64,000 nucleotides of DNA, taken from the NCBI GenBank assembly GCA_041658075.1, contig JBBAAW010000001.1, forward strand, positions 24,778-88,777, in the 5' to 3' direction. The DNA is from Patescibacteria group bacterium (GTDB taxonomy: Bacteria; Patescibacteriota; WWE3; UBA101185; UBA10185). Of the stretch, positions 1 through 64,000 are shown piece by piece (positions within the stretch are counted from its first letter, which is position 1; every line of letters begins with the position of its first letter). The notes below the pieces were generated by a model. That model saw only the letters and a list, made by a program, of their open reading frames with translations, made no database searches and had not been told where the DNA came from. Position numbers and translations under genes: made by a program.

Positions 1-26
1 AGAAAAAAATTCAGAACGCTAAAACA

Positions 27-563
27 GTGCTTTTTATGGGCAACATTCAACCTCATCAGGGTATTGACTTGATGATCGACTCATTTGCGGAGGCGAGAAA
101 GGCCTATCCAAATTTGACATTGGAGATAGTTGGGAGGGGTCCTTATACAGAATCCGCACAACAAAAAGTGTCCGATGCCGGTCTGTCATCTTGTGTGATA
201 TTTCATGGTTTTGTGGACGATGAAAACAAGGTGGACGAAATTTATAAAAGATCTTTAGTTGGCATGGCACTATATCACCCAGAACTCTCAAGTTTCACAA
301 AGCTTTCTGACCCTGGAAAGATTAAGGACTACCTTTCTGCTGGTCTTCCTGTAATTACAACAAATGTTTTCCCTTTCTCCAAGGAGCTGGCGGAAAGCGG
401 CGCCGGGATTGTAGTCTCTTACGAAAAGGGTTCGGTTGTAGATGCCTTGAAGAGGATTCTTAATCCAAATAATGCAGAGGTTTTCAGAGGGGCTGCTTTA
501 AAACTTGCAAATAAATATCTTTGGGACCTAGTTCTTGATAGAACATTAGAACAGACTAATTAG
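27..563 (+). CDS. Glycosyltransferase family 1 (GT4), C-terminal part; probably 5'-truncated by the window edge
   Basis: C-terminal GT1 signature (E..GKIKDYLSAGLPVITT). The ORF runs from the window start. Confidence 0.55.
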   Translation: MLFMGNIQPHQGIDLMIDSFAEARKAYPNLTLEIVGRGPYTESAQQKVSDAGLSSCVIFHGFVDDENKVDEIYKRSLVGMALYHPELSSFTKLSDPGKIKDYLSAGLPVITTNVFPFSKELAESGAGIVVSYEKGSVVDALKRILNPNNAEVFRGAALKLANKYLWDLVLDRTLEQTN

Positions 564-1798
564 ATCTTGTTTTGTATGTTTTCAAATACTTTGCGAAAGT
601 TTTCTCGATAGTCATACTTTTCTGCTGCATCTGTGACCCCCTTGAGTAGATTATTATACCTGTTGTTATCACTTAGAACATCTACTAATGTTTTAGCTAT
701 ATCAACTGAATCAAAATTAGCAAGAACTCCGGCACCAAGATCCCGGAGCTCGTCTCCAAGGGACGGTCCGCCGTTAGTCATAATAACAGGTAGGCCGGCC
801 CGTAAATACTCTTTGGGTTTAGACACATCGGCATACATGGAAACATTCTCCTTCTCTGGTTTATATAGAGCCAGCCCGATTTTGGCTTGTCTAATAATTT
901 TTATGGCATCCTCAGTTTTTTCAACGAACCCTTTAAAGTCCACATTACTTTCTATGTTTAACTGCTTAGCCATTTCCTGGTATTTTTTGACCGCTGTTTC
1001 ACTTCCGCCCACAAAAGTAATTTTGACATTGGGCATTGCTTTTACCATAAGTGCTAAGGCTTCTAAAGCCACGTCTACCCCGGCGTTTGCGTCCAGTCGT
1101 CCTATATAGGCCAAGGAGTTTTCATTTCTTACAGTTTTCAAATTTTCAAGCGACTCATTTTTGTCTATAGTAACCGCCGGAGCGACAAAATATGATTTTG
1201 CTGTCAGTCCATTTTCTAAATCCCACTCCCGTGTTTTTTGATTGGCATACCAAACTACATCATTTTTTATGCCAACCTTTCTAAGTAATAGTTGGATAAG
1301 CACAAAGATTTTATCCACGAGTTTTATTATTGCGTTATCAGAATTAAGGTAGTACGGCTTGATTTTACGATCAAAGATGGGCAGTACATCACCGCTCATA
1401 AATACAGTTTTATGTACTCGACCTAGAATCTTATAGATCCACATTACAAAAGACCCAAAGCTAGTCTCTCCGATGCCTAAATCAAAAACCCCTCTATTTC
1501 TAGTGAGCTTGCAGGCGGCGTATGTGTTAAGAATATACTGCAGCATAAACGCCATGTAGGAAGGGATCTTAAGTGAAGACCTAAATTTTAATGTAGTCTT
1601 TTGCCCCACTTCATCTAGGACAAACGCCTCATATTCAATCCCGCTTTTAGATAGCGACACAGAGGGGAGCTTTATAACGGTGAGTTTATAATCAGTGTTT
1701 TCGGCAAGATACTTTGATAGAAAATTTAGTGGCGGTGTTCCATAGAAATTGACTACATACAATATTCTTATGTTTGTATTTAGATTACTTTTTTGCAT
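560..1798 (-). CDS. Glycosyltransferase family 1 (GT4)
   Basis: 412-aa ORF with C-terminal GT1 motifs (EYLRAGLPVIMTNGGPSLGDEL). Overlaps its neighbours by 4 and 14 nt. Confidence 0.75.
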   Translation of the reverse strand: MQKSNLNTNIRILYVVNFYGTPPLNFLSKYLAENTDYKLTVIKLPSVSLSKSGIEYEAFVLDEVGQKTTLKFRSSLKIPSYMAFMLQYILNTYAACKLTRNRGVFDLGIGETSFGSFVMWIYKILGRVHKTVFMSGDVLPIFDRKIKPYYLNSDNAIIKLVDKIFVLIQLLLRKVGIKNDVVWYANQKTREWDLENGLTAKSYFVAPAVTIDKNESLENLKTVRNENSLAYIGRLDANAGVDVALEALALMVKAMPNVKITFVGGSETAVKKYQEMAKQLNIESNVDFKGFVEKTEDAIKIIRQAKIGLALYKPEKENVSMYADVSKPKEYLRAGLPVIMTNGGPSLGDELRDLGAGVLANFDSVDIAKTLVDVLSDNNRYNNLLKGVTDAAEKYDYRENFRKVFENIQNKI

Positions 1799-2396
1799 CC
1801 ATCACCATGTAAATTTCTGCCGCTCCACCTACTAAATAACACCAGAATCTTTCAAACAATTCGGGCGACAAATTAATTAGAAAGTTCACCCCCAAGATTA
1901 TTGGTTTTAGTATTAATCCTGCCAGTGGAGGCCAGTCGGGGGCAACAATATACTTCATGTACCATTCCTCATTAGGCCAGGTATAGAAATACCTGATTTT
2001 ACGTGTGACAATGTTGAATCGCGCCCCAGAATAGCCCCATTTTTTGTAATCCCGTTTGGCGTCGAAAATATCAAAGCAGTATATTGAATAAGCTCTTTTA
2101 TGTGTAATGTCGCCCCAGGCATATAAGCTGCTAAAATGCGGAACTCTAAGATATAATCGACCCTTAGGTTTAAGTATTCTGTAAACTTCTTCAATAACTC
2201 TTACTGGATCATCCAAGTGTTCTAATACATGGTACATGTGGATTTCGTCAGCATAATTGTCCGTAAAAGGATATGGTGTTTGGTTCAAATCATGAACTAT
2301 GTCCACGGTATCTTTTTTTATTATATCTACACCTATTGAGCCTGGGATTCTTGAATTATTACAACCTAGATTTAATATTACCTTGCTCATGTTCAC
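1785..2396 (-). CDS. Class I SAM-dependent methyltransferase (Methyltransf_11-like)
   Basis: ILNLGCNN...VDI motif I region and YHVLEHLDDP motif typical of type-11 methyltransferases. Confidence 0.6.
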   Translation of the reverse strand: MNMSKVILNLGCNNSRIPGSIGVDIIKKDTVDIVHDLNQTPYPFTDNYADEIHMYHVLEHLDDPVRVIEEVYRILKPKGRLYLRVPHFSSLYAWGDITHKRAYSIYCFDIFDAKRDYKKWGYSGARFNIVTRKIRYFYTWPNEEWYMKYIVAPDWPPLAGLILKPIILGVNFLINLSPELFERFWCYLVGGAAEIYMVMDAKK

Positions 2397-2400
2397 GATT

Positions 2401-3516
2401 CTATATCAAGCTAACCGACCTGTACAGGTTATTAAGTAATCTACTTTTATCGTTTTCCTTTGCCCAATTAAGCGCTTTATCTCTCATGTCAGAATAAAGG
2501 TTGGTGTCCGACATTAATCTTTCCAGACCTTCCGCAAGCTCTTTGACATTTTCGCAAAGTATTAACAAGCCTCTCTCGTAAGCCTCAACAGCTGTTGATA
2601 TATTTCTGTTGCACACAACGGGCAAACCCGATGCAGCGTATTCTCGAATTTTTAAAGAGTCGGCGTATTTTTCAAATGATTTTACGTTTTCGTACCAGGC
2701 TACACCGATATAAGATTTTGACATTATTTTTATGTTAGTTTGATAGTCAACAAGACCGTGTAATATTACTATATTTTCTAAATTACGCCGGCTTGCTTTT
2801 CCAATAACATTTAATTTTATTGACGGAAACTTTTCCTTTAACAACGACGTTAAATCCAGCAACATGTCGATTTCGGTGTCACTAATGTTAGATTTTGTAT
2901 AAACTAACTCGTAACGATCTTTCTCTTTTGGGTCTATACGCGCGGCATGTTCATAATCAGGGGAGTTTGGCAAGAATACTGCTCTATCCGGATTTTTAAC
3001 GCGTGGCTGTACAATTTCCCGCATGTTTTTGCTTACATATGTTACAAAAGATGCGTGAGCAATGGAGAAATAGTAAATTTTTCTATAGAAAGCATCAAGC
3101 AATTTTATTTCAAATCGACATTCTGAAAAATCTACGGCATGAAACTGCACAGGCGTTTTTCTCAGGAGACTAACGACATAAGCTGACACAAAGTTGAGTG
3201 GATCTACGGCAATAATTAGGTCAATTTTCCCATACGAGAGAGTTTTAAAAATATTAAACACTATTTCGATTGGCCACCTGATTACGCCGGAAAATGGGAT
3301 TTTGTACTCCCGGATTTGTTCTCCGTTTTTTATTCTTGAGCTGTGTACTCCGGCAAGCGGATGCTCAATAAATATTACTTCAAATCCTGTATTCTCGAGA
3401 AAGGAGGTAACATAGTCTATTCCTCCTGGTTTGATTCCCGTTGCCGTGAATATTCTGTGTACAAGGATAACTACTTTTTTTCTTGTTGTTGGTGTTGTCA
3501 TAATGTCTTGTTCCAA
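2401..3516 (-). CDS. Glycosyltransferase family 1 (GT4)
   Basis: C-terminal GT1 domain (KIREYAASGLPVVCNRN). Confidence 0.7.
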   Translation of the reverse strand: MEQDIMTTPTTRKKVVILVHRIFTATGIKPGGIDYVTSFLENTGFEVIFIEHPLAGVHSSRIKNGEQIREYKIPFSGVIRWPIEIVFNIFKTLSYGKIDLIIAVDPLNFVSAYVVSLLRKTPVQFHAVDFSECRFEIKLLDAFYRKIYYFSIAHASFVTYVSKNMREIVQPRVKNPDRAVFLPNSPDYEHAARIDPKEKDRYELVYTKSNISDTEIDMLLDLTSLLKEKFPSIKLNVIGKASRRNLENIVILHGLVDYQTNIKIMSKSYIGVAWYENVKSFEKYADSLKIREYAASGLPVVCNRNISTAVEAYERGLLILCENVKELAEGLERLMSDTNLYSDMRDKALNWAKENDKSRLLNNLYRSVSLI

Positions 3517-5270
3517 ACTTCGAGCAGGAACATTCTCCAGAGTAAATATTCCTTTTGCATTTTTATGGGTCCAAAACAGTTAAAATCTAATGAACTTTCA
3601 AGAGTTTTCCTTCCTACGATACCAGATGTTAATGAGTCCGCACCCAATATATAAGATCTTACTTTGTCGATATTGTTAGTTAATACATCAAACATTGGTA
3701 GCATAAATCCCCGCTTTTTTCTTGTGGTTACATCAGACGGAAGGTATTTTTCGGCTACTTTTCTCAATATGTATTTTTCATTTGAACCATTCATACTGAA
3801 TGTCTCACCTTTTATCTTGTATTTATTTGGAAGACTAAATGCGTACTCCACGATTCGATGGTCCAAATAGGGAACTCTAGCCTCAACGGATGCGGACATT
3901 GTTGCCTTGTCTACCTTCATAAGAAGGTGGTTTGGGAGCTGTATATTTACCTCAACCGAAGAGATGGTTCTAAAAACATCATCTTGCTTGTTTTGCTTGA
4001 AAATTGAATTCCAGTAGGATATGTACCTTGGTGTTTTAAAGGAGATATTTCTTGATATTGCATAGTAGTAGGCAGTCGCTTTTAAAGGTGTGGGTAGAAT
4101 AGAAAAAGGAAGCTTTGAAAGCCCAAACCACGAATAACCTCCAAATATTTCATCCGACCCCTCACCCAAAAGAATAACCGTGATGCCTTGCCGCTTTAAT
4201 TCTTTACAAAGTATCGCTGTAGATATCACCCCCCCGTCAAAAGTACCCATGTCATCAAATATCGGGGCGTAACTCTCAATATTATTGATTATGTTTTTAG
4301 TGTCAATAAACACTTCGTGGTGATCTGTTCCTAAATACTCAGCAACTTTTGCCGCATTCTGACTTTCATTGAATTTATGATCGAACCTCGCGGTATATGT
4401 TTTTATCTTATTACTCGTTGAGTTCTGGGCATACGCAGCTATTAATGACGAATCCAGTCCTCCAGACAACAGTATTCCCACAGGCACATCGGAGACCATG
4501 TGCTCCATAACAGATGTCTTTAGCAAGTCATCCAGTTTTTCCACTGCTTCTTCGAACGTATCTTTACTGTTTTCATTTATTCGAGGTAAGGACCAATACC
4601 TTCTATTAGTTATCTGTTTGGACTTTGCCTCCCATTTTAAATAACAACCGGGTTCCACCTTTTTGATATTTTTAAACAAAGTGTTTATTCGATCCGGTAG
4701 AAACATGAACCCGAGTAATAGTTCAACTTTGTCGCGATCAACATTTTCTTTCAGACTATAGTCAGGTACCGCTTTAAAAGCTTTTACTTCACTTGAAAAG
4801 AAAAGGCAACCCTCTTTATTTAAGTAATAGAGGGGTTTTATTCCAATTCTGTCCCTAACTAAAAACGCCGTCTCTTTTTTATAGTCGTATAAAGCAATGG
4901 CGAACATCCCCCTAAGTTTTTCAAAAACCCCCTCGCCCCATTCTCTATAACCATGCAGAATTACTTCCGTATCGGACTCGGATTTAAATTGATAGCCTTT
5001 TCCCGCCAGCTCTTTTTTAAGATCTTTAAAGTTATATATTTCCCCGTTTTGACAAACCGCAACCGATTTATCCATGTTTTGCATGGGCATTCTACCTTTT
5101 TCAGAAAGATCAATAATACTTAATCTTTTAGACCCCAAGGAGATTTTTCTATCAAAGTCTTCCAGAATACCCTGGTCGTCCGGTCCTCTATGGTGAATCA
5201 AGTCCAGCATATTTTGAGTAACGCCACGATACTTTTGATTCACATTTATTATTCCGGCAATTCCACACAT
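3498..5270 (-). CDS. asnB: Asparagine synthase (glutamine-hydrolysing)-family amidotransferase, likely amidating a sugar carboxylate
   Basis: N-terminal MCGIAGI (Cys2 nucleophile), SGGLDSS PP-loop, 590 aa. Lies inside a glycan locus. Confidence 0.85.
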   Translation of the reverse strand: MCGIAGIINVNQKYRGVTQNMLDLIHHRGPDDQGILEDFDRKISLGSKRLSIIDLSEKGRMPMQNMDKSVAVCQNGEIYNFKDLKKELAGKGYQFKSESDTEVILHGYREWGEGVFEKLRGMFAIALYDYKKETAFLVRDRIGIKPLYYLNKEGCLFFSSEVKAFKAVPDYSLKENVDRDKVELLLGFMFLPDRINTLFKNIKKVEPGCYLKWEAKSKQITNRRYWSLPRINENSKDTFEEAVEKLDDLLKTSVMEHMVSDVPVGILLSGGLDSSLIAAYAQNSTSNKIKTYTARFDHKFNESQNAAKVAEYLGTDHHEVFIDTKNIINNIESYAPIFDDMGTFDGGVISTAILCKELKRQGITVILLGEGSDEIFGGYSWFGLSKLPFSILPTPLKATAYYYAISRNISFKTPRYISYWNSIFKQNKQDDVFRTISSVEVNIQLPNHLLMKVDKATMSASVEARVPYLDHRIVEYAFSLPNKYKIKGETFSMNGSNEKYILRKVAEKYLPSDVTTRKKRGFMLPMFDVLTNNIDKVRSYILGADSLTSGIVGRKTLESSLDFNCFGPIKMQKEYLLWRMFLLEVWNKTL

Positions 5271-5271
5271 G

Positions 5272-6219
5272 TTATTTACTTGCCTCCACCTTTACCATTG
5301 GCCAGAACATGGGCAAGTTTTCTGCCATCCACGTAACAACATTTCTGACTATTGGATTCTTTATATATTCAAATACTAACCTTGTTTTAAAGTGGCTTAC
5401 AACGACTTTTCTAAAGCCCGCCTGTTTATGTAACCTTATTAAGTTCGACGAAGTGAAGGAAAGTTCATACCCAAACTTCATATGTCGCGATTTTAGCACT
5501 TTGATGTGAATGAATTCCGCTAGCTGTTTTAGCATCGGTACGTTTGGAATATTGCCCCACATTTGCCTATAAGTAAGCGATCCTAGATTTAGATAGGGAA
5601 CTGTATTAAAGGTTTTTCCATTGTCTTTTAGCACTCTATACATTTCGGAAACGGCCTTTGAAGTGTCCTTAAAGTGTTCTAGTACGCCACCGCCATAAAT
5701 TAGATCAACACACGAGCTGCTTAGGGGCATATACTTAATGTCGCCATGAATTAAAAGGTAGTTATCTATCCCTTCTTGATCCAGCAGTTTTTGGGCCAAC
5801 ATTAATGCTTCAAGCGAAAAATCCACCCCAATGACAAGCTTGACCTCCCGAGCTATTTGACTGGCAAAAAACATTGGTCCGCAACCGATTTCTAAGAAAA
5901 CCTTATTTTTGTTTAGGGTTTCATTTTCTGTTAACTGCGGATAGACATAGGAAAAATCCTCAGTGACGTACGCTTGAAGGCGCTCCTTTATATAGTGACT
6001 CTCTAGGTTTGAATAATATTGGTTCCATTTAGCTATTGAGAGGTCCAGATCCTTTTCTGCAGAGTTTAAAAAGCTATAAATTTTACCAATTTTTATATAC
6101 TTCTTTTCAATATTGCACTTGGCACATCTTAGGAATTCTTTTCCCTCGTCAAAAAGTTGACTATGACAGTATGGGCAGGCTATTAAAGTGTTCTTCACTG
6201 AAGTAGGCTTCTGTTCCAT
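5272..6219 (-). CDS. SAM-dependent methyltransferase with N-terminal zinc-ribbon (CxxC...CxxC)
   Basis: CPYCHS...CAKCN zinc ribbon. LEIGCGPMFFASQIAREV motif I, VIGVDFS motif II. Confidence 0.65.
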   Translation of the reverse strand: MEQKPTSVKNTLIACPYCHSQLFDEGKEFLRCAKCNIEKKYIKIGKIYSFLNSAEKDLDLSIAKWNQYYSNLESHYIKERLQAYVTEDFSYVYPQLTENETLNKNKVFLEIGCGPMFFASQIAREVKLVIGVDFSLEALMLAQKLLDQEGIDNYLLIHGDIKYMPLSSSCVDLIYGGGVLEHFKDTSKAVSEMYRVLKDNGKTFNTVPYLNLGSLTYRQMWGNIPNVPMLKQLAEFIHIKVLKSRHMKFGYELSFTSSNLIRLHKQAGFRKVVVSHFKTRLVFEYIKNPIVRNVVTWMAENLPMFWPMVKVEASK

Positions 6220-7265
6220 TCTATGGTTCTTTTTAAACCTTCTTTTAACGACACTTTGGGACTATACTTTAGCAGTTTCTCGGCCTTTTCAATGTTGGGG
6301 TGAACCCTGGAAGGTGCGTCCACAACGTGGCTTTTATCTGAGTTTTCCTTTACACTCACACCCTCCTTTATTCCGCACAGCTCGTGAATTATTTCTGCTA
6401 GATGTTTTATAGTAACTTCCTCTTTATTATTGGCCACATTAACCGGATCCGCATTAAGGTTTGAAAACAGCAAACGGAAAAATAAAACCGTGGCATCTGA
6501 GACATAACAATAGCACCTTGTATCCAGTCCCTTGTTGAGCATTTGAATGGGTTTCTTTTCGAGTCCGGACTTCATAAATTCGGCCATGACTCTTCTATCT
6601 CCCACCTTTAGCCCAGGACCGTATACAATAAATGGTCTGGCAATCTTAATGGGGACACCGAATTTTTTAAAGTAGATATTACATAATGTTTCGCTTAATC
6701 TTTTAGATTCGGCGTAGCAGGCACGAGGCGCTAAGGGGGAAACGTTTCCGTTATATGTTTCTGGTGTTGGAATATTTTCTGGTGTTGGATTTCCGTAAAT
6801 TTCACCGGAACTCATGTAAAGGATACTTGAAACCTTATGCTCTTTAGAGTATTCCAGAATCCATCTAATACCCTTAACATTAACATCCAGGGTTCCAAGA
6901 GGGTCGCTCTCAAAAAAAGCTGGTGCAGATCTACCGGCGGCATGAACTATATAATCAACTTTCCTCTTTGTTTCGTAAGGATTTATAGAATCGTGCTTCA
7001 CAAACATTACATCTTTTCTTCCCAATAGATAACCCAATCTCCCGTTTTTATCCATTCCTGACCTTTGCAAACCTATGACTTTAGCAGGCTCTTTTTTTGG
7101 ATTTTTGTCGTTAAAATATAAGATGGTTTCAACCAGGTAGCTGGCGAGTAATCCCTCCGGACCTGTAATCAGAAAGGTCTTACCAAGAATCTTTTCTTTT
7201 TCACTTTTTAACTCGTTGTAAATTTCTTCTAAATCTTTGCGAATTATTTCTGACGCTTTTTGCAT
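6195..7265 (-). CDS. NAD-dependent epimerase/dehydratase (extended SDR) acting on a nucleotide sugar
   Basis: Rossmann fold LITGPEGLLASYL. Catalytic Y..ESK-like motif (YAESKRLSE). Confidence 0.75.
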   Translation of the reverse strand: MQKASEIIRKDLEEIYNELKSEKEKILGKTFLITGPEGLLASYLVETILYFNDKNPKKEPAKVIGLQRSGMDKNGRLGYLLGRKDVMFVKHDSINPYETKRKVDYIVHAAGRSAPAFFESDPLGTLDVNVKGIRWILEYSKEHKVSSILYMSSGEIYGNPTPENIPTPETYNGNVSPLAPRACYAESKRLSETLCNIYFKKFGVPIKIARPFIVYGPGLKVGDRRVMAEFMKSGLEKKPIQMLNKGLDTRCYCYVSDATVLFFRLLFSNLNADPVNVANNKEEVTIKHLAEIIHELCGIKEGVSVKENSDKSHVVDAPSRVHPNIEKAEKLLKYSPKVSLKEGLKRTIEWNRSLLQ

Positions 7266-8179
7266 TTTTGTAGTACCTTTCTGTAAATTGATTCTCCGTC
7301 CAGTCCAAGGTATTGATACAGCTCCTGCTTGTGACCGTAAATGTCAAGGTACTTATCGTCTATACCAATACGAGTAAGCATGGGCTTTGTACCGGCTGGT
7401 AATTCGGCAACCAATTCGGCTATCACAGACCCCAGCCCGCCAATTACGCTATGTTCTTCAACGGTGAATAGATATTTTGCCTTACTGATGATGTTTATAA
7501 TCTCCTTATTCAGAGGCTTTATAGTGTTTATACCCACTACTGTGGGATCTATTCCTTTCTTTGTTAATCTCTCTTCGGCCAATAAGCTTTCTTTTACTGT
7601 CTCTCCAAAGGAGATAATTACCACTTGACTGTTTCCCCTGCGAGCGATTCTATAATCTGCGAATTTGTTATTGTTTGTTTGGTTTTCGGTTTGTTCTGGC
7701 AAGTTCAGCGTCAGCCTAATATAAGTTGGTCCGTCTATTCGAGCGGCTTCTCTAAGTGTCTTTTCGGTTCCCTCTGCATTTTCCGGGGTAAATATTCGCA
7801 TTCCGGGAATTGTTCTCATGATGGCAATATCCTCAATTGAATGGTGGGTGGCACCCAGGGAACTGTAGGAGACTCCGCTTCCTATTCCTACAATTTTTAC
7901 ATTTGCGCTATGGCAGCCAACCCCCACGCGTATTTGGTCAAAGACTCTGGATGTAATAAACGGCGTTATAGTATATGCAAATGGTTTCCACCCATCAAGA
8001 GCCATTCCTGCCGCCGCGCTGATCATTGCAGCCTCGGAAATTCCCACATTAAAAAATCTGTCCGGGTATTTATCCTTAATCTTTCTAAGAAGAAAGGCAC
8101 CGATATCACCCAGGAACAATACCACTTTGGGATCTTCATCAAACAACTTCTCTATTGTTTTAACAAAGGTTTTTCTCAT
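7244..8179 (-). CDS. Transketolase, C-terminal (pyrimidine-binding + C-terminal) subunit of a split transketolase
   Basis: FNVGISEAAMISAAAGMALDGWKPFAYTITPF signature. The ORF track start at 8305 is a TTG extension; the internal ATG at 8179 gives a 20-nt overlap with the upstream subunit gene. Confidence 0.8.
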   Translation of the reverse strand: MRKTFVKTIEKLFDEDPKVVLFLGDIGAFLLRKIKDKYPDRFFNVGISEAAMISAAAGMALDGWKPFAYTITPFITSRVFDQIRVGVGCHSANVKIVGIGSGVSYSSLGATHHSIEDIAIMRTIPGMRIFTPENAEGTEKTLREAARIDGPTYIRLTLNLPEQTENQTNNNKFADYRIARRGNSQVVIISFGETVKESLLAEERLTKKGIDPTVVGINTIKPLNKEIINIISKAKYLFTVEEHSVIGGLGSVIAELVAELPAGTKPMLTRIGIDDKYLDIYGHKQELYQYLGLDGESIYRKVLQKCKKRQK

Positions 8180-9029
8180 AGTGTTTTTCTTGTAGGTCAA
8201 GCTCTTCCATTGCTTTAAGATATTCTTCTTCCGTTGGAATTCCGGTATGCCATTTGTTATCGTTTTCCATAAACGGTATACCTTTTCCTTTAACTGTGTG
8301 GGCAATCAAAGCTGTAGGTTTACCTTTGATTAACGGACATTTAATTAGTGCGCCATAAATTTTGTTAATATCATGTCCTTCCACATCTAGAGTTTCCCAA
8401 CCAAAAGCCGACCATTTTAACTTTAGGTCATGTGGATCTTGCACGGCAACAGCACTCCCACTTGATTGCATTTCGTTATTGTCCAATATAACTACCAGAT
8501 TATCCAACTTTTGGTGAGAGGCTATAGCTGCCGCTTCCCATGTTGACCCCTCGTTGCATTCTCCATCTCCAACCACGCAAAATATCTTGCGGTGCGACTT
8601 TTCTAATTTTGCCGCCATGGCAAACCCCACACCCATGGGAAATCCATGTCCTAAAGAACCGGTGGATACTTCAACGCCTGGAATTTTATTATGGTCAGGG
8701 TGGCCGCCAAGGATTCCATTTCTTGTGCAAAACTTTTCAAGCTCATCCATAGGGAAAAATCTCCGTCTCGCCAACACAGAATACAAAGATACACAGCCGT
8801 GCCCTTTACTAAGAATAAATCTATCCCTTTCTTTATTTGATAAATCCCGCTTATCTATCTTGAGAATTTTTGAATAAAGTACTACCAGCATTTCTACTAT
8901 AGACATAGCCGCCCCAATATGTCCGTCTTTAGATCCGTAGATCATTCTTATTACATCTCGTCTTACTTGAATGGCCAGCTTCTTGAGCTTTGTTATTTCC
9001 GCTTTATTCATGTTCATATTCTGTTTCAT
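8160..9029 (-). CDS. Transketolase, N-terminal (ThDP-binding) subunit of a split transketolase
   Basis: GHIGAAMSIVEML...SKGHG...GSLGHGFPMGVGFA thiamine-diphosphate binding motifs. Confidence 0.85.
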   Translation of the reverse strand: MKQNMNMNKAEITKLKKLAIQVRRDVIRMIYGSKDGHIGAAMSIVEMLVVLYSKILKIDKRDLSNKERDRFILSKGHGCVSLYSVLARRRFFPMDELEKFCTRNGILGGHPDHNKIPGVEVSTGSLGHGFPMGVGFAMAAKLEKSHRKIFCVVGDGECNEGSTWEAAAIASHQKLDNLVVILDNNEMQSSGSAVAVQDPHDLKLKWSAFGWETLDVEGHDINKIYGALIKCPLIKGKPTALIAHTVKGKGIPFMENDNKWHTGIPTEEEYLKAMEELDLQEKHYEKNLC

Positions 9030-10195
9030 TTTTTTAACAAGCTACAAAGCAACTCAAGCTCGCCTTTTGTTAGTTCAGGGTTATTAGCAATGTAAAAGCC
9101 ATTTTCGTGAACTAATTCGCTTACGGGTGTTTCGTATGTTTTTGAAATGTATTTTTTAAAGAAGGGCTGTCTTGTTATATTTCCCGCGATAACAGGTCTA
9201 ATTTCAATGTCGTGCTTTATGAACCTATCGCGGTATTTTCTATACAAAACTTTAGTCTTAAAAATTAAGGGATAGGTAAAGTTAGAAACCAGCGACATAT
9301 AAGGTACATTGTAATGATATAAGTGATTGTTGCTATTGGCTGTCTTTTCGTATAGTTTATAGTTACTTTCTCTTTTGCCAACAACCTCATCCCAATAATT
9401 TATCTGTACATTTCCAATAAAACCCTGGATATCTGTAGGTCTAACATTATAGGCTAGGTCGTAAAAAGTATATTTGGACACAAACGGATCAATTTTGTGT
9501 TTTTTTATTAGATCGGTGCGCGCTTTCTCGGGAATGTTTCTGTCCCACCCATGGGCCCTCACCATACAAAGCATGTGGTAAAATTCCTCATCATCCGTAC
9601 ACACCATGCCCCCTTCAATTGTGGACAAGTGGTGTCCAACATAGGTTGAGAAAGTTGAAGCAAACCCAAAGTTTCCTAATAATGTACTGCCGATTTTTGA
9701 ACCTAGTGCTTCGCAATTGTCCTCTATAAGAATTATTTTGTTTTCCTTACAGAACGACGCTATTTTATTTAGTTCTCCGCCAAACCCCAAAACATTAGTA
9801 ACAAAAAGAGCCTTAAACTTATCTTTACTATAGGAGGCTTTGATGGTCTTAACGGAAATGTTTAAACTCTCAAGTTCGCAGTCAACGGGGATAGGTTCAA
9901 GACCCAGCTGTATGAGGGGCATTACATTTGTAGCCCATGTTATTGTTGAAAACCCAACTTTATCCCCCTTTGATATTTTACCCGTATTTAACAATGCTTG
10001 AATGAGTGCTAAATTTGCGGCACTTCCGTTAGAGACAAACAACGCGTATTTTCTACCTTGTTTTTCTGCAAACAGCCTTTCAAACTTTCTACACTCATCG
10101 TACATACTTAATATATCGGCCTTTTTGATAAACTCGGCCAGTTTTTTCTTTGTTTCTTTCTCTTTGTAAAATGTTGAACGAATTAGCTTTAGCAT
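9026..10195 (-). CDS. DegT/DnrJ/EryC1/StrS-family PLP-dependent nucleotide-sugar aminotransferase
   Basis: 389 aa, fold-type I aminotransferase pattern. Sits in an operon with gmd. Confidence 0.75.
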   Translation of the reverse strand: MLKLIRSTFYKEKETKKKLAEFIKKADILSMYDECRKFERLFAEKQGRKYALFVSNGSAANLALIQALLNTGKISKGDKVGFSTITWATNVMPLIQLGLEPIPVDCELESLNISVKTIKASYSKDKFKALFVTNVLGFGGELNKIASFCKENKIILIEDNCEALGSKIGSTLLGNFGFASTFSTYVGHHLSTIEGGMVCTDDEEFYHMLCMVRAHGWDRNIPEKARTDLIKKHKIDPFVSKYTFYDLAYNVRPTDIQGFIGNVQINYWDEVVGKRESNYKLYEKTANSNNHLYHYNVPYMSLVSNFTYPLIFKTKVLYRKYRDRFIKHDIEIRPVIAGNITRQPFFKKYISKTYETPVSELVHENGFYIANNPELTKGELELLCSLLKK

Positions 10196-10198
10196 AAG

Positions 10199-11254
10199 TT
10201 AGTAGTTGAGGTATCCGTTGTTTAACCCTTCGTTTTTGATATCAAACTCGACCATTTCTTTGACCAGTTCTTTAAAGTTGTGTCTAGGTTTCCAACCAAG
10301 GATTTTTCTGGCCTTTGAAGGGTCACCAAGCAAAAATTCAACTTCGGAAGGTCTAAAGTATTGTGGGTCGATTTTAACATATGTCTTCTTTGTTTTTGTA
10401 TCATAACCTATTTCTTTTAGCCCCTTGCCGGTCCATTTTATTTTGATTCCAATATGTTCAAACGCCAGCTCCACAAACTCCTTTACGGTGTGGGTTTCTC
10501 CTGTGGCTACAATAAAGTCATCCGGTTCTTTGTGTTGCATCATTAGATACATCGCTTCCACATAATCCTTTGCGTGTCCCCAATCTCGAGACGTATGGAT
10601 GTTACCCAGATACAATATCTTTTGTTTTTTATGGAAAATGTCAGCTACAGCTCTGGTGATTTTTCTAGTCACAAAAGTTCTACCTCTCCTTGGCGACTCG
10701 TGGTTAAAAAGTATTCCATTGCAAGCAAAAGTCCCGTAACTATCGCGGTAGTTTTTAACCGTCCAATAAGAAAAAACCTTTGATATGGCATAGGGAGATT
10801 GGGGGTTAAAGGGGGTAGTTTCCTTTTGAGGAGTTTCAAGAACTTTTCCAAACATTTCGCTTGAGGAAGCTTGATAAAATTTGGTTTGTGGACTTGTGTG
10901 CCTAACGGCCTGTAACAACCTTAGCGTTCCCAGAGCATCTACATCGCAGGTGTATTCGGGAATATTAAAGCTTACGCCAACGTGACTCTGTGCTCCTAGA
11001 TTGTATATCTCGGTTGGTTTGAGTCGGGCGACAAGTTCTATAAGACTGGATGAATCTGAAAGATCGCCGTAATGAAGCTGCACATCCCCTGAAGAGAAGT
11101 TCTTCTCAATTATATGGTCTATTCTGGATGAATTAAAAAGGCTGGTTCTTCTACGCAAACCATGGACCTGATACCCTTTTTGTAAGAGTAGCTCCGCCAG
11201 GTATGATCCGTCCTGTCCAGTTATTCCTGTAATAAAAGCTCGTTTTTGTGTCAT
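10199..11254 (-). CDS. gmd: GDP-mannose 4,6-dehydratase
   Basis: N-terminus [33 protein letters not shown] is the canonical GMD signature. 351 aa. Confidence 0.9.
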
Positions 11255-11347
11255 AAGCTAATCTTAAAAGCGACTTGTAAATAGTATAGTAATTCATGCA
11301 ATAACGCAACACTAAGTGAAAGACTTTCTTGCTTAGGAAGTGTAAGA

Positions 11348-12292
11348 CTAAACGTTACTAGAGGGCTGTTTACTAAGATGACCTTTGGGGTTACTTTCAT
11401 CAACTAGATACCGGGCAAATTGCATAACCTCTACCAGTATGGTTTCCCTCTGCATACGACGCTTTTCGATAAAATCTCCAGCTAGCGTTTCCTCCATTGC
11501 TTTTTGCTTCGGCGGATAGGAAAAGGGAATATCCACACCAACAACTTTCCTATCAGAATGAAGTGCAGCTAATACAGGAAAAAAGTCAAAATTTGTGTAT
11601 CGTTCCGGATTGGCTCCTCCTCGCCTTTTTGCCCATTCCGGATCATCGACTTGATATCGCTCCATAAACATCCTTACTAGTTCTGGATCGTTTCTGAATG
11701 CTTTCACTCCAAAAAACCAATCGAATTGAGTGTCCGTGGGGAGGATCCCCAGATGTTGAGCAATCCTGTTGCACCACCTATTTCCAAACTCTTCTGATTC
11801 CACCTGAAAGCTTGGATATGTTGTCCTGAATAGGGACGGGTCGCGTCCGGCCATTACTATATCGGCTTCCCCTCTGGCTATGGGATCCACCAATTGCGAT
11901 ATGTAAGGTATTACTTCAGTTTTTTCTGCTTGAATCAACAGAAGGACTCTCGGATTCAGATCAACGGACTTTTCCAGCGCTTCTCTTTTAGCCTCTACCA
12001 TGCCAGGCTTTTCCTGTGCGAGAACTTTTACTCCCATACGCTCTAAAGTTTCAAGGTATTCTTTTGAGCTTCCACCATCTACAACTACAACTTGGTAGTC
12101 GCCTTCTACTGCTTGTCTGAATGTATCAATGGAAGCGTTTCCGCGCGCGGAGTCGGCATTAGTTATATCCGTTTGACTTGATTGCCAATTTTTGTAGAAC
12201 GTGGTGGCAAAAACAACTACATCATGGGGGTTTAACTTCTCATAACTTTGTTGAGACTCATTTCCTACGTTAGTTAACTGAGTTGCTAGCAT
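11348..12292 (-). CDS. Hypothetical protein, possibly a GT-A-like Rossmann fold (VVVVDGGSS)
   Basis: 314-aa ORF with no recognisable family. GC content is intermediate (~46%) compared with its neighbours. Confidence 0.35.
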   Translation of the reverse strand: MLATQLTNVGNESQQSYEKLNPHDVVVFATTFYKNWQSSQTDITNADSARGNASIDTFRQAVEGDYQVVVVDGGSSKEYLETLERMGVKVLAQEKPGMVEAKREALEKSVDLNPRVLLLIQAEKTEVIPYISQLVDPIARGEADIVMAGRDPSLFRTTYPSFQVESEEFGNRWCNRIAQHLGILPTDTQFDWFFGVKAFRNDPELVRMFMERYQVDDPEWAKRRGGANPERYTNFDFFPVLAALHSDRKVVGVDIPFSYPPKQKAMEETLAGDFIEKRRMQRETILVEVMQFARYLVDESNPKGHLSKQPSSNV

Positions 12293-12335
12293 GCACGCAT
12301 TTTAGTATGAAATATAGCGGAAAACAAGAACAAAG

Positions 12336-13150
12336 TTATTTCTCTAGAATAATCCGATGAGATAGATAGCGTCCAAAGACCTGGGCCGCACCCATATCGG
12401 GAATGTAAACCTTTACCCTATTTTCATCAGAGTCGGGCAAGTCCTCAAGGCGCAGGGTTACACCTTGCTCGTCTAGGAACTTCGCCACTTGCTCATCTTT
12501 CACAAGCGCTTCGTAATGGGGATCATAAAATTCCCAGCTTTTAGTTGTTTCGTTGTACCTCATTTTGGGAGAGGTAGGACCTATAAATGCTTTCCCGCCA
12601 TGCTTTAGCACACGGCATATATCCATGATTCCTTCCTGCCAAATTTCTTTATTATGAATGTGCTCGGCTACATGGAATACTAATATGGTGTCAAAAGTTT
12701 CGTCTACAAAAGGTAAATCGTTCAAGAGCCCCGCCACCCCCATTAGTTTTGTTTGGTATTTACGAGCGGCTGATATTATTGCCGTGTTTCTGTATTTCTG
12801 AAACATAAAATCAGGACTTAACTCAAACACTTTTGCCCCGCAGTCTCTTTCTCTCAATTCTGTGGCTATCTTGACTTCAGAGCCGGCACCAAGATCCAAT
12901 ATAACTTTATCGTTTAAATCACTTTCGCTGAATCCAAGTGCATTTTGATATTGTTCTAGGGTTCGTCCGCCTTCAGGCACGGTCACATTTTTGTGGTCTA
13001 TGGTTCCAGCCTCCCAACCCTTCCCTCCCTTTATCACCTCATGCACGGCATCTTCTGAGGGTTCGCTCGTACTGTTTTTACCGGCAAAAGTATCTCCGAT
13101 TCTTCTTTCGAATTCAACAATGCTTTCAACAAATTTCATGTTCATTTGAT
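12336..13150 (-). CDS. Class I SAM-dependent methyltransferase
   Basis: ILDLGAGSEV motif I, FHVAEHI motif. Start taken at the internal ATG (MNMKF), because the upstream extension overlaps the divergent promoter region. Confidence 0.6.
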
Positions 13151-13209
13151 AATAAAGGAAAAGTCTAATTTTCTCAATTTGTATGCACATTATTACAACC
13201 CTATAGTAT

Positions 13210-13238
13210 TTGACGATATAGACTTTTTGGCGTAAAAT
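13210..13238 (+). promoter_or_regulatory. Sigma70-type promoter TTGACG-17nt-TAAAAT, followed by SD AGAGGTG, driving the GC-rich ORF
   Basis: Near-consensus -35 and -10 with a 17-nt spacer, read directly from the sequence. SD lies 5 nt before the ATG at 13289. Confidence 0.5.
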
Positions 13239-13288
13239 AGCCGTATCTAGCAATCCAGCTAGTCTTGAAAACAAAATAGAGGTGAAAA

Positions 13289-14032
13289 ATGGACGCGTAT
13301 CTGCGTGCACTTGAGCAACAGTTGGAGCCGCTGTACCACATTCCCCATGTCGTTGGGGGGCACGAGATCAGTCATGTGAGGATGATGTTGGCGCGAGCTA
13401 AAGGGGTGCTTGAGGCGATCAGCCGATACTACCCCGGCCTCGACCCGGCAGACGATGGAACTTTCACAGAGCTTCTTGCCGCTATTTGGTGGCACAACGT
13501 CGACCGGGTTCGGGAGTGGAAAGTAGATGTACAGAAAGCGGGGGGTGACGAGCCTTATGTGCTGATGCAGCTCGCTGACAGTCCTTTCGAAAACGACGCG
13601 CGTGCGCGCATCGCGTACGCGGTGGCAAACCACTCTCAGAGGGAGTGTCAAATCGGTGAACATCCCTGGTTGCTGGTTGCCTTGATGGACCTGGACAAGA
13701 TGGTCAGGCTATTCCCGCTCAATGTCATCGAAGGGGCACAACACCAGCTCGAGGATAACCCGATATACGATCCGGAACCGGAACACCTCTTCGACTACAA
13801 GAAGGCACGCCGAAGCTTATGGCGCGCATTCATGTGGAACTTGGAGTGGGTGCCCATGCTTTCTTGTGACGAGGTGCGTGCGTTGATTGAGAAAGCACAC
13901 TTCCGTGCGTTCATCGACTTCCTGCGGGCTCTGGGGGCTGACATCGCGGAGCGTGAGGGAGTGCCGAACGGAGTCGAAGGGCAGATTGAACTAGCTCTGG
14001 GTGAATATTACCAGGAGTTTGCCTGCTCGTGA
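13289..14032 (+). CDS. Hypothetical protein encoded in a GC-rich (~58%) island
   Basis: 247-aa ORF with strong promoter and SD. Compositionally foreign. No family recognised (His-rich N-terminus HVVGGHEISH). Confidence 0.5.
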   Translation: MDAYLRALEQQLEPLYHIPHVVGGHEISHVRMMLARAKGVLEAISRYYPGLDPADDGTFTELLAAIWWHNVDRVREWKVDVQKAGGDEPYVLMQLADSPFENDARARIAYAVANHSQRECQIGEHPWLLVALMDLDKMVRLFPLNVIEGAQHQLEDNPIYDPEPEHLFDYKKARRSLWRAFMWNLEWVPMLSCDEVRALIEKAHFRAFIDFLRALGADIAEREGVPNGVEGQIELALGEYYQEFACS

Positions 14033-14145
14033 ACTTGCCTAACCGGTGGCAAGGGGGGCTACCTACAACAAAAGCATAATCTTTGTTGCAAGGGGCCTCC
14101 AATTCTTTTCATTGGATTGACAGAAGCAGGCATTAAAGCCAAAAT

Positions 14146-17100
14146 GTGAGGATAAAATCGCCTGATAGCAAGAACATGACAAAGGTGCCCGGTAAAATTC
14201 TCATCTTTTTTCAAGCCTACAAAAGTTTCTTATCCAGACATCCCGTTGTTTCATTAATACTAAATATCCTCTGGCCGCTTCTTATCTTTCTGTGGGTTGT
14301 TTTTATCAACCGTTTTCCACAGGGCTACATTTATGTTAGTGGAGATTTTGCTCAGCCAATAAACATAGAAAACATTTTCAAAAACCTTTTTTACACTTGG
14401 GGTAATGGTATATCAGCTCCCAGCGAGGGAGGATTCTTCTCCTGGTTTGCGGCTTCTCCGTATTATTTTATCTTCTATCTTCTGCCCCACAAACTGGGTC
14501 TTAACGACACTAATATTTTGTCGTACGTACTTTTTCTTTTCTTATCACTTTCCTACTTTTCCTTCTTGTTGGCCTTAAAACTTATCTTCAAAGAAAAACT
14601 TACTGTTTTTACCAGAGTTTTTTCGCTTATCTATTCAATAAACCTCACAACTATATATTTCTACACTTACACGTGGGGTTTTTCACACCAAGTTTTTTTA
14701 TATATAACCCTTCCTTTATTGGGTGCGGTATTCTACCGTTACATTTCTAAACCTTCCCTTAATAATACGTTAGCCTTTCTTGTCTTGCTCTTTTTGTCTA
14801 TCCCCGGTTTTACTAATGTAGCGTTTTTCGTTTCTTTATGTCTATTTTTTTGTCTATTTTTGGCTTTTTCTATTCTGTTAAAAGTCGTTGTTATAAATAG
14901 GAAACTTGTTTTATCATTATTAATTCTTTCGATACTTTCTCTGCTGACTCTATCAGTTTGGGTTGCGCCTACTTACATGGCTTTACGGGGCGAATTATCG
15001 AGTTTGGCCGGTGGAATGTTTAACTTTAATCTATGGCTCAGAACCCAGTCGGCGGATATCTTGTCCATCCTGATAGGTTTACCAGGTTATGGAGGGTTCT
15101 TTCCGTTTTCTCACAACCGTTGGTTTCTTTATCTGTTTCCGTTTATTCCAATACTTCTACTTGTAGTGTTTTTAATAAAGTCAAAGAATGAACCCGCCGT
15201 TTTGCGTAAAAGACTGTCTTTAGTCTTGCTTTCAATCTGTGTTATTTTTATGTTTCTAATAAAAAAAGGGCAAGGTCCATTTGGCGAACTCACTTTAAAG
15301 GTTTTTTCCGTTATTCCTCTTTTATCTATATTTAGAAGCTACGAAAAAATCGCTCTTTTTATGCCTTTTTTGATGCTTACTGCCATTTACGGTCTCATAC
15401 CCTTAAAATTTACCGCTAACAAATATATCTACGTTGTTTTAGTGGCGACTTTGTTTGCAGGAGCTCCATTTTTAATGGGTGGCATTCAAACTAAATACAG
15501 CATAACTTTGGGCGACGATCCTACAAAGGACTACACAACTTCAAAGTATTCTGGTTTAGTTAAAATTCCTTCCGACTACTATAAAATCGCCGATATTGTG
15601 AATGCAGATACTCAGGATTCAAAGGTTCAGGATCTGCCATTCAGTGTGTTGAACACACCTGCGTGGGTAAATTACATAAAATGGAAATTAATTGGATTTA
15701 ACGTTACACAGAATCTTTTGGTAAAGCCCACCATTGGACAAAATGCCTCACAGCTAAACTTATTTAACTGGTCGCCCACTGCAGAATTTAATGGGACTCG
15801 TTTAAATCCAGAGTGGTATATAAAACTGCTTTCATACTTTAACGTTTCCCACCTTATTTACCATAAAGGTGTGGCCGATCAGTTTATCTCTCAGTCACTG
15901 CCTAAAGTTCAGGAATTAGAAAAGGAGGGTTTAATATCTAATCTATATGATGGAGAGTCTGCCTCTCTTTACAAGGTGGACGATAAATATGTTCTGCCTA
16001 GTTTTTACGTTCCCAAAGAAACATTGTTTGTGTATGACGAATTAAGATTTTTTCCGTACCTACTCCTTGTTCCGGATTACGACAAACAAACAAACTACCT
16101 TTTTAAAGAGGTTAACAAACCGACTTTGGATGAACAAAATACGAAGACAGTTGTAATATTGGAGGAACTCATCTCTTTGGATACTCTTATGGATAACACA
16201 TGGAGTCCAGCGTGGGTATGGCCCCCACAGAATGACTCCAAGGATCAAGTTGACATTCAATTGCTAAATATTGTACGGGTGGCGTTTGAGATGAAGTCGC
16301 AAAACCTATACCATAACCAACCACTGCAGGGAGAAATAGCCTTCGCACTGCAAGGATTAAAGTTGGCCGTGGAAGAAGAACTAAAGACGCGTACCCAGGT
16401 TACAGAACGTAATAAAATTATCGAAAAAGTTCTTAAGAATCTTATAATGGTTAATGTTGAGTATGGCGACCAGGGAGATGTCCACAACTTTTTTCTTTCT
16501 CTTCTGTATAATTTTGACTCTTGGGCGTTAGTAAAAGGCTGCATGTTCAGCTGCTACCCTATGGAAATTCCGGAGACCGGGGATTACGAAATCCTTGTTG
16601 AAAACTTAGACGATGCCGCCAAAAACGCAAGAATCTATTTTAAAGATAGAAACACGGGCGCTACTTTGTCCGGAGAAGCTACTCAAAACCTAAGTAAATC
16701 GAATAACGACTATGTAAATTACGGAGTTATATCCTTTACTAAGGGTAACTCTTTGTTTTTAGATTTTTACCATCGGTCGCAGATATTTCTCAAGATGTCG
16801 GAGTGGAAAAAGGAGACTGTGGACGGAAAAAACAGTATAAGCAGAGAGCTGTTAAATTTAGAACCAAATCGGAGATATCAGGTTTCCATTAAATACAATG
16901 GAGATTTAGATTCAGTTTCTTTTACGATTGTTGAGGATAGCTCTGTTCCAAATGCATCGGTACTACAGTTGGGAGAGATCTTAAAAAAGACGGGGCAGGA
17001 CCCATTCTTCTTTGCAGGAAATGTCGGTGGAACAAGCAAGCTTTATCTTTACAACAAGGACGGAAAGGATATTAACTCTTTAGATATTGGCGATATAAGG

Positions 17101-17523
17101 GTGGAGGAGATCTTTAGTCCCAAAATAATTCTGAAACAAACTAAAACATCAATCGGCACATCTCCGGAGAGTCCGGAAATACAAATAAAAAAGGTTAATC
17201 CAACCAAATACCTTATTTTAGTTAGCAAAGCAACCGGTCCGTATTCTCTGGTATTTAGTGAAAGTTTTCATAGTCAATGGAAGCTGTATCTTAAGGGAAA
17301 AGAGATAGCTAAGGATAATCATTTTGTGGCAAACGGCTACGCTAACTACTGGGTAATCAACCCCCAAGATACGGAGAATCTAAGTTCGTATGATCTTGTA
17401 GTGGAATACAGACCCCAAATTCTATTTTATTATGGCGCAATAATTTCCCTTTCGACTTTGTTTCTTCTCTTTTTAGTACTATGTCTAAGAAAAATTATCC
17501 AAAAAGGAAAAACTTATGAGTAA
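14146..17523 (+). CDS. Giant integral membrane protein (1125 aa), GT-C/AftD-like architecture: ~11 N-terminal TM helices, a large extracytoplasmic domain, a C-terminal TM anchor
   Basis: Hydrophobic N-terminal 450 aa, soluble middle part, C-terminal TM (IISLSTLFLLFLVLCL). The only long plus-strand gene inside the minus-strand cluster. Confidence 0.5.
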   Translation: MRIKSPDSKNMTKVPGKILIFFQAYKSFLSRHPVVSLILNILWPLLIFLWVVFINRFPQGYIYVSGDFAQPINIENIFKNLFYTWGNGISAPSEGGFFSWFAASPYYFIFYLLPHKLGLNDTNILSYVLFLFLSLSYFSFLLALKLIFKEKLTVFTRVFSLIYSINLTTIYFYTYTWGFSHQVFLYITLPLLGAVFYRYISKPSLNNTLAFLVLLFLSIPGFTNVAFFVSLCLFFCLFLAFSILLKVVVINRKLVLSLLILSILSLLTLSVWVAPTYMALRGELSSLAGGMFNFNLWLRTQSADILSILIGLPGYGGFFPFSHNRWFLYLFPFIPILLLVVFLIKSKNEPAVLRKRLSLVLLSICVIFMFLIKKGQGPFGELTLKVFSVIPLLSIFRSYEKIALFMPFLMLTAIYGLIPLKFTANKYIYVVLVATLFAGAPFLMGGIQTKYSITLGDDPTKDYTTSKYSGLVKIPSDYYKIADIVNADTQDSKVQDLPFSVLNTPAWVNYIKWKLIGFNVTQNLLVKPTIGQNASQLNLFNWSPTAEFNGTRLNPEWYIKLLSYFNVSHLIYHKGVADQFISQSLPKVQELEKEGLISNLYDGESASLYKVDDKYVLPSFYVPKETLFVYDELRFFPYLLLVPDYDKQTNYLFKEVNKPTLDEQNTKTVVILEELISLDTLMDNTWSPAWVWPPQNDSKDQVDIQLLNIVRVAFEMKSQNLYHNQPLQGEIAFALQGLKLAVEEELKTRTQVTERNKIIEKVLKNLIMVNVEYGDQGDVHNFFLSLLYNFDSWALVKGCMFSCYPMEIPETGDYEILVENLDDAAKNARIYFKDRNTGATLSGEATQNLSKSNNDYVNYGVISFTKGNSLFLDFYHRSQIFLKMSEWKKETVDGKNSISRELLNLEPNRRYQVSIKYNGDLDSVSFTIVEDSSVPNASVLQLGEILKKTGQDPFFFAGNVGGTSKLYLYNKDGKDINSLDIGDIRVEEIFSPKIILKQTKTSIGTSPESPEIQIKKVNPTKYLILVSKATGPYSLVFSESFHSQWKLYLKGKEIAKDNHFVANGYANYWVINPQDTENLSSYDLVVEYRPQILFYYGAIISLSTLFLLFLVLCLRKIIQKGKTYE

Positions 17524-17896
17524 AAAGCATCACAAAGATCAGCCGTTAGTGGAGAGTTACACGGACTCTGTATTGGAGAGCGGGATGTTCTGGTTATTTG
17601 CGTCAATTACCTTTGTGGTATTTCTTGAAATGCTTTTCTTTCCCAAAGTTCCTGATCTTTTAGAGCTACTGCTAATATTGCTGTGGCGATTTTCTGTGGA
17701 GAAAAATAAACATCCTCAAAAGATATTAACAGTCTCGGTTTGCGTAATAACACTATTTATCCCCTTCCTTTTAATGATTGGTCGATCCGATCTGGCAAAG
17801 GAATTTGCTATTTGGATGTTTTATATTTTCATTGGCGAGGTTGGTTTGGAGGCATGGAAAATAATAAAACAGGGTTGGAGACCCGATGTCAAATAA
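17516..17896 (+). CDS. Small membrane protein (3 predicted TM helices), translationally coupled to the giant gene
   Basis: ATGAGTAA start/stop overlap. Hydrophobic segments. Confidence 0.4.
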   Translation: MSKKHHKDQPLVESYTDSVLESGMFWLFASITFVVFLEMLFFPKVPDLLELLLILLWRFSVEKNKHPQKILTVSVCVITLFIPFLLMIGRSDLAKEFAIWMFYIFIGEVGLEAWKIIKQGWRPDVK

Positions 17897-17990
17897 TTAC
17901 TAAATTTGTGAGTCTTATACCCACTTGCCGTTTTCCATGAAAACCCTGACAAATCTGTATGATATGCCAGAATGTTTAACAACATCGACA

Positions 17991-19097
17991 TCACTGCTTC
18001 CATCCTTTCCTGCTGGCTTCTGCCTTTTTAAACAGTCCGGCGATGGTTCCTAACGCATACATCCATAAAGTAATCTCGCATGCTAGTGGATGAAAAAACC
18101 AAGCAGGATCCCGTTTTTTAGTGTAGCCTTTTACAGCCTCATACAATAAGGGAAAAACCGTTAAACAACTTAGTAAGAACTTTATCATTCCGAACTTATT
18201 CATTACTGCAGATACAAACAAAGAAATTACCCCCTGCACCTTCTCTGTAATTACAGCTTTTCCCGTTCCTAACTCATCTTTAGCCTCCCATTCAAAATCC
18301 CGATTTTTAGCAACAAATTTAGAATATAAAAGATCACTAATTCGTCTTCGTTGTTTCCTGGCAAATTTTTTGATATCACTTTCACAAAAAGTATGGATAA
18401 TTCCATTTTTTACTTTAATAAAAGTTACGGCGCCGTTTTTCTTTAGGGATTTTGCAACGATGTCTATATCAAACAAGTAGTCTCCTTTTGCGGCTTCCTT
18501 TAAAAAACCGGTTCTGAAAACAGTTCCGTTCGCACCGATCGTTGGTAGACCCCTTTTGTCAAATTTCACCACAAGGTACCCCCCTTTATCAACTTCTTCA
18601 TGCGGAACTTCAGTCCACCTTCCTGTAAGTAGGTTCATTCGGTCATAATCTCCCAAAAAGTGTACAAAGGGATCGTTCATTCCTATCAAGGCGCAATATC
18701 TGGCAATAAAACCATCCTGGGCGCGCCAGGTGTATTCCCAAGGCTCGCTTCCAACGGCTTCAGGTTCCTTTATTAAGGGATCTATCATATCCCTCATCCA
18801 ATTTGTATCAGGCAAAATGTTATCCGAATCTATTAAGACAACAAAATCCCCGGTAGCGGCCCGTAAGGCAGCCATTTTCCCCGCTTCCCCCGTTTTTAGT
18901 TTATTTTCCACGACTTTAGCCCCGTATTTAAATGCAATATCTAAGGTTTTGTCTTTTGAGCCCCCGTCGGCAACGATAATCTCTATTTTCTCTTTTGGAT
19001 AATTTTGAATGGAGATAGATTTAAGGCACAATTCAAGAACCGATGCGGCGTTTAGTGTAGGAATTAAAACAGAAACTTTAGGTTTAGAATCGCTCAT
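17991..19097 (-). CDS. Glycosyltransferase family 2 with C-terminal TM helices
   Basis: VSVLIPTLNAA...DGGSKDKT...DSDN GT-A motifs. Confidence 0.75.
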   Translation of the reverse strand: MSDSKPKVSVLIPTLNAASVLELCLKSISIQNYPKEKIEIIVADGGSKDKTLDIAFKYGAKVVENKLKTGEAGKMAALRAATGDFVVLIDSDNILPDTNWMRDMIDPLIKEPEAVGSEPWEYTWRAQDGFIARYCALIGMNDPFVHFLGDYDRMNLLTGRWTEVPHEEVDKGGYLVVKFDKRGLPTIGANGTVFRTGFLKEAAKGDYLFDIDIVAKSLKKNGAVTFIKVKNGIIHTFCESDIKKFARKQRRRISDLLYSKFVAKNRDFEWEAKDELGTGKAVITEKVQGVISLFVSAVMNKFGMIKFLLSCLTVFPLLYEAVKGYTKKRDPAWFFHPLACEITLWMYALGTIAGLFKKAEASRKGWKQ

Positions 19098-20679
19098 TTT
19101 TAGTGGGAACCAGGTGGCTAAACATACTTCTCCCCGCGTCGATCCAAAACTTAGGTGACAGCATATTCACCTTGGTTTGGTTTTTATCAAAGTCGAGCAA
19201 ATGTCCCAAGAGTCGTTTAGCACTCATAGCATAAAACTTAACATCATCTACTTTTCTTATAGACAGAATTTTGCGGACAAAATACTGCGGCGTAAAAAAG
19301 CTCGAATACAGCTCCTGCGTCATTTCAAAAAGCCTGGCCTCCGCAAAAGGAATCTTCATAACCGGTTTTCTCATGTCAAACTCCCCGTAATCTTTAGGAT
19401 CCACGGCAAACAAGCCTTTTTCCACGCATTCTTTATACAAAGGTGTTCCCGGATAGGGGATAACAATAGTGGCCTGCATGGTGTCAACGTAACCCTTTTT
19501 AAACAAACTCTTGGCTAGTGCAATAGTGTTTTGTGCCATTTCTTCCGTTTCCCATGGATAGCCCAGCATTACGGTAATATGTGGCTCCAAGCCGGCCTTT
19601 TTAGCCATTCGCACGCCTTCTTCTATTTGTTCCACTTTTAGACCTTTGTCCAGTTTGTCCAGCGTTTCCTGATTTGCGCTCTCCATGCCGTATAAAATAA
19701 AGCGGAAGTTAGCCTTACCCATTAAGTCGTAATAGTCTTGCGACAGGGCATTAAGGCGCATATTACAGCTAAAAACCACTTTTTTGTTATAACCGGACTC
19801 TATGAGAAGCTCGCAAAACTTTTTTAGGGGTGGACCAACAAAGAGCGTTCCCGCGTCGTCAAAAATTTCTTTGACTTTATACTTGTCGACAACATATTTA
19901 ACCTCCGCAAAGAGTCGTTCCGGTGAGAACCGGCGATAGGTTCCTTGCGGATTTAGAGTGTGATCCCAAACGCAAAAAGTGCAGCGACCCCACCAGCAAT
20001 CTCTGCCGGAATACATGTAGGTGGCGGGAGTGTATTTGTAGTTGCCGTTGGTGTAGGCGTAAAGCTCCCATTTGGTAAGATCGCGATCGACAAAGGGAAG
20101 CTCGTCCAGATTATGCTTTTGGACTAGTGGGCCGGATACCCAAAAAGCGCCTTCTTCTTTTGCCATATCGCCAAGTTTTATCTTAGTGTCACCTTTTCTG
20201 CCCCAAATCCCGCCCGGCAAAACCGTGCCTTTGGTAATGGAGTCGGCAAGGTCGCTAAGCATAAAGTCATAGTCGCCACCGGTAAGTATATAGTCAACCT
20301 GGCAGTTGTTTAGCGTTTCTTTAGGATCTTGTGTTACATGGTCGCCAACCATAGCAATTAACATGTTGGGAAGTTTTTCTTTAAGTTCGTTCACGATTTT
20401 CCAGTGTTGTTTTGCCACAGGAGCCTTGGTTTCCAGCATTAATAAGTCAGGCGACTCTTTTTGAAGTTCATCGAGCCATTGGACGTAAGTTTGTTTTGAA
20501 GCAATGCCGTCCATCCAAACCACGTCATACCCACGCTCTTTTGCCAGCGACGCAGCATAAGCCGGAACCATGGGGTAAATGTAAGTTGGGGCGTTAAAAT
20601 ATTGAAATTGACGATTTTGAGTAAGAAGCGGTGTTCCTTTTGGCGACTCTATAGGAGGATATCCTATGGCGATTTTCAT
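19084..20679 (-). CDS. Class-B radical SAM enzyme: N-terminal cobalamin-binding-like domain + radical SAM core
   Basis: MVGDHVTQDP...YILTGGDYDF B12-domain-like region. Cys cluster CWWGRCTFC (Cx4Cx2C). Start set at MKIAIGYPP; the longer ORF start at 20847 runs into GC-rich foreign DNA. Confidence 0.55.
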   Translation of the reverse strand: MKIAIGYPPIESPKGTPLLTQNRQFQYFNAPTYIYPMVPAYAASLAKERGYDVVWMDGIASKQTYVQWLDELQKESPDLLMLETKAPVAKQHWKIVNELKEKLPNMLIAMVGDHVTQDPKETLNNCQVDYILTGGDYDFMLSDLADSITKGTVLPGGIWGRKGDTKIKLGDMAKEEGAFWVSGPLVQKHNLDELPFVDRDLTKWELYAYTNGNYKYTPATYMYSGRDCWWGRCTFCVWDHTLNPQGTYRRFSPERLFAEVKYVVDKYKVKEIFDDAGTLFVGPPLKKFCELLIESGYNKKVVFSCNMRLNALSQDYYDLMGKANFRFILYGMESANQETLDKLDKGLKVEQIEEGVRMAKKAGLEPHITVMLGYPWETEEMAQNTIALAKSLFKKGYVDTMQATIVIPYPGTPLYKECVEKGLFAVDPKDYGEFDMRKPVMKIPFAEARLFEMTQELYSSFFTPQYFVRKILSIRKVDDVKFYAMSAKRLLGHLLDFDKNQTKVNMLSPKFWIDAGRSMFSHLVPTKNERF

Positions 20680-20764
20680 GAAATCGATTATAGCAGATTT
20701 GAAATAGGGGTTTGGTACCACTCCGCAGACGCGACAAATTATTTTGTCCGCGGAGTGGCCCGTT

Positions 20765-21502
20765 TCAGCCCATGATCTCGGCGATCGATTGCCGAAGCTG
20801 CGAAAGGTATCGCACAGCTTGGGCACGCGTGCCAAAGGTTGGAGCAACTTCGAGCACGATTGACACCTGGGTCTTTGTCTGTGTTGCCAGCAGGCGCAGC
20901 ATGTCCTGTAACTCGCCTTTAGTTTGTCCTGCCAGCAAACTTGAGATCTCCGGCCCCACTGGGTGGACGTGGATCAGGGCGATTTGGTCTTTCCACTTTT
21001 CAAGTAGTCTCTTCCATTGGAACGGGGAGGGGTCCCCGTTTCTGTAGGGTCGGCGCGTGTGCCAGGTGTCCCAACACAAACTGGCAAGTCCGGTGGTAGG
21101 CAGTCCGCCCTCGGGATGCAGCTCATAGACCGATTGTCTCTCTCTGGAGTCGTGAGAGACGTGCAAGGCATTCTGGAAACATCGGCCGAAGATCTGCGGA
21201 TCCATGGGGTCCCTGCCGAATACTACCCAATCGATGGGCAGTGGGTGATCTTCTCCAGCCCGCCCTGTAACCCGTTGTACAACCTTCCAAAGGGAGCCGT
21301 AATTCCAAGCTCCTTCCCAAGCAATTACTCCTCTGTTAGGTAGCCGTCTTACGGAATCCATGCTCCATCCCCGCAAAGGGAGGAGCTGAAGTCCGTTGAA
21401 TCCGGCATCAACGGCCATCTGGTAGGCCCTGACCGGCCCACCCGATCCCAGACTCCATGGAACCAACGACGCGACGCTCACATCGAACCTCCTCGTACCC
21501 AT
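20765..21502 (-). CDS. Xylose-isomerase-like TIM-barrel (sugar phosphate isomerase/epimerase family) protein in a GC-rich (~57%) island
   Basis: LCWDTWH (cf. LDxGH metal-site motif of PF01261). Strong SD AAGGAGAG 6 nt before ATG (MGTRR). Extended -10 TGTTATAAT upstream. Confidence 0.5.
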   Translation of the reverse strand: MGTRRFDVSVASLVPWSLGSGGPVRAYQMAVDAGFNGLQLLPLRGWSMDSVRRLPNRGVIAWEGAWNYGSLWKVVQRVTGRAGEDHPLPIDWVVFGRDPMDPQIFGRCFQNALHVSHDSRERQSVYELHPEGGLPTTGLASLCWDTWHTRRPYRNGDPSPFQWKRLLEKWKDQIALIHVHPVGPEISSLLAGQTKGELQDMLRLLATQTKTQVSIVLEVAPTFGTRAQAVRYLSQLRQSIAEIMG

Positions 21503-21572
21503 GCTGTGCTCTCCTTTCATTCTTCCCACTAATTCCGCCGTGCGTGTTTGCTGATAATATTATAACAAATAT

Positions 21573-21992
21573 TCAGGTTATATGCGTTGTGAGTATAAAA
21601 GTAACTATTCCAACTTCTTGATTCGCAAACAGTTTAATACGATCGTTTGAAAATGACCACAACCATTTTATTCCCCAACCGGTTCCGATGCTATCTAAGA
21701 TAAAATGTGAACATACGCATGTAATAAACATTAAGGCCAATTTGTAGTCAGAAGCTAAAAGTATTAACAGGGAAAGAGATATATAGAGCAAGGAGTAGTG
21801 TGTAATTTCTCTGTGAAACCCGTGCTCTTTACCCCCAAGCCTTTTCCGTTGAAGTAATTCAATAAGGATATCCACATCGGGCAGATAGTTAAAGAAGATA
21901 ATAATCAGTAAAAACGGCAGAGTTAGTTTAAAGCCAAAAATAGAAGAAAATAGTGTGGAAAATATGAAGGCAACTCCGAGATGAGTGAACAC
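21573..21992 (-). CDS. DUF457/YdjM-like membrane-bound metal-dependent hydrolase
   Basis: N-terminal MFTHLG, conserved His residues (HREITH, CSHFILD), 4 hydrophobic segments. Confidence 0.45.
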   Translation of the reverse strand: MFTHLGVAFIFSTLFSSIFGFKLTLPFLLIIIFFNYLPDVDILIELLQRKRLGGKEHGFHREITHYSLLYISLSLLILLASDYKLALMFITCVCSHFILDSIGTGWGIKWLWSFSNDRIKLFANQEVGIVTFILTTHIT

Positions 21993-22043
21993 ACTTAGGA
22001 TTATATCAATAATCAGCCGGTATAACGCACAGGCCTATAGAAT

Positions 22044-22072
22044 TTTACTATTGGCGTGAGGTTTTATATAAT
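22044..22072 (+). promoter_or_regulatory. Sigma70-type promoter TTTACT-17nt-TATAAT upstream of the small GC-rich ORF
   Basis: Perfect -10 TATAAT. Downstream SD GAGGAGGTG and a GTG start at 22114. Confidence 0.45.
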
Positions 22073-22113
22073 AAGTACACAAGCTCGATTAACTCTTGCC
22101 GAGGAGGTGTATC

Positions 22114-22314
22114 GTGGAGATTGCGAGGCTTTCGTGGTCATATGTTATCGACTGTACTTTCGTGCTTTTCGCGGTCTGGTATTTGCGGAGGTTCTTTGTT
22201 GCGGTCTCTGAGAGCGAGGCCGGAATTTATTGGAACGGACCGGCAGTGGTTGGGATTGTGGGCACGATGATGTGGATTCCAATTATCTGCACAATCATCG
22301 ACTGGTTCTTATGA
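22114..22314 (+). CDS. Small (66-aa) two-TM membrane protein in a GC-rich patch
   Basis: Strong SD GAGGAGGTG 5 nt before GTG. Hydrophobic helices. ~58% GC. Confidence 0.4.
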   Translation: MEIARLSWSYVIDCTFVLFAVWYLRRFFVAVSESEAGIYWNGPAVVGIVGTMMWIPIICTIIDWFL

Positions 22315-22407
22315 GCCCCTGCTCCGAGATGTCGAAAAGGCGTCAGACAAGACTGAAGGGTGCAACCGAAGCTGGCTCAGCGGCCAACTATCGAATGTAC
22401 CCTTCTT

Positions 22408-23418
22408 TCAACCGCCTATATAATTTCCGGATTTTGCGTCGACCCCGCGGAGTTGAAGTTTTGGTTTTATTAATAACCCGTGGATAAAATTTAGTCCATA
22501 TACTACGTGCGTCAAAAAGATTCCCAAGCCTGTGTAAAGTGCTAGCTTTAAATGTCGCTCGACCATAAAAACTTTAAATATTTCTAAAGTCAACAAAGCT
22601 AAGTATGCTGTGACGCAAACTCCGTAAAAATACCAAAGCAATGGAATGACGACGCAGATAAAAGGTCCGAGAAATAAACCTAATACAAAGGCTGACGGAG
22701 CAAAGTAAGAAGGGAGTCGCGAAGTTTCCGGAAAGATCCTTGCAAACTGTCCACGATGTCTTCCGTAACGGGAAATTTGTTTTAGATGCGGTATAAAAAC
22801 ATTTCGACGATGGTGATAGACCACGGGTTTGGGGCTGTACAAAAAGGGTCTGCCGTAGGTTTTTACAAGATCTAGGCAAAGTTTGGTGTCTTCCCCGGGC
22901 CAAAAGTCTGCTAGGAACCCTCCAACCTTTTCAAATGCTTCCTTTCTAACAAAGAGATTGACTGATGGGTAGTCGACTATCTGTTTTCCCCGTAACGGCA
23001 CGTGTCTATATTTGGTCCCTGCACTCGTCAGCCATGATTCTAGAATCTTTCCCGAACACTTTTCTAGAAGTTTGGCATCTGGTGGCGTTATAGCAGGACC
23101 GCCTAAAGCGTAAACCTGGGGATCGCTAAATATAGTTGCCGCCTCGTTCAGCCAGTTTGGGGTTGGGTAAGCATCGTCGTCCAGAAAAACCAGCACGTCT
23201 CCGCTTGCCATGCATGCGCTAAAGTTTCTTTTTTCTCCTGGTGCCGTCTTTCCCGGGCAGATGAGTGAAAAGCGACTGTCATTGAACTCGTACTGCTCCT
23301 TAGAATCTGTAGTAATAAGAACCTCAAAGTTCTGGTAGTTAAGTTTCTTTAGGTTGGTAATACTTTCTAGCAGAAAGTTGTTAATAGCTCTAATAGTGAT
23401 AATTATGGAAAACTTCAT
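22408..23418 (-). CDS. Glycosyltransferase family 2 with C-terminal TM helices
   Basis: FSIIITIRA...FEVLITTD...[11 protein letters not shown] motifs. Confidence 0.75.
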
Positions 23419-24371
23419 ATTTTGCTCTTAAAATACTCTACGGTCTTTTTGAGTCCTTCGTTAAGTTTTATCTTTGGTTCCCAATTCAACACTTTTTTGG
23501 CCAAAGAAATATCAGGTTTGCGTTGTTTGGGATCGTCGGCCGGTAAATCATTATAAATTATTTTCGATTTGGAATCCGTTAGAGCAATCACTTTTTCTGC
23601 TAACTCTTTTATGGTGAATTCGCCCGGATTTCCAATATTTATTGGCCCTGTATGACTTGGGTTGTTCATCATTTTGTATATGGCGGAGATTAAATCGTTC
23701 ACATAACAAAACGATCTGGTTTGCGAGCCGTCGCCGTAAATTGTGATAGGTTTGTTTTTTAGCGCCTGTATAATAAAATTAGATACCACGCGGCCATCAT
23801 TTACGGCCATTCTTGGTCCATAAGTGTTAAATATTCTTACAACACGTATTTCCACATTGTGCTGGCGATGGTAATCAAAAAATAAGGTTTCTGCTACGCG
23901 CTTTCCTTCGTCATAGCACGCCCGCGGACCAATGGTGTTTACATTTCCTCTGTACGACTCCGGTTGGGGATGCACATCCGGATCGCCGTAAACTTCTGAT
24001 GTTGACGCCTGCAGAATGCGCGCTTTGTGTTTTTTAGCCAGTCCAAGCATGTTTATTACACCTATCGTGTTGGCCTTAATAGTCCTTATAGAATTATATT
24101 GGTAATGCACGGGCGATGCGGGACAAGCCAAGTTGTAAATTTGATCGACCGTGATGTTATCCAAAAACAGTGGCTCAATAATGTCATGATTTATAAAAGT
24201 AAAATTGGGATTTTGAGTTAGGTGGTGAATGTTTTGCTTACTACCGGTAAAAAGGTTATCAATGCAGATAACTTTTTCGCCTTTTTCTAAAAGGTATTCG
24301 CACAGGAAACTGCCTAAAAAGCCTGCTCCACCTGTAACTACAATGTTTTTACGATCAATTTTCTTTTCCAT
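23415..24371 (-). CDS. uxs: UDP-glucuronate decarboxylase (UDP-xylose synthase)-type SDR
   Basis: [43 protein letters not shown]. These are the UXS/ArnA-decarboxylase family signatures. Confidence 0.75.
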
Positions 24372-24398
24372 AGCGTTATTTTAAGCACCCATCCGTAC

Positions 24399-25202
24399 CT
24401 ATCCAAGCTCTCCGGTGTTTATGCGCATTTCTAGGTCTTTGTCGTAAACCCACTTGCGTTTGCTATCGTCGCTATAAAAATTAAGAATCCTTAACCGATA
24501 AAAGATGGCTAGGGTGTCTAGGATCATAGCTTGGATGTGTTTGTCAAAAATTATTAACGTAGAAAACGAAGTGTTATCAAAGCCCAGCCTTACTTTTACG
24601 GGCGCTTCGTAGATACGGTTAAAGCCAAGATTTTTTGCTACCGCCAGTATTTCTATATCAAAGGCAAACTGCTTAACCAGCAAGCGTGGTAAGACTTTTT
24701 CTAACACTTGGCGTTTGTAAACCTTTAAACCCGTTTGAGTGTCTTTTAAATTGAGTCCAAAAAGAATTTTTACCATCATATAATAAACAAAACTATATAC
24801 TTTACGCATTAAAGGATACTTGTTGACTTGGGAAACTGGGTGTTTTTTGCTGGCCACTACGATATCCGCGTTATACCATTCCATGTGTTCTAAAAGCATG
24901 GAGATTCCATTGGGGTCAATGTCCATTCCCGCGTCGATAAAGGAAATATAGTCACCGGTGGCGCGAGCCATTCCGTAGCGAACCGCGTAACCCTTGCCTT
25001 TATTAATATCGTATTTATAAACCTGCAAATTTGGTCGTTTGACTTTTTTAGCCTCTTTATAGGAGTCGTCGGGCGAGCCGTCTACAACGGCAACTACTTC
25101 ATATTCCCAACGGGTTTTGCTCATGGTGTCGCAAATATTTTCTAGGTCGACTTCAATTGTTTTTTCTTGTTTATAAACTGGAATGATTATCGACACCTTC
25201 AT
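24399..25202 (-). CDS. Glycosyltransferase family 2 (Dpm1/polyprenyl-phosphate glycosyltransferase-like)
   Basis: VSIIIPVYKQEKTI...VVDGSPDDS. Confidence 0.75.
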   Translation of the reverse strand: MKVSIIIPVYKQEKTIEVDLENICDTMSKTRWEYEVVAVVDGSPDDSYKEAKKVKRPNLQVYKYDINKGKGYAVRYGMARATGDYISFIDAGMDIDPNGISMLLEHMEWYNADIVVASKKHPVSQVNKYPLMRKVYSFVYYMMVKILFGLNLKDTQTGLKVYKRQVLEKVLPRLLVKQFAFDIEILAVAKNLGFNRIYEAPVKVRLGFDNTSFSTLIIFDKHIQAMILDTLAIFYRLRILNFYSDDSKRKWVYDKDLEMRINTGELG

Positions 25203-26487
25203 GCAGAGATTTTACAACATAAATAGTTATAAATAAACAGGCGATTCCGGTCGACAATATATTTGCTTTAATGATGCTGTAGATGTTGTTATGAAGGAAG
25301 CTAATAAGTATGTATTGAAGGACACAGGCTGGGATTATAAATAGAAAGGCTTTGGTTTTATTTATTGCCAAAAGAAACATGGACAGAAAGGTGATCAAGA
25401 TATAGAAGGCGACAAAGACGGCAAAAAGTGGCAGATAAGTAACGGATTCGGTAAATTTCCCTCTAAACATTATGGAGTTGATCGCTTGGGGGAATATGGC
25501 GTAGCATAAAATTCCTCCAACAATCAGCAGTAGCTGAAGCGATAGGAATTTTAGAAAGCGACCTTTAAAGTTGCCACTTGATGCATAAAGATGGGAAATT
25601 TGTGGAAACATAACTACCTGAACAATACTGGCGCCAAACAAAAAAACCTTACTCATGGTAACTACGCCGGCGTAAATTCCCGCGTCGTATGGGGTAAAAA
25701 AATGTTTGACCATTACAACATCAGTGTTGTTTAAAAGGGTTATTCCGGAGTTTATAAAAAATACCGGTACGCTAAAGAGTAGAAGCCCCCTGTAAAGATG
25801 AGTAAGTTTTTTGTCGACAAGATTTTGAGGTGGATTTAAACCCACCCTAAAATTCTTCTTAAGAAGCAGGATCGACACAAAGAAGCTTAGAATCCCAACC
25901 ACTGTTAAACCGGCATATGCCCCCGCAACGGCAAAACCAGCGTAAACCAAGCCAAGCGGGATTACAAGTCGTAAAAATTGTGAAACTAAAGAAAGAAAAG
26001 CAAACGCCTTAAATCTTAGTAAGCCCTGCAGGTAAGAAAATGTGGCGACATTTAGAAAAGAAAATGCCAGAAAGATTGCAAAAACATAAATTACAGAAGT
26101 GCGATCAATGTTTAAGTAGGTAGAGACTTGATTGTTTAACAGGATAAAAATTAACGATATAGCCATTCCAAACGCCAAAGAAAGATTTGTGAAGTTCCAA
26201 AAGAACTTCCTTAGAGTGTAAAAGTTCTTTTGAGCGAGAAGTTTAGTAACTTCTCTAATGAGGGAGGTAGCTATGGCTCCGGCGGGAATGCCAAAGATAA
26301 TGGAAAGTGAGAGAAAAGCGTTAAAAGTTCCAAAGTCTTCAATGGAAAGCAAATGTCCTAAGCCAATTTGTAGAAGATAGCTAAAAATACTGCCTAAAAA
26401 AACTCCTATGGTAACAATAAAAGTTCCGCTTAAAACAGGATTATCTGCTATGAATTTTAGTTTAGAGATCATATCTTTGATAAACAT
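25171..26487 (-). CDS. Wzx-like oligosaccharide flippase (MOP superfamily), ~12 TM
   Basis: Polytopic membrane protein with polysaccharide-biosynthesis-protein topology. Start uncertain (ORF track extends to 26583, overlapping the next gene). Confidence 0.6.
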   Translation of the reverse strand: MFIKDMISKLKFIADNPVLSGTFIVTIGVFLGSIFSYLLQIGLGHLLSIEDFGTFNAFLSLSIIFGIPAGAIATSLIREVTKLLAQKNFYTLRKFFWNFTNLSLAFGMAISLIFILLNNQVSTYLNIDRTSVIYVFAIFLAFSFLNVATFSYLQGLLRFKAFAFLSLVSQFLRLVIPLGLVYAGFAVAGAYAGLTVVGILSFFVSILLLKKNFRVGLNPPQNLVDKKLTHLYRGLLLFSVPVFFINSGITLLNNTDVVMVKHFFTPYDAGIYAGVVTMSKVFLFGASIVQVVMFPQISHLYASSGNFKGRFLKFLSLQLLLIVGGILCYAIFPQAINSIMFRGKFTESVTYLPLFAVFVAFYILITFLSMFLLAINKTKAFLFIIPACVLQYILISFLHNNIYSIIKANILSTGIACLFITIYVVKSLHEGVDNHSSL

Positions 26488-28168
26488 TGTACAGTTTAAC
26501 GCTACGTAGGTAGATCGAATCGAGGTAGATAAGTTTAAAACGCTTTTCTTGGTTGGAGTAATCGTCCCAAACAGGGTAGACAAAGTATGTGGTTCTTCTG
26601 GCGTTGGGAGTTAAGTCCTCGATTGTTGCCCATCCGCCAATTTTTCTAATAAACGGCCAAATTTGCGTGTAGTATTTTTCCGGAAAAGCCACGGTTAATT
26701 TGTGCGACAACTCTTTCTGATTGTCAAAAGACTGTCCTTGGGTAAAAGGTCCGAGCTTGTTTGTTTTCATTAAGTCAACAAAATAGTGGGCGATTTGATG
26801 CTGACCAATAATCCATTTTGGTTCCAGCGTATAAATTCCCTTGGAAAGTCCGCCAAACATGGGGTTGTAGTAGGAAAAATAATCTGGAGTTAAAGAAAGA
26901 CTCTGTTGGGCGATAAAAAAGATAAACAGCGAGAAAGCAAGGATCGAGATATATGTTTGCGCATGTTTAAGAGTATCTCTCTTAAAAATTTTGTGAGCGA
27001 CTTGCGGGATGACGATAAAGATCAGCCATGTATAGAAAAATCCCGCCATCAAACTTATAGATGCAAGAGATGGGAGGATATAGCGGTCCAGTTTTTTGGT
27101 AGGGATACTAATTTCGATCAGGTATCCAATCGTAAAAATAATCCCAAGAAGTACAAATCTTTTTGTTTTCTCTGCATCAAAGTGCTGGGTGATTTTCTTA
27201 AAGAAAAAAGCAAAAAACAAGATTCCCGTAACGAGAAATAGTGAGAATTTATATGCTATAACTACAAAATAATAAAAGGGCCCAGGGTTTTCTGTATATT
27301 TTCCTAAGAAAATTTGTCCGTGACCGCCTTCTACGCCAACCTCTTTAACCCCTTTGATAAAAACATAATCTAAAGTTCCAACTGGGTTTACCCACATAGA
27401 CGGCCATAAAATAAAATATGTGGCCATTATTCCAAGGATCCATAAGGCCGATAATTTAACCGTGTTCTTTATATTTTTCCTTTGGTACAAAAAGATCGAC
27501 AGGACGGAAAAAGGAATTATAAAAATGGCAGAGGATTTAGTAAGAATGGCTAGACCTGCAAATATGGCCGAAATAACAAGTCGTCTGGTTTTTTTGTCAT
27601 TTGCATAATTTTCCAAAAAATAATACAGCCACACAAAACTTGCGAGCATAAAAGAGGTCATCAAAGCCTCCAAATGAATAACGCGAGTTAAGGCATAAAA
27701 GAAGGGCTCAAATGACACGAGCCATAAAGATACAAAGGCATATTTTTCCCCAAAGAGTTTTTTTAGGGGATAAAAAACTAAAGTGAGAGTAAAACCTGTC
27801 GTTATGACAACTAAAAGCTTTTGGAAAAAATGAAGAGTAAAAACTACTCCTACCGGATCGACAGCTTCGTTAGGGCAAGTAATTACAGCGCAATAAAGTC
27901 CCTGTAATTTTACCCCCGCCGTTCCTACCCACATTAGCGTTACACCTGGATGATACTTTTGTAATGTCTTGTCAAAGTCTAAATTAAAAATTCCGCTCCC
28001 AAAGTCGTAAATTCTAGCTTTCCACTTCCACACATCCGTGTTAAACATTTCCGTGCCAAGGTACGGGGCGCGGGAAAGGCAAAAAACTATAAAAAACAAA
28101 ATCTCGTAGCGGTATCTTTTCGTCAACTCTAAGAATCTTATATGGAGTTTCACGGGGTTATTGAACAT
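26462..28168 (-). CDS. GT-C fold membrane glycosyltransferase (PMT_2/ArnT-like), paralog A
   Basis: Polytopic. YHPGVTLMW motif shared with the 29433-30992 paralog. Acidic residues in the first loop. Confidence 0.5.
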   Translation of the reverse strand: MFNNPVKLHIRFLELTKRYRYEILFFIVFCLSRAPYLGTEMFNTDVWKWKARIYDFGSGIFNLDFDKTLQKYHPGVTLMWVGTAGVKLQGLYCAVITCPNEAVDPVGVVFTLHFFQKLLVVITTGFTLTLVFYPLKKLFGEKYAFVSLWLVSFEPFFYALTRVIHLEALMTSFMLASFVWLYYFLENYANDKKTRRLVISAIFAGLAILTKSSAIFIIPFSVLSIFLYQRKNIKNTVKLSALWILGIMATYFILWPSMWVNPVGTLDYVFIKGVKEVGVEGGHGQIFLGKYTENPGPFYYFVVIAYKFSLFLVTGILFFAFFFKKITQHFDAEKTKRFVLLGIIFTIGYLIEISIPTKKLDRYILPSLASISLMAGFFYTWLIFIVIPQVAHKIFKRDTLKHAQTYISILAFSLFIFFIAQQSLSLTPDYFSYYNPMFGGLSKGIYTLEPKWIIGQHQIAHYFVDLMKTNKLGPFTQGQSFDNQKELSHKLTVAFPEKYYTQIWPFIRKIGGWATIEDLTPNARRTTYFVYPVWDDYSNQEKRFKLIYLDSIYLRSVKLYNVYQRYDL

Positions 28169-28171
28169 AGT

Positions 28172-29359
28172 TCAAAACATTTTAACATTTTTCTCAATGT
28201 AGCCACCATAAATTGTACTGGACCGTTTGTTTTCAAGGTCGACAATATTAGAAATAGATAGAATTAAAGAGGGCAAGAGTATAATGCTAGTAAGAATAAC
28301 TTTGTAATATGTTCTTTTAAACTTGTCGACAATTAAAGAAAGCGCCCAGCCCAATACCAAAAAGAAATAAGGGTAAATGATTATGTAGTAGTGCGAGCGG
28401 TTTTTTTCCAACCCCGATACATAAAAAGTCAAAGCTAGAAATATTGCTGTTGTGAGCAGAATGATGATGTAGACGCGTTTTTGTTTTTGTTTGACTAGTT
28501 TAACACCAAGGATAACGAGTCCTGTTAGTAAAATTGCCCATGCACCGTAACCTAAGTCGTGGGGTAATTTTGTTGACATGGCAGATAAAAATTGCCCGAT
28601 TTGATTTACAAGCGATACTTTTCCCACATTGGTAAATTGCCAAAGCGCACCCTGCGGTCCGTCTGTTCTAATAAAAGTTTTGTAATCAAACAGGGCGTAG
28701 GGAGTGCCGATGAGAAAACCAATGATAGTAAAAATTGTAAGCTTAACAACATCGCCCACTCTTTTTACTAGAGGTTTGGATTGATGCAGTAAGTAATAAA
28801 GGGCAATAAAAAGTCCGCCCAAAATGCCGTTGTATTTGGTTGACGCGGAAAAACCCAAAAAAAGTCCGGACAAAATTGGTGAGACGGTAGAGAAAAAAAG
28901 CGACCATGAAAGGAAAAATAACATAGGGACATCAACGAGCGCGTAGTGGGATTGTCGAACATGCAAAGGTGCCAGAGATAAAAAGACCGATGCGAATAAA
29001 CCCGCATTTTTATTAACAAGTCTTTTTATCCAAAGATAGATTGGAATTATCGTTAAGGCCCCCAATGTGGCGGAGAAAATGCGCGAAATTAAATAAAAAA
29101 TTAAGTTGTCGTTGTAAATAATGGGGGCAACCTGTGCTACTGAGAGATGAAACCCCAACGATGTAATTAGATCGCGCATTTTGGCAAAAACCATATATAC
29201 AAAATAATTAAGGTAAAAGTATAAATGAGGCCAGTCAAAGTGATGGGGATTGGAATCAAACCTTATACCCAGCGCGGATCTTACAACCGCAGGCTCGTCG
29301 GGGTGGTAGATATATGGAAAACCGTGATCGATGGCAATCAGGCGTACGATTAGTGCCAT
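28172..29359 (-). CDS. GT-C fold membrane glycosyltransferase (PMT_2/ArnT-like)
   Basis: YHPDEP first-loop motif. Multi-TM. Confidence 0.5.
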   Translation of the reverse strand: MALIVRLIAIDHGFPYIYHPDEPAVVRSALGIRFDSNPHHFDWPHLYFYLNYFVYMVFAKMRDLITSLGFHLSVAQVAPIIYNDNLIFYLISRIFSATLGALTIIPIYLWIKRLVNKNAGLFASVFLSLAPLHVRQSHYALVDVPMLFFLSWSLFFSTVSPILSGLFLGFSASTKYNGILGGLFIALYYLLHQSKPLVKRVGDVVKLTIFTIIGFLIGTPYALFDYKTFIRTDGPQGALWQFTNVGKVSLVNQIGQFLSAMSTKLPHDLGYGAWAILLTGLVILGVKLVKQKQKRVYIIILLTTAIFLALTFYVSGLEKNRSHYYIIIYPYFFLVLGWALSLIVDKFKRTYYKVILTSIILLPSLILSISNIVDLENKRSSTIYGGYIEKNVKMF

Positions 29360-29432
29360 TAGAAAAATTATGATGATGGACTTAACCGCAACGGGTGGGA
29401 TTGCCGTGACGATGTCTTTCGGAATGACAATT

Positions 29433-30992
29433 TTAAAGTTTTTTATAGATCCTCCAAAATTCTAGTCCATTGATATACATTCCGTCATCCTGGACAAATT
29501 TAAACTTACCCTCCAAAACGTTTTGTGACATCTCCTCATTCGGTCCTAAGATAATCAGATCGTACTTGGAAGTTCCGATTTCCCTAATGTCAAACAATTT
29601 TGAATTTGGATAAATCATGGACATAGGTTTCTTATCTATAAAACCCAGCCCAACATCATTACCGTATTTTTTTACTAGTCGACTTTTTAATTCTGAAACT
29701 CCAATCCCAAAAGGTTTTTGTCCAATGAGTTTGTTGGCGTTTTCTGCCGAGCCAAAAAGCGGATTAGTATAAGTAAAGTAATAAGGGTAAAGCTTGATTA
29801 ACGGGTACAAGGCGCCGATTCCCGTAACGAGAACCAGCGATAAATACAGTGCGCCTTTATAATATCGGTCCTTTAGCTCTGTAAATGTTTGGGTAATTAC
29901 AATCGCCGATACTATTCCCAGCAGAGGAAAAAGCGGAACCATGTAGCGGTCGATCTTTTTTGATGCTGCCGTCATTCCTAAAAAATAGGCTAGATAAAAC
30001 ATTGTAAGGTAAAGCAAAAACACCTTGTCCACCCTCTGGTATCTGTGATAGTCTCTAACTATTTGAAAAATAAAGAACCCGATCCCCAACCAAATGAGTG
30101 GGGAGGTTTTTAACGCTAAAACTAAAGGATAGAAGCTCAGACCTGCTGTATCCGTTGTATCTCCCATAACAACCTGCTCGTGCCCGCGCCGTGTTCCTAT
30201 TCGTAGGCCCTCATTATAAATGTCGCTCAAAACAAATTTGGGATTGACCCATAAAGCCGGGAAGAGAATAAATATTGTGGCAATGGAGGAGAGTAACAAC
30301 GCGCTCAGATACACCATCGGCCATTTTCTATCTAAGCGGTTTCTTAATGTCGCTACGACTAAAAAAGCCAATATAAATCCCAGCGATAATAGACCCACGC
30401 TCTTAGTGAGAAACGCCAAGCCTGCAGAAACCCCGCAAAAAATCACGTTGGTGAGTGACCAACGCATATAACATTTATATCCATAAGTTAAAGATAAGAT
30501 AACGAAGAGGGTGAGCAGTACATCCATGTGTAAGATTCGCGAGTTTCCTAAGAAAAAGGGTTCAAAGGTAAAAATTGATACGGCTAAGAGTGATTTTTTA
30601 AGTCCTAAAACTTCTTTTAGTGCCAAGATTAGAACTATCGAAAGAGCCAACTGCGTTAACACAAGTGAATACTTAGCGATCTGATGAAGTTGTAAAAAAT
30701 TATCTTGATTATAGACTCTAATTCCAGGATCGATTTGTCTGGCAATTTCTATGGGGATTCCCATTATCCACATCAAAGTTACTCCTGGGTGATAGTGCTG
30801 ATAGGTTTTTAGAAAATTGCCACTTTTTAACCCTACAATAAACTGCTCAGATCTAAAATGCCAATTTACCGCATCGGGATTTATTTCGTCATAACCTAAG
30901 AAAGGGATTCTCGTTATGAGAAAAGCCAAAGAAAACGTTATTACAGCCAGAATTTTTTTAGTCTTTATTGAAAGCATATAAAACGCCGCCAA
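29433..30992 (-). CDS. GT-C fold membrane glycosyltransferase (PMT_2/ArnT-like), paralog B
   Basis: GYDEINPDA and YHPGVTLMW motifs. Multi-TM. C-terminal soluble part. Confidence 0.5.
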   Translation of the reverse strand: MAAFYMLSIKTKKILAVITFSLAFLITRIPFLGYDEINPDAVNWHFRSEQFIVGLKSGNFLKTYQHYHPGVTLMWIMGIPIEIARQIDPGIRVYNQDNFLQLHQIAKYSLVLTQLALSIVLILALKEVLGLKKSLLAVSIFTFEPFFLGNSRILHMDVLLTLFVILSLTYGYKCYMRWSLTNVIFCGVSAGLAFLTKSVGLLSLGFILAFLVVATLRNRLDRKWPMVYLSALLLSSIATIFILFPALWVNPKFVLSDIYNEGLRIGTRRGHEQVVMGDTTDTAGLSFYPLVLALKTSPLIWLGIGFFIFQIVRDYHRYQRVDKVFLLYLTMFYLAYFLGMTAASKKIDRYMVPLFPLLGIVSAIVITQTFTELKDRYYKGALYLSLVLVTGIGALYPLIKLYPYYFTYTNPLFGSAENANKLIGQKPFGIGVSELKSRLVKKYGNDVGLGFIDKKPMSMIYPNSKLFDIREIGTSKYDLIILGPNEEMSQNVLEGKFKFVQDDGMYINGLEFWRIYKKL

Positions 30993-31848
30993 CTAGGCTT
31001 ACTCCAAGTCGCAAAAGATGAAACAAAACCGAGGCACTTAACGCAATATCAGCAGTAAGTCCCGGAATGGGTTGAGCAATAAGTTGAATATACAAAGCGT
31101 CTTGTACGCCAATTCCGTTTATGGAAGGAATAAAGAAACTGGCTAATATAATTAATGGGAAAATAAACAGAGCATAAAATGGAGAAAAATGTGCGCCAAC
31201 CGAAGCGAAGACAAAGTACTGAGCAAAAATTGAGCAAAGTTGAACGATAAAGGAGGTTAGAAAGGCAATAAACAGGACTTTGGGTGACTTTCTGTAAGCA
31301 GAAATTGAGTCGTAAATTTTTTGAAGTTTCTTTATTTTTTTTGATGCAAAACCTAAGCAAATGTAACCAATGGGGATGCCTGCAAGTACAGCCAAGAAGA
31401 TCAATACCCCCCACAGTCCCAACAGTTTAATAAGTGCTGCCGACGATATGCAGACAAGCGCCGCCACTCCAGTAAAGCGTTCCATAAATGTAGCGGTAAA
31501 AGCGTCTGTAGTGCTTCCAAGCTTCTTTCCCAGTTTTACAACCTTGTACACATCTCCACCTACGCTGGTGGGCATAAAATTGTTGAAGAACGAGCCTATA
31601 AAGTAAAGTGACGTAAGATACTTTACGCTTACGTGACTAGTGTCAGAATGAATTAAAAGTTTTTTCCACCGCACGGAACTTACAAAATAGTTAAGTACAA
31701 TTAGTCCCACAATAAGTGGGATAAACCACGGATTCATCATGGAAATATTTTGGATCAGCTGTTTTTTGTCGACCTTAAAAAGAATTACCGCCAATAATAT
31801 GATCGACACCGCGATTTTTAGAACGGTCTTTTTAGATATTTTTGCCAT
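30958..31848 (-). CDS. UPF0104 / lysylphosphatidylglycerol-synthase-TM-region family membrane protein (flippase-like)
   Basis: SSVRWKKLL and TSVGGDVYK motifs characteristic of PF03706. Confidence 0.7.
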   Translation of the reverse strand: MAKISKKTVLKIAVSIILLAVILFKVDKKQLIQNISMMNPWFIPLIVGLIVLNYFVSSVRWKKLLIHSDTSHVSVKYLTSLYFIGSFFNNFMPTSVGGDVYKVVKLGKKLGSTTDAFTATFMERFTGVAALVCISSAALIKLLGLWGVLIFLAVLAGIPIGYICLGFASKKIKKLQKIYDSISAYRKSPKVLFIAFLTSFIVQLCSIFAQYFVFASVGAHFSPFYALFIFPLIILASFFIPSINGIGVQDALYIQLIAQPIPGLTADIALSASVLFHLLRLGVSLVGGVLYAFNKD

Positions 31849-33266
31849 AGACTTTTAAAGTCAACAAAATTTGACACTTTTACTGCCCAAACATAAAGAG
31901 CAGTAAGAAGTATAAACGACGCCATCTTTATGGGCAAACTTTGAATGTTTGACGCAAAAGAAATTACTAATGCTTGAGCAATTAAAGTATAATGCTCGTG
32001 AGTAAAAAGCCACACTCCCAACCTGGCCTTGCTCAGCAATATAGACATCAGGAGAGACACAGCGGTTCCAAAGCACATAGCGTACGACATTGATGTTAAG
32101 GGGTTAACGAGTCGTCTTGTTCCAAAATAAAATGCGATTGTAGAAACCAGCATCATGATAAATATAAGCGTCATCTCTCTGCCCATCTTTGCTGGTACTA
32201 AAACACTCGACTTGATAATGTCCAAGAAGGAGTAGAAGACAAAGGCAAAAACTATCGGCAGGATTAATATTATTGCTTGGGAATATTTATTAAAGAGTCC
32301 CACAATCTGCACTACTTCTTTACTCCAGAAAATCGCTGTAAAAGCCAAAGGCAATATAAAAACAAAGATTTTATTAAAGTTTTTTCTAAAATAGTCTGTG
32401 AAATCTACTCTGTTGTTTTGATATTTATCAGAGAAAACTGCCAAGTTAACATCTGTAACTGCATCCGATACCGCCAGAATCTTTTTTGCGTAAAGCATGG
32501 CAAAACCAAAAATTCCCACTACTTCCGCAGTTACAGAAAGTCCCAATAAATTTGGTCCAATATTTTCCCAATTAGTGTAGATAATTTTCACTAAAAATAT
32601 TGCCATAGAAATTGAAAATAACTCTTTAAATAAGGTCATAAACTCTTTTATTGATGGCATCTCAAACCAGTCGCGTAAAGGTCTAAAGGCAAGAAATGCC
32701 AAAGAAATGGAACTTACAATATTAAAGGTCAGTAACGCATAAAAATATCCGTTAACTTTATAAAACCAAATTAAAGGCAAATATAGCGCCAGCGATACCA
32801 AGGATATTGCTGCTTGGTATATAAAGAGTCGCTTAAATTTTTTCATACCGCTAATTACGGCATTAAAAATTCCTTGAACTCCCTGCGCTACCATAACAAA
32901 GGCATAAATTCTAATTAAATTAATAATCTCCGGGTTATTATACTTCTGTGATAAGAAGCCAGCAGACACAAAAAGACCCACAGCCAGGGGTAGGGAAATC
33001 ATGTATCTAATTACCGTGGAAGTAAAAAAGATTTGGAAGACTTCCTTGGAAGTCTTCGCTCCGGCAATTTCTCTAGTGCTGGCTCCCGCGAGTCCCAAAT
33101 GTTGATAAATCCCCAGAGCGCTACCAAGAGAAAGCGCGGTTCTAATGGTTCCCCATTCGCCTACGCTTAAGATTTTTAAAATAAAGTAACTTTGCAAGAT
33201 GCCCACCGCCATAGCGGTCATTCTTGAGATAAAGCTAATTATCTGCCATTTTCCTAGGTCTTTCAT
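31818..33266 (-). CDS. Wzx-like flippase / polysaccharide biosynthesis protein (MOP superfamily)
   Basis: 482-aa polytopic membrane protein of MOP-type. Confidence 0.55.
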   Translation of the reverse strand: MKDLGKWQIISFISRMTAMAVGILQSYFILKILSVGEWGTIRTALSLGSALGIYQHLGLAGASTREIAGAKTSKEVFQIFFTSTVIRYMISLPLAVGLFVSAGFLSQKYNNPEIINLIRIYAFVMVAQGVQGIFNAVISGMKKFKRLFIYQAAISLVSLALYLPLIWFYKVNGYFYALLTFNIVSSISLAFLAFRPLRDWFEMPSIKEFMTLFKELFSISMAIFLVKIIYTNWENIGPNLLGLSVTAEVVGIFGFAMLYAKKILAVSDAVTDVNLAVFSDKYQNNRVDFTDYFRKNFNKIFVFILPLAFTAIFWSKEVVQIVGLFNKYSQAIILILPIVFAFVFYSFLDIIKSSVLVPAKMGREMTLIFIMMLVSTIAFYFGTRRLVNPLTSMSYAMCFGTAVSLLMSILLSKARLGVWLFTHEHYTLIAQALVISFASNIQSLPIKMASFILLTALYVWAVKVSNFVDFKSLWQKYLKRPF

Positions 33267-35401
33267 TTCACCTCCATGTTGCCTAAATAAATACTTCTAG
33301 TTCTAATATTATTGCTCATGCCCACAAAAGCGTGGTAAGCGCCGGGATCGACCGCAGTGGGAACTGTTAGGTCGACGTTTTCAATGTAATAGCGACCTTC
33401 ACCCCAGTCCTTAATGTTTACTAGTCCGTATGACGGGATGTTAGCGCTTTGATAAATTTCCCCCGTTTCGCTATTTATAAAAGAGGTAAAAATTACATAA
33501 TCGTCGGGTTTCTTAGACTCTTTTCTATACACAAATGTAGCCTTAGATGGATTGCCACGTGTAACTGTCCTTGGTATTTCAAAATCGGCAAGAAATAAGT
33601 CCTCAAAAATCTCTAACTTCTGATCCGGCGCATACTTATAACGTTCCTGCATGGGAAGTTTGAGCGACTTTGTTTGGGCAGACCCTTTTTTAAAGACAAA
33701 AAGATTGCCGCACCCCGCCACATTTTGATAATTGGGGTTTGTAATCATGTCGCTCACCACATCCCGCACCAACGATATATCCGAATCCAAAATGCGCATA
33801 ATCTTCTGCGAGAAGACATCCACAATTATATAATCTGCCTTGGAATAAAGGGCGGGGAAGATAGCATAAGTTTCTCTTTGCGCAAGGTGCGCGCCAAGGT
33901 AATCAGGACCGGAAATGGGGGCGGTAGGGGGGATGATGTCCATAATTATTTTTGCGCACTCGCGATCTTTGTTTTCCAAGCCGGAAATTTTAAATCTGTC
34001 GCCAAGCTTCAAATTTTTACTAAAATTTACCTCGCGGTCAAATTTGGCGTAAGCGATGGAAGAAACCCTTTTTGATACCGCCTGCGTGAGCCATAAAAAA
34101 ACTGGATTGTTGAATTTGTAAGTTGTGTAAATGTTTGACACTAAAACTGCCAACGCTAAAATGCTTACCACTACGTTAGGGTGGCTAGGTAAGAATTTTA
34201 AGTGCTTCTTTCCCGCCACGACGAGCTGCGAAAGGGTGGCAATGGCAAAAATAGTCGACAGGAACACTACGGGTATAATCATGGAAACCCTGTGATTTGA
34301 TATTTCCGCAGTTCCAATTCCTCCGGCGGTAGTGGCATAGTTTATTAAAAGGTCGGGAATGGCGATAATTAAAATTTGCGGTGCCAAAAACGGTAAAAAC
34401 AAAGAGGGAGCAAAAGTTTTATTAAAGTTGTCCAGCTTATCGCCACCAAAAATAATATTCACCAGACGCTTTGGATCTGTTACCATTCCCAGTAAAATAC
34501 TTCCGTAAGAGTCGCCTAAATCCTGATACCGCCCCAAGAAATAATTTGATTTAATAACATCGCTTGTGAGTTCGGTGTCTACACCGACCTCCTGCGTAAA
34601 GTTTGTATAACTTTCAATGCGGTAGTGAGTGTTTTTAGGAATAATGATAAAAAAAGCCGTTATTAACCACATCAAACCCACAACGAGAAGACCAAATAAA
34701 TTTTTTGCCATTGGATGACTCAAATACGCGCGAATCCATTTAGTCGACAATAATTTAAAACCTTGTGGAAAAGGCGTCCGATAAATTAATCCAAACACGC
34801 ACAGTAAAATTATATATAACGGAAGTTGCTCCTTCCCGCTCATGGTGACTATGGCGCTAATCCAAAGTCCTACTTTATTCTTTCTCTCTAGAAAATAAAA
34901 CGAGAGCAAAAAGAAGGGGATAGCGGCAGAAACTCCGTGAAAACCTGTTTGAGTATTTAAATAGCCAAGCGCAGGATAAAAAAGATAAGCCAGAGATAAC
35001 AATGTTGCTGCAAAGTTGGATCTTAAATTCATTTTAGCTATTTTAAATAGGACTAACGGCGCCAAAACTGTAGTCAAAAAAAGTTGAGCAAATACCAAAG
35101 TTAGGGGATGAGGAATAAGTGCAAAGATAGGTACAAACAAAAGAAGAATTGGATCCACATGACTCATGGACCAGCGGGGAACATTGCCACCAAAGTAATC
35201 GGTTAGATACAAAGGCCGGCCCTGTAGGGTATTCCAAATCATTTGCGTCATATTTCCAAGGTCAAACTTTCCAAAGTCAAAATTGTTATAGCGGAAAATA
35301 TTTATTCTTACGGAAATTACGCAAACTACCGCGGACATCGCTAATACGATTAGTATACCTAAAAGCTCTTTGTTGATTTTGTTGAAAATTTTTGCCAACA
35401 T
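33263..35401 (-). CDS. Large membrane protein, DUF2079-like (GT-C-like), N-terminal multi-TM + C-terminal soluble domain
   Basis: FDLGNMTQMIWNTLQG motif after the first TM. 712 aa. Confidence 0.4.
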   Translation of the reverse strand: MLAKIFNKINKELLGILIVLAMSAVVCVISVRINIFRYNNFDFGKFDLGNMTQMIWNTLQGRPLYLTDYFGGNVPRWSMSHVDPILLLFVPIFALIPHPLTLVFAQLFLTTVLAPLVLFKIAKMNLRSNFAATLLSLAYLFYPALGYLNTQTGFHGVSAAIPFFLLSFYFLERKNKVGLWISAIVTMSGKEQLPLYIILLCVFGLIYRTPFPQGFKLLSTKWIRAYLSHPMAKNLFGLLVVGLMWLITAFFIIIPKNTHYRIESYTNFTQEVGVDTELTSDVIKSNYFLGRYQDLGDSYGSILLGMVTDPKRLVNIIFGGDKLDNFNKTFAPSLFLPFLAPQILIIAIPDLLINYATTAGGIGTAEISNHRVSMIIPVVFLSTIFAIATLSQLVVAGKKHLKFLPSHPNVVVSILALAVLVSNIYTTYKFNNPVFLWLTQAVSKRVSSIAYAKFDREVNFSKNLKLGDRFKISGLENKDRECAKIIMDIIPPTAPISGPDYLGAHLAQRETYAIFPALYSKADYIIVDVFSQKIMRILDSDISLVRDVVSDMITNPNYQNVAGCGNLFVFKKGSAQTKSLKLPMQERYKYAPDQKLEIFEDLFLADFEIPRTVTRGNPSKATFVYRKESKKPDDYVIFTSFINSETGEIYQSANIPSYGLVNIKDWGEGRYYIENVDLTVPTAVDPGAYHAFVGMSNNIRTRSIYLGNMEVK

Positions 35402-35410
35402 GTGTTTTAG

Positions 35411-36094
35411 TTAATCAAAGAACCTAAACTTAATAAGTGTTTTTACGGCATGTACGCCGTCACGCCAGGTAATTTTTTTACCTTCCTTCCACGAGCGACC
35501 TTTGTAAGAAATTGGCACTTCCACAATTTTCATGCCCGACTTTAGTATTTTAGAGGTAATTTCTGGTTCAAAATCAAATCTGTTGGCCTTTAAGTTGAGC
35601 GATCTTACAAAGTCGCCGGGCAAAAGTTTGTAGCAGGTTTCCATGTCGGTAAGGTGAGTGCCGTACAAAAGATTGGTAAGTATAGTTAGAAGGCGGTTGC
35701 CAAAATAGTGCAGGTTTGTCATGTCTTCGTAGTCGCCCGCAAAACGCGAACCATAAACAACTTGCGCGCCCTTTTCAACTTCTGCCACAAGTTTTTTGTA
35801 ATCCTGCGGATCGTATTCCAAGTCTGCATCTTGCACAATTACATAATCGCCTGTGGTATGTTTGTAGCCCTCTCGTACTGTAGCGCCTTTGCCATGATTT
35901 TTTGGATTGAGAATAATTGTTAGGTGGGGCTTTTCTTTTGCCATTTTGGTTAAGATCTCGCGCGAGCCGTCCTTTGATCCGTCGTCCACAATAACAATTT
36001 CTTTATCAATTCCGTCCACTTTTTCCACTAAGTTCACAAGCTTTGTAAGAGTTTTTTCTTCGTTATAGCAAGGTATTACAATAGAAAGTTTCAT
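35411..36094 (-). CDS. Glycosyltransferase family 2 (Dpm1-like polyprenyl-phosphate glycosyltransferase)
   Basis: LSIVIPCYNEEKTL, VDDGSKDGS, QDADLEYDP. Confidence 0.8.
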   Translation of the reverse strand: MKLSIVIPCYNEEKTLTKLVNLVEKVDGIDKEIVIVDDGSKDGSREILTKMAKEKPHLTIILNPKNHGKGATVREGYKHTTGDYVIVQDADLEYDPQDYKKLVAEVEKGAQVVYGSRFAGDYEDMTNLHYFGNRLLTILTNLLYGTHLTDMETCYKLLPGDFVRSLNLKANRFDFEPEITSKILKSGMKIVEVPISYKGRSWKEGKKITWRDGVHAVKTLIKFRFFD

Positions 36095-37620
36095 CTTTGT
36101 ACTTTAAGTAACCAAGTAAAGAACATTTTACCACCCGTGGTGTGTTTTGACTCTTTAACAAGCTCGAGGTAAGGGCGTTTTTTCAAGTCGATTTCTAGAT
36201 TTGGGTTAAATTCATTTGTTAGGATTATATAATCAACGCGATTTTCCTGCAGATAGTCTTGTGCTAAGTATTTTTTGTCATCCAAGTTTTTGTATTCCGA
36301 CTCCGGAAGGTACCAGTTCACAATGCTTGCTGTGTCGTTATGAATAATTTTCCTGTCTGCCAAGGCGGATTCATGTAACAAGAAAGTGGAAATTTCTTTG
36401 ATACTGCGATAAATATCTTTATGTAGGTAGATGATTGATGCAGAAAGCGCGAGCATGGAGAGAATCGATGCGACGATAAAAAGCTTACGCTGGTTTAGCA
36501 CTATCGCTAGGATTCCTGCAATCGACATTGACGAAACAAAAATAAAAACTGCCGTGTGCGGACCCAGAAACTGCAACCGCAGATGGTTTTGGGCGATGAT
36601 ATAAACCGCGGTTAAGACGATCGATGCTATTCCCGCCCCGCTGGCGTGGGGTGACGGGGATGATGGGGGTGACCAGAATGACGATACAAAAGCTATAACG
36701 AGGAAGGGGATGATGGGGATAAAAAGTCGGGGAACTGCGGCTGGCCAGGCTAAAATTAGGAGCGATTCTAGTAAAACAAATGTAAAAACATGCGGATATT
36801 TCTTTAAAACGCTGGGTAAATTTATCAACGGTTTCTTGGCGAAAAGTGTGGCGATGAAGGCACTCGCTGGGATGATGCCTAAAACAAAAATGTATGAGAC
36901 CAAATAAGTCAAAAGCATTTCAAAATCGTATTTTCTTCCCACCGTTTCTTCAAAATATGAGGAGGTGAGAGGATTTCTATAAATTAGCCACGGAATTGCC
37001 ACAGTTATAGTTGCTAGGGAAAAAGCCATTGACATCTTTGTCATTCGTGCTTTAGTCACGACGAGTATTCCTACGAGTGTCGCCACTGCCAATAAATAGC
37101 CCTCAAATCGGGTTAAAATTCCTAAACCACAAATAAGTCCCATAACGGTTAGGTACAATATCGATTGCCTACTCCCGCCAGCTTGTTTTTCTCGCCACAA
37201 CTCAAAAACATAGAAACACAGCAGGACTAAAAGGCTAAAAGGCACATCAGCGTAAATTCTTAACGACCAATAAAGATAGACAGGATTTAACGCCAGCAGG
37301 ATAAGGGCAATAATTTGCTGATTCTGCGTCATCAAGTATTTTTTGGATAGTCTGTAGAACACGAAAAGCGAAACCAAACTAACGGCAAGCATAGTGATTC
37401 GTCCCCATACTACCGCGTCGATGGTGTTTGGTCGAACGGCTAGTAGAATCGAGAACAGTGGCGGTCGTTTTTCATCGCTTGGATAGGAGAAGTGTTGGAC
37501 AAAATTACTTGCGCGGAGAATTCTGTAAGAGTCGCCCCATTCTGCGGAGTTCACATTAATAAGTAGCGCGCGTGCAACTAAAATCAACACTAATACAACA
37601 ATATAGACCCGCTTTTTCAT
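36091..37620 (-). CDS. GT-C fold membrane glycosyltransferase (PMT_2/GT39-like)
   Basis: DEKRPPLFSIL first-loop motif. 509-aa multi-TM. Confidence 0.55.
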   Translation of the reverse strand: MKKRVYIVVLVLILVARALLINVNSAEWGDSYRILRASNFVQHFSYPSDEKRPPLFSILLAVRPNTIDAVVWGRITMLAVSLVSLFVFYRLSKKYLMTQNQQIIALILLALNPVYLYWSLRIYADVPFSLLVLLCFYVFELWREKQAGGSRQSILYLTVMGLICGLGILTRFEGYLLAVATLVGILVVTKARMTKMSMAFSLATITVAIPWLIYRNPLTSSYFEETVGRKYDFEMLLTYLVSYIFVLGIIPASAFIATLFAKKPLINLPSVLKKYPHVFTFVLLESLLILAWPAAVPRLFIPIIPFLVIAFVSSFWSPPSSPSPHASGAGIASIVLTAVYIIAQNHLRLQFLGPHTAVFIFVSSMSIAGILAIVLNQRKLFIVASILSMLALSASIIYLHKDIYRSIKEISTFLLHESALADRKIIHNDTASIVNWYLPESEYKNLDDKKYLAQDYLQENRVDYIILTNEFNPNLEIDLKKRPYLELVKESKHTTGGKMFFTWLLKVQR

Positions 37621-37637
37621 GCATTGATTTTAACACT

Positions 37638-38840
37638 TTACTTAACAGGGGTATTTTTTAAGGCAAAGTCGTACACTTTTTCCATTTCCTTAGCCTTTTC
37701 CATCCACGAGTAAAGTCCCACAATCTTATTTTGATCTACATAGGTCTTATTTCCGTCAATAATTTCCATAATCTTTTGCGCTATATGTTTTGGTTCTAAA
37801 TTATCTAAGTAAAAAAGCCCGGTAATTTCTTCTTTGATTTTAAAACCTGAAACCAAGGCTGGAGTTCCACAAGAGAGACTCTGTAAAACGACTTTTGGCA
37901 AACCCTCAAATGACGACGGCAAAACAAAAATATTCGCTGCCTGAAAAGCAATGGCAGTTTCCGGATACGGGGTGTACCCAGCCTTTATAACACGGTTGTT
38001 TAGATTTTTATCCCTAACCATCGTACTAATTTTTGCCAAGTATTCCTTGTCGCCTGAACCTACCAAAAAAAGTTTGTAGAATGGCGGTAGAAATTCTAAA
38101 GCGTTAACCAGTAAGTGTATGTTTTTTCGCTCTGTCATGACCCCATGATTTAAAACAATAATATCGGTTGGATCAAGTCCAAGATCGCGATTGATTTTTT
38201 CTTTTTCTTCCTTACCTACGGTTTTAAAAAGATTTGTATTTACGCCAGTTTCGACTACAAAACATTTGTCCGGATCCGCGTTGTAATACTTTACAGCTTC
38301 GTCTTTATTTTGCTGACTTACGAAAACGCACGCCGATGCCGCTTTTACCGCCCATTTATCCGAACGTTCTGCCAAAGGCCAAGAAATGTATTTGGAATAA
38401 AGTTTAACTGCCGATCTTTTTTCTTCCAGCGCGCCCTGTCTGCCTGCCGTTGTATTATGAAAGTGTACTACTAAGGGTATTTTAAGTTCGTTAGACCAAG
38501 GAAATATCTTCTTTAGAAAGGCACGGTAGGCATATAGCCAAATACCAAAATGTCCGTGCGAGTGAATTAGATCTGGTTTGTTTTCAAAGCGCCAATATAG
38601 ATAGTATAAAAAAACCAGGGGGGAGATTAAAAGACTTAAAGTTGCCGGAACAGGCTCCCGGATAAAAGTTCTAAACTTGCAGTTGGGTAGTTTTTCTATT
38701 GGACCTGCAAAGGGCCACCGCCCGCAGAAGATATCAAATGTATACCCGTGTTTTAACTGGGCTTGGGTCATTTCATATGGTGCCGGCGAAAGCCCGCTCC
38801 AGGGCGGTGGCCAGTCATAAACTATTCGTAAAATCTTCAT
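37638..38840 (-). CDS. Glycosyltransferase family 1 (GT4)
   Basis: FEGLPKVVLQSLSCGTPALVS. Confidence 0.7.
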   Translation of the reverse strand: MKILRIVYDWPPPWSGLSPAPYEMTQAQLKHGYTFDIFCGRWPFAGPIEKLPNCKFRTFIREPVPATLSLLISPLVFLYYLYWRFENKPDLIHSHGHFGIWLYAYRAFLKKIFPWSNELKIPLVVHFHNTTAGRQGALEEKRSAVKLYSKYISWPLAERSDKWAVKAASACVFVSQQNKDEAVKYYNADPDKCFVVETGVNTNLFKTVGKEEKEKINRDLGLDPTDIIVLNHGVMTERKNIHLLVNALEFLPPFYKLFLVGSGDKEYLAKISTMVRDKNLNNRVIKAGYTPYPETAIAFQAANIFVLPSSFEGLPKVVLQSLSCGTPALVSGFKIKEEITGLFYLDNLEPKHIAQKIMEIIDGNKTYVDQNKIVGLYSWMEKAKEMEKVYDFALKNTPVK

Positions 38841-40021
38841 AGTATCTTTTCGTAACTGTCGATCATTTTATCCAAGGTAAACTCTTTTTCAGCTTTTATT
38901 CTACCATCTAATCCCATGCTTTTTGCTAATTCACGGTTTTGAACAAGTTCCAGGATTTTGCTTTTCAGGGTGTCGATATCTAACTTGGCTAAAAGGAACC
39001 CGTTTGATTTATTAGCTACCGCGTCTTTATTTCCACCCATATCGGTTGCAATAATTGGCAAACCGGCAAAACAAGCTTCTACCAGCGTCATGGGAAAACC
39101 TTCCACGCGTTTGGTTGGCAAAACAAAAACATCGTTGCAGGAGTACATTTCCACTGCTTTTTCATAAGGTAATTTTCCGTAAAAAAGTACCTTCTGGCTC
39201 ATTCTATATTGTCGGCTTAAACTTTTTAACTCTTCCAAAAACGGCCCATCTCCAATAATGTTCACAAAAATACCGTCAATATCTTTACACGCCAATAACA
39301 ACTCCCGAAGACCTTTTGACTCCTCGATTCGTCCAATGTATAAGACCTTAAACGGCTCGCCATCTTTATCGTCGTCCCAATTCTTGGGAGGAATTTTAGA
39401 TCCGTCAATTCCGTTATGAATAACGGTGATCTTTTTTTCCGGCGCAAAAGTTTCATTTATAATCGACTCTTTTACAGCGCTGGAAACCGCCACAATCTTA
39501 TTACAACCGTTAATGTATTGCCTTTGTCGGCCAAAATAATTTACCATGCCAAACGCTAAACTTTTGGCCGATTTAACTACATCGCCCGTATTTTTCGCGG
39601 AATTTAATAGTGTTTTCATCTCGCTGCCAATGGTTCCATGAGAAATTCCAACGATATTAATGCCCAGCTTGCGTTTTCTTTTTATGACTCCTAGACCTGC
39701 CGAACTTTGGCTAATTACCGCATCAAAAGGTTTTTCTTGGTGGAATTTGAGAAATTCCTGGTATGATTTATTGAACCAATTATTTTTGTCTATCGATGCC
39801 AGAAGCATGTGATACACGCACGGTACAAAAACATATTTGACCGTCGTGGCGGAACCCGCACTATCCATTGTCGTGGCGGTCTTATCCACCATAGCAGGGG
39901 AGAACATTACGATTTCGTGTCCCCGATTCGCCAAACCCTCACATAATACTTTGTTCTGTGTTTCGAGTCCGCCATAGCCTTTATTAAATGTTGTCGATTT
40001 TATAAAAACTGCAATTCTCAT
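38837..40021 (-). CDS. Glycosyltransferase family 1 (GT4)
   Basis: EGFPMTLVEACFAGLPIIATDMGG. Confidence 0.75.
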   Translation of the reverse strand: MRIAVFIKSTTFNKGYGGLETQNKVLCEGLANRGHEIVMFSPAMVDKTATTMDSAGSATTVKYVFVPCVYHMLLASIDKNNWFNKSYQEFLKFHQEKPFDAVISQSSAGLGVIKRKRKLGINIVGISHGTIGSEMKTLLNSAKNTGDVVKSAKSLAFGMVNYFGRQRQYINGCNKIVAVSSAVKESIINETFAPEKKITVIHNGIDGSKIPPKNWDDDKDGEPFKVLYIGRIEESKGLRELLLACKDIDGIFVNIIGDGPFLEELKSLSRQYRMSQKVLFYGKLPYEKAVEMYSCNDVFVLPTKRVEGFPMTLVEACFAGLPIIATDMGGNKDAVANKSNGFLLAKLDIDTLKSKILELVQNRELAKSMGLDGRIKAEKEFTLDKMIDSYEKIL

Positions 40022-41247
40022 ACTAATAAACTCTCCAATTGACCGATGTTATCGTAGATGTTAAACATCTTGATGGCTTTGGCGTAAGCGTTTTGGGATA
40101 ATTTGTTGGCGAGATCTTTATCCAGAAGCAACTTCTCGATGGCGTTAGCAATGGCTTGGGGATTTTTTTGTTCAATGATAATTCCTGTGACGCTATCCTC
40201 AATGAGATCGGTGATACCACCGGCGTCTGTGGAGACTATTGGAAGCCTAGCCATAGCCGCCTCGATAACCACCGTGGGCACGCCGTCCACATCACCTGCG
40301 CCGGTTTCAACACTAGGCAAAACAAAAATATCCGCTACTTTATAGTACTCCAGAACCTCTTTAAACGCTGTGCCTTTACCCTCGCCGTGAATAAAAACGA
40401 CATCCCCTAACCTCAAAACGTCGATCATTTTAACCAGCTCTTGGTACAAATCTCCTGGTCCTACCAGGTCAACCCTGTGCGCAAACCCTTTATCGCGTAG
40501 AATTTTACTAGCCTCAATCATGTATTTAAACCCCTTTTTCTCTACTAACCGCGTTCCCCCCAAAAAAATTGCTGGAACATCCCACTTAGGCATTTTGGGA
40601 GGACTTTCAAATATTTTAGAATCAATTCCATGATAGATAAGTTTGACTTTTGACTTGTCGACCTCGCCACCCGCTATTTCCAAAGCCTTCTTGTAAGCGT
40701 AAGAATTGCAAATGCTAACGAATATTGCAGATTCGATTTTTTGCGGAATCAGCTCACCTTCCATAAAAACATCGCGAGCGTGGGCGGAAATGCTAAAAGG
40801 TATGTCTAAAATGTGCGACGCTATAAGTGCGGTTGTTGACGGCCACGATAGAAAATGCGCGTGAATGTGTTGGGGTTTAAGATCGGCAATTGTCTTTGTG
40901 TACCCTAGGGATTTTAGAAGAAAGTACATTTTGGAAAAAAAGCTCCGATTAGGCAACTCTAGCGCCAATTTATAACATCGGGTAACTTCTTTTGGGCAAG
41001 TGATTACATAATAGAGTCCACCTAGAAAATCTGCTAATCTAAGTCGTTTATAGACAGTTTGCTTTAACACTTCTTCCGATGTACTGCCTGTGGCTTTGCT
41101 TAGAGATAAAACCGTGATGTCCAGATTGTCCCACTCAATCAGTTTTGATATTTCACGCTCAATAAAAGTCTCACTGATTCGAGGGAATTCAGATATAAAG
41201 TACAAAATCCGCTTTTTGGCACCTTCTTCCATGTGTGTATTATGCAA
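40018..41247 (-). CDS. Glycosyltransferase family 1 (GT4)
   Basis: GVPTVVIEAAMARLPIVSTDAGG. Confidence 0.75.
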   Translation of the reverse strand: MHNTHMEEGAKKRILYFISEFPRISETFIEREISKLIEWDNLDITVLSLSKATGSTSEEVLKQTVYKRLRLADFLGGLYYVITCPKEVTRCYKLALELPNRSFFSKMYFLLKSLGYTKTIADLKPQHIHAHFLSWPSTTALIASHILDIPFSISAHARDVFMEGELIPQKIESAIFVSICNSYAYKKALEIAGGEVDKSKVKLIYHGIDSKIFESPPKMPKWDVPAIFLGGTRLVEKKGFKYMIEASKILRDKGFAHRVDLVGPGDLYQELVKMIDVLRLGDVVFIHGEGKGTAFKEVLEYYKVADIFVLPSVETGAGDVDGVPTVVIEAAMARLPIVSTDAGGITDLIEDSVTGIIIEQKNPQAIANAIEKLLLDKDLANKLSQNAYAKAIKMFNIYDNIGQLESLLV

Positions 41248-41268
41248 TTTTGCTTTGACGATGTAAAA

Positions 41269-42633
41269 CTACTTTCCGTTTCTCAAAATTGCCGTTGACA
41301 CTATATCTCCATCTTCGGTATAGCCGTTGGTGCGTTTGCCAACCGCAATATAAATAAAGCCCGCGCCTTCTACAGCTTTTTGATCAAGTAGGTTTCTAGC
41401 GTCAAACAATAGTACACCCTTCATAAGTTTTTTGGACTTGGCAAGATCGAGCGACTTAAACTCATTCCATTCTGTAAAGATGCACAAAGCATCTACACCT
41501 TCCAGAGCGTCGTACATGTCCTTGGAGTAATAAATACCATCATGACCTAAAACCTTTTTAGTGTTCTCCATGGCAGCAGGATCGTACACCCGTAGTTTAG
41601 CTCCGTGACCTCTAATCATGTGTATCATTTTAATAGCGCCCGATTCTCTAATGTCGTCCGTATCGCCCTTAAAGGCCAAGCCCAGTACCCCAAAAGTATA
41701 ACCCGATAAATTGTCGTCCATAGCTTTGGTGATTTTTTTCATGAAGTTGAATTTTTGGAGTTCGTTGACTTCCATAACGGAGCGCAGCAGTTTAAAGTCG
41801 TACGCCTGATCCGTGGAAGTTTTGTACAAAGCGGCTACATCTTTGGGGAAACAGCTTCCTCCATAACCCACACCTGTGGCGTTTAAAAAAGCCCGCCCAA
41901 TTCTTTTGTCCAAGCCCACACCTTCTGCTACCACCTGAACATTGGCGCCCGCTCGTTCGCAAAGCTGACCAATCTCGTTAATAAAAGAAATCTTAGTGGC
42001 AAGCAAAGCGTTGGAAGCGTATTTGATCATTTCCGCGCTTCGCAGGTCGCATTCCACTATAGGAGCATCAAAGTCTTTGTAGAGTTCCCTCATAACCTTT
42101 AACCCGCGTTCACTTTTTGCACCCACCACTATTCTATTAGTGTTTCTCATGTCCTCGATAGCCGTACCTTCGCGTAAAAATTCGGGATTGGAGACCACAT
42201 CAAATTCTGTACCCTTGGGCATATTTTCTTGCACGGCGTGCTCTATCCGCTCGTTTGTTCCAACCGGTACAGTGCTTTTTGTCACTATAACTTTATACCC
42301 GTTAAGATTCTGTCCTATTTCCTTTGCTACCGCCATAACGGCCGTAAGATCTGCAGCTCCCGTGTCACCTTGAGGAGTTCCCACGCAAATAAAAATAACA
42401 TTCGACTCTTTAACGCCTTCCGCAGTAGAGGTGGTAAATTTTAGTCGACCTTCTTTAACATTTTTTAAGACAATCTCATCAAGTCCGGGTTCATAAATAG
42501 GCATTACACCTTTTGTAATTTTGTCGATTTTCTCTTTATCTTTGTCTACACCGATCACTTGATTTCCAATATCAGAGAAAATCGCTGCCCCAACTAACCC
42601 AACATAACCTGTTCCAATAACACAAATTTTCAT
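41269..42633 (-). CDS. ugd: UDP-glucose 6-dehydrogenase
   Basis: MKICVIGTGYVGLV NAD site. GGSCFPKD catalytic Cys motif. 454 aa. Confidence 0.9.
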   Translation of the reverse strand: MKICVIGTGYVGLVGAAIFSDIGNQVIGVDKDKEKIDKITKGVMPIYEPGLDEIVLKNVKEGRLKFTTSTAEGVKESNVIFICVGTPQGDTGAADLTAVMAVAKEIGQNLNGYKVIVTKSTVPVGTNERIEHAVQENMPKGTEFDVVSNPEFLREGTAIEDMRNTNRIVVGAKSERGLKVMRELYKDFDAPIVECDLRSAEMIKYASNALLATKISFINEIGQLCERAGANVQVVAEGVGLDKRIGRAFLNATGVGYGGSCFPKDVAALYKTSTDQAYDFKLLRSVMEVNELQKFNFMKKITKAMDDNLSGYTFGVLGLAFKGDTDDIRESGAIKMIHMIRGHGAKLRVYDPAAMENTKKVLGHDGIYYSKDMYDALEGVDALCIFTEWNEFKSLDLAKSKKLMKGVLLFDARNLLDQKAVEGAGFIYIAVGKRTNGYTEDGDIVSTAILRNGK

Positions 42634-43409
42634 ATATATGCAACTTCGCGCTTTGGTAAAGCGTAAGCTCCCTTTAAGCCTAAAATTTTAATACGCAAAA
42701 CATCCCGTGCCATTTTATAAGAGTTAGCGAGGATGTTTAGACGGGTTGTTGGTACATAATTCCATTTTACAGGTATGTCTTTAATTTTATATCCCATTTG
42801 TCTGGCGCAGTATAAAACCTCCACATCAAAAGCACCAAAAAAAGGTCTGTCTATTTGAGGTAAATTGTCGCCGTATACTATCAGATGACTGAAGACTTTT
42901 CTGGCCACATCCCCTTTAAATAATTTAAATCCGCACTGTGTGTCTTGAAAGTCTAAGCCGATGACGGTTTTTACCAAAAGATTGAAAACTCTACCCATAA
43001 TATGTCTGTATAATGGTTCGTCCTGTCTTTCTGCCCCAATACCCTCACGGGAAGCTATGGCGATATCAAAGTCATTATCGTTTATCCATGTGGCAAGTCT
43101 CTTTAATTCTTCCAATGGGGTTGCCATATCGGCGTCCATCATTAAAACCATCTTGCCCGATGATTTTAACACGCCGGTTCTTATTCCTGCGGCCTTGCCT
43201 TTATGGACATTTTTTACGAGCTTTATTTCCGGGTGGTCTTTAGCGTATTCTTCAACAACCTCGGCAGTTTTATCTTTGGATCCGTCGTCCACCACAACAA
43301 TCTCAAACGCCGGTGCAAACTGATTCATAAAAGAAAGGGTTTGCGTTAATGTTTTAGTTATTCGCGATTCTTCGTTGTACGCGGAAATTACTATTGAATA
43401 GTCAATCAT
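42630..43409 (-). CDS. Glycosyltransferase family 2
   Basis: YSIVISAYNEESRI, VVDDGSKDKT, DADM. Confidence 0.75.
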   Translation of the reverse strand: MIDYSIVISAYNEESRITKTLTQTLSFMNQFAPAFEIVVVDDGSKDKTAEVVEEYAKDHPEIKLVKNVHKGKAAGIRTGVLKSSGKMVLMMDADMATPLEELKRLATWINDNDFDIAIASREGIGAERQDEPLYRHIMGRVFNLLVKTVIGLDFQDTQCGFKLFKGDVARKVFSHLIVYGDNLPQIDRPFFGAFDVEVLYCARQMGYKIKDIPVKWNYVPTTRLNILANSYKMARDVLRIKILGLKGAYALPKREVAYI

Positions 43410-43417
43410 TACGTTCC

Positions 43418-44542
43418 TTATTGCATCCTTTTTCGCCAGATAATTCTACTATATATCATATAATTCCACACCAACCCAAATGCTACGCCAATTAAAAATC
43501 CCGCGTTGGCCACTACTGCTTTGTCGCCCAAGGCTTTAACAAAAAGGTCAACCAGCTGACTCCTAAACAAGATTGGAATGATGGATAACACAGTGTAGAC
43601 AACAAAAGTACCTAAGATTTTCACCAACCCGTTAATTCTTCTTTCTCCAAACGACCAGATATTATTTAAAGTAAAAGTGACCATTATAGCAATAAGTCCG
43701 GAGATTACGGCAGAAAGGGAAGAGTCAAAAAGTGTTACTCTAAAAACATTAAAAAGGGTAGCGTCGGTTATAAAGCCTGCTACGCCTACACACAAAAATT
43801 TCACCAGGTTTTTGTTTTCATTAATTCTTATGGAAAGTACGACTTTAAGCGAGTCAAGCGCGTTATTACTTTGCATTTTGGAGTCGCCCCTGTCGCGCAA
43901 ACCAAACTCAATGGGAACCTCCGCAACTTTGGCGTTTAATTTATACATTTTGTAGAGAAGGTCAATTTTGTAGGCAAAGCCTTTGGACCGAACAGACTCC
44001 AAATCAAGTCGATCCAGATAATTTTTTACGCGTGACGCTTTAAAGCCGGAAGTAAAATCAGAAACGTTGTATATACCCAAAACTATTTTGGAAAAGATGT
44101 TGCCTCCCACACTCCAAAATTTTCTATTTAAACCCCATTCTTTGGGGATAGAACCACCCTTGGTAAAGCGGGATCCTATTACATAGTCGTAACCCTGCTC
44201 TATTTTTTCTACAAAGCGGGGAATATCGTTGGGATTGTGCTGAAAGTCGGCGTCCATTTCTATTACGACATCTGGGTACAGATTTTGCAGGGCGTATTTA
44301 AAGGCGTAAATATAAGCTCCGCCCAGTCCGGATTTTTCTTTTTCCATTAACAGATGGACATTGGGGTGTTTTTGCGACAATTCTTTTACCGCCTCACCAG
44401 TCCTGTCTGGTGAGTTTCCGTCGACCACTAAAATATGACACTCGTGGTGGGGTATTTTGACAAATGCCTCCAAGATAGCAGGTATGACTTTTTTGATATT
44501 TTCTACCTCGTTATAGGTTGGTATAACAACAATAATTTTCAT
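43418..44542 (-). CDS. GT2 polyprenyl-phosphate glycosyltransferase (Dpm1/Ppm1-like) fused to a C-terminal GtrA-like membrane domain
   Basis: IIVVIPTYNEVENI, VDGNSPDRT. C-terminal 4-TM GtrA-like region (KFLCVGVAGFITD). Confidence 0.75.
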   Translation of the reverse strand: MKIIVVIPTYNEVENIKKVIPAILEAFVKIPHHECHILVVDGNSPDRTGEAVKELSQKHPNVHLLMEKEKSGLGGAYIYAFKYALQNLYPDVVIEMDADFQHNPNDIPRFVEKIEQGYDYVIGSRFTKGGSIPKEWGLNRKFWSVGGNIFSKIVLGIYNVSDFTSGFKASRVKNYLDRLDLESVRSKGFAYKIDLLYKMYKLNAKVAEVPIEFGLRDRGDSKMQSNNALDSLKVVLSIRINENKNLVKFLCVGVAGFITDATLFNVFRVTLFDSSLSAVISGLIAIMVTFTLNNIWSFGERRINGLVKILGTFVVYTVLSIIPILFRSQLVDLFVKALGDKAVVANAGFLIGVAFGLVWNYMIYSRIIWRKRMQ

Positions 44543-44796
44543 ATCAATGATATACTGACAAAAAGCATGGCAAAGACAAAAAGCGAGAGTGAAATGTACT
44601 CAAACATCACATGCCTGTTGAGTCTTTGCTCTAAAAGCCCGTGAATTATACCCCAAGAGCTATAAAAAACACAGCCGAAAAAAGCGCTTACCATTTGATA
44701 AGTGGGATTTTGGTAAAAGTATAGGAAAAAGAAAAAGCTAGACAAAAGCCCAAAAGCCAAAATTAAATAATGATATAAATGCGAGCTTCTATCCAT
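44539..44796 (-). CDS. Small membrane protein (2 TM), hypothetical
   Basis: 85-aa hydrophobic ORF overlapping its neighbour by 4 nt. Confidence 0.35.
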   Translation of the reverse strand: MDRSSHLYHYLILAFGLLSSFFFFLYFYQNPTYQMVSAFFGCVFYSSWGIIHGLLEQRLNRHVMFEYISLSLFVFAMLFVSISLI

Positions 44797-45699
44797 CTAA
44801 ATTATCCTTCCGGGTCCCAAGGAAAAATAAACCGCACTAATAGCAAAAATTAAAAAGAGCATATGGGCAAAAGAATGACCTGTAAATTTTAAGATAGCAT
44901 GTTTTCTTGAGTACCACATATCTAAAGCAAATAAAATAAAAACGAGCGATGCGAAGCTCACTAAAAATGTTTTGGTAGTGGAATATACGTTGACCCCATG
45001 GGGCGATGGCTGCGGCGGCACTTGGATGGCGGGGGCAGTTTTTTCCGTAGGTGTAGTATTGACGGTTGGTGCTGTAGCAGGGCGTGTTACGGCGTTTTGG
45101 TCGGCACCCTTAACCGCCACTTGTGCGGGCGCGCCACGGGTTTTTCCAAACATCTGTATTACTAAAGTAGTTTCGTAGTCGTCCAAAACGCCATTGATTA
45201 CCGCAAACCCAACATCGGTGTATTTATCGCTAATTAAATTTTCCCTATGTGACGGCGATTTATACCACGCATCCACCACATCCTTTGATGCGCCAAAGTT
45301 CTTAGCCAAATTCTCTCCTGCGTACAAGTAGTCGTAATCTTGTCCCACAATAAAACTCCACGGATCTGTTCCATCCGGGGCAACATGCGCCCAATAATTA
45401 TGTTTAAACATATACTCGGCTTTTTTTTGGGCGGCAGTAGTAAGCTTGGAATTTATTGTTAACCCACTCACACCAGCAGTCGATCTTTTATTATTGGTGT
45501 ATTTTAATAAGTCGCTAATATTTATATTGCTGGCATAACTTAATACACCCGGCAAAACGGCGGGAATTTCCTTAAAGAAAGTGAAAAAAGTCAAAAGGGT
45601 TAACGAATACAACAAAACGGCTTTACTTTGCAGTAGCGTGGCTCTTTTCTTATGTATTGGATGCGGAAGTATGTGGTGCTTTAAGCGTTTAATATGCAT
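44797..45699 (-). CDS. CAP (SCP/PR-1-like) domain protein with N-terminal TM, Pro/Thr-rich linker and C-terminal TM
   Basis: HNYWAHV...GENLA...AWYKSPSHRENL CAP motifs. Confidence 0.6.
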   Translation of the reverse strand: MHIKRLKHHILPHPIHKKRATLLQSKAVLLYSLTLLTFFTFFKEIPAVLPGVLSYASNINISDLLKYTNNKRSTAGVSGLTINSKLTTAAQKKAEYMFKHNYWAHVAPDGTDPWSFIVGQDYDYLYAGENLAKNFGASKDVVDAWYKSPSHRENLISDKYTDVGFAVINGVLDDYETTLVIQMFGKTRGAPAQVAVKGADQNAVTRPATAPTVNTTPTEKTAPAIQVPPQPSPHGVNVYSTTKTFLVSFASLVFILFALDMWYSRKHAILKFTGHSFAHMLFLIFAISAVYFSLGPGRII

Positions 45700-45770
45700 T
45701 GATTTTTATTATACACTTGCTTGCAATATTTTTGACACTCCTCTGACAATATGGTAGTGTACTACTTGGA

Positions 45771-45795
45771 ACCCCCCAAGTCGGCGGGTTTTTTA
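45771..45795 (+). terminator. Hairpin + T6 in the greA leader (possible attenuator / leader sRNA terminator)
   Basis: ACCCCCCaagtcGGCGGGT stem followed by TTTTTT, located between the putative promoter and the greA SD. Confidence 0.3.
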
Positions 45796-45832
45796 GTCTG
45801 CAGGATGCAGACAACTGTCAAAAGGAGTCAAA

Positions 45833-46315
45833 ATGAACCGTTCTATCAAGGATGTTAATGTTAACATCATTCTAACCAAAGAAGGGCTTGCAGAGCTCAA
45901 AAAAGAGCTAAAAAATTTAATAGACGTTAAGCGACCGGAAGTGGTGCAAAAAATTTCCATTGCACGGGACATGGGCGACCTTTCTGAAAACGCAGCCTAC
46001 GTTTCTGCCAGAGACGAGCAAGCTTTTATAGAAGGTCGAATTGCTGAGCTGGAAGAGATTGTAAAAAACGCGGTGGTTTCTAGCGGCGCGCCTGTAAAAG
46101 GAGTGATTTCTGTGGGTTGCAAAATTAGAGTTCATGTAGACGGGGTGGAAGAAGAATTTTGTTTGGTTGGCGGACCGGAAGCTGACCCTAAAGAAAAAAA
46201 GATTTCTCACGAGTCACCACTTGGTAAGGCTTTAATGGGTAAAAAAGTTGGCGACAAGGTGGAGATAGAAGCTCCCATAGGCAAGCTCGTTTACACAATC
46301 CTTTCTGTAAGCTAA
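45833..46315 (+). CDS. greA: Transcription elongation factor GreA
   Basis: Coiled-coil N-terminal domain with DLSENAAY motif. 160 aa. SD AAAGGAG. Confidence 0.85.
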   Translation: MNRSIKDVNVNIILTKEGLAELKKELKNLIDVKRPEVVQKISIARDMGDLSENAAYVSARDEQAFIEGRIAELEEIVKNAVVSSGAPVKGVISVGCKIRVHVDGVEEEFCLVGGPEADPKEKKISHESPLGKALMGKKVGDKVEIEAPIGKLVYTILSVS

Positions 46316-46324
46316 AATCGGCAC

Positions 46325-47803
46325 ATGTCATCACTAAGAGAATTGCGTGAAGCCAAATTGGAAAAGTTGCGTGGGCTTATTGAGTTGGGTGTGGATCCCT
46401 ATCCCCCCTTTAATTTTCGTTTTCAAAAAATTGGGGAAGTTTGTACTGATTTTGACTCTCTTGTTGGAAGGAAAGTCTCTGTTGCAGGAAGAATTCGATC
46501 ATTAAGAGCTCACGGTAAGGTATCTTTTATTGACATCGAGGATTACTCGGGAAGAATCCAGCTTATCGTAAAATCTGACAATTTGATAAGCGCCGATTAC
46601 AAGAATAATTTACTCGGATACATAGACTTGGGTTTAATTGATGTTGGTGATTTTGTCTCTGTTTTGGGAAATGTTATAAAGAGTGTAAGCGGTGAGAAAT
46701 CCGTTGAAGTAACAGAACTAAGATTTTTAAGTAAATCCTTGCGTCCCATACCCAGTGATTGGGAAGGTTTAAAAGATGTAGAAGAAAGATATCGACTAAG
46801 ATATCTGGATTTTTTGGTAAACAGGGGTTCGCGTGAAGTGCTTGACAAGAGATGGACAATCGTTCAAGAGACTAGGACTTTTCTTTGGAAGGAGGGGTTT
46901 TTGGAGGTTGAAACACCGATACTTCAACCTCTTTACGGTGGAACTAACGCCAAACCTTTTGTTACCCACTTCAATTCTTTAGATAGTGATTTTTATTTAA
47001 GAGTTGCTCCGGAATTGTACTTAAAAAGACTTATTGTTGGCGGTTATGAAAAGATCTTTGAGATAGCCCGTAACTTTAGAAACGAAGGCATCGACCATAC
47101 CCATTTTCCCGAATTTACTATGCTTGAGTGGTATGAAGCTTATTCTGACTACAACAGGGTTATGGACTTGGCCGAGGCCCTGTTAAAGCATTTAGTCCAA
47201 AAGATTCACGGCTCTTTAAAACTTACTGTAAAAGGTGTGGAAGTAGATGTTTCTGGTAATTGGCCAAGGATTACCGTAGATCAAGCTTTAATGGATTATT
47301 TGGGTATAGACTGGATTAGTGCATCGGATGAAGAGGCTAAAGCTCTTCAGAAAAAATTCAATGTATCTGTGAGGGGAACTTGGAGTAAGGATAAAGCTCT
47401 TTTTGCAATTTATGATCATGATATTACCCCTAAACTCGTTAATCCAACGTGGGTGATTGATTACCCTTTGGGAGTAAGCCCACTTTCCCGAATTCACAGA
47501 TCAAAATCAACAAGGGCAGAAAGATTTGAAGGGTATATCGGCGGTGTAGAGATTTTTGATGGTTGGACGGAGATTGCCTCTGGTCCTGAGCAAAGAGCAC
47601 GTTTTGAAAAAGAGCAAAAAAACATGAAGGATGGCGACACCGAGGCTATGTTATTGGATGAAGATTTTATTGAAGCATTGGAGTATGGGTGTCCACCGCT
47701 TGGGGGAATTGGTTTTGGTATAGACAGAATGGTTATGTTCTTAACCGATACATGGGCTATTAAAGACGTATTAAGTTTTCCAACTTTAAGACCTAAAAAT
47801 TAG
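46325..47803 (+). CDS. lysS: Lysine--tRNA ligase (class II)
   Basis: OB-fold N-terminus. FRNEGIDHTHFPEFTMLEWY motif 2. 492 aa. Confidence 0.9.
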   Translation: MSSLRELREAKLEKLRGLIELGVDPYPPFNFRFQKIGEVCTDFDSLVGRKVSVAGRIRSLRAHGKVSFIDIEDYSGRIQLIVKSDNLISADYKNNLLGYIDLGLIDVGDFVSVLGNVIKSVSGEKSVEVTELRFLSKSLRPIPSDWEGLKDVEERYRLRYLDFLVNRGSREVLDKRWTIVQETRTFLWKEGFLEVETPILQPLYGGTNAKPFVTHFNSLDSDFYLRVAPELYLKRLIVGGYEKIFEIARNFRNEGIDHTHFPEFTMLEWYEAYSDYNRVMDLAEALLKHLVQKIHGSLKLTVKGVEVDVSGNWPRITVDQALMDYLGIDWISASDEEAKALQKKFNVSVRGTWSKDKALFAIYDHDITPKLVNPTWVIDYPLGVSPLSRIHRSKSTRAERFEGYIGGVEIFDGWTEIASGPEQRARFEKEQKNMKDGDTEAMLLDEDFIEALEYGCPPLGGIGFGIDRMVMFLTDTWAIKDVLSFPTLRPKN

Positions 47804-47816
47804 TAGAAAGGAAAAT

Positions 47817-48419
47817 ATGTTTACAAAACAAAACGCTTTAGATTTATTGCATGAGCATATGCAAAATGTGAATTTGCGTAGGCACTGCTACTCAGTGGGT
47901 AAGGTTTTAGCCGTATTTTATGACTACTTCAAGGAAAAAGGGATCCCGGCAAATTTTTCTGATATGGGAAATTTGAGTAGGGAAGAATGGGAAATTGTAG
48001 GTATACTACATGACGCAGATTGGGAAGTTACCGCTAAAGATGAGTTGAATCACACAAGAACTCTACTGAATTGGGTAAAAGACCGAGATTTGCCGGAAGA
48101 AGCGCTTAATGTTTTTAAGTCGCACAACAATAGGACAACTGGACTGCGAGAGCCCCAAACTTTACTAGAATGGACTTTGGAGTGTTTAGATGAGCTTACT
48201 GGCTTTATGGTGGCTGTGGCGCTAATGATGCCGTCCAAAAAGCTAGAAGAAGTTACAGTGGAAAGCGTAGTTAAAAAGTTTGCCAAAAAAGACTTTGCCA
48301 AGGCCGTAAACAGGGATCAGATAACGCAATGTGAACAGAAGTTAGGCATTCCTGTAAATGACTTTGTGACGATCACGCTAAAAACTATGCAGGACAACCA
48401 CGAGTTGTTGGGTCTATAA
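47817..48419 (+). CDS. HD-domain phosphohydrolase-like protein
   Basis: H...HD pattern (LRRHCYSV..., GILHDADWE). Confidence 0.5.
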   Translation: MFTKQNALDLLHEHMQNVNLRRHCYSVGKVLAVFYDYFKEKGIPANFSDMGNLSREEWEIVGILHDADWEVTAKDELNHTRTLLNWVKDRDLPEEALNVFKSHNNRTTGLREPQTLLEWTLECLDELTGFMVAVALMMPSKKLEEVTVESVVKKFAKKDFAKAVNRDQITQCEQKLGIPVNDFVTITLKTMQDNHELLGL

Positions 48420-48426
48420 TTAGGGT

Positions 48427-49767
48427 ATGTTAGACATTAAATTCATAAGGGAAAATTCAGAGAAAGTTAAAGAGAATATAAAGAATCGTGGATTGGCGGG
48501 CCCACAGTTTGAGGTGGACGACTTTTTAAGAGTCGACGAGAAGAAACGATACGTGATGACGGAAATCGAAGGGTTGCGTGCGTTGAGAAATAAGTTGTCG
48601 GATGCTACGGGCAAGCCCTCGCCGGAAGCCATTGAAGAAGTCAAAAAAACTAAAGAGCAAATAAAGGTTTTGGAGGTCGACTTGGAGGAACTTAATAAGA
48701 AATGGCAGTGGCACATAGATTGGTTTCCCAACATGCTCGATGAGAGTGTTCCTGCGGGAAAAGACGAAGATGGCAATGTGGAGGTAAAAGCGTGGTCGCC
48801 GGATCGGAGTTACTTTGCTAAAGATGAGCTGGGTAAAAAAGACTTTTCTAAAGAATGGATGCCAAAGTTAGCTTTTGAGGGTAAGGATCATTTAGATCTG
48901 GGCGAGTCGCTGGATATTATTGACAACAAACAAAGCGCTATTGTTTCCGGGAGTCGATTTGTATATTTAAAAAATGAAGCCTCACTTTTGCAGTATGCTC
49001 TTTTTGAGCACTTAAAGGCTAAGCTCCTCGCGGAGGGGTTTATTCCCATGGTAGTACCGCTGATGGTGCGCAAAGAAGCCCTTTTTGGAAGCTCCCATTT
49101 TCCGGGTGATGAAGAACAGGTTTATCGGGTCGACAAAAAAGGTTTGGAAGAACAAACGGATTTATATTTGGTAGGATCGTCAGAGCCATCGCTTTTTGCC
49201 TACTATATGGGGAAAACCGTACTGGAAAAAGACTTGCCCCAAAAGTTTTTTGCCGTTACTACATGTTTTAGAACGGAAGTTGGTTCTTGGGGTAAGGATG
49301 TGCGTGGTATTAAGCGCGTCCACCAGTTTGACAAGTTAGAGATGGACTTAATTTGTCACCCAAACGAGTCGGAAAAGATGCACGCGTATTTGTTATCCAT
49401 TAATGAATGGTTTTTGCAGTCGTTGGAGATTCCGTATCATGTTATCTTAAAATGCTCGGGTGATGCGGGTTACTTTGCCACTTCTAAACAATACGACTTT
49501 GAAGCTTGGCTGCCGTTTAGTAAAGAGTATATAGAGCTTGGAACTGATACTAACGCTAAGGACTATCAAGCCCGTAGATACAACACAAAGTTTAAGACCC
49601 GCCAGGGGGAAACCGACTTTGTTCATAATGTTAACGACACGGGCTGTGCGGTGGGTAGAACTCTAGTAGCAATACTGGAAAACTATCAGCAACAGGATGG
49701 AAGCGTAGTAGTGCCAAGAATCTTGCGTCCGTACCTAAATGGTCTTGAGATAATTAAGCCAAAATAG
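48427..49767 (+). CDS. serS: Serine--tRNA ligase
   Basis: N-terminal coiled-coil arm (MLDIKFIREN). Class II core motifs. 446 aa. Confidence 0.9.
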   Translation: MLDIKFIRENSEKVKENIKNRGLAGPQFEVDDFLRVDEKKRYVMTEIEGLRALRNKLSDATGKPSPEAIEEVKKTKEQIKVLEVDLEELNKKWQWHIDWFPNMLDESVPAGKDEDGNVEVKAWSPDRSYFAKDELGKKDFSKEWMPKLAFEGKDHLDLGESLDIIDNKQSAIVSGSRFVYLKNEASLLQYALFEHLKAKLLAEGFIPMVVPLMVRKEALFGSSHFPGDEEQVYRVDKKGLEEQTDLYLVGSSEPSLFAYYMGKTVLEKDLPQKFFAVTTCFRTEVGSWGKDVRGIKRVHQFDKLEMDLICHPNESEKMHAYLLSINEWFLQSLEIPYHVILKCSGDAGYFATSKQYDFEAWLPFSKEYIELGTDTNAKDYQARRYNTKFKTRQGETDFVHNVNDTGCAVGRTLVAILENYQQQDGSVVVPRILRPYLNGLEIIKPK

Positions 49768-49781
49768 TAATATAAGGACAA

Positions 49782-50471
49782 ATGACTATCTTTGACGGCA
49801 TTAAAATGCCAAAAACCGTATACGAGGTCGACTCAGAATTTAATGGAAAAATTAGTGTAGTAGAAATTGGTTCCACAAGAAGATTATATGTAGACGGGAT
49901 AATACAGTCAGTGAGTTGGGATTCTCCTAATGCCAGTAGACAGGTCTGGGGGCGGTTGGTGGAAAACCTACACGATCAAGCGCCCGATTTAAAGAAGGTT
50001 ATGGTTTTAGGTTTGGGTGGTGGTTCCATGCAGCATTTATTAACAAAAAAATTTCCGGGAGTTCATCTTACCAGCGTGGAAATTGACAAAGTTATGGTGG
50101 ACGTGGCTAAAAAGTATTTTACGTTGGATGAGATCCCAAATCACAGAATTATTGTGGCCGACGCTTTAAAGGTGATTTCCGTGCCGGAAGAGTATGGAAT
50201 TCCCCAACAAAGCTTTCAAGCAGTAATTGTAGATATTTATTGTGGTCAAAAGTACCCTGATTTAGGTACCAGCGGGAATTTTTTTGCCGGAGTTAAGAAT
50301 TTAGTGATACCAGGTGGTTTAGTGGTTTTTAACCGAGTATATTTAGAACATCATCAGGAGCAGGTTAATCAGTTTATTGACTCTTTAGAAGGCTTCTTTA
50401 GCAATGTAAAATCCGTGATTATTGCCGGTCGTACCAACTCAGACAACGTTATTGTCTTCTGCCGGGTTTGA
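49782..50471 (+). CDS. Spermidine-synthase-like (polyamine aminopropyltransferase family) protein
   Basis: VLGLGGGSMQHLL...SVEIDKVMVDVAKKYF resembles the SpeE fold. Confidence 0.5.
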   Translation: MTIFDGIKMPKTVYEVDSEFNGKISVVEIGSTRRLYVDGIIQSVSWDSPNASRQVWGRLVENLHDQAPDLKKVMVLGLGGGSMQHLLTKKFPGVHLTSVEIDKVMVDVAKKYFTLDEIPNHRIIVADALKVISVPEEYGIPQQSFQAVIVDIYCGQKYPDLGTSGNFFAGVKNLVIPGGLVVFNRVYLEHHQEQVNQFIDSLEGFFSNVKSVIIAGRTNSDNVIVFCRV

Positions 50472-50555
50472 CACTATAGGTCTTTTATTGTAAAATACAC
50501 CGTTGTTATAAAATTTCTCCCTGTCTAACTAATTAAATATGCAAAGGTTTTTGCT

Positions 50556-51218
50556 ATGCAAATAGATCTACAAACAAATGAACAATTAACAAACGTACTT
50601 CACAGTGCGGAGAATATTGCGATCATTCCAGCTAAAGGTGCGGGTGTTGATGCCTTCTGTGCCGGTGTTGCTGTGCATATCATGCTAAAGAGTTTAGACA
50701 AGAACTCAAAAATTTTGTATCCGGGAAGCATGCCGGAAAGCTGTAAAGATCTTTTTGTAAATATTCTTAAAGAGTCGGACATTATAACTACTTTTGCTCA
50801 AAGACAACTTACGGTTTCTATTGACTATTCAGGGGAGCACGACGCTAAAGCCTGGTATGAGCCGGAAGGGGAAACTTTAAAGGTAAAACTTGCGCCTGTG
50901 AGTAAAGATTTTGACCCCGCTTTAAAGGTTCGAGCCAAACTTGATACGGGTTTTGATTTTGATACCGCTATAATTTTAGGTGCTAATGAGCTTGAAGATT
51001 TAGGCTATGTTTATGCTGAAATTCAGCGCGACTTGGCCAAAGCCACCATTATAAATATTGCTAACTCCAGCAAGAATAATAGATTTGGGAGCATAAATGT
51101 GATTGATGCTACCTGTGATTCAGTAAGCCAGTTAATAATTAAAAGAGCTCCGCTTTGGGAGTTAAACATAACTACTCAGGCTGCTCAGGCTTTGCTTTTG
51201 GGGATTACACAGAAATAG
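50556..51218 (+). CDS. Hypothetical protein, possibly a degenerate or truncated DHH-family-like domain
   Basis: IAIIPAKGAGVDAFCAG and C-terminal LLLGITQK weakly resemble NrnA motifs, but the catalytic Asp/His residues are absent. Confidence 0.3.
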   Translation: MQIDLQTNEQLTNVLHSAENIAIIPAKGAGVDAFCAGVAVHIMLKSLDKNSKILYPGSMPESCKDLFVNILKESDIITTFAQRQLTVSIDYSGEHDAKAWYEPEGETLKVKLAPVSKDFDPALKVRAKLDTGFDFDTAIILGANELEDLGYVYAEIQRDLAKATIINIANSSKNNRFGSINVIDATCDSVSQLIIKRAPLWELNITTQAAQALLLGITQK

Positions 51219-51570
51219 TTAACGTTTCGGAAACAAGGTCGCCTATTTCAAATGTACAGAAAGTAGGAAACCGGTCAGTAAGAACAGTTTGTAGGGTAAA
51301 AGAATCGATGAGTTTCAGCCCTTTATAGAGAATATAGTCTGTTGAGGTACCGTCGGCTGCTGTTGGGTTGTCTATCCCTACAATTTCTAAACCTTTAGCA
51401 ATAAACTCTGGAAACAGGTTGCTGTATTCTTTAGGTGGGTAGTTAAAGTCTTGATTAGCATAAGTAGATTGTAGCACGAGCATGAGACGGTAAGCGAGGA
51501 TTTTATAGGTTTGGTTCTCTTCACTTCGATGACCAAGCTGTTATTGCTTTGTGCATGTTATAATTGCCCC

Positions 51571-52545
51571 ATGAAAATAATGGTTACTGGGTGTGCCGGG
51601 TTTATCGGTTCCCATCTATCCGAGAGACTTACAAGTTTGGGACATGAAGTTATTGGTGTAGATAAATTCTCGGATTACTACCCCGTCTTTCTCAAAGAAC
51701 TTAATGCAAAAGATTTAGAGTCTAAAGGTGTAAAAATATACAAGCGCGATATATTAACCAGCGATTTAACCGATATTTGTAAAGACATTGATTTTGTATT
51801 TCATCTTGCCGCCACGCCTGGGATTTCAGATAAAATACCTTACGAAGAGTATTTAAATAACAACGAACTGGCTACCTTTAAACTTCTTCAGCATTTTAGG
51901 AAGTCGCCGAATTTAAAATGCTTTTTTAATATCTCTACCTCCTCGGTTTATGGTGCTTTTGCGACTGACGCAGAAAACGCGGATCCAAAACCCACCTCTT
52001 ATTATGGTGTTACTAAACTTGCCGCGGAGCAACTTGCTTTATCATATAGCCGTGAGGAAGGTTTCCCTGCTTGTTCATTTAGATTGTTTTCTGTGTATGG
52101 AGAAAGAGAAAGACCCGATAAATTTTATCCAAGATTGATTATGGCTTTGTTGGAAGGTAGGGAGGTCCCTCTTTATGAGGGCAGCGAAAAGCATATTAGA
52201 AGTTATACTTATATTTCCGATATAATTGATGGTTTTATACTTGGGCTTGATAAATATAAAAAATGTTGTGGTGAAATCTTCAATTTGGGGACTGATAAAA
52301 CTAACACAACAGGTGATGCTATGCGCATTGCTCAAGAAATTGTGAATAAGCCACTAAAGATAAAAAGATTGCCAAAGAGAACTGGCGATCAAGAAAAAAC
52401 TTCCGCAAATATTGAAAAGATAAAAAGAGTATTAGGATACGCGTCGGATACTACACTAGAAGAAGGATTGGAAAAGGATATCAGCTGGTTTAAGAATAGG
52501 ATACTTGGGAAATATAACTATTGGGAAGAGGTTTTTGGAAAATAG
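51571..52545 (+). CDS. NAD-dependent epimerase/dehydratase (GalE-like SDR)
   Basis: MKIMVTGCAGFIGSHL. YGVTKLAAE catalytic motif. Start chosen at the internal ATG. Confidence 0.75.
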   Translation: MKIMVTGCAGFIGSHLSERLTSLGHEVIGVDKFSDYYPVFLKELNAKDLESKGVKIYKRDILTSDLTDICKDIDFVFHLAATPGISDKIPYEEYLNNNELATFKLLQHFRKSPNLKCFFNISTSSVYGAFATDAENADPKPTSYYGVTKLAAEQLALSYSREEGFPACSFRLFSVYGERERPDKFYPRLIMALLEGREVPLYEGSEKHIRSYTYISDIIDGFILGLDKYKKCCGEIFNLGTDKTNTTGDAMRIAQEIVNKPLKIKRLPKRTGDQEKTSANIEKIKRVLGYASDTTLEEGLEKDISWFKNRILGKYNYWEEVFGK

Positions 52546-52549
52546 GTCT

Positions 52550-53527
52550 ATGAACGAAGAACTGAACGCTAAAAAAATTTCAATTGTTATTCCTTGTTAC
52601 AACGAGGAAAAAAATATAAATCGTACTTTGGATGGGCTTTTAGCTCTGGTTAAGAACGACTCAATTTTGTCAAAATATAATAGCCAGATTATTGCAGTAG
52701 ACGACGGTAGCAAAGATGGCACTTGGAAAATAATCAGCAATTACGCCCAAAAAGAGTTAACAATAAAAGGCGTACGACTGATGGGAAATTTTGGACAGAG
52801 TTGTGGCTATCAAGCGGGTTTTGACGCCTCGGATGGAGACTTTGTTCTAACGGTTTCTGCGGATTTGGAAATTCCGCTTGAAAATTTGTCTAAAGTGGTG
52901 GAGCTTTTAGAACAAGGCTACGACTTTGTTAATACTAATCGAAAGAACCGTTGGGGCGGGGAGAAAAAAGCAAAAAGCGGCATGGCCAACAAGATTATCA
53001 GCAAAGTTTCAGGTGTTTCCATGCAGGATCGGGGTTCCGGAATGAAGGGTTTTGCCCGCGTTTTAGTGGACAATATAAAGTTTTATGGCGACATGCACAG
53101 ATTTATTCCGGATTACTTAACCGTTTACCATGCCAAAATGATTGAGTTTGATGTGGAGTTTAAAGATCGCGATTTTGGTGTTTCAGCCTACAAGGGTAGT
53201 AAACGAACTGTTCAGGTTTTGTTGGACATTATAACTCTGGCCTTTATGCTTAAATTTGCCAGAAAGCCTTTTAGCATGATGCCGGGAAGGCTTTTTGGGT
53301 TTACTGGGGCGATTATTTCAGGCTTTGGCGGTATGGGTATGTTGTATCTGTTTGTTTTAAAAATCTTAGGTCAGAGTATTAGTAACAGGCCTCTGCTTAT
53401 CGCTTCAGTTTTAATGTTAGTTGTAGGTGTTCAATTGGTTATGACTGGGTTATTAGGCGAACTCATGATGCGAGTATATTTTGAATCCTCAGGTCGTAAA
53501 ACCTACGCGGTTAGAGAAACTTGTTAG
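52550..53527 (+). CDS. Glycosyltransferase family 2 with 2 C-terminal TM helices (Dpm1/GtrB-like)
   Basis: ISIVIPCYNEEKNI, VDDGSKDGT, SADLE. Confidence 0.75.
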   Translation: MNEELNAKKISIVIPCYNEEKNINRTLDGLLALVKNDSILSKYNSQIIAVDDGSKDGTWKIISNYAQKELTIKGVRLMGNFGQSCGYQAGFDASDGDFVLTVSADLEIPLENLSKVVELLEQGYDFVNTNRKNRWGGEKKAKSGMANKIISKVSGVSMQDRGSGMKGFARVLVDNIKFYGDMHRFIPDYLTVYHAKMIEFDVEFKDRDFGVSAYKGSKRTVQVLLDIITLAFMLKFARKPFSMMPGRLFGFTGAIISGFGGMGMLYLFVLKILGQSISNRPLLIASVLMLVVGVQLVMTGLLGELMMRVYFESSGRKTYAVRETC

Positions 53528-53529
53528 TT

Positions 53530-53765
53530 TTTTCACATTGAAATGAACTGGGGGCTGAGATTGTCAAACGTCTGTGTATGACGTATCTCAGTCCCCGCCC
53601 GCCTGCGAGAGCGTCTAGCTGAAACTAGTCGCCCCACCCTCCCTTGCACAGCGTGCCCCCGCAATGAACACCTCTGTTGCACCCATCGCAACCGCAATTG
53701 CAGGAGCCGTGCACTCCACTTAGGTGGGTGAAAGTGTGAACGACCGCTGTTGCGGTCGTTTTTCC
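53530..53765 (+). ncRNA. Candidate structured ncRNA or long 3'UTR (GC-rich, several hairpins, ends at the intrinsic terminator)
   Basis: 11-bp hairpin at 53551-53596. Long-range CCCACC/GGTGGG complementarity. No ORF on either strand. Confidence 0.25.
53739..53765 (+). terminator. Rho-independent terminator (9-bp stem AACGACCGC/GCGGTCGTT, loop TGTT, T-run)
   Basis: Perfect hairpin followed by TTTTT, read directly from the sequence. Confidence 0.55.
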
Positions 53766-54274
53766 GGAACGCACTCGACTTCGACTACGACGTCTCATTA
53801 CAGCACCTCCTGATAAGAGATTGTGCGAATTATATCATAAGAACAATTGGTACGATTAAAGAGTTGGTCAAATTTGAGGAGGAACTGGGGAGTGCGGGCT
53901 ATCAAATAAATGATCTTTTGACAGTAATCGCAGCTCCCCGTTGCCGACCTTTTATCAGTCACACCGCACACCCGTTGGTTGCGATTCCGCAGTGCGCTCC
54001 TATGTCACACCGGGTACACCCGCAGGAGCAGCCTCCCTTCAATGTGTGCAAAAGGCGATGGAGATGTTCCATCACGTGGGAAAACGTTAAGATATGCACA
54101 GCACTCCTCCTGTTTAGAGATTACATGGATTATATCACAAAGATAGCTGGTAGAATTCACAGGAAGTGTACACTATAAACGTACGCTGTCAAAATGGCGG
54201 AGGGTGTGGGACGTACTTGGAACTTTCTTTTCGGATTATAGTAAATACTGCACTGTTTTGCTAAAATAATTGAC

Positions 54275-54775
54275 ATGGTAGACCAAGAACAGTGTTGTAA
54301 GAACCTAATAAACAACTTGAATACGAATAACGCAGATTATAAGCTGTTTGAACATAGAGTGGCTTTAACATACGAAGATTTACAGGCAGTACAAAGAGAG
54401 GCGGGTTTTATAGGTGCTGAAGGTAAATGTATGGTTTTGAAATCTGAATTAGGTTTCATAGTTTATGTTACTTTGCAGGGTAAAAGAGTTGACTTGGAAA
54501 GAATAAAAAACACTCTTGGAGTTAAAAAAATTCGCTTAGCACTTCCTGAAGAATTAAAAGAATATTTTGGGGCAGAACCCGGGTGTGCATATCCTTTTGG
54601 ATTCTCTGAACAAGTAGATATTTATGTTGACCCTAACATCTACAAACAAGAGTGGTTTCTTTTCAGCCCTGTATACCCATCTAAAACAATTCAGGTAAAA
54701 GGTACTGATTTAGAAAAAGTTTTCTCATCTTTAAACAACAAAGTAACTATAGTCACAAATTTCAATCAAGCATAA
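54275..54775 (+). CDS. YbaK/ProX-like aminoacyl-tRNA trans-editing (deacylase) domain protein, paralog 1
   Basis: KCMVLKS (conserved Lys) and GCAYPFG (GxxP) align with the paralog at 60734-61222. Confidence 0.5.
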   Translation: MVDQEQCCKNLINNLNTNNADYKLFEHRVALTYEDLQAVQREAGFIGAEGKCMVLKSELGFIVYVTLQGKRVDLERIKNTLGVKKIRLALPEELKEYFGAEPGCAYPFGFSEQVDIYVDPNIYKQEWFLFSPVYPSKTIQVKGTDLEKVFSSLNNKVTIVTNFNQA

Positions 54776-54830
54776 AATTATCTTCACTTTGGAACTGATG
54801 CGCTTAATCTGGGTGTCTTGTTTTGATACA

Positions 54831-54920
54831 TGGCGGAGGGTGTGGGATTCGAACCCACGCGCAGCTTTGACACCGCGACGGTTTAGCAAACCGTTGCCGT
54901 AACCACTTGGCTAACCCTCC
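54831..54920 (-). tRNA. tRNA-Ser (anticodon GCT), type II with long variable arm, CCA encoded
   Basis: Cloverleaf folded by hand: acceptor GGAGGGT/ACCCTCC, anticodon loop TTGCTAA, variable arm CGCGGTGTCAAAGCTGCGCG, T-loop GGGTTCGAATCCC, discriminator G. Confidence 0.85.
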
Positions 54921-55037
54921 TCGTTTTGGTGGGGCTATTATTCCGAAGCTATTATACTATGAAATAACAGAGCATAGGTGGTCGCTTGCTCACCCATGGT
55001 ACGTGACGAACGTTGCGGCGGGAGATATACTCGTTTA

Positions 55038-56657
55038 ATGAAAAAGGTTAAGAAAGTTCTTAAGAAGATAGAACCCCAAAAAGCACCGCTAAATAATTTT
55101 AAAGACATTATTAATTTTTATCGACTCAATTGGACAATTCTTTTGCTCATCGTAGTAATTGCAACCATTGCTTATGCCAATAGTTTGGGTGGGCAGTTTG
55201 TTTCTGCTGACGACATATCATCCATAGTTCAAAATCAACGTTTGCGAGACTTTCCTAATGTTGTAAAGTCGCTAAACTTTACTTCTTCATATGCCTCCGC
55301 CTTGATTAACGTTTTTGGCGTAGTTCCGTTGCCATTTCATTTAACTGCTCTGTTAGTCCACATTCTAAACGCCTTTTTGGTTTTGCTTCTAACTTATATC
55401 TTATTTGGTAGAAGGCCTGCCTTATACGCGTCTCTAATATTTTCTGTGCTCCCAACCGGAAGCGAGGCCCTTTTTTGGATATCCGGCATGGTGTATATGT
55501 TTATCACCTTTTTTTCACTACTTTGTATTAACCTTTATTTCATTTACCGGTCGACAAAAAATTGGCGATTTCTCGCTCTGTCGGTTTTTATCTATTTAAT
55601 CGCGCTTATTCTTATGCAGACTCCGTGGATGTTAACGGTCCCATTCATTATTTTCTCTTTGGACCTTTTTACCGTTTCACCAATATTAAACTTATTAAAC
55701 TTGCGGAAAGCCGGAAATTTTATCCTTTTATTAAAAGATCGGTGGAGCTATGCTATTTATCTTTTGTGTCTGGCGGTTTTTTGGTTGGTTTGGATAGGCG
55801 GTCAATACTCAAAACGTGTAACCGGACTTGTTTTAGACTATTACAGTTCTTCCGATTCTACGCCCTTAATAAAGCGTTTGCCTTACACAATTTACAAGAC
55901 AGTAGAGTTATATATTTTTCCCAATCGGTTAAGTTTCTTTCATGAGGAAGATTTGACTACGGATATGTACGTTTACATGATCGCTGTGTCCGCACTATTA
56001 ATGTTCTTGATCGTGTATCTGATCTACAAAAAGTCAAAATATGCGGGTCTTGTTTTGGCAATAGCGGCCTCCGTTGCCCCTACATTCAGTCCCGTACAAG
56101 TGGCTTGGTTTGTTGCAGAACGCTATCTTTATCTTGGCTCCGCCCTTTTTGCCATGATTTTGTCGCTCATAATTATTAAAGTTGACTATAGGTATACTAT
56201 TAAGAATTTAGCTAATTACATTTTAGTAACGCTCCTTCTTTTGTATTCGGTGCGTTTGTTTATTAGAGCAGGTGACTTTAAATCCAGCAAAACCCTGTGG
56301 ACGGCCACGCAAAAAACCGCGCCTATTAGCTACCGTGTTTACAACAATCTAGGAGATGTTTACTCCAACGAACAAAATTGGGAAATGGCTATAGCAAGCT
56401 TTAAAACGGCCATACAAATCGCACCTAATTACTACGATGCTATTCATAATCTAGGTTATACTTATATGTTAATGGGCGACTACGAAAACGCCAAGAAATA
56501 TTTGCTGGAGTCGTATCAGATAAATAACAACCTTTATCAGGCTGTGGAAAAACTAGGTCAGATTGAGCTTAAGCAGGGGAACAAGGAAAAAGCAAAAGAG
56601 TATTTCAATAAAGCCTTGGAAATAAACCCAAACCTCACGGGACTGCCAAAGTTATAG
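55038..56657 (+). CDS. TMTC-like protein: N-terminal multi-TM (GT-C/DUF1736-like) domain + C-terminal TPR repeats
   Basis: ~9 TM helices, then 4-5 TPR units (AIASFKTAIQIAPNYYDAIHNLGYTYMLMGDYENAKKYL...). Start set at MKKVKK. Confidence 0.55.
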   Translation: MKKVKKVLKKIEPQKAPLNNFKDIINFYRLNWTILLLIVVIATIAYANSLGGQFVSADDISSIVQNQRLRDFPNVVKSLNFTSSYASALINVFGVVPLPFHLTALLVHILNAFLVLLLTYILFGRRPALYASLIFSVLPTGSEALFWISGMVYMFITFFSLLCINLYFIYRSTKNWRFLALSVFIYLIALILMQTPWMLTVPFIIFSLDLFTVSPILNLLNLRKAGNFILLLKDRWSYAIYLLCLAVFWLVWIGGQYSKRVTGLVLDYYSSSDSTPLIKRLPYTIYKTVELYIFPNRLSFFHEEDLTTDMYVYMIAVSALLMFLIVYLIYKKSKYAGLVLAIAASVAPTFSPVQVAWFVAERYLYLGSALFAMILSLIIIKVDYRYTIKNLANYILVTLLLLYSVRLFIRAGDFKSSKTLWTATQKTAPISYRVYNNLGDVYSNEQNWEMAIASFKTAIQIAPNYYDAIHNLGYTYMLMGDYENAKKYLLESYQINNNLYQAVEKLGQIELKQGNKEKAKEYFNKALEINPNLTGLPKL

Positions 56658-56776
56658 AGGACTATCTAACCCGTTACGCGCTTGCGCTTTTGGGTTCTTC
56701 GCCTTATGTCTTTTCTCTTTTGCGCATCGCGCTTCTTCTTTTTTAGTGCCATAATCTTTCCGTCATGACGCCCCCG

Positions 56777-57136
56777 TTAACTAACCAGCTTAACGGAAAA
56801 CTTCATTCTTTTTACATTTCCGTCGGCGTCAACTATCTCTAATGTACCGTTATCCTTATAATAGTCAACCAATTCCTGTGAGAGAATTTCACGGTTATCC
56901 TTAATCTCTTGCATCTTTTCTTTAATTTCCTCCTGATAACCTTTAATCACCGCCGTGCTCGTTATTTTATCCTTTTTTTCTTTTCGGCTCTTTTTAGTTT
57001 CTTCGTCCTCTTCCAACATTTTACTGTAATTGGGATCATCCATGAGCGCATCTTCTAAGTCGCCTTTAAGTTTGTTGATCTCGTGTATTAGGTCGTCCAA
57101 AATTTTAAGTCGCTTTTGAATTACACCGTTTTCCAT
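56777..57136 (-). CDS. Hypothetical charged coiled-coil protein
   Basis: 119-aa Lys/Glu-rich ORF. No family recognised. Confidence 0.35.
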   Translation of the reverse strand: MENGVIQKRLKILDDLIHEINKLKGDLEDALMDDPNYSKMLEEDEETKKSRKEKKDKITSTAVIKGYQEEIKEKMQEIKDNREILSQELVDYYKDNGTLEIVDADGNVKRMKFSVKLVS

Positions 57137-57164
57137 GTTGACAGGCTACATTATTTGAACGACT

Positions 57165-57191
57165 TTGGCAAGGCTAGTTTCGTAGTATAAT
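57165..57191 (+). promoter_or_regulatory. Putative promoter for tRNA-Pro (TTGGCA-15nt-TATAAT), followed by an 8-bp inverted repeat TTCGTCAT-N12-ATGACGAA
   Basis: Perfect -10 TATAAT ~40 nt upstream of the tRNA 5' end. Confidence 0.35.
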
Positions 57192-57231
57192 AACCTTCGT
57201 CATTACGGTCTTGTCATGACGAAAGGTCACG

Positions 57232-57307
57232 CGGGGTGTGGCGCAGTTGGTAGCGCGCCAGTATGGGGTACTGGAGGCCCGCGGTTCGAGCCCGCGCACC
57301 CCGACCA
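57232..57307 (+). tRNA. tRNA-Pro (anticodon GGG), CCA encoded
   Basis: Acceptor CGGGGTG/CACCCCG, D-arm GCGCAGTTGGTAGCGC, anticodon loop ATGGGGT, T-arm CGCGGTTCGAGCCCGCG, discriminator A. Confidence 0.85.
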
Positions 57308-57322
57308 TTGTATAATTGAAAA

Positions 57323-58060
57323 GTGATAAGAAAACTTGCCGTATTTTTAATCGTATCAATAGTTTTAGCCGGCGGTTACTTGGTTCTCACTTACGCAAAT
57401 TTTTACAACAACATCGGAGAGAAAAACTTGCAAAGTCCATTTAATCAAAATATTTTTACGCTAGTGAATCCTCAAAAAGAAGGCATTGTTAAGTATGTAG
57501 CATTGGGTGACAGTCTAACAGCGGGAGTTGGTAGCGATGATATAAAGTTGACCCTTGTTTACCAAATGGCATTAAATCTTTCTAAACAGTTTGGCAGAGT
57601 AGATGTTGTTAATCTAGCTCAACCCGGGGCAACCAGTGAGGATCTTATTGTTGATCAGTTAGCCGTTGCCATCAATGAGAAACCCGATCATGTAACTTTG
57701 TTAATAGGGATAAACGACATTCATAATAAAGTTAGGGTGACGGATTATAAAAATCGTTTGTCTTATACCTTCGACGAGCTACTAACCAAAACAAGCGCAC
57801 AGATAATTTTAATCAACCTTCCATACCTTGGAGCTTCCGACGTTATACCCTTTCCGTTTAGCAATATATTGGACGCAAGAACCAAACAATTTAATAAAGT
57901 CATTGAGGAGCTTGGGCACAACGATCGGATTAAACTAATCGACCTGTATATACCGTCACGCCAGCCGTTTTCAGAAAATCTAAGTTACTACGCTTCCGAT
58001 CATTTTCATCCGTCCGGCGAGGGCTATATGTTTTGGGGAAAAGTAATTAATGCAGATTGA
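57323..58060 (+). CDS. SGNH/GDSL-family hydrolase (esterase/acylhydrolase) with N-terminal TM anchor
   Basis: VALGDSLTAGVGSD (block I GDS), GINDI (block III), DHFHPSGEGY (DxxH block V). Confidence 0.7.
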   Translation: MIRKLAVFLIVSIVLAGGYLVLTYANFYNNIGEKNLQSPFNQNIFTLVNPQKEGIVKYVALGDSLTAGVGSDDIKLTLVYQMALNLSKQFGRVDVVNLAQPGATSEDLIVDQLAVAINEKPDHVTLLIGINDIHNKVRVTDYKNRLSYTFDELLTKTSAQIILINLPYLGASDVIPFPFSNILDARTKQFNKVIEELGHNDRIKLIDLYIPSRQPFSENLSYYASDHFHPSGEGYMFWGKVINAD

Positions 58061-59049
58061 ACTGTCATCCCAGACCATTTTCTTCATTGTGCTGTTATTA
58101 TTAGTGGTTGTTCTTACCATTAAAAAAAGTGTCAAAGGAGGCGGATTCAGCACGACTCTTACCAACGGGCTAAAGGGTGTAGCAATTCTCATGGTGATTT
58201 TTAGTCACGTTGGGTATTTTCTAACCTCAGACCACACTTTTTTATACCCACTTTCTGTGGCTGGCGGTATTGGGGTAAACGTTTTTCTTCTTCTTTCCGG
58301 TTTTGGTTTTACGACTTCTGCTTTAAAATCTAGCATAAGTCTTAAGGAATTTTACTTTAAACGACTTAAAAAGATTTTTATTCCTATGTGGGTAGTTTTG
58401 GGTCCGTTACTTATTTTGGACTTTCTTGTTTTAGGTCGACATTATGGATTCAAGACCGTTTTAGATAGTTTCTTGGGGTGGTTTCCCAGAGCAGATGTTT
58501 TTTTGGACATAGATTCGCCGCTTTGGTATTTTACCGCCATACTGTTTTATTACTTACTTTTTCCTTTGATATTCTCCAAACGGCAGCCGTTTTTATCAGC
58601 GATTTTGATGCTCCTTTTAGGTTGTATTTTAGTCGATTTAAAACTGCCTGTAGTTGTGGACGTGCTTAAACTTTACAAACTGCATTACATGGCTTTTCCT
58701 TTTGGAATGCTTTTAGCGATTTTGTTAAGACAGCGATTAACTATTCCGACAGTTGCTTCACGCCCGATATTATTAACCGTTAAGTTTGCTGATAGTATTT
58801 TTTCTTAAAAGTTATTACTCCCGTTTCTTGACTTTGTTGGGTGCTTATTCTTACGAAATATATCTAGTTCACTGGCCTTTAATAAGTCGCTACGACTTTT
58901 TATACAATCGGTTTCCTGCCTCACTAGCTACCTTTTTATATCTTGTCGTTCTATTGGTATTAGCGGTTACTCTAAAATTTCTAACCAGCCGACTTATTGG
59001 ATTATCTGTCTGTTCTGATAAAATACATGTCGATGGCAAATATTCTTAA
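58050..59049 (+). pseudogene. Acyltransferase family 3 (membrane O-acyltransferase) gene split by a 1-nt frameshift in a T6 homopolymer (58798-58803)
   Basis: ORFs 58050-58808 and 58786-59049 carry the N- and C-terminal AT3 parts (GLKGVAILMVIFSH ... GAYSYEIYLVHWP). Deleting one T joins them in frame. Confidence 0.55.
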
Positions 59050-60727
59050 AATTAACCTTAGTGACAAAAGTTATAAATTAGCCTCGATCGATAAGAAGAT
59101 CATAAAAACCTATTTAGGCGGAAGAGGGCTGGGGGCATACTTATATTCCAAAAGCCCCAAAAAAGCGGAAGATCCTGATAACTCGGTTTTTATAGTTCCA
59201 GGGCTACTTACAGGAACAATGTTTCCTTCCTCAAGTAGAAGTTTTGTAGTTACATCTTCTCCTTTAACAAACTATTACACCGCCTCTTCTTTTGGAGGAA
59301 TGTTTGGGGCGTTTCTTAAACATTCCGGTATTTCTGTTTTGGAAATGTCGGGTCGTTCAAATACTTGGCACTATCTGGTTGTTGAAGACAGTAAGGTTGC
59401 GTTTAAGGATGCAAAGGACTTAATGGGAAAAACAGTGCTCGAAACACAGGAAATTCTGCAGAAGAAATTCAAAGACAGAAAAGTGTCGATAGCTGCAATA
59501 GGGCAGGGAGGAGAAAATTTAGTGAAATTTTCCTCTTTAATGTTCGATAAAAGAGCTGCGGGCAGAACCGGTACAGGTTGGCACTTTGGGTTTAAGAAGA
59601 TAAAGGCCATTGTTGTAGTAGGAGGCAATAATCTTGAAATATCTGAAAATCCTCAGAAGGTGCGGAAAATAATCAGAGAGTTGTTTTCAAAAAAGCTGGA
59701 GAATGACAAGAAAAAACCCGATTACGCCACATCTGCCTTCACGGAATGGTCAAACTTGGTTCAAACCTATCCGGCGAGTAATTATCGGAACAATTTTGTG
59801 TCGGGAAAGGACATCATTGGCTTAAGCGGTGACACACTCAAAAAGTTTGGAGTAAAGAAAGAGGCATGCTGGAGTTGCCCACTTGCCTGCACCAGAATTG
59901 TGAAGGATCAAAAGTTGCAGGAAGTAAAAGGTCCTGAATACGAAACTATTTGGGCACTTGGCGCAAATTGTGACAACTTTGACATGGGGGTTGTTATAAA
60001 GTGTAATCACCTATGTGACAGCTTTAGCTTGGATACTATAAGCACCGGAGGAGTTCTTGCCTGGTATAAGGAGTGTATTGACGTAGGGTTAGTAAGAGAT
60101 AAATGGTCTCCCGATAAAATGTATAAACTGATTGAAGAGACTGCCTTGCGTAAAGGAGTGGGTAAATACTTAGCTGACGGTGTTGTAGTTGCAGCAAAAC
60201 ATTTTGGTTTTGGTTCAGAACTGGTAGCGCACTCAAAAGGGTTGGAATTGCCCGCTTGGGATCCCAGATCGGCAATAGGGATGGCTGTTAGTTATGCTAC
60301 GTCTCCCACCGGCGGTGATCATTGCAAAGGTTGGACCGTAGCGGAAGATACGGCCGAGCCAAAAGTGCGCTTTTCTATCAAAGGCAAGGCGCAAAATGTC
60401 ATAAAGCAACAAAACCGGTCCGCCTTAATAGATTCTCTAGGGACCTGTATGTTCGCGGAATTTTTGTACGACTTGGATATTTGGTCCCAAATAATTTCTG
60501 CTTTTTTTGGCTGGAAAAAATCTTTGGTTGAATTAAACAAAGTGGGTGAAAAAGTATTTGATACTGAGTACAAAATAAATAAAAAGCTCGGGCATAAATT
60601 AAGTGAGAACACTCTTCCTAGTAAGATTATCGATTATGAAATCAAGGTGGATGGAGAAAAAGTCGTTCTCACCCGTAAAATGTTTACCGATATGATGAGG
60701 GATTATGTTAAACTTCGTGGTTGGTAG
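59034..60727 (+). CDS. Aldehyde:ferredoxin oxidoreductase (AOR)-family tungsto/molybdopterin enzyme
   Basis: AOR N-terminal domain pattern (ILKINLSDKSYKL...YLGGRGLGAYL). ~565 aa. Start chosen at MANILK. Confidence 0.6.
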
Positions 60728-60733
60728 GAATTT

Positions 60734-61222
60734 ATGGAATGTCATCTGGTTGTCCAGAAAATACGAGATTTATTGGAAAGCCGACAGATTAAATACGACT
60801 GTTTTGAACACGAGTCGGTACGTACCAGCGAGGAGGCGTCTAAGATTAGGTCGGGATATACTTTAAAACAGGGAGCCAAGGCTCTAGTGGTTAAGCTCTA
60901 TCTACGTGGTGGAGTAGAGAAGTTTGTGATGTTGGTGGTGCCGGGAGATGCAAAATTCGATAGCAAAAAAGTTAAAAAAATGTTTGACGCTAAAGATCTG
61001 CGGTTTGCCACGGAAAAAGAGGTTGGAGATATTACAGGCGGTGTGTTGGTGGGCGGGGTTCCGCCCTTTGGAAGTTTATTTGGTCTGCAAACTTATATAG
61101 ATCACGAAGTTGAGAAAAATGATCGGATAATTTTTAACGCGGGGGATAGAAGGGTTAGCGTTGCTCTTGCCATCAAAGATTACATATCCACTGAAAACCC
61201 TGTACCGGAGTCACTTGTCTAA
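60734..61222 (+). CDS. YbaK/ProX-like aminoacyl-tRNA deacylase, paralog 2
   Basis: GAKALVVK (catalytic Lys region), GGVPPFG (GxxP). 162 aa. Confidence 0.65.
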   Translation: MECHLVVQKIRDLLESRQIKYDCFEHESVRTSEEASKIRSGYTLKQGAKALVVKLYLRGGVEKFVMLVVPGDAKFDSKKVKKMFDAKDLRFATEKEVGDITGGVLVGGVPPFGSLFGLQTYIDHEVEKNDRIIFNAGDRRVSVALAIKDYISTENPVPESLV

Positions 61223-63879
61223 GCATGTTGAGTTTGAGGTTTAAACATTTTTGCCAAGTCGTAAATAACAGAAATTCCCAAACAAAATCCTGCTATCATA
61301 AGCCAATTTTTAATACCTATGGGTGCAGTTTCAAAAAATCCTGAAAGGGGTGTGTAGATTATTAAAAGTGTAGCAATAACGGATCCGATACCAGCCCAAA
61401 CCAAGGGCATGTTGACAAAAGGTGAACGGCTTAACACAGGTTTTCTAAACGACCTAAATGTAAATGCAGTAACTACCTCCACGCATATAAGTGCCGCGGT
61501 TACTGTAGTTGTGGCTTCCACTGCGGTTTGTTTCCAATGATTAAAGCTAAAGTAATTAGCTGTTAGAGCAAAGATTGACATCAGAATTCCGGCAAAGACA
61601 ATTGTTCCTACAGTGAATTTGTTTAGAATACTCTTTGCGTCATGTGGTTTGGCGAGCATTATATCGGGCGAGGTGGGGTTAAAACCTAACGTTATGGCAG
61701 GTATGCTGTCGGTTACCAGGTTCATAAACAGAATTTGAATGGCTGTCATTATTGGTACTTGCCAACCAAAGATAGGGGAAAGAATCACGCCAATAAATAA
61801 GATTACGAGTTCTGCAAAATTGCAGGCTAATTGGAAGGCCACGAACTTTTGAATGTTATTAAAAACTGATCGGCCCTCTTTAATGGCAGAGATTATTGTG
61901 GCAAAATTGTCGTCTTTTAGCGTTATGTCTGCAGCGGCGCGGGATACGTCTGTGCCATTTTTTCCCATAGCAATTCCCACGTGCGACTCTTTTAGCGCGG
62001 GTGCGTCGTTAACGCCATCACCCGTCATAGCCACGATGTGCCCCAATTGTTTTAGCGCTCTAACGATTCTAATCTTATGTTCCGGACGCACCCGCGCAAA
62101 AATTGCCACCGACTCTACCGCGCGCGCAAGTTCTGCGTCACTTAAGTCATCAATTTCCATACCTTCCAGCGCGCGTCCAGTCAAACCAACCTGCTTTCCT
62201 ATAGATACGGCTGTTTCAACATTGTCGCCGGTTATCATTTTTACGTCTATTCCCGCTACTCTGGCCGTTTCTATGGCTTTCCCTACCTCTTCTCGTGGGG
62301 GGTCCTCCAAGGCTAAAACTCCCAAAAATACCAGTTCATTTTCCTGGTAGGCCATGTTTTGTGAAACCACATTGTCGACTTTTTTATAAGCTAGCGCCAG
62401 CGTTCTATATGATCCGCGCGACATTTCGTTAACCAGCGTTTTTATAATATTCTTGTTCGACTCTGTGAGAGGGATTTCTTTACCGTCTTTTGCCAGGAGA
62501 GTGCTTTTTTGTAAAATAATCTCTGGGGCTCCTTTAGCGTAAATGAAGAAGTTACCAGTATTAACGTTTGCAAAGTTTCCTCTAGCTAATACCGACATCA
62601 TTTTCCGCTCCGAACTAAAAGGAATATCTTCTATCCGATCAGCGTTTAAATCCTCTTTATACACTCCAGCTTTGGCTGCTAAAACCAAAAGCGATCCTTC
62701 TGTGGGAGAGCCAACGACTTTTACTGTTGATCCGTTTTCCAACCTTTCTATCTTGGCATCGTTGCAAAGTACAGAGCAAAGCAGTAATTGCTGAAACTCG
62801 GGGGAGTTCGAGCGACCAGGCGTACCATCTCTGGGGACAATTTTTCCATTAGTATCAAATCCAGCCCCGCTTATGTCAAAAATATCATTGCCGCAAAAGA
62901 CCTGTTTGACTGTCATCTGTCCTGTAGTTATTGTGCCTGTTTTGTCACTACATATAACAGTTGTCTCTCCCAATGTTTCAATAACTCCCATTCTATTTAC
63001 TATGGCGTTTTGTTTGGCCATTCTTCCCGCTCCCACCGCCAAAGTTGTAGTTAATACCACAGGCAGCCCCTCCGGAAAAGATGATACAGACAGAGCTACA
63101 ACCAGAATTAAAATGTTGGTAATATTTATCCAATCTGTAGATGGGTTTCTGGTAAACATTAAGGCTCCGGTGGCAATAGATACAATTACTCCCACCACTA
63201 CCGTATATTTTCCAATGGAGTTAACCTGTTTTTGCAGAGTAAGTTCTTTTTCTGCGCCGGAGATTAGAGATGCGATTTTTCCAAATTTTGTATTCATTCC
63301 GGTATGAAGTATTTGCGCTATGCAATGTCCGCTTACAATAAAGGATCCCATGTAAACCATACTTTCCTCCCGACACTTTTCGGCATTTTCACAAATACCC
63401 TTTTCTACCTCCTTTGACTCTCCCGTTAGAATAGACTCGTTAACCAGTAGCGACTTTTGCTCAAGAACTGCACTATCGGCCGGAACCTTTTCCCCATTTC
63501 TCAAGAGCAGAATGTCGCCCGGTACCAAACTTATACTTTCCACTTGTTGCTCCCGCCCATCTCTGATAACCGTTGTGAATTGTGTGAGCATATTCTTTAA
63601 TGCCACAACAGCTTTCTCTGCTTTGTATTCTTGAATAAAACCAAAAACCACCACAACTATCACCACAGCAAAAAGTGTGTACATGGTTTCACTTTTTCCT
63701 ACAGCAAAGGAGATAACCGCTGATATCACTAATAGATAGATAATAAAGTTGCCCCTAATTTGTCTTAATAAAATTTTGAGAGGACTTGTTTTGTTTGACT
63801 CTTTTATTTGGTTTGGACCGTATTGGGCAAGCCTTTTTTGTGCCTCGCTTTGCGTGAGTCCTTTATAACCTTGGGACAT
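61219..63879 (-). CDS. Cation-transporting P-type ATPase (P2-type, Ca2+/Mg2+-ATPase-like)
   Basis: DKTGTIT phosphorylation motif, TGDGVNDAPALK hinge, TGES actuator region, 10 TM. 886 aa. Confidence 0.85.
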   Translation of the reverse strand: MSQGYKGLTQSEAQKRLAQYGPNQIKESNKTSPLKILLRQIRGNFIIYLLVISAVISFAVGKSETMYTLFAVVIVVVVFGFIQEYKAEKAVVALKNMLTQFTTVIRDGREQQVESISLVPGDILLLRNGEKVPADSAVLEQKSLLVNESILTGESKEVEKGICENAEKCREESMVYMGSFIVSGHCIAQILHTGMNTKFGKIASLISGAEKELTLQKQVNSIGKYTVVVGVIVSIATGALMFTRNPSTDWINITNILILVVALSVSSFPEGLPVVLTTTLAVGAGRMAKQNAIVNRMGVIETLGETTVICSDKTGTITTGQMTVKQVFCGNDIFDISGAGFDTNGKIVPRDGTPGRSNSPEFQQLLLCSVLCNDAKIERLENGSTVKVVGSPTEGSLLVLAAKAGVYKEDLNADRIEDIPFSSERKMMSVLARGNFANVNTGNFFIYAKGAPEIILQKSTLLAKDGKEIPLTESNKNIIKTLVNEMSRGSYRTLALAYKKVDNVVSQNMAYQENELVFLGVLALEDPPREEVGKAIETARVAGIDVKMITGDNVETAVSIGKQVGLTGRALEGMEIDDLSDAELARAVESVAIFARVRPEHKIRIVRALKQLGHIVAMTGDGVNDAPALKESHVGIAMGKNGTDVSRAAADITLKDDNFATIISAIKEGRSVFNNIQKFVAFQLACNFAELVILFIGVILSPIFGWQVPIMTAIQILFMNLVTDSIPAITLGFNPTSPDIMLAKPHDAKSILNKFTVGTIVFAGILMSIFALTANYFSFNHWKQTAVEATTTVTAALICVEVVTAFTFRSFRKPVLSRSPFVNMPLVWAGIGSVIATLLIIYTPLSGFFETAPIGIKNWLMIAGFCLGISVIYDLAKMFKPQTQHA

Positions 63880-64000
63880 GACCTCATTATACTTTAATTT
63901 ATCTTACAGCAAAGAACCTCTAGGCTATCGGTTCCATGCTCGCATTTGTTCTTGGATTCGTTCGGCAACGTAACCGCATGCTTCGAGAACTGTTTCCGCA

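Follow-up and report, generated by a model that had tools for sequence, protein, structure and literature searches.

An AftD-like GT-C membrane protein encoded in a Patescibacteria glycan cluster represents a very large unannotated family

Results

Organization of the locus

The window analyzed here is a 64,000-nucleotide stretch of a contig from a Patescibacteria group bacterium. It contains a glycan cluster, in which a gene for a large membrane protein is located on the plus strand together with the following features:

560..11254, minus strand: syntenic sugar-tailoring and GT-B cassette, from Pfam scans
13289..14032, plus strand: 247-aa upstream ORF of no family, a gene in the public record
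14146..17523, plus strand: gene for the large GT-C-fold membrane protein, maximal ORF of 1125 aa from GTG 14146
17516..17896, plus strand: 126-aa partner protein, four TM helices, N-in/C-in (predicted helices, pLDDT 70), overlapping the large gene
17991..19097, minus strand: convergent GT2 of 368 aa (Pfam GT2) with a hydrophobic C-terminal region

The first-pass annotation had reported a plus-strand ORF of 1125 aa followed by a coupled 126-aa membrane protein, and both ORFs are present, the first with a GTG start. An ORF of 1125 codons in DNA of ~38% GC is far above chance, and its homologues are found in thousands. In the public gene calls for the same contig, the large gene begins at ATG 14176 and encodes 1115 aa. 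A single TTGACA-17-CAAAAT site found in the promoter scan ends at 14145, and would thus favour ATG 14176 as the start. The promoter and terminator scan as a whole was uninformative, with a number of sites no higher than the shuffled expectation. The large gene and the partner gene share an 8-base overlap (ATGAGTAA, 17516-17523), and an AAGGA Shine-Dalgarno-like motif is present at 17504-17508. Through this stop/start overlap, the partner is predicted to be translationally coupled to the large gene.

The gene pair had also been described as the only long plus-strand unit, transcribed against the cluster. The unit is indeed on the plus strand, but contains three genes rather than two, since the 247-aa ORF is also called. 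This ORF gave zero matches in Pfam, NCBIfam and PHROGs searches, and is missing from the closest relative locus (L003). Transcription against the cluster is seen in the window, whereas the pair and the sugar cassette run in the same direction in the relatives, among them WWE3 and Saccharibacteria. The opposite orientation is therefore a local arrangement of no general significance.

The cassette encodes, in order on the minus strand, Gmd, a DegT aminotransferase, a split transketolase, an epimerase, a methyltransferase, an AsnB-like amidotransferase, a GT4, a second methyltransferase and a GT1. An equivalent cassette is present beside the large-gene homologues in L001/L002, L003, L005 and L006. 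At the loci examined, from WWE3, Saccharibacteria and others, the large gene was always found within glycan clusters, and in a WWE3 locus its start overlaps with the GT1 gene ahead of it. Other products of the window include two Wzx flippases, a number of small GT2 enzymes and a further five proteins of GT-C type (four PMT_2, one DUF2079). The sugar pathways vary by locus, and include a GDP-6-deoxy sugar pathway in the window, a heptose pathway in L007 and a UDP-galactopyranose mutase in L008.

Comparison of the convergent GT2 with PDB sequences returned generic GT2 matches only. Because its similarity is only generic and its adjacency is not conserved elsewhere, we rejected the idea that this enzyme is a synthase dedicated to polyprenyl-phosphate sugars; it is a possible supplier of lipid-linked sugar. 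Across the loci, no polyprenyl-phosphate sugar synthase was consistently adjacent to the large gene, and a monosaccharide donor is therefore not specifically favoured over an oligosaccharide donor.

Topology and domain structure of the large protein

The AlphaFold model of the large protein (pLDDT 79.4, pTM 0.77), together with a parity argument, gave 11 TM helices upstream of residue 445, with the helix at 100-116 counted as juxtamembrane. They are followed by an external region of 644 aa (445-1088) and a single C-terminal TM helix (1089-1115). The cytoplasmic loops contain 14 Lys and Arg residues in 62 aa, compared with 10 in 151 aa of short external loops. This positive-inside count, with the parity of 11 TM helices, places the 644-aa domain outside the cell. 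The large protein is predicted to be N-in, with extracytoplasmic active-site loops and soluble domain. The architecture proposed earlier, with ~11 N-terminal TM helices, an extracytoplasmic domain of >600 aa and a C-terminal TM anchor, agrees with the model helices and the positive-inside analysis, and a cytoplasmic soluble domain is not what they predict. The domains are arranged as follows:

14146..15477, plus strand: N-terminal transmembrane GT-C core, aa 1-444, with ~11 TM helices and juxtamembrane helices in the first external loop (model, hydropathy, positive-inside)
14344..14346, plus strand: codon of D67, motif GYIYVSGDFAQP, first external loop, candidate catalytic acid (column with 48 Asp and 3 Glu of 51)
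15334..15348, plus strand: codons of R397-S-Y-E-K401, external loop preceding the last TM hairpin (R397, 49 Arg and 2 Lys of 51; K401, 47 Lys of 51)
15478..16215, plus strand: extracytoplasmic alpha/beta domain, aa 445-690 (model secondary structure; within the 676 residues aligned to AftD)
16228..16536, plus strand: four-helix insert, aa 695-797 (model helices 701-794), a variable module missing from short-form members
16543..17145, plus strand: CBM-like beta-sandwich region, aa 800-1000, candidate acceptor-glycan binding site
17158..17409, plus strand: highly conserved terminal beta-sandwich, aa 1005-1088, with motifs NPTKY, LVFSESFHxxWK and NGYANxW
17410..17523, plus strand: single C-terminal TM helix (model helix 1089-1123), short basic cytoplasmic tail and stop codon

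In the model, the alpha/beta domain, with its conserved residues P475, Y478, P498 and G517, appears to correspond to the soluble GT-C domain. DUF5667 matches were found at the four-helix insert in some family members. Searches with the large protein and its family gave CBM-like matches, including CBM_4_9 in some of 40 family members (Pfam), and the carbohydrate-binding module suspected in the soluble domain may correspond to a CBM-like beta-sandwich in the external region of the AlphaFold model. The terminal beta-sandwich is kept in both short and long forms of the family. Exactly one TM helix is present downstream of NGYANxW in 113 of 115 family proteins, and none of the members checked contained additional C-terminal TM helices.

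Occurrence of the large-protein family

An exhaustive profile search identified 7,669 cluster representatives of the large-protein family. The family is without database annotation, and the named source organisms are mostly Patescibacteria; other members occur in MAGs labelled Omnitrophota, Nitrospirota, Pseudomonadales and Bathyarchaeota. Saccharibacteria are represented by the member at L010. Short-form members match the profile only at ~1-625 and in a second stretch, and their full sequences show that the conserved C-terminal module is retained. No match to the window protein was found in Pfam, NCBIfam or PDB sequences (phmmer). Family profiles built from 19, 51 and 12 sequences returned no GT-C match among PDB sequences, giving only marginal CBM and coiled-coil noise. 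Among the papers searched, none ties DUF3367 or GT-C enzymes to Patescibacteria.

Comparison with AftD

A Foldseek search with the AlphaFold model ranked AftD well ahead of all other structures (E 2.5e-14), with an aligned length of 676 aa, compared with ≤449 aa for OSTs. AftD is the Rv0236c-type alpha-(1->3)-arabinofuranosyltransferase of the mycobacterial cell wall (Pfam PF11847, GT-C_AftD/DUF3367; PDB 6W98, 6WBX). The multi-TM N-terminal core of the large protein is superimposable on solved GT-C enzymes, and a conserved acidic residue (D67) is present in the first extracytoplasmic loop. The AftD-like GT-C architecture claimed in the first-pass annotation is thus supported, with the caveat that the protein lies outside the AftD family proper.

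No GT-C_AftD match was obtained for the window protein at E ≤ 0.1, and sub-threshold matches were found in 5 of 40 family members. The best of these, P0095 (E 5.9e-118 with the family profile), matches GT-C_AftD collinearly over profile positions 28-541 of 661 (E 1.5e-5), with a score of 23.6 bits against a gathering threshold of 26 bits.

[quoted passage not shown] In both, an acidic residue follows closely on TM1, and a late external loop carries conserved basic residues. Their identity is only ~10%, and whereas AftD has TM12 and the ACP-binding bundle TM13-16, the large protein ends in one C-terminal TM helix, beside which a separate conserved gene encodes the 4-TM partner. In place of the three CBMs of AftD, the predicted model appears to have one CBM-like module and a helical insert. 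AftD homologues have been reported across Actinobacteria only, whereas the large-protein family occurs in Patescibacteria and other uncultured lineages, and the present host is not actinobacterial. Among the Pfam-scanned genes of the window, no UbiA-type or DprE-type genes of the DPA pathway were found. Membership of the AftD family proper was rejected on the basis of the score below the Pfam threshold, the one C-terminal TM helix instead of five, and the lack of DPA-pathway genes in the window. Based on the model, the best reading is that the large protein is AftD-like in fold.

Conserved residues of the large protein

Residue conservation was counted over 51 diverse family members. D67 is located 12 residues past TM1. 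A conserved acidic residue just after TM1, such as D41 in AftD, is typical of GT-C enzymes, and from its position D67 is a candidate catalytic acid and the putative equivalent of D41. The residue two positions ahead of D67 is Ser, Gly or Ala in the family, and not Lys. Conserved basic residues are also known in GT-C enzymes, for example AftD K361, and by analogy R397 and K401 are candidates for binding the donor lipid-phosphate. The essential residues of AftD are K39, D41, E251, K361 and D474, for which D67, R397/K401 and D477 are candidate counterparts. W85 is invariant (51/51), as are W1045, N1067 and W1069 in the terminal beta-sandwich, where E1039 and H1059 are near-invariant.

Column 575 is a near-invariant Asp in the family. 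The window protein has Gly at this column, and two close relatives have Gly or Ala; Gly also occurs in P0003. The Asp to Gly change could lead to altered or reduced activity. Together with the five other GT-C-type proteins of the cluster, it is consistent with an inactive glycan-binding scaffold (pseudo-enzyme) that organizes these other enzymes. We consider such a role very improbable, because the window protein keeps the remaining invariant positions, D67, W85, R397 and K401 among them, and the Gly/Ala change is common to a small clade whose members are full-length and otherwise well conserved, which suggests tolerance and not decay.

Comparison with other GT-C families

Neither the window protein nor any of 40 diverse members matched the PMT, PMT_2, YfhO or ArnT Pfam models (E ≤ 1 for the members). 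Compared with PMT/ArnT-type enzymes (PMT_2, GT39/GT83), the large protein has a far bigger external region and a C-terminal TM anchor. The WWDxG motif of STT3/PglB/AglB (GT66) is absent from 160 of 160 family members, including the window protein, and its absence led us to reject an OST identity. The large protein also lacks a Pfam STT3 match, and its aligned length is far shorter with these enzymes than with AftD.

OSTs are nevertheless its second-best fold relatives, and we considered whether the large protein could be an en-bloc transferase or polymerase acting on a Wzx-flipped polyprenyl-diphosphate oligosaccharide, either by Wzy-like polymerization or by OST/ligase-like transfer to protein, lipid or wall. 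The conserved neighbours fit this role, as they are nucleotide-sugar tailoring and cytoplasmic GT-B enzymes, with the overlapping GT1 gene in WWE3; so does the variation in sugar pathways between loci, which is more readily explained by a generic polymerase or ligase than by a transferase specific for one sugar. The window cluster, with its two Wzx, contains no recognizable Wzy, but this is weak evidence. Wzy-type polymerases are frequently too divergent for Pfam detection. One relative locus has Wzy_C proteins beside the large gene. Considering also the missing WWDxG motif, and that the structure clearly closest is that of AftD, an enzyme with a monosaccharide-phosphate donor, we regard en-bloc transfer as possible though not probable.

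The four-helix partner protein

The partner family contains 135 homologues, with invariant residues P83, L86, A94, A98 and W100 and the conserved motif LCPFLLIFKKExIAEKAAIW. It is a conserved, unannotated family of its own. In 6 of 6 distinct long-form loci (the window, L001, L003, L004, L005 and L006), the partner gene comes straight after the large gene, an association with the long form that is seen in a small sample of loci. In L008, one gene is inserted between the two.

The partner is predicted to be N-in and C-in, the topology expected of AftD TM13-16. Addition of its four TM helices to the 11 + 1 of the large protein gives 16, as in AftD, and the stop/start overlap is located where AftD has the 18-residue loop between TM12 and TM13.

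With 126 aa, four TM helices and N-in/C-in topology, the partner resembles GtrA, ArnE and ArnF, which are also of ~120 aa and encoded beside a GT-C enzyme. It could therefore be a GtrA/SMR-type flippase for a lipid-linked donor, forming a three-component system (GT2, flippase, GT-C) with the convergent GT2. The three genes adjoin in the window, and a GT2 fused to GtrA, encoded at another place in the cluster, indicates that the organism uses such systems. This assignment is doubtful. No sequence or profile similarity was detectable: 8 members of the partner family had no Pfam match even at E 10 (GtrA PF04138 included), hhalign with the GtrA domain of the GT2-GtrA protein of the window gave a probability of 0.06%, and no match was found among PDB sequences. 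On this sequence and profile evidence, the GtrA/SMR identity was rejected. The adjacency of the GT2 to the pair is also not kept at other loci, and the convergent GT2 resembles GT2 enzymes only generically.

A further proposal, that the partner is the split-gene counterpart of the essential TM13-16 bundle of AftD, appears unlikely. No fused forms were found among the 120 listed of the 135 homologues from the profile search, all of which are 83-224 aa in length, and gene fission is at present unsupported by the sequences.

Discussion

The most likely role of the large protein is in building or decorating a sugar polymer of the cell surface, and it may be a polymerase or branching enzyme. The reading that we favour, with some reserve, is a lipid-linked-sugar-dependent GT-C enzyme with AftD as its nearest characterized relative, which extends or branches a surface glycan together with its partner. 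A lipid-linked glycan precursor would be assembled by the neighbouring GT-B enzymes from the tailored GDP-sugar, and flipped by the Wzx of the cluster. The TM core, with D67 and R397/K401, would face the 644-aa external region. A sugar would be taken from a polyprenyl-phosphate-linked donor at the outer face of the membrane, and added, with D67 as the putative catalyst, to the growing surface glycan held by the beta-sandwich module(s). This donor is a candidate suggested by the GT2 lipid-sugar synthase candidates and Wzx in the cluster. The large protein and the four-helix partner probably form a complex. AftD provides a precedent, as it functions in 1:1 complex with a second membrane protein inside the membrane.

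AftD-type enzymes, which are regarded as drug targets, are essential for the actinobacterial wall of arabinogalactan and lipoarabinomannan. The accessory membrane domain of AftD is poorly understood, and the conserved four-helix partner offers a way to approach it. If the fission proposal were true, the widespread two-gene module would be an unfused AftD-type machine, with the partner as a regulatory subunit. It would gate the loops of the active site, a function that has been proposed for the bundle in AftD.

GT-C enzymes occur widely, and our finding extends a known kind without overturning any concept. It shows that an AftD-like GT-C enzyme defines a very large unannotated family beyond Actinobacteria, and gives thousands of 'hypothetical' giant membrane proteins a testable function. 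The surface chemistry of ultra-small, host-dependent bacteria is almost unknown, and probably mediates host attachment. The presence of this family implies elaborate extracytoplasmic glycan assembly in these bacteria.

Genes of the plus-strand island

The first-pass annotation described a 1125-codon ORF followed by an overlapping 126-codon ORF, and the ORF coordinates bear out both, with an eight-base overlap, ATGAGTAA, between them. The start of the second ORF, here called the partner, is preceded by an AAGGA motif at a distance of 7 nt. Public gene calls for the same contig begin the large gene at an ATG at window position 14176 (1115 aa), and add a 247-aa ORF on the same strand, so that the plus-strand island comprises three genes:

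13289-14032, plus strand, 247-aa ORF of the public gene calls
14146-17523, plus strand, large ORF, 1125 codons, GTG start
17516-17896, plus strand, partner ORF, 126 codons, directly after the large ORF

The approximately 3 kb between Gmd and the large gene (11348-14032) contain, besides the orphan 247-aa ORF, a methyltransferase gene and a GT2-like gene of 314 aa. This block has a GC content of 0.47, compared with ~0.38-0.41 on both flanks, is missing from the closest relative locus (L003), and may be an insertion.

Structure of the large protein and its relationship to AftD

The large protein has no match in Pfam, NCBIfam or PDB sequences, family profiles included. A word-indexed homology search gave 19 relatives, none named beyond "hypothetical protein", and the sole one with an organism name belongs to candidate division WWE3. 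The AlphaFold model built from the alignment of these relatives was good (mean pLDDT 79.4, pTM 0.77). Its N-terminal part contains twelve long helices, of which eleven are taken as transmembrane (TM) by parity, helix 100-116 being counted as juxtamembrane in the first external loop. A positive-inside count (14 K+R in 62 cytoplasmic-loop residues, versus 10 in 151 external-loop residues) supports a predicted N-in topology with residues 445-1088 outside. Together, the model and the count agree with the earlier description of ~11 N-terminal TM helices, a large external domain and a C-terminal TM helix, and place the soluble domain on the external side. In the model, the external region is divided as follows:

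445-690, alpha/beta domain
about 700-795, four-helix insert
about 800-1000, beta-sandwich
1005-1088, conserved terminal beta-sandwich, followed by one TM helix

Conservation was counted over 51 diverse family members. D67, in the motif GYxxxxGDxxQ just after TM1, is D in 48 and E in 3 members, and W85 is present in all 51. R397 (49/51) and K401 (47/51) lie in the external loop preceding the last TM hairpin, and the most conserved residues of the terminal module are E1039, W1045, H1059, N1067 and W1069. At column 575 (window 15868-15870), 46 of the 51 members have Asp, within the motif YHKDV; the large protein has Gly, and of two close relatives P0003 also has Gly and P0006 has Ala.

A sequence bridge to AftD is provided by family member P0095, which matches both the family profile over its full length (E 5.9e-118) and, collinearly, Pfam GT-C_AftD (residues 46-583 to profile 28-541 of 661; E 1.5e-5), its 23.6 bits being just below the cutoff of 26 bits. 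Sub-threshold GT-C_AftD matches were found in 5 of 40 diverse members. The earlier structural interpretation, an AftD-like GT-C architecture, is correct. The overall build is alike, but the large protein falls outside the AftD family proper: unlike that family it scores below the Pfam threshold, has one C-terminal TM helix rather than five, apparently has fewer CBMs, and comes from an organism that is not an actinobacterium, with no DPA-pathway genes in the window.

Extent of the family

When 1.84 billion cluster representatives were searched exhaustively with HMMER, 7,669 proteins matched at E <=1e-3 and 1,870 at E <=1e-30. Long forms (~1,100-1,290 aa) align with the profile from end to end; in short forms (~730-890 aa) the match covers positions 1 to ~625 and a second stretch, and these forms, as read from their sequences, keep the terminal module. 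True CBM_4_9 domains are present in some members. Among reference genomes, those of WWE3, Saccharibacteria and Paceibacterota contain the family, and so do MAGs that bear the labels Omnitrophota, Nitrospirota, Pseudomonadales and Bathyarchaeota, for which binning errors are possible. AftD homologues have been reported only in 12 orders of Actinobacteria (AftD paper), and we found no paper linking the family to Patescibacteria.

A second giant membrane protein (~995-999 aa) is encoded closely downstream of the pair in a WWE3 locus (L001, 13882-16869, immediately downstream) and a Saccharibacteria locus (L005, 12588-15498, with genes for 535 and 399 aa in between). These proteins have no Pfam match and are distant paralogues of the large protein (HMM E 2e-37 and 7e-32); the window contains no paralogue of this type.

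The small partner

In the window, in one WWE3 genome (L001, L002, L009), in Saccharibacteria (L005, L010), and in L003, L004 and L006, the large gene is followed by a small ORF that encodes four hydrophobic helices, usually with an overlap of 8-23 nt. All six distinct long-form loci have this ORF, against only one of six short-form loci for which flanking sequence is available on both sides. Profile searching yielded 135 homologues, of which the 120 listed span 83-224 aa, mainly in classes of ~104-130 and ~210-224 aa, and the few with an organism name are of Patescibacteria type (Patescibacteria group, Shapirobacteria, Parcubacteria group). The conserved core reads LTGLW...YKFEGRxS...LCPFLLIFKKExIAEKAAIWAYMFLVVGV, and the model has four helices (pLDDT 70). 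The partner family has no Pfam or PDB sequence match. At the sequence and profile level a GtrA identity was rejected: the family does not resemble the GtrA domain that another gene of the window encodes.

The 210-224-aa homologues (P0218, P0242, P0193 and similar), about half of those listed, carry an extra hydrophobic ~100 aa (two or three helices) N-terminal to the four-helix core. Genes of the 23S_rRNA_IVP/bAvd type, an accessory protein of diversity-generating retroelements, occur in or near the clusters of L008 (9766-10122) and L004 (16505-16879); in L008 one is inserted exactly between the large gene and the partner.

Genomic context

The minus-strand neighbours form a glycan-biosynthesis cluster of ~45 kb, with a boundary near 45.7 kb and housekeeping genes beyond:

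window, minus strand, GT1, GT2 and GT4 glycosyltransferases
window, minus strand, sugar genes (GDP-mannose dehydratase, DegT aminotransferase, split transketolase)
window, minus strand, modifying enzymes (AsnB-like amidotransferase, methyltransferases)
window, minus strand, two Wzx flippases
19084-20847, minus strand, one B12-radical-SAM enzyme

The B12-binding radical-SAM gene overlaps the end of a GT2 gene convergent with the partner; a possible role for its product is to methylate the glycan or its precursor, or to modify either by some other radical reaction. At 26462-30992, 33263-35401 and 36091-37620 the cluster encodes five more GT-C-type membrane proteins (four PMT_2, one DUF2079), and it also has several small GT2 enzymes and an LPG_synthase_TM protein. 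For an organism with a small genome, this investment in extracytoplasmic glycosylation is unusually heavy. The last gene of the cluster, beside the housekeeping genes, codes for a CAP/SCP-domain protein of the cysteine-rich secretory protein family (44797-45699, minus strand).

The large gene had been described as transcribed against the cluster. It is divergent in the window and in L003, where the pair lies at the opposite end of the sugar-tailoring cassette (epimerase, methyltransferase, AsnB-like enzyme, GT1/GT4, methyltransferase, GT1). In WWE3, Saccharibacteria and L006, however, the pair is directly downstream of the cassette and co-directional, the final GT1 gene even running into the beginning of the large gene in WWE3. 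The opposite orientation is thus a local rearrangement, and not a feature of the system.

The thiamine-diphosphate enzyme slot of the cassette is filled by three kinds of enzyme: a split transketolase in the window (7244-9029, minus strand) and L003, an acetolactate-synthase-like TPP_enzyme_N/M/C protein in WWE3 (L001, 1312-3120), and E1_dh with Transket_pyr in L006 (1584-3607). This looks like non-orthologous replacement and suggests a keto-sugar nucleotide that carries a two-carbon branch or extension.

Proposed function

The fold, the conserved acid in the first external loop, the conserved basic pair in a late external loop, the CBM-like modules outside the cell and a setting that is always a glycan cluster point to a glycosyltransferase using lipid-linked sugars. 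Like AftD, the large protein would act at the external face of the membrane on a polymeric glycan acceptor, and we consider that it probably elongates or branches the glycan using a polyprenyl-phosphate sugar. The main alternative, an en-bloc polymerase or ligase acting on a Wzx-flipped, diphosphate-linked oligosaccharide, would fit the conserved linkage to GT-B genes, the variation of sugar pathways between loci and a window cluster without a recognisable Wzy. We regard it as rather unlikely, given that the oligosaccharyltransferase motif WWDxG is absent from 160 of 160 family proteins and that the resemblance is far stronger with AftD than with oligosaccharyltransferases.

Beside the large-gene homologue, L007 (1318-6001) carries a GDP-heptose-type set (SIS isomerase, GHMP kinase, nucleotidyltransferase, HAD phosphatase), and L008 (974-2065) a UDP-galactopyranose mutase, which implies galactofuranose. 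The family thus has no fixed link to a single sugar. The large protein represents an extensive AftD-like GT-C family that lacks annotation and is associated with a conserved small partner.

Follow-up and report, generated by a model that had tools for sequence, protein, structure and literature searches.

A probable non-autonomous single-gene cassette at the 3' end of tRNA-Ser(GCT) in a WWE3 genome and its relation to described gene capture systems

Introduction

CPR bacteria (Patescibacteria) have tiny genomes, and their gain and loss of genes are little understood. Integron cassettes are mostly single genes that lack a recombinase, each with its own conserved recombination site, and are stacked at one fixed dock, with unrelated cargo and a content that varies between relatives. 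The ssrA-specific islands of Dehalococcoides reportedly each possess their own serine recombinase, located by ssrA, and span many kilobases, unlike the cassettes described below. The published account describes them as tandem islands at a small RNA gene, delimited in each case by a short direct repeat of the 3' end of that gene (PMC3146451). Classical tRNA/tmRNA islands regenerate an intact target, and the displaced 3' fragment lies at the far end of the element (Islander, PMC4383910). Tycheposons bring flexible genes into the streamlined genomes of Prochlorococcus at a handful of tRNA genes; they have partial-tRNA flanks and occur in tandem, with older elements displaced outward by newer ones and partial-tRNA remnants persisting within the island. 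They encode a recombinase of the tyrosine or large serine type along with replication modules, and their cargo runs to kilobases (bioRxiv 10.1101/2020.12.28.424599). CIMEs are bounded by att sites, have no integration genes of their own, and presumably depend on a recombinase in trans, and the accretion-mobilization of ICEs and IMEs proceeds by tandem accretion at a single att site, which is frequently a tRNA gene (PMC5704250 and PMC6323972). The locus analyzed here combines a displaced tRNA-Ser 3' end with a recombinase-free, one-gene unit.

Results

An 18-nt copy of the tRNA-Ser(GCT) 3' end bounds a single gene

The window (the whole stretch of DNA analyzed, 64 kb) had been reported in a preliminary description to contain an 18-nt exact direct repeat of the 3' end of tRNA-Ser(GCT), and this was confirmed. 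The two exact copies of the 18-mer ATGGCGGAGGGTGTGGGA, at 54194-54211 and 54830-54847, lie on the plus strand in direct orientation, 636 nt apart from start to start with 618 nt in between, and identity of the two copies stops on both sides beyond the 18 nt. The argument that a chance match is improbable also holds, as 0.02 matches are expected from shuffles and the sole further match in the window with ≤3 mismatches is an unrelated three-mismatch site at 13943. An independent sample yielded an identical assembly of 2.6 kb around the locus, and the junction was seen again in assemblies from NCBI, ENA, JGI, and Logan. The features of the locus are as follows.

54187-54193, plus strand: TGTCAAA, probable ancestral tRNA trailer moved to the outer side of the cassette (match to L045)
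54194-54211, plus strand: distal 18-nt copy of the tRNA-Ser 3' end, core of the cassette left end (exact repeat)
54195-54231, plus strand: conserved left end consisting of the core TGGCGGAGGG, T, the arm GTGGGACGTACTTGGAAC (54206-54223), and a T-rich tract (profile match)
54232-54274, plus strand: conserved noncoding leader of the cargo gene (~90% identity to L008)
54275-54775, plus strand: cargo gene for a free-standing YbaK/ProX-superfamily aminoacyl-tRNA trans-editing domain protein of 166 aa (PF04073)
54789-54795, plus strand: right-end TTGGAAC within CTTTGGAACTG, 42 nt before the tRNA end (direct repeat of the left-arm TTGGAAC)
54819-54830, plus strand: right-end terminal block TGTTTTGATACA, adjoining the tRNA 3' end (GATATTGATACA-like block elsewhere)
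54830-54847, plus strand: proximal 18-nt copy, the intact tRNA 3' end plus 1 nt (exact repeat)
54831-54920, minus strand: tRNA-Ser(GCT), the docking site (ARAGORN; Rfam tRNA, 61.7 bits)

The tRNA contributes 17 of the 18 bases of the proximal copy (54831-54847), comprising the encoded CCA, the discriminator G, the 7-nt acceptor 3' strand, the 5-nt T-stem 3' strand, and the last T-loop base, while base 54830 lies 1 nt outside the gene. Group I introns of Patescibacteria tRNAs (PMC13011429) are anticodon-loop introns and are irrelevant here. The only sizeable open reading frame (ORF) between the copies is that at 54275-54775 (plus strand), which encodes the tRNA_edit protein; the earlier observations of a single gene and no integrase between the copies were therefore both borne out. 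The region from 54195 to 54830 is probably one non-autonomous single-gene integrative cassette, site-specifically recombined into the 3' end of tRNA-Ser(GCT). Just outside it, positions 54187-54211 match the cassette-free relative L045 (7844-7869) with 96% identity over 26 nt (tgtcaaaA before TGGCGG in the window and tgtcaaaag before TGGCGG in L045), and TGTCAAA is probably the displaced ancestral tRNA trailer, the match being short and hence supportive only.

The cargo is a YbaK/ProX-like gene under purifying selection

The 166-aa protein matches PF04073 (tRNA_edit) above the gathering score (E value of 1.6e-18; 67.4 bits versus a cutoff of 25.5) but fails the TIGR00011 YbaK equivalog test (26.7 bits versus 153.25). 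On this sequence evidence it is assigned to the YbaK/ProX superfamily and not to YbaK sensu stricto (Cys-tRNA(Pro) deacylase); its PDB matches, Atu3699, TTHA1699, and ProXp-ala, are weak. Two further lineages carry the YbaK cassette, docked there at tRNA-Ser(TGA) (86-87% amino acid identity), with dN/dS values of 0.065-0.071 between the window gene and these two copies. In one of them (L008), the same left end precedes both an 86%-identical YbaK gene and a neighboring HD-domain gene. The YbaK-like gene is mere cargo under purifying selection, and its nearness to a tRNA gene is incidental.

Homology between the window and L008 cassettes begins exactly at TGGCGG and ends just past the right-end TTGGAAC. 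The leader is ~90% identical between the two, whereas synonymous sites of the gene differ at a pS of 0.60, and 54232-54274 is a probable promoter region. The three YbaK cassettes have no sequence in common over the final 33 nt ahead of the tRNA; this is expected of neutral DNA at a dS of 0.8-1.5 and also fits exchange at TTGGAAC, neutral divergence at a dS of ~1 explaining it equally well.

The distal copy belongs to a conserved cassette end

The distal copy forms the first half of a 35-nt cassette end, TGGCGGAGGGnGTGGGACGyACTTGGAACTTTTTT. A scan with a 22-nt motif yielded 11 loci from GTDB genomes and another 14 from JGI metagenomes, all ascertained via the motif itself. Removal of duplicates left 28 distinct cassettes, which range from 328 to 1158 bp (median, 631) and share the 35-nt consensus TGGCGgAGGGcgTGGGACGtACTTGGAACTTTtTT. 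A profile built from these 28 left ends detects 54195-54231 with an E value of 1.5e-12, the sole such site in the window. Hosts are WWE3/Katanobacteria and related metagenome-assembled genomes (MAGs). The cargo is unrelated among cassettes (tRNA_edit, HD, cyclase, NIF3, cytidylyltransferase-like, UDG, ASCH, radical SAM, thymidylate kinase, and LigT) and consists of small enzymes with nucleotide, cofactor, repair, and tRNA quality control functions. It lies on the plus strand in 15 cassettes and on the minus strand in 13, and none of the 28 carries a recombinase or integrase.

Conservation of the right end is confined to about half of the cassettes: a TTGGAAC-like motif is found at -39 to -45 in 10 of 24 right ends and a GATATTGATACA-like block at -12 in 8 of 24, from different genomes. 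By eye, TGGGACGTACTTGG has a sigma-54-like resemblance, with inconsistent orientation.

The sequence common to cassettes and their target tRNA-Ser genes is only the first 10 nt, TGGCGGAGGG. At other tRNA-Ser genes, GTGGGA still follows this core despite a different local T-stem, and identity in the window reaches the full 18 nt only because the T-stem of tRNA-Ser(GCT) is, by coincidence, GTGGG. Thus, of the proposal that the distal copy duplicates the local tRNA end, the 18-nt identity stands, but the distal copy is not a plain duplicate. In a Nomurabacteria MAG, the same arm follows a AGCTGGGG core that matches the 3' end of the adjacent tRNA-Gln, in a six-unit array; the core appears to have been retargeted to tRNA-Gln in this lineage.

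Cassettes form arrays at several tRNA-Ser genes and are absent from relatives

Arrays of one to four cassettes lie directly 3' of tRNA-Ser genes with four anticodons. Fourteen arrays end at a tRNA-Ser gene (GCT, CGA, GGA, or TGA), always on the 3' side of the tRNA and in one relative orientation, and three cargo families each sit at different tRNA-Ser isoacceptor genes across genomes. The neighbors of the docking tRNA are unrelated housekeeping genes, different at each locus, with no intI, attI, or Pc.

At loci other than that of the window, array content differs between relatives. At one chromosomal locus, L024, L028, and L038 have one cassette, and L030 has that cassette outermost, together with three more and an ORF-less unit. 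The YbaK cassette directly adjoins the tRNA in L049, and an HD cassette intervenes in L008. An HNH gene beside the tRNA in L008 was considered as a linked enzyme and dismissed, as it is not kept in L049. Junction mismatches rise with distance from the tRNA, with means of 0.6, 1.75, and 3-9 for ranks 1, 2, and ≥3, in a gradient based on few arrays. A profile search found no further degenerate junctions around two Cys-rich ORFs or in the syntenic relatives.

In L044, L045/L046, and L047, the same tRNA-Ser(GCT) lies between the same GT2 and TPR genes (it adjoins the TPR gene in L044, L045, and L047) without a cassette or distal repeat. Because identity of the flanking TPR protein is only 62-72%, these relatives demonstrate absence and not recent mobility; no excised circle or strain-level empty site was seen. 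The preliminary reading of the repeat as an att-type footprint of integration into a tRNA 3' end is supported by these comparisons: the 18-mer is not scattered over unrelated sites of the window, which has two exact copies, and the arrangement is not universally conserved, as three syntenic relatives lack both the YbaK gene and the distal repeat.

No recombinase was found linked to the cassettes

Annotation shows no recombinase gene for ~10 kb to the left or right of the cassette, nor in two other stretches of the window that were looked up, and serine recombinase and XerD probes gave no match in the window. Among all fetched loci, serine recombinases were matched only in L041, where they are part of a different (“type-2”) element, and the XerD probe found no tyrosine recombinase in any of them. 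Type-2 junctions in L041, L035, and L047 belong to larger elements that use tRNA-Ser 3' ends and possess serine recombinases plus a replication protein. The junction sequence, GGGATTCG followed by GTCACGYGT, does not resemble that of the cassette arm. A full-length recombinase-bearing element was absent from all 25 motif-selected loci, and searches of genomes, metagenomes, viral contigs, plasmids, and phages revealed no parental element with the cassette arm. A composite attP-like 85-mer had no match among PLSDB plasmids and INPHARED phages. A phage-borne attP was rejected, as IMG/VR matches to the 18-mer were only 3' ends of phage-encoded tRNA genes, and so was the arm motif in viral contig L048, a single chance match inside an ORF on a contig without a tRNA gene.

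Discussion

Proposed mechanism

A predicted circular form of the cassette would carry one composite recombination site, consisting of the right end (TTGGAAC and ~35 nt, often ending in GATATTGATACA), the 10-nt core, and the conserved arm. The core TGGCGGAGGG would act as a 10-nt mimic of the tRNA-Ser acceptor/CCA end, and the arm would comprise nGTGGGACGyACTTGGAAC and the T-run. Recombination of this core with the identical core at any tRNA-Ser gene end would insert the cassette directly 3' of the tRNA, regenerating the tRNA and leaving the hybrid core-plus-arm junction on the far side, which in the window would be the distal repeat at 54194. Successive insertions at the tRNA would shift older cassettes outward and generate arrays. 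Crossover is placed within TGGCGGAGGG because the tRNA is intact and the junction keeps GTGGGA where the T-stem is not GTGGG; crossover at TTGGAAC or in the T-loop, modeled on paper, would break the tRNA. The recombinase would not be encoded by the cassette and would act in trans. The model predicts GCTGTCAAAA joined to TGGCGGAGGGTGTGGGATTCGAACCC as the empty-site junction and ...CTTGTTTTGATACA joined to TGGCGGAGGGTGTGGGACGTACTTGGAAC, linked to the YbaK right end, as the excised-circle junction.

Alternative explanations

The preliminary description left a choice between a decayed or minimal element and a captured cassette, and the evidence favors the cassette or minimal form over decay. A once integrase-bearing island or prophage at tRNA-Ser, reduced to one cargo gene and a distal att copy, would have exactly the geometry observed, and the type-2 elements demonstrate that larger serine recombinase elements use tRNA-Ser 3' ends in this lineage (L041, L035, and L047). 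Such decay is nevertheless unlikely, as 28 independent, integrase-less cassettes share the 35-nt left end and about half share a right-end motif. Uniform size and conserved ends are not expected from random deletion, essentially one gene is present per cassette, none of the 25 motif-selected loci retains a full-length recombinase element, and the type-2 junction is unlike the cassette arm. There is only a slim chance that a dedicated recombinase is dispensable and that homologous or microhomology-mediated recombination with gene conversion shuffles cassettes and flanks via the tRNA-like cores. Ten nucleotides is very short for RecA-type exchange, and shuffling does not account for how strongly the non-tRNA arm and T-run are conserved among cassettes with unrelated cargo and between two CPR classes, or for retention of TTGGAAC in right ends at a dS above 1. 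It would, on the other hand, agree with identity of at least 10 nt among all tRNA-Ser genes and junctions, the apparently permuted units of relatives, and the lack of a nearby recombinase.

The repeat might also act at the RNA level, as a leader of the YbaK gene that pairs with the tRNA-Ser 3' end in the manner of a T-box or primer-binding site, or as part of a promoter. Read on the sense strand of the YbaK gene, the 17-mer is the complement of the tRNA 3' end, CCA included, like a primer-binding site, and the leader is conserved. This regulatory reading is very improbable and was rejected because cargo occurs on either strand (opposite in 13 of 28) and distant YbaK homologues, at 60-68% identity elsewhere in CPR, lack the junction motif; in addition, the same junction precedes unrelated genes, the tRNA is the sole Rfam match, and no locus contains a reverse transcriptase. 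A chance repeat or assembly artifact has nothing but the short repeat length in its favor and can be practically dismissed, given the 0.02 matches expected, the identical reassembly of 2.6 kb from an independent sample, and the recurrence of the junction in assemblies from four sources.

Implications

A non-autonomous, integron-like single-gene cassette remains the preferred reading of the locus. More broadly, and more tentatively, the family may reflect a previously undescribed integron-like gene capture in CPR, in which one-gene cassettes with ~35-nt sites dock at tRNA 3' ends and are moved by a dedicated recombinase encoded elsewhere. It would extend over WWE3/Katanobacteria and, in a tRNA-Gln version, Nomurabacteria, the site being a tRNA mimic plus the arm GTGGGACGnAsTTGGAAC; no earlier description in WWE3/CPR was found in the literature searched. 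If this is correct, flexible housekeeping-type genes are supplied to otherwise minimal genomes, and a tRNA-anchored cassette system would offer a tangible mechanism, simple to search for, behind the CPR flexible gene pool. Its mechanistic interest lies in the ~10 nt of target identity, common to every tRNA-Ser isoacceptor, beside a conserved arm resembling a protein-binding site, and in the apparent retargeting of the core to tRNA-Gln. The conserved 35-nt end offers a direct means of tracing the recombinase through phylogenetic profiling and of setting up recombination assays.

Comparison with known systems

Like classical tRNA/tmRNA islands, the cassettes leave an intact target and a displaced 3' fragment at the far end, but they contain no integrase, are one to two orders of magnitude smaller, and continue from the displaced fragment into a conserved arm common to many cassettes (PMC4383910). 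They share tandem arrangement at a small RNA gene 3' end with the Dehalococcoides islands. The likeness to tycheposons extends to streamlined hosts, entry at few tRNA genes, and outward displacement of older units; the cassettes differ in having a family-specific arm and neither a recombinase nor a replication module. Having attL/attR-type repeats and being devoid of recombination and transfer genes, the cassette at this locus resembles a CIME, and tandem accretion at a tRNA gene is a further common trait. CIMEs, however, are sporadic deletion derivatives of ICEs or IMEs, usually of several kilobases, whereas the units described here are uniform one-gene units of 0.3-1.2 kb with their own conserved ends, for which no parental element was found.

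Unlike in integrons, the dock is a tRNA gene 3' end and not an attI site by an intI gene, cargo occurs in both orientations, and there is no adjacent integrase or common promoter. The site is a tRNA acceptor/CCA mimic without an attC-like hairpin: 11 inter-cassette junctions folded as DNA on both strands gave z-scores of -1.97 to +1.54, with one exception that contains an inverted TTGGAAC (z of about -3 to -3.5), and with scores about 0 such a hairpin is unsupported. Inspection of the cassette ends revealed no GTTRRRY/RYYYAAC pair. The cassettes nevertheless resemble those of integrons in being mostly single-gene, recombinase-less units with their own conserved recombination site, stacked at one fixed dock with unrelated cargo that varies between relatives, the newest units apparently closest to the dock.

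A tRNA-Ser repeat bracketing a single gene

The 18-nt sequence ATGGCGGAGGGTGTGGGA occurs in two exact copies on the same strand of the 64-kb window, at 54194-54211 and 54830-54847, where 0.02 matches are expected in dinucleotide shuffles with 3 mismatches tolerated. Placement of an intact tRNA-Ser(GCT) gene over the second copy assigns 17 of the 18 bases to the last T-loop base, the T-stem 3' strand, the acceptor 3' strand, the discriminator and the encoded CCA. The copies are spaced 618 nt apart and enclose a single real ORF:

54275-54775, plus strand: cargo ORF of 166 aa with a PF04073 aminoacyl-tRNA editing domain (E 1.6e-18)
54831-54920, minus strand: intact tRNA-Ser(GCT), found by ARAGORN and Rfam

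No recombinase is annotated within ~10 kb of the cassette. The window comes from an ENA metagenome contig assigned to a Patescibacteria MAG, and an identical 2.6 kb around the feature was assembled from a second, separate sample. The preliminary description, which reported an exact direct repeat of the tRNA-Ser(GCT) 3' end, a chance match being very unlikely, and one gene without an integrase between the copies, was right in all details. It offered either a decayed or minimal integrative element or a captured gene cassette; the reading is supported in its gene cassette form, and the feature belongs to a coherent family of cassettes, each with one gene and no recombinase, docked at the 3' ends of tRNA-Ser genes in CPR bacteria.

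The distal repeat as a cassette end

Identical matches aside, the nearest homologue of the YbaK-like protein (86% identity) lies in comparison loci L007-L012, which are ordered as PIN/Phd toxin-antitoxin pair, repeat, YbaK gene, repeat, 259-aa HD-domain gene, tRNA-Ser(TGA) (minus strand) and HNH endonuclease gene. The two repeats (47 nt, 89% identical to each other) read TTGGCGGAGGG[G/C]GTGGGACGCACTTGGAAC..., the same sequence as window positions 54194-54223, and the T-arm of the tRNA-Ser(TGA) beside them differs (TGGCGGAGGGTAGAGGACTCGAACC). Homology between the window and L008 starts exactly at TGGCGG, takes in the gene and the well-conserved leader before it, and stops just past CTTTGGAACTG, 35 nt ahead of the next TGGCGG. 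On this alignment the distal repeat is the opening portion of a conserved cassette end and not just the 3' end of the local tRNA carried outward. The HNH endonuclease gene of L008 (2234-2716, minus strand) has an end coinciding exactly with the tRNA-Ser(TGA) 5' end and has no conserved counterpart in L049, a related locus.

A family of single-gene cassettes

Scanning for GGGNGTGGGACGNACTTGGAAC gave 11 matching loci in GTDB species genomes (by title mostly candidate division WWE3, with three Saccharibacteria and one Nomurabacteria) and 14 more in JGI metagenome contigs; 28 distinct cassettes remained after duplicate removal. Cassette size is 328-1158 bp (median 631, from the 24 with both boundaries). 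The first 35 nt have the consensus TGGCGgAGGGcgTGGGACGtACTTGGAACTTTtTT, beyond which information content at once falls to background. Right ends are more variable than left ends: 10 of the 24 have a TTGGAAC-like motif 39-45 nt ahead of the next core, 8 of the 24 have a GATATTGATACA-like block directly against it, and in three the inverted form GTTCCA(A/G) stands at -17 in place of these commoner motifs. Both commoner motifs are present in the window cassette:

54789-54795: TTGGAAC-like motif of the right end
54819-54830: GATATTGATACA-like block of the right end

Arrays of 1-4 cassettes end at tRNA-Ser genes in 14 cases (anticodons GCT, CGA, GGA and TGA), invariably on the tRNA 3' side and in one relative orientation. 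Cargo genes lie on the plus strand in 15 cassettes and on the minus strand in 13, and belong to unrelated families: tRNA_edit, HD, putative cyclase, NIF3, cytidylyltransferase-like, uracil-DNA glycosylase family, ASCH/DUF3850, radical SAM, thymidylate kinase and LigT-like 2'-5' RNA ligase. Several are small proteins without a family match, and no recombinase occurs among the cargo of the 28 cassettes.

A six-unit array in a Nomurabacteria MAG (L020, 2163-5982 in oriented coordinates) stands beside tRNA-Gln(TTG). Its units are bounded by (T)AGCTGGGGCT and the arm GTGGGACGAAsTTGGAAC, the same arm as in the tRNA-Ser cassettes, preceded here by AGCTGGGG, the 3' end of the adjoining tRNA-Gln(TTG). 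Because this array keeps the arm but has a tRNA-Gln core, the arm can be taken as the family hallmark and the core as matching the target tRNA; the L020 core would have been re-targeted to another tRNA with the arm unchanged. The family is apparently new to the literature; full-text searches of an incomplete literature set for tRNA cassettes, integrases or att sites in WWE3/Katanobacteria/CPR yielded nothing relevant, and an earlier description may exist.

Docks, empty relatives and array polymorphism

Four kinds of observation speak for mobility: one cassette at different docks, relatives with an empty site, array polymorphism and graded junction degeneracy. The YbaK cassette adjoins tRNA-Ser(GCT) in the window and tRNA-Ser(TGA) in L008 and L049 (86-87% amino acid identity), a cytidylyltransferase-like cassette adjoins tRNA-Ser(GGA) in L021 and tRNA-Ser(CGA) in L024 and L030, and a small-protein cassette adjoins tRNA-Ser(GCT) in L018 and tRNA-Ser(GGA) in L021.

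Syntenic relatives were found via homologues of the TPR protein adjoining the window tRNA-Ser(GCT) (72% identity in L044, 63% in L045/L046 and 62% in L047). All keep the order epimerase, GT2, variable region, tRNA-Ser(GCT), TPR, 119-aa gene, tRNA-Pro(GGG), GDSL and acyltransferase. The preliminary description raised the question of whether the tRNA-Ser locus is ever found empty, and these relatives indeed lack both the YbaK gene and the cassette junction there; a left-end profile search of them matched tRNA ends only. The 7-8 nt left of the distal copy in the window (TGTCAAAA) match the sequence abutting the tRNA in L045, as expected if a native trailer had been displaced outward.

Gene content between GT2 and tRNA-Ser(GCT) differs across the four syntenic genomes (window 53528-54193, L044 1358-2338, L045 4537-7852 and L047 5136-7862), with a 129-aa ORF in L044, 150-aa and 333-aa ORFs and NTP_transferase in L045, and a CopG-like gene and 297-aa and 289-aa ORFs in L047. 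With no recognisable cassette junctions there, this stretch is a broader hotspot of variation.

Loci L024, L028 and L038 hold one cassette between flanking genes identical to those in L030, which has the same cassette (81% nucleotide identity) outermost and, after it, three different ones plus an ORF-less unit of 142 nt; in L018 that unit stands alone at the locus. The YbaK cassette is directly at the tRNA in L049, and an HD cassette is interposed in L008. Junction degeneracy rises with distance from the tRNA in a small sample ascertained through the motif, a gradient that fits insertion at the tRNA-proximal position. The 142-nt unit is bounded by TGGCGGAGGG cores (oriented coordinates L018 3035-3171, L030 6702-6843 and L024 886-994), adjoins tRNA-Ser(CGA) in two genomes and in the third lies beyond the cassette; its minus strand has a tRNA-Ser-like end, yet gives no ARAGORN call.

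Proposed exchange site and search for a recombinase

Several dock tRNA-Ser T-stems differ from GTGGG (AGGGGG, AGAGAG, TAGAGG and TACAGG), yet these docks have intact tRNAs and keep nGTGGGA at the outer junction. The point where cassette- and target-derived sequences join would therefore lie inside TGGCGGAGGG or at its edge. That core, complementary to CCA, G73 and the first six acceptor bases, is shared by every tRNA-Ser isoacceptor, so any tRNA-Ser gene could dock cassettes; identity reaches 18 nt in the window because tRNA-Ser(GCT) happens to carry a GTGGG T-stem. The mechanism is probably a site-specific exchange within the acceptor/CCA core, for which the enzyme would act in trans.

No recombinase is present in or beside the cassettes, and phmmer recombinase probes found large serine recombinases in L041 only, where they accompany a different, larger element with SIR2-like and Phage_CRI replication proteins. 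The junction of that element with the tRNA-Ser end (type 2) is GGGATTCG followed by GTCACGYGT, also given as TGGCGGAGGGnnnGGGATTCG followed by GTCACGYGT. Hitch-hiking of the cassettes on such recombinases is not supported, because the cassette arm is unlike the type 2 junction, and an integron-type single-strand attC mechanism is not indicated, because the junctions between cassettes form no hairpins. A repeated 7-9-mer, (C/A)TTTGGAAC, which occurs in the left arm and again in right ends, either direct or inverted, is the best candidate to be bound by a protein.

Type 2 junctions occur in L041 (5013-5100, opening the larger element), in comparison locus L035 (~14739) and, as a 173-nt remnant beside tRNA-Ser(GCT), in the syntenic relative L047 (7690-7862; all oriented coordinates). 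A third junction type, TGGCGG..G(T)GATATTGGAAAATA, is distal to cassette arrays in L023 (reverse-strand position 1150) and L024 (307) and suggests yet another element family on the same tRNA-Ser core.

Cargo protein

The 166-aa cargo is a YbaK/ProX superfamily member far under the YbaK equivalog threshold, with only weak PDB relatives (Atu3699, TTHA1699 and ProXp-ala). Homologues sharing 60-68% identity with it are broadly distributed across the CPR, where they lack the junction and occupy ordinary sites away from tRNA genes. The three cassette copies are under strong purifying selection (dN/dS 0.065-0.071 at dS 0.8-1.5), so the gene is functional. It stands next to a tRNA gene because of how the cassettes insert and not through any functional link.

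A second, free-standing tRNA_edit paralogue (60734-61222, plus strand) lies 6 kb downstream of the cassette; it is 24% identical to the cassette copy and nearer YbaK proper, still under the cut-off, and L045 has only an 84-aa fragment at the matching place. In another CPR genome (L013, 7760-8640), a 67%-identical YbaK homologue lies between ~95-nt direct repeats of a membrane-protein gene fragment, an arrangement that suggests insertion into that gene or joint duplication with it.

Other features of the window

The annotated parts of the window comprise a large polysaccharide-biosynthesis cluster and housekeeping genes. Positions 1-44000 are mostly a large cell-envelope polysaccharide/glycosylation cluster, with epimerases, DegT aminotransferase, methyltransferases, asparagine synthase, several PMT_2 glycosyltransferases and flippases. 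Two paralogous ORF units are found left of the cassette:

53625-53798, minus strand: small Cys/His/Gly-rich ORF, 57 aa
53806-53857: 52-nt block ahead of the 57-aa ORF
53959-54099, minus strand: small Cys/His/Gly-rich ORF, 46 aa
54106-54157: repeat of the 52-nt block, ahead of the 46-aa ORF

The ORFs share the motif C-x-C-G-C-x2-C-x5-H-C-G (38% identity, E 6e-6), and each block carries an AGGAGG ribosome-binding site along with a TGTGATATAAT-like -10 element. The units recur every 300 nt and lie in a patch of 50-52% GC, against ~40% GC for the genome. The ORFs look like SCIFF/ranthipeptide precursors; they have no Pfam/NCBIfam match and no radical SAM gene nearby, and a weak homologue is present at the syntenic locus L044.

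Comparison with known systems

The tRNA-Ser cassettes differ from integrons in having no attC structure, intI or attI, and from tycheposons and classical islands in having no integrase or replication module. As to a CIME origin, no parental ICE or IME was identifiable among the genomes, metagenomes, viral contigs, plasmids and phages searched. In behaviour they are similar to integron cassette arrays and to CIME/accretion at tRNA genes, and in ecology to the tycheposon-built tRNA-anchored islands of Prochlorococcus and to the tandem ssrA islands of Dehalococcoides.
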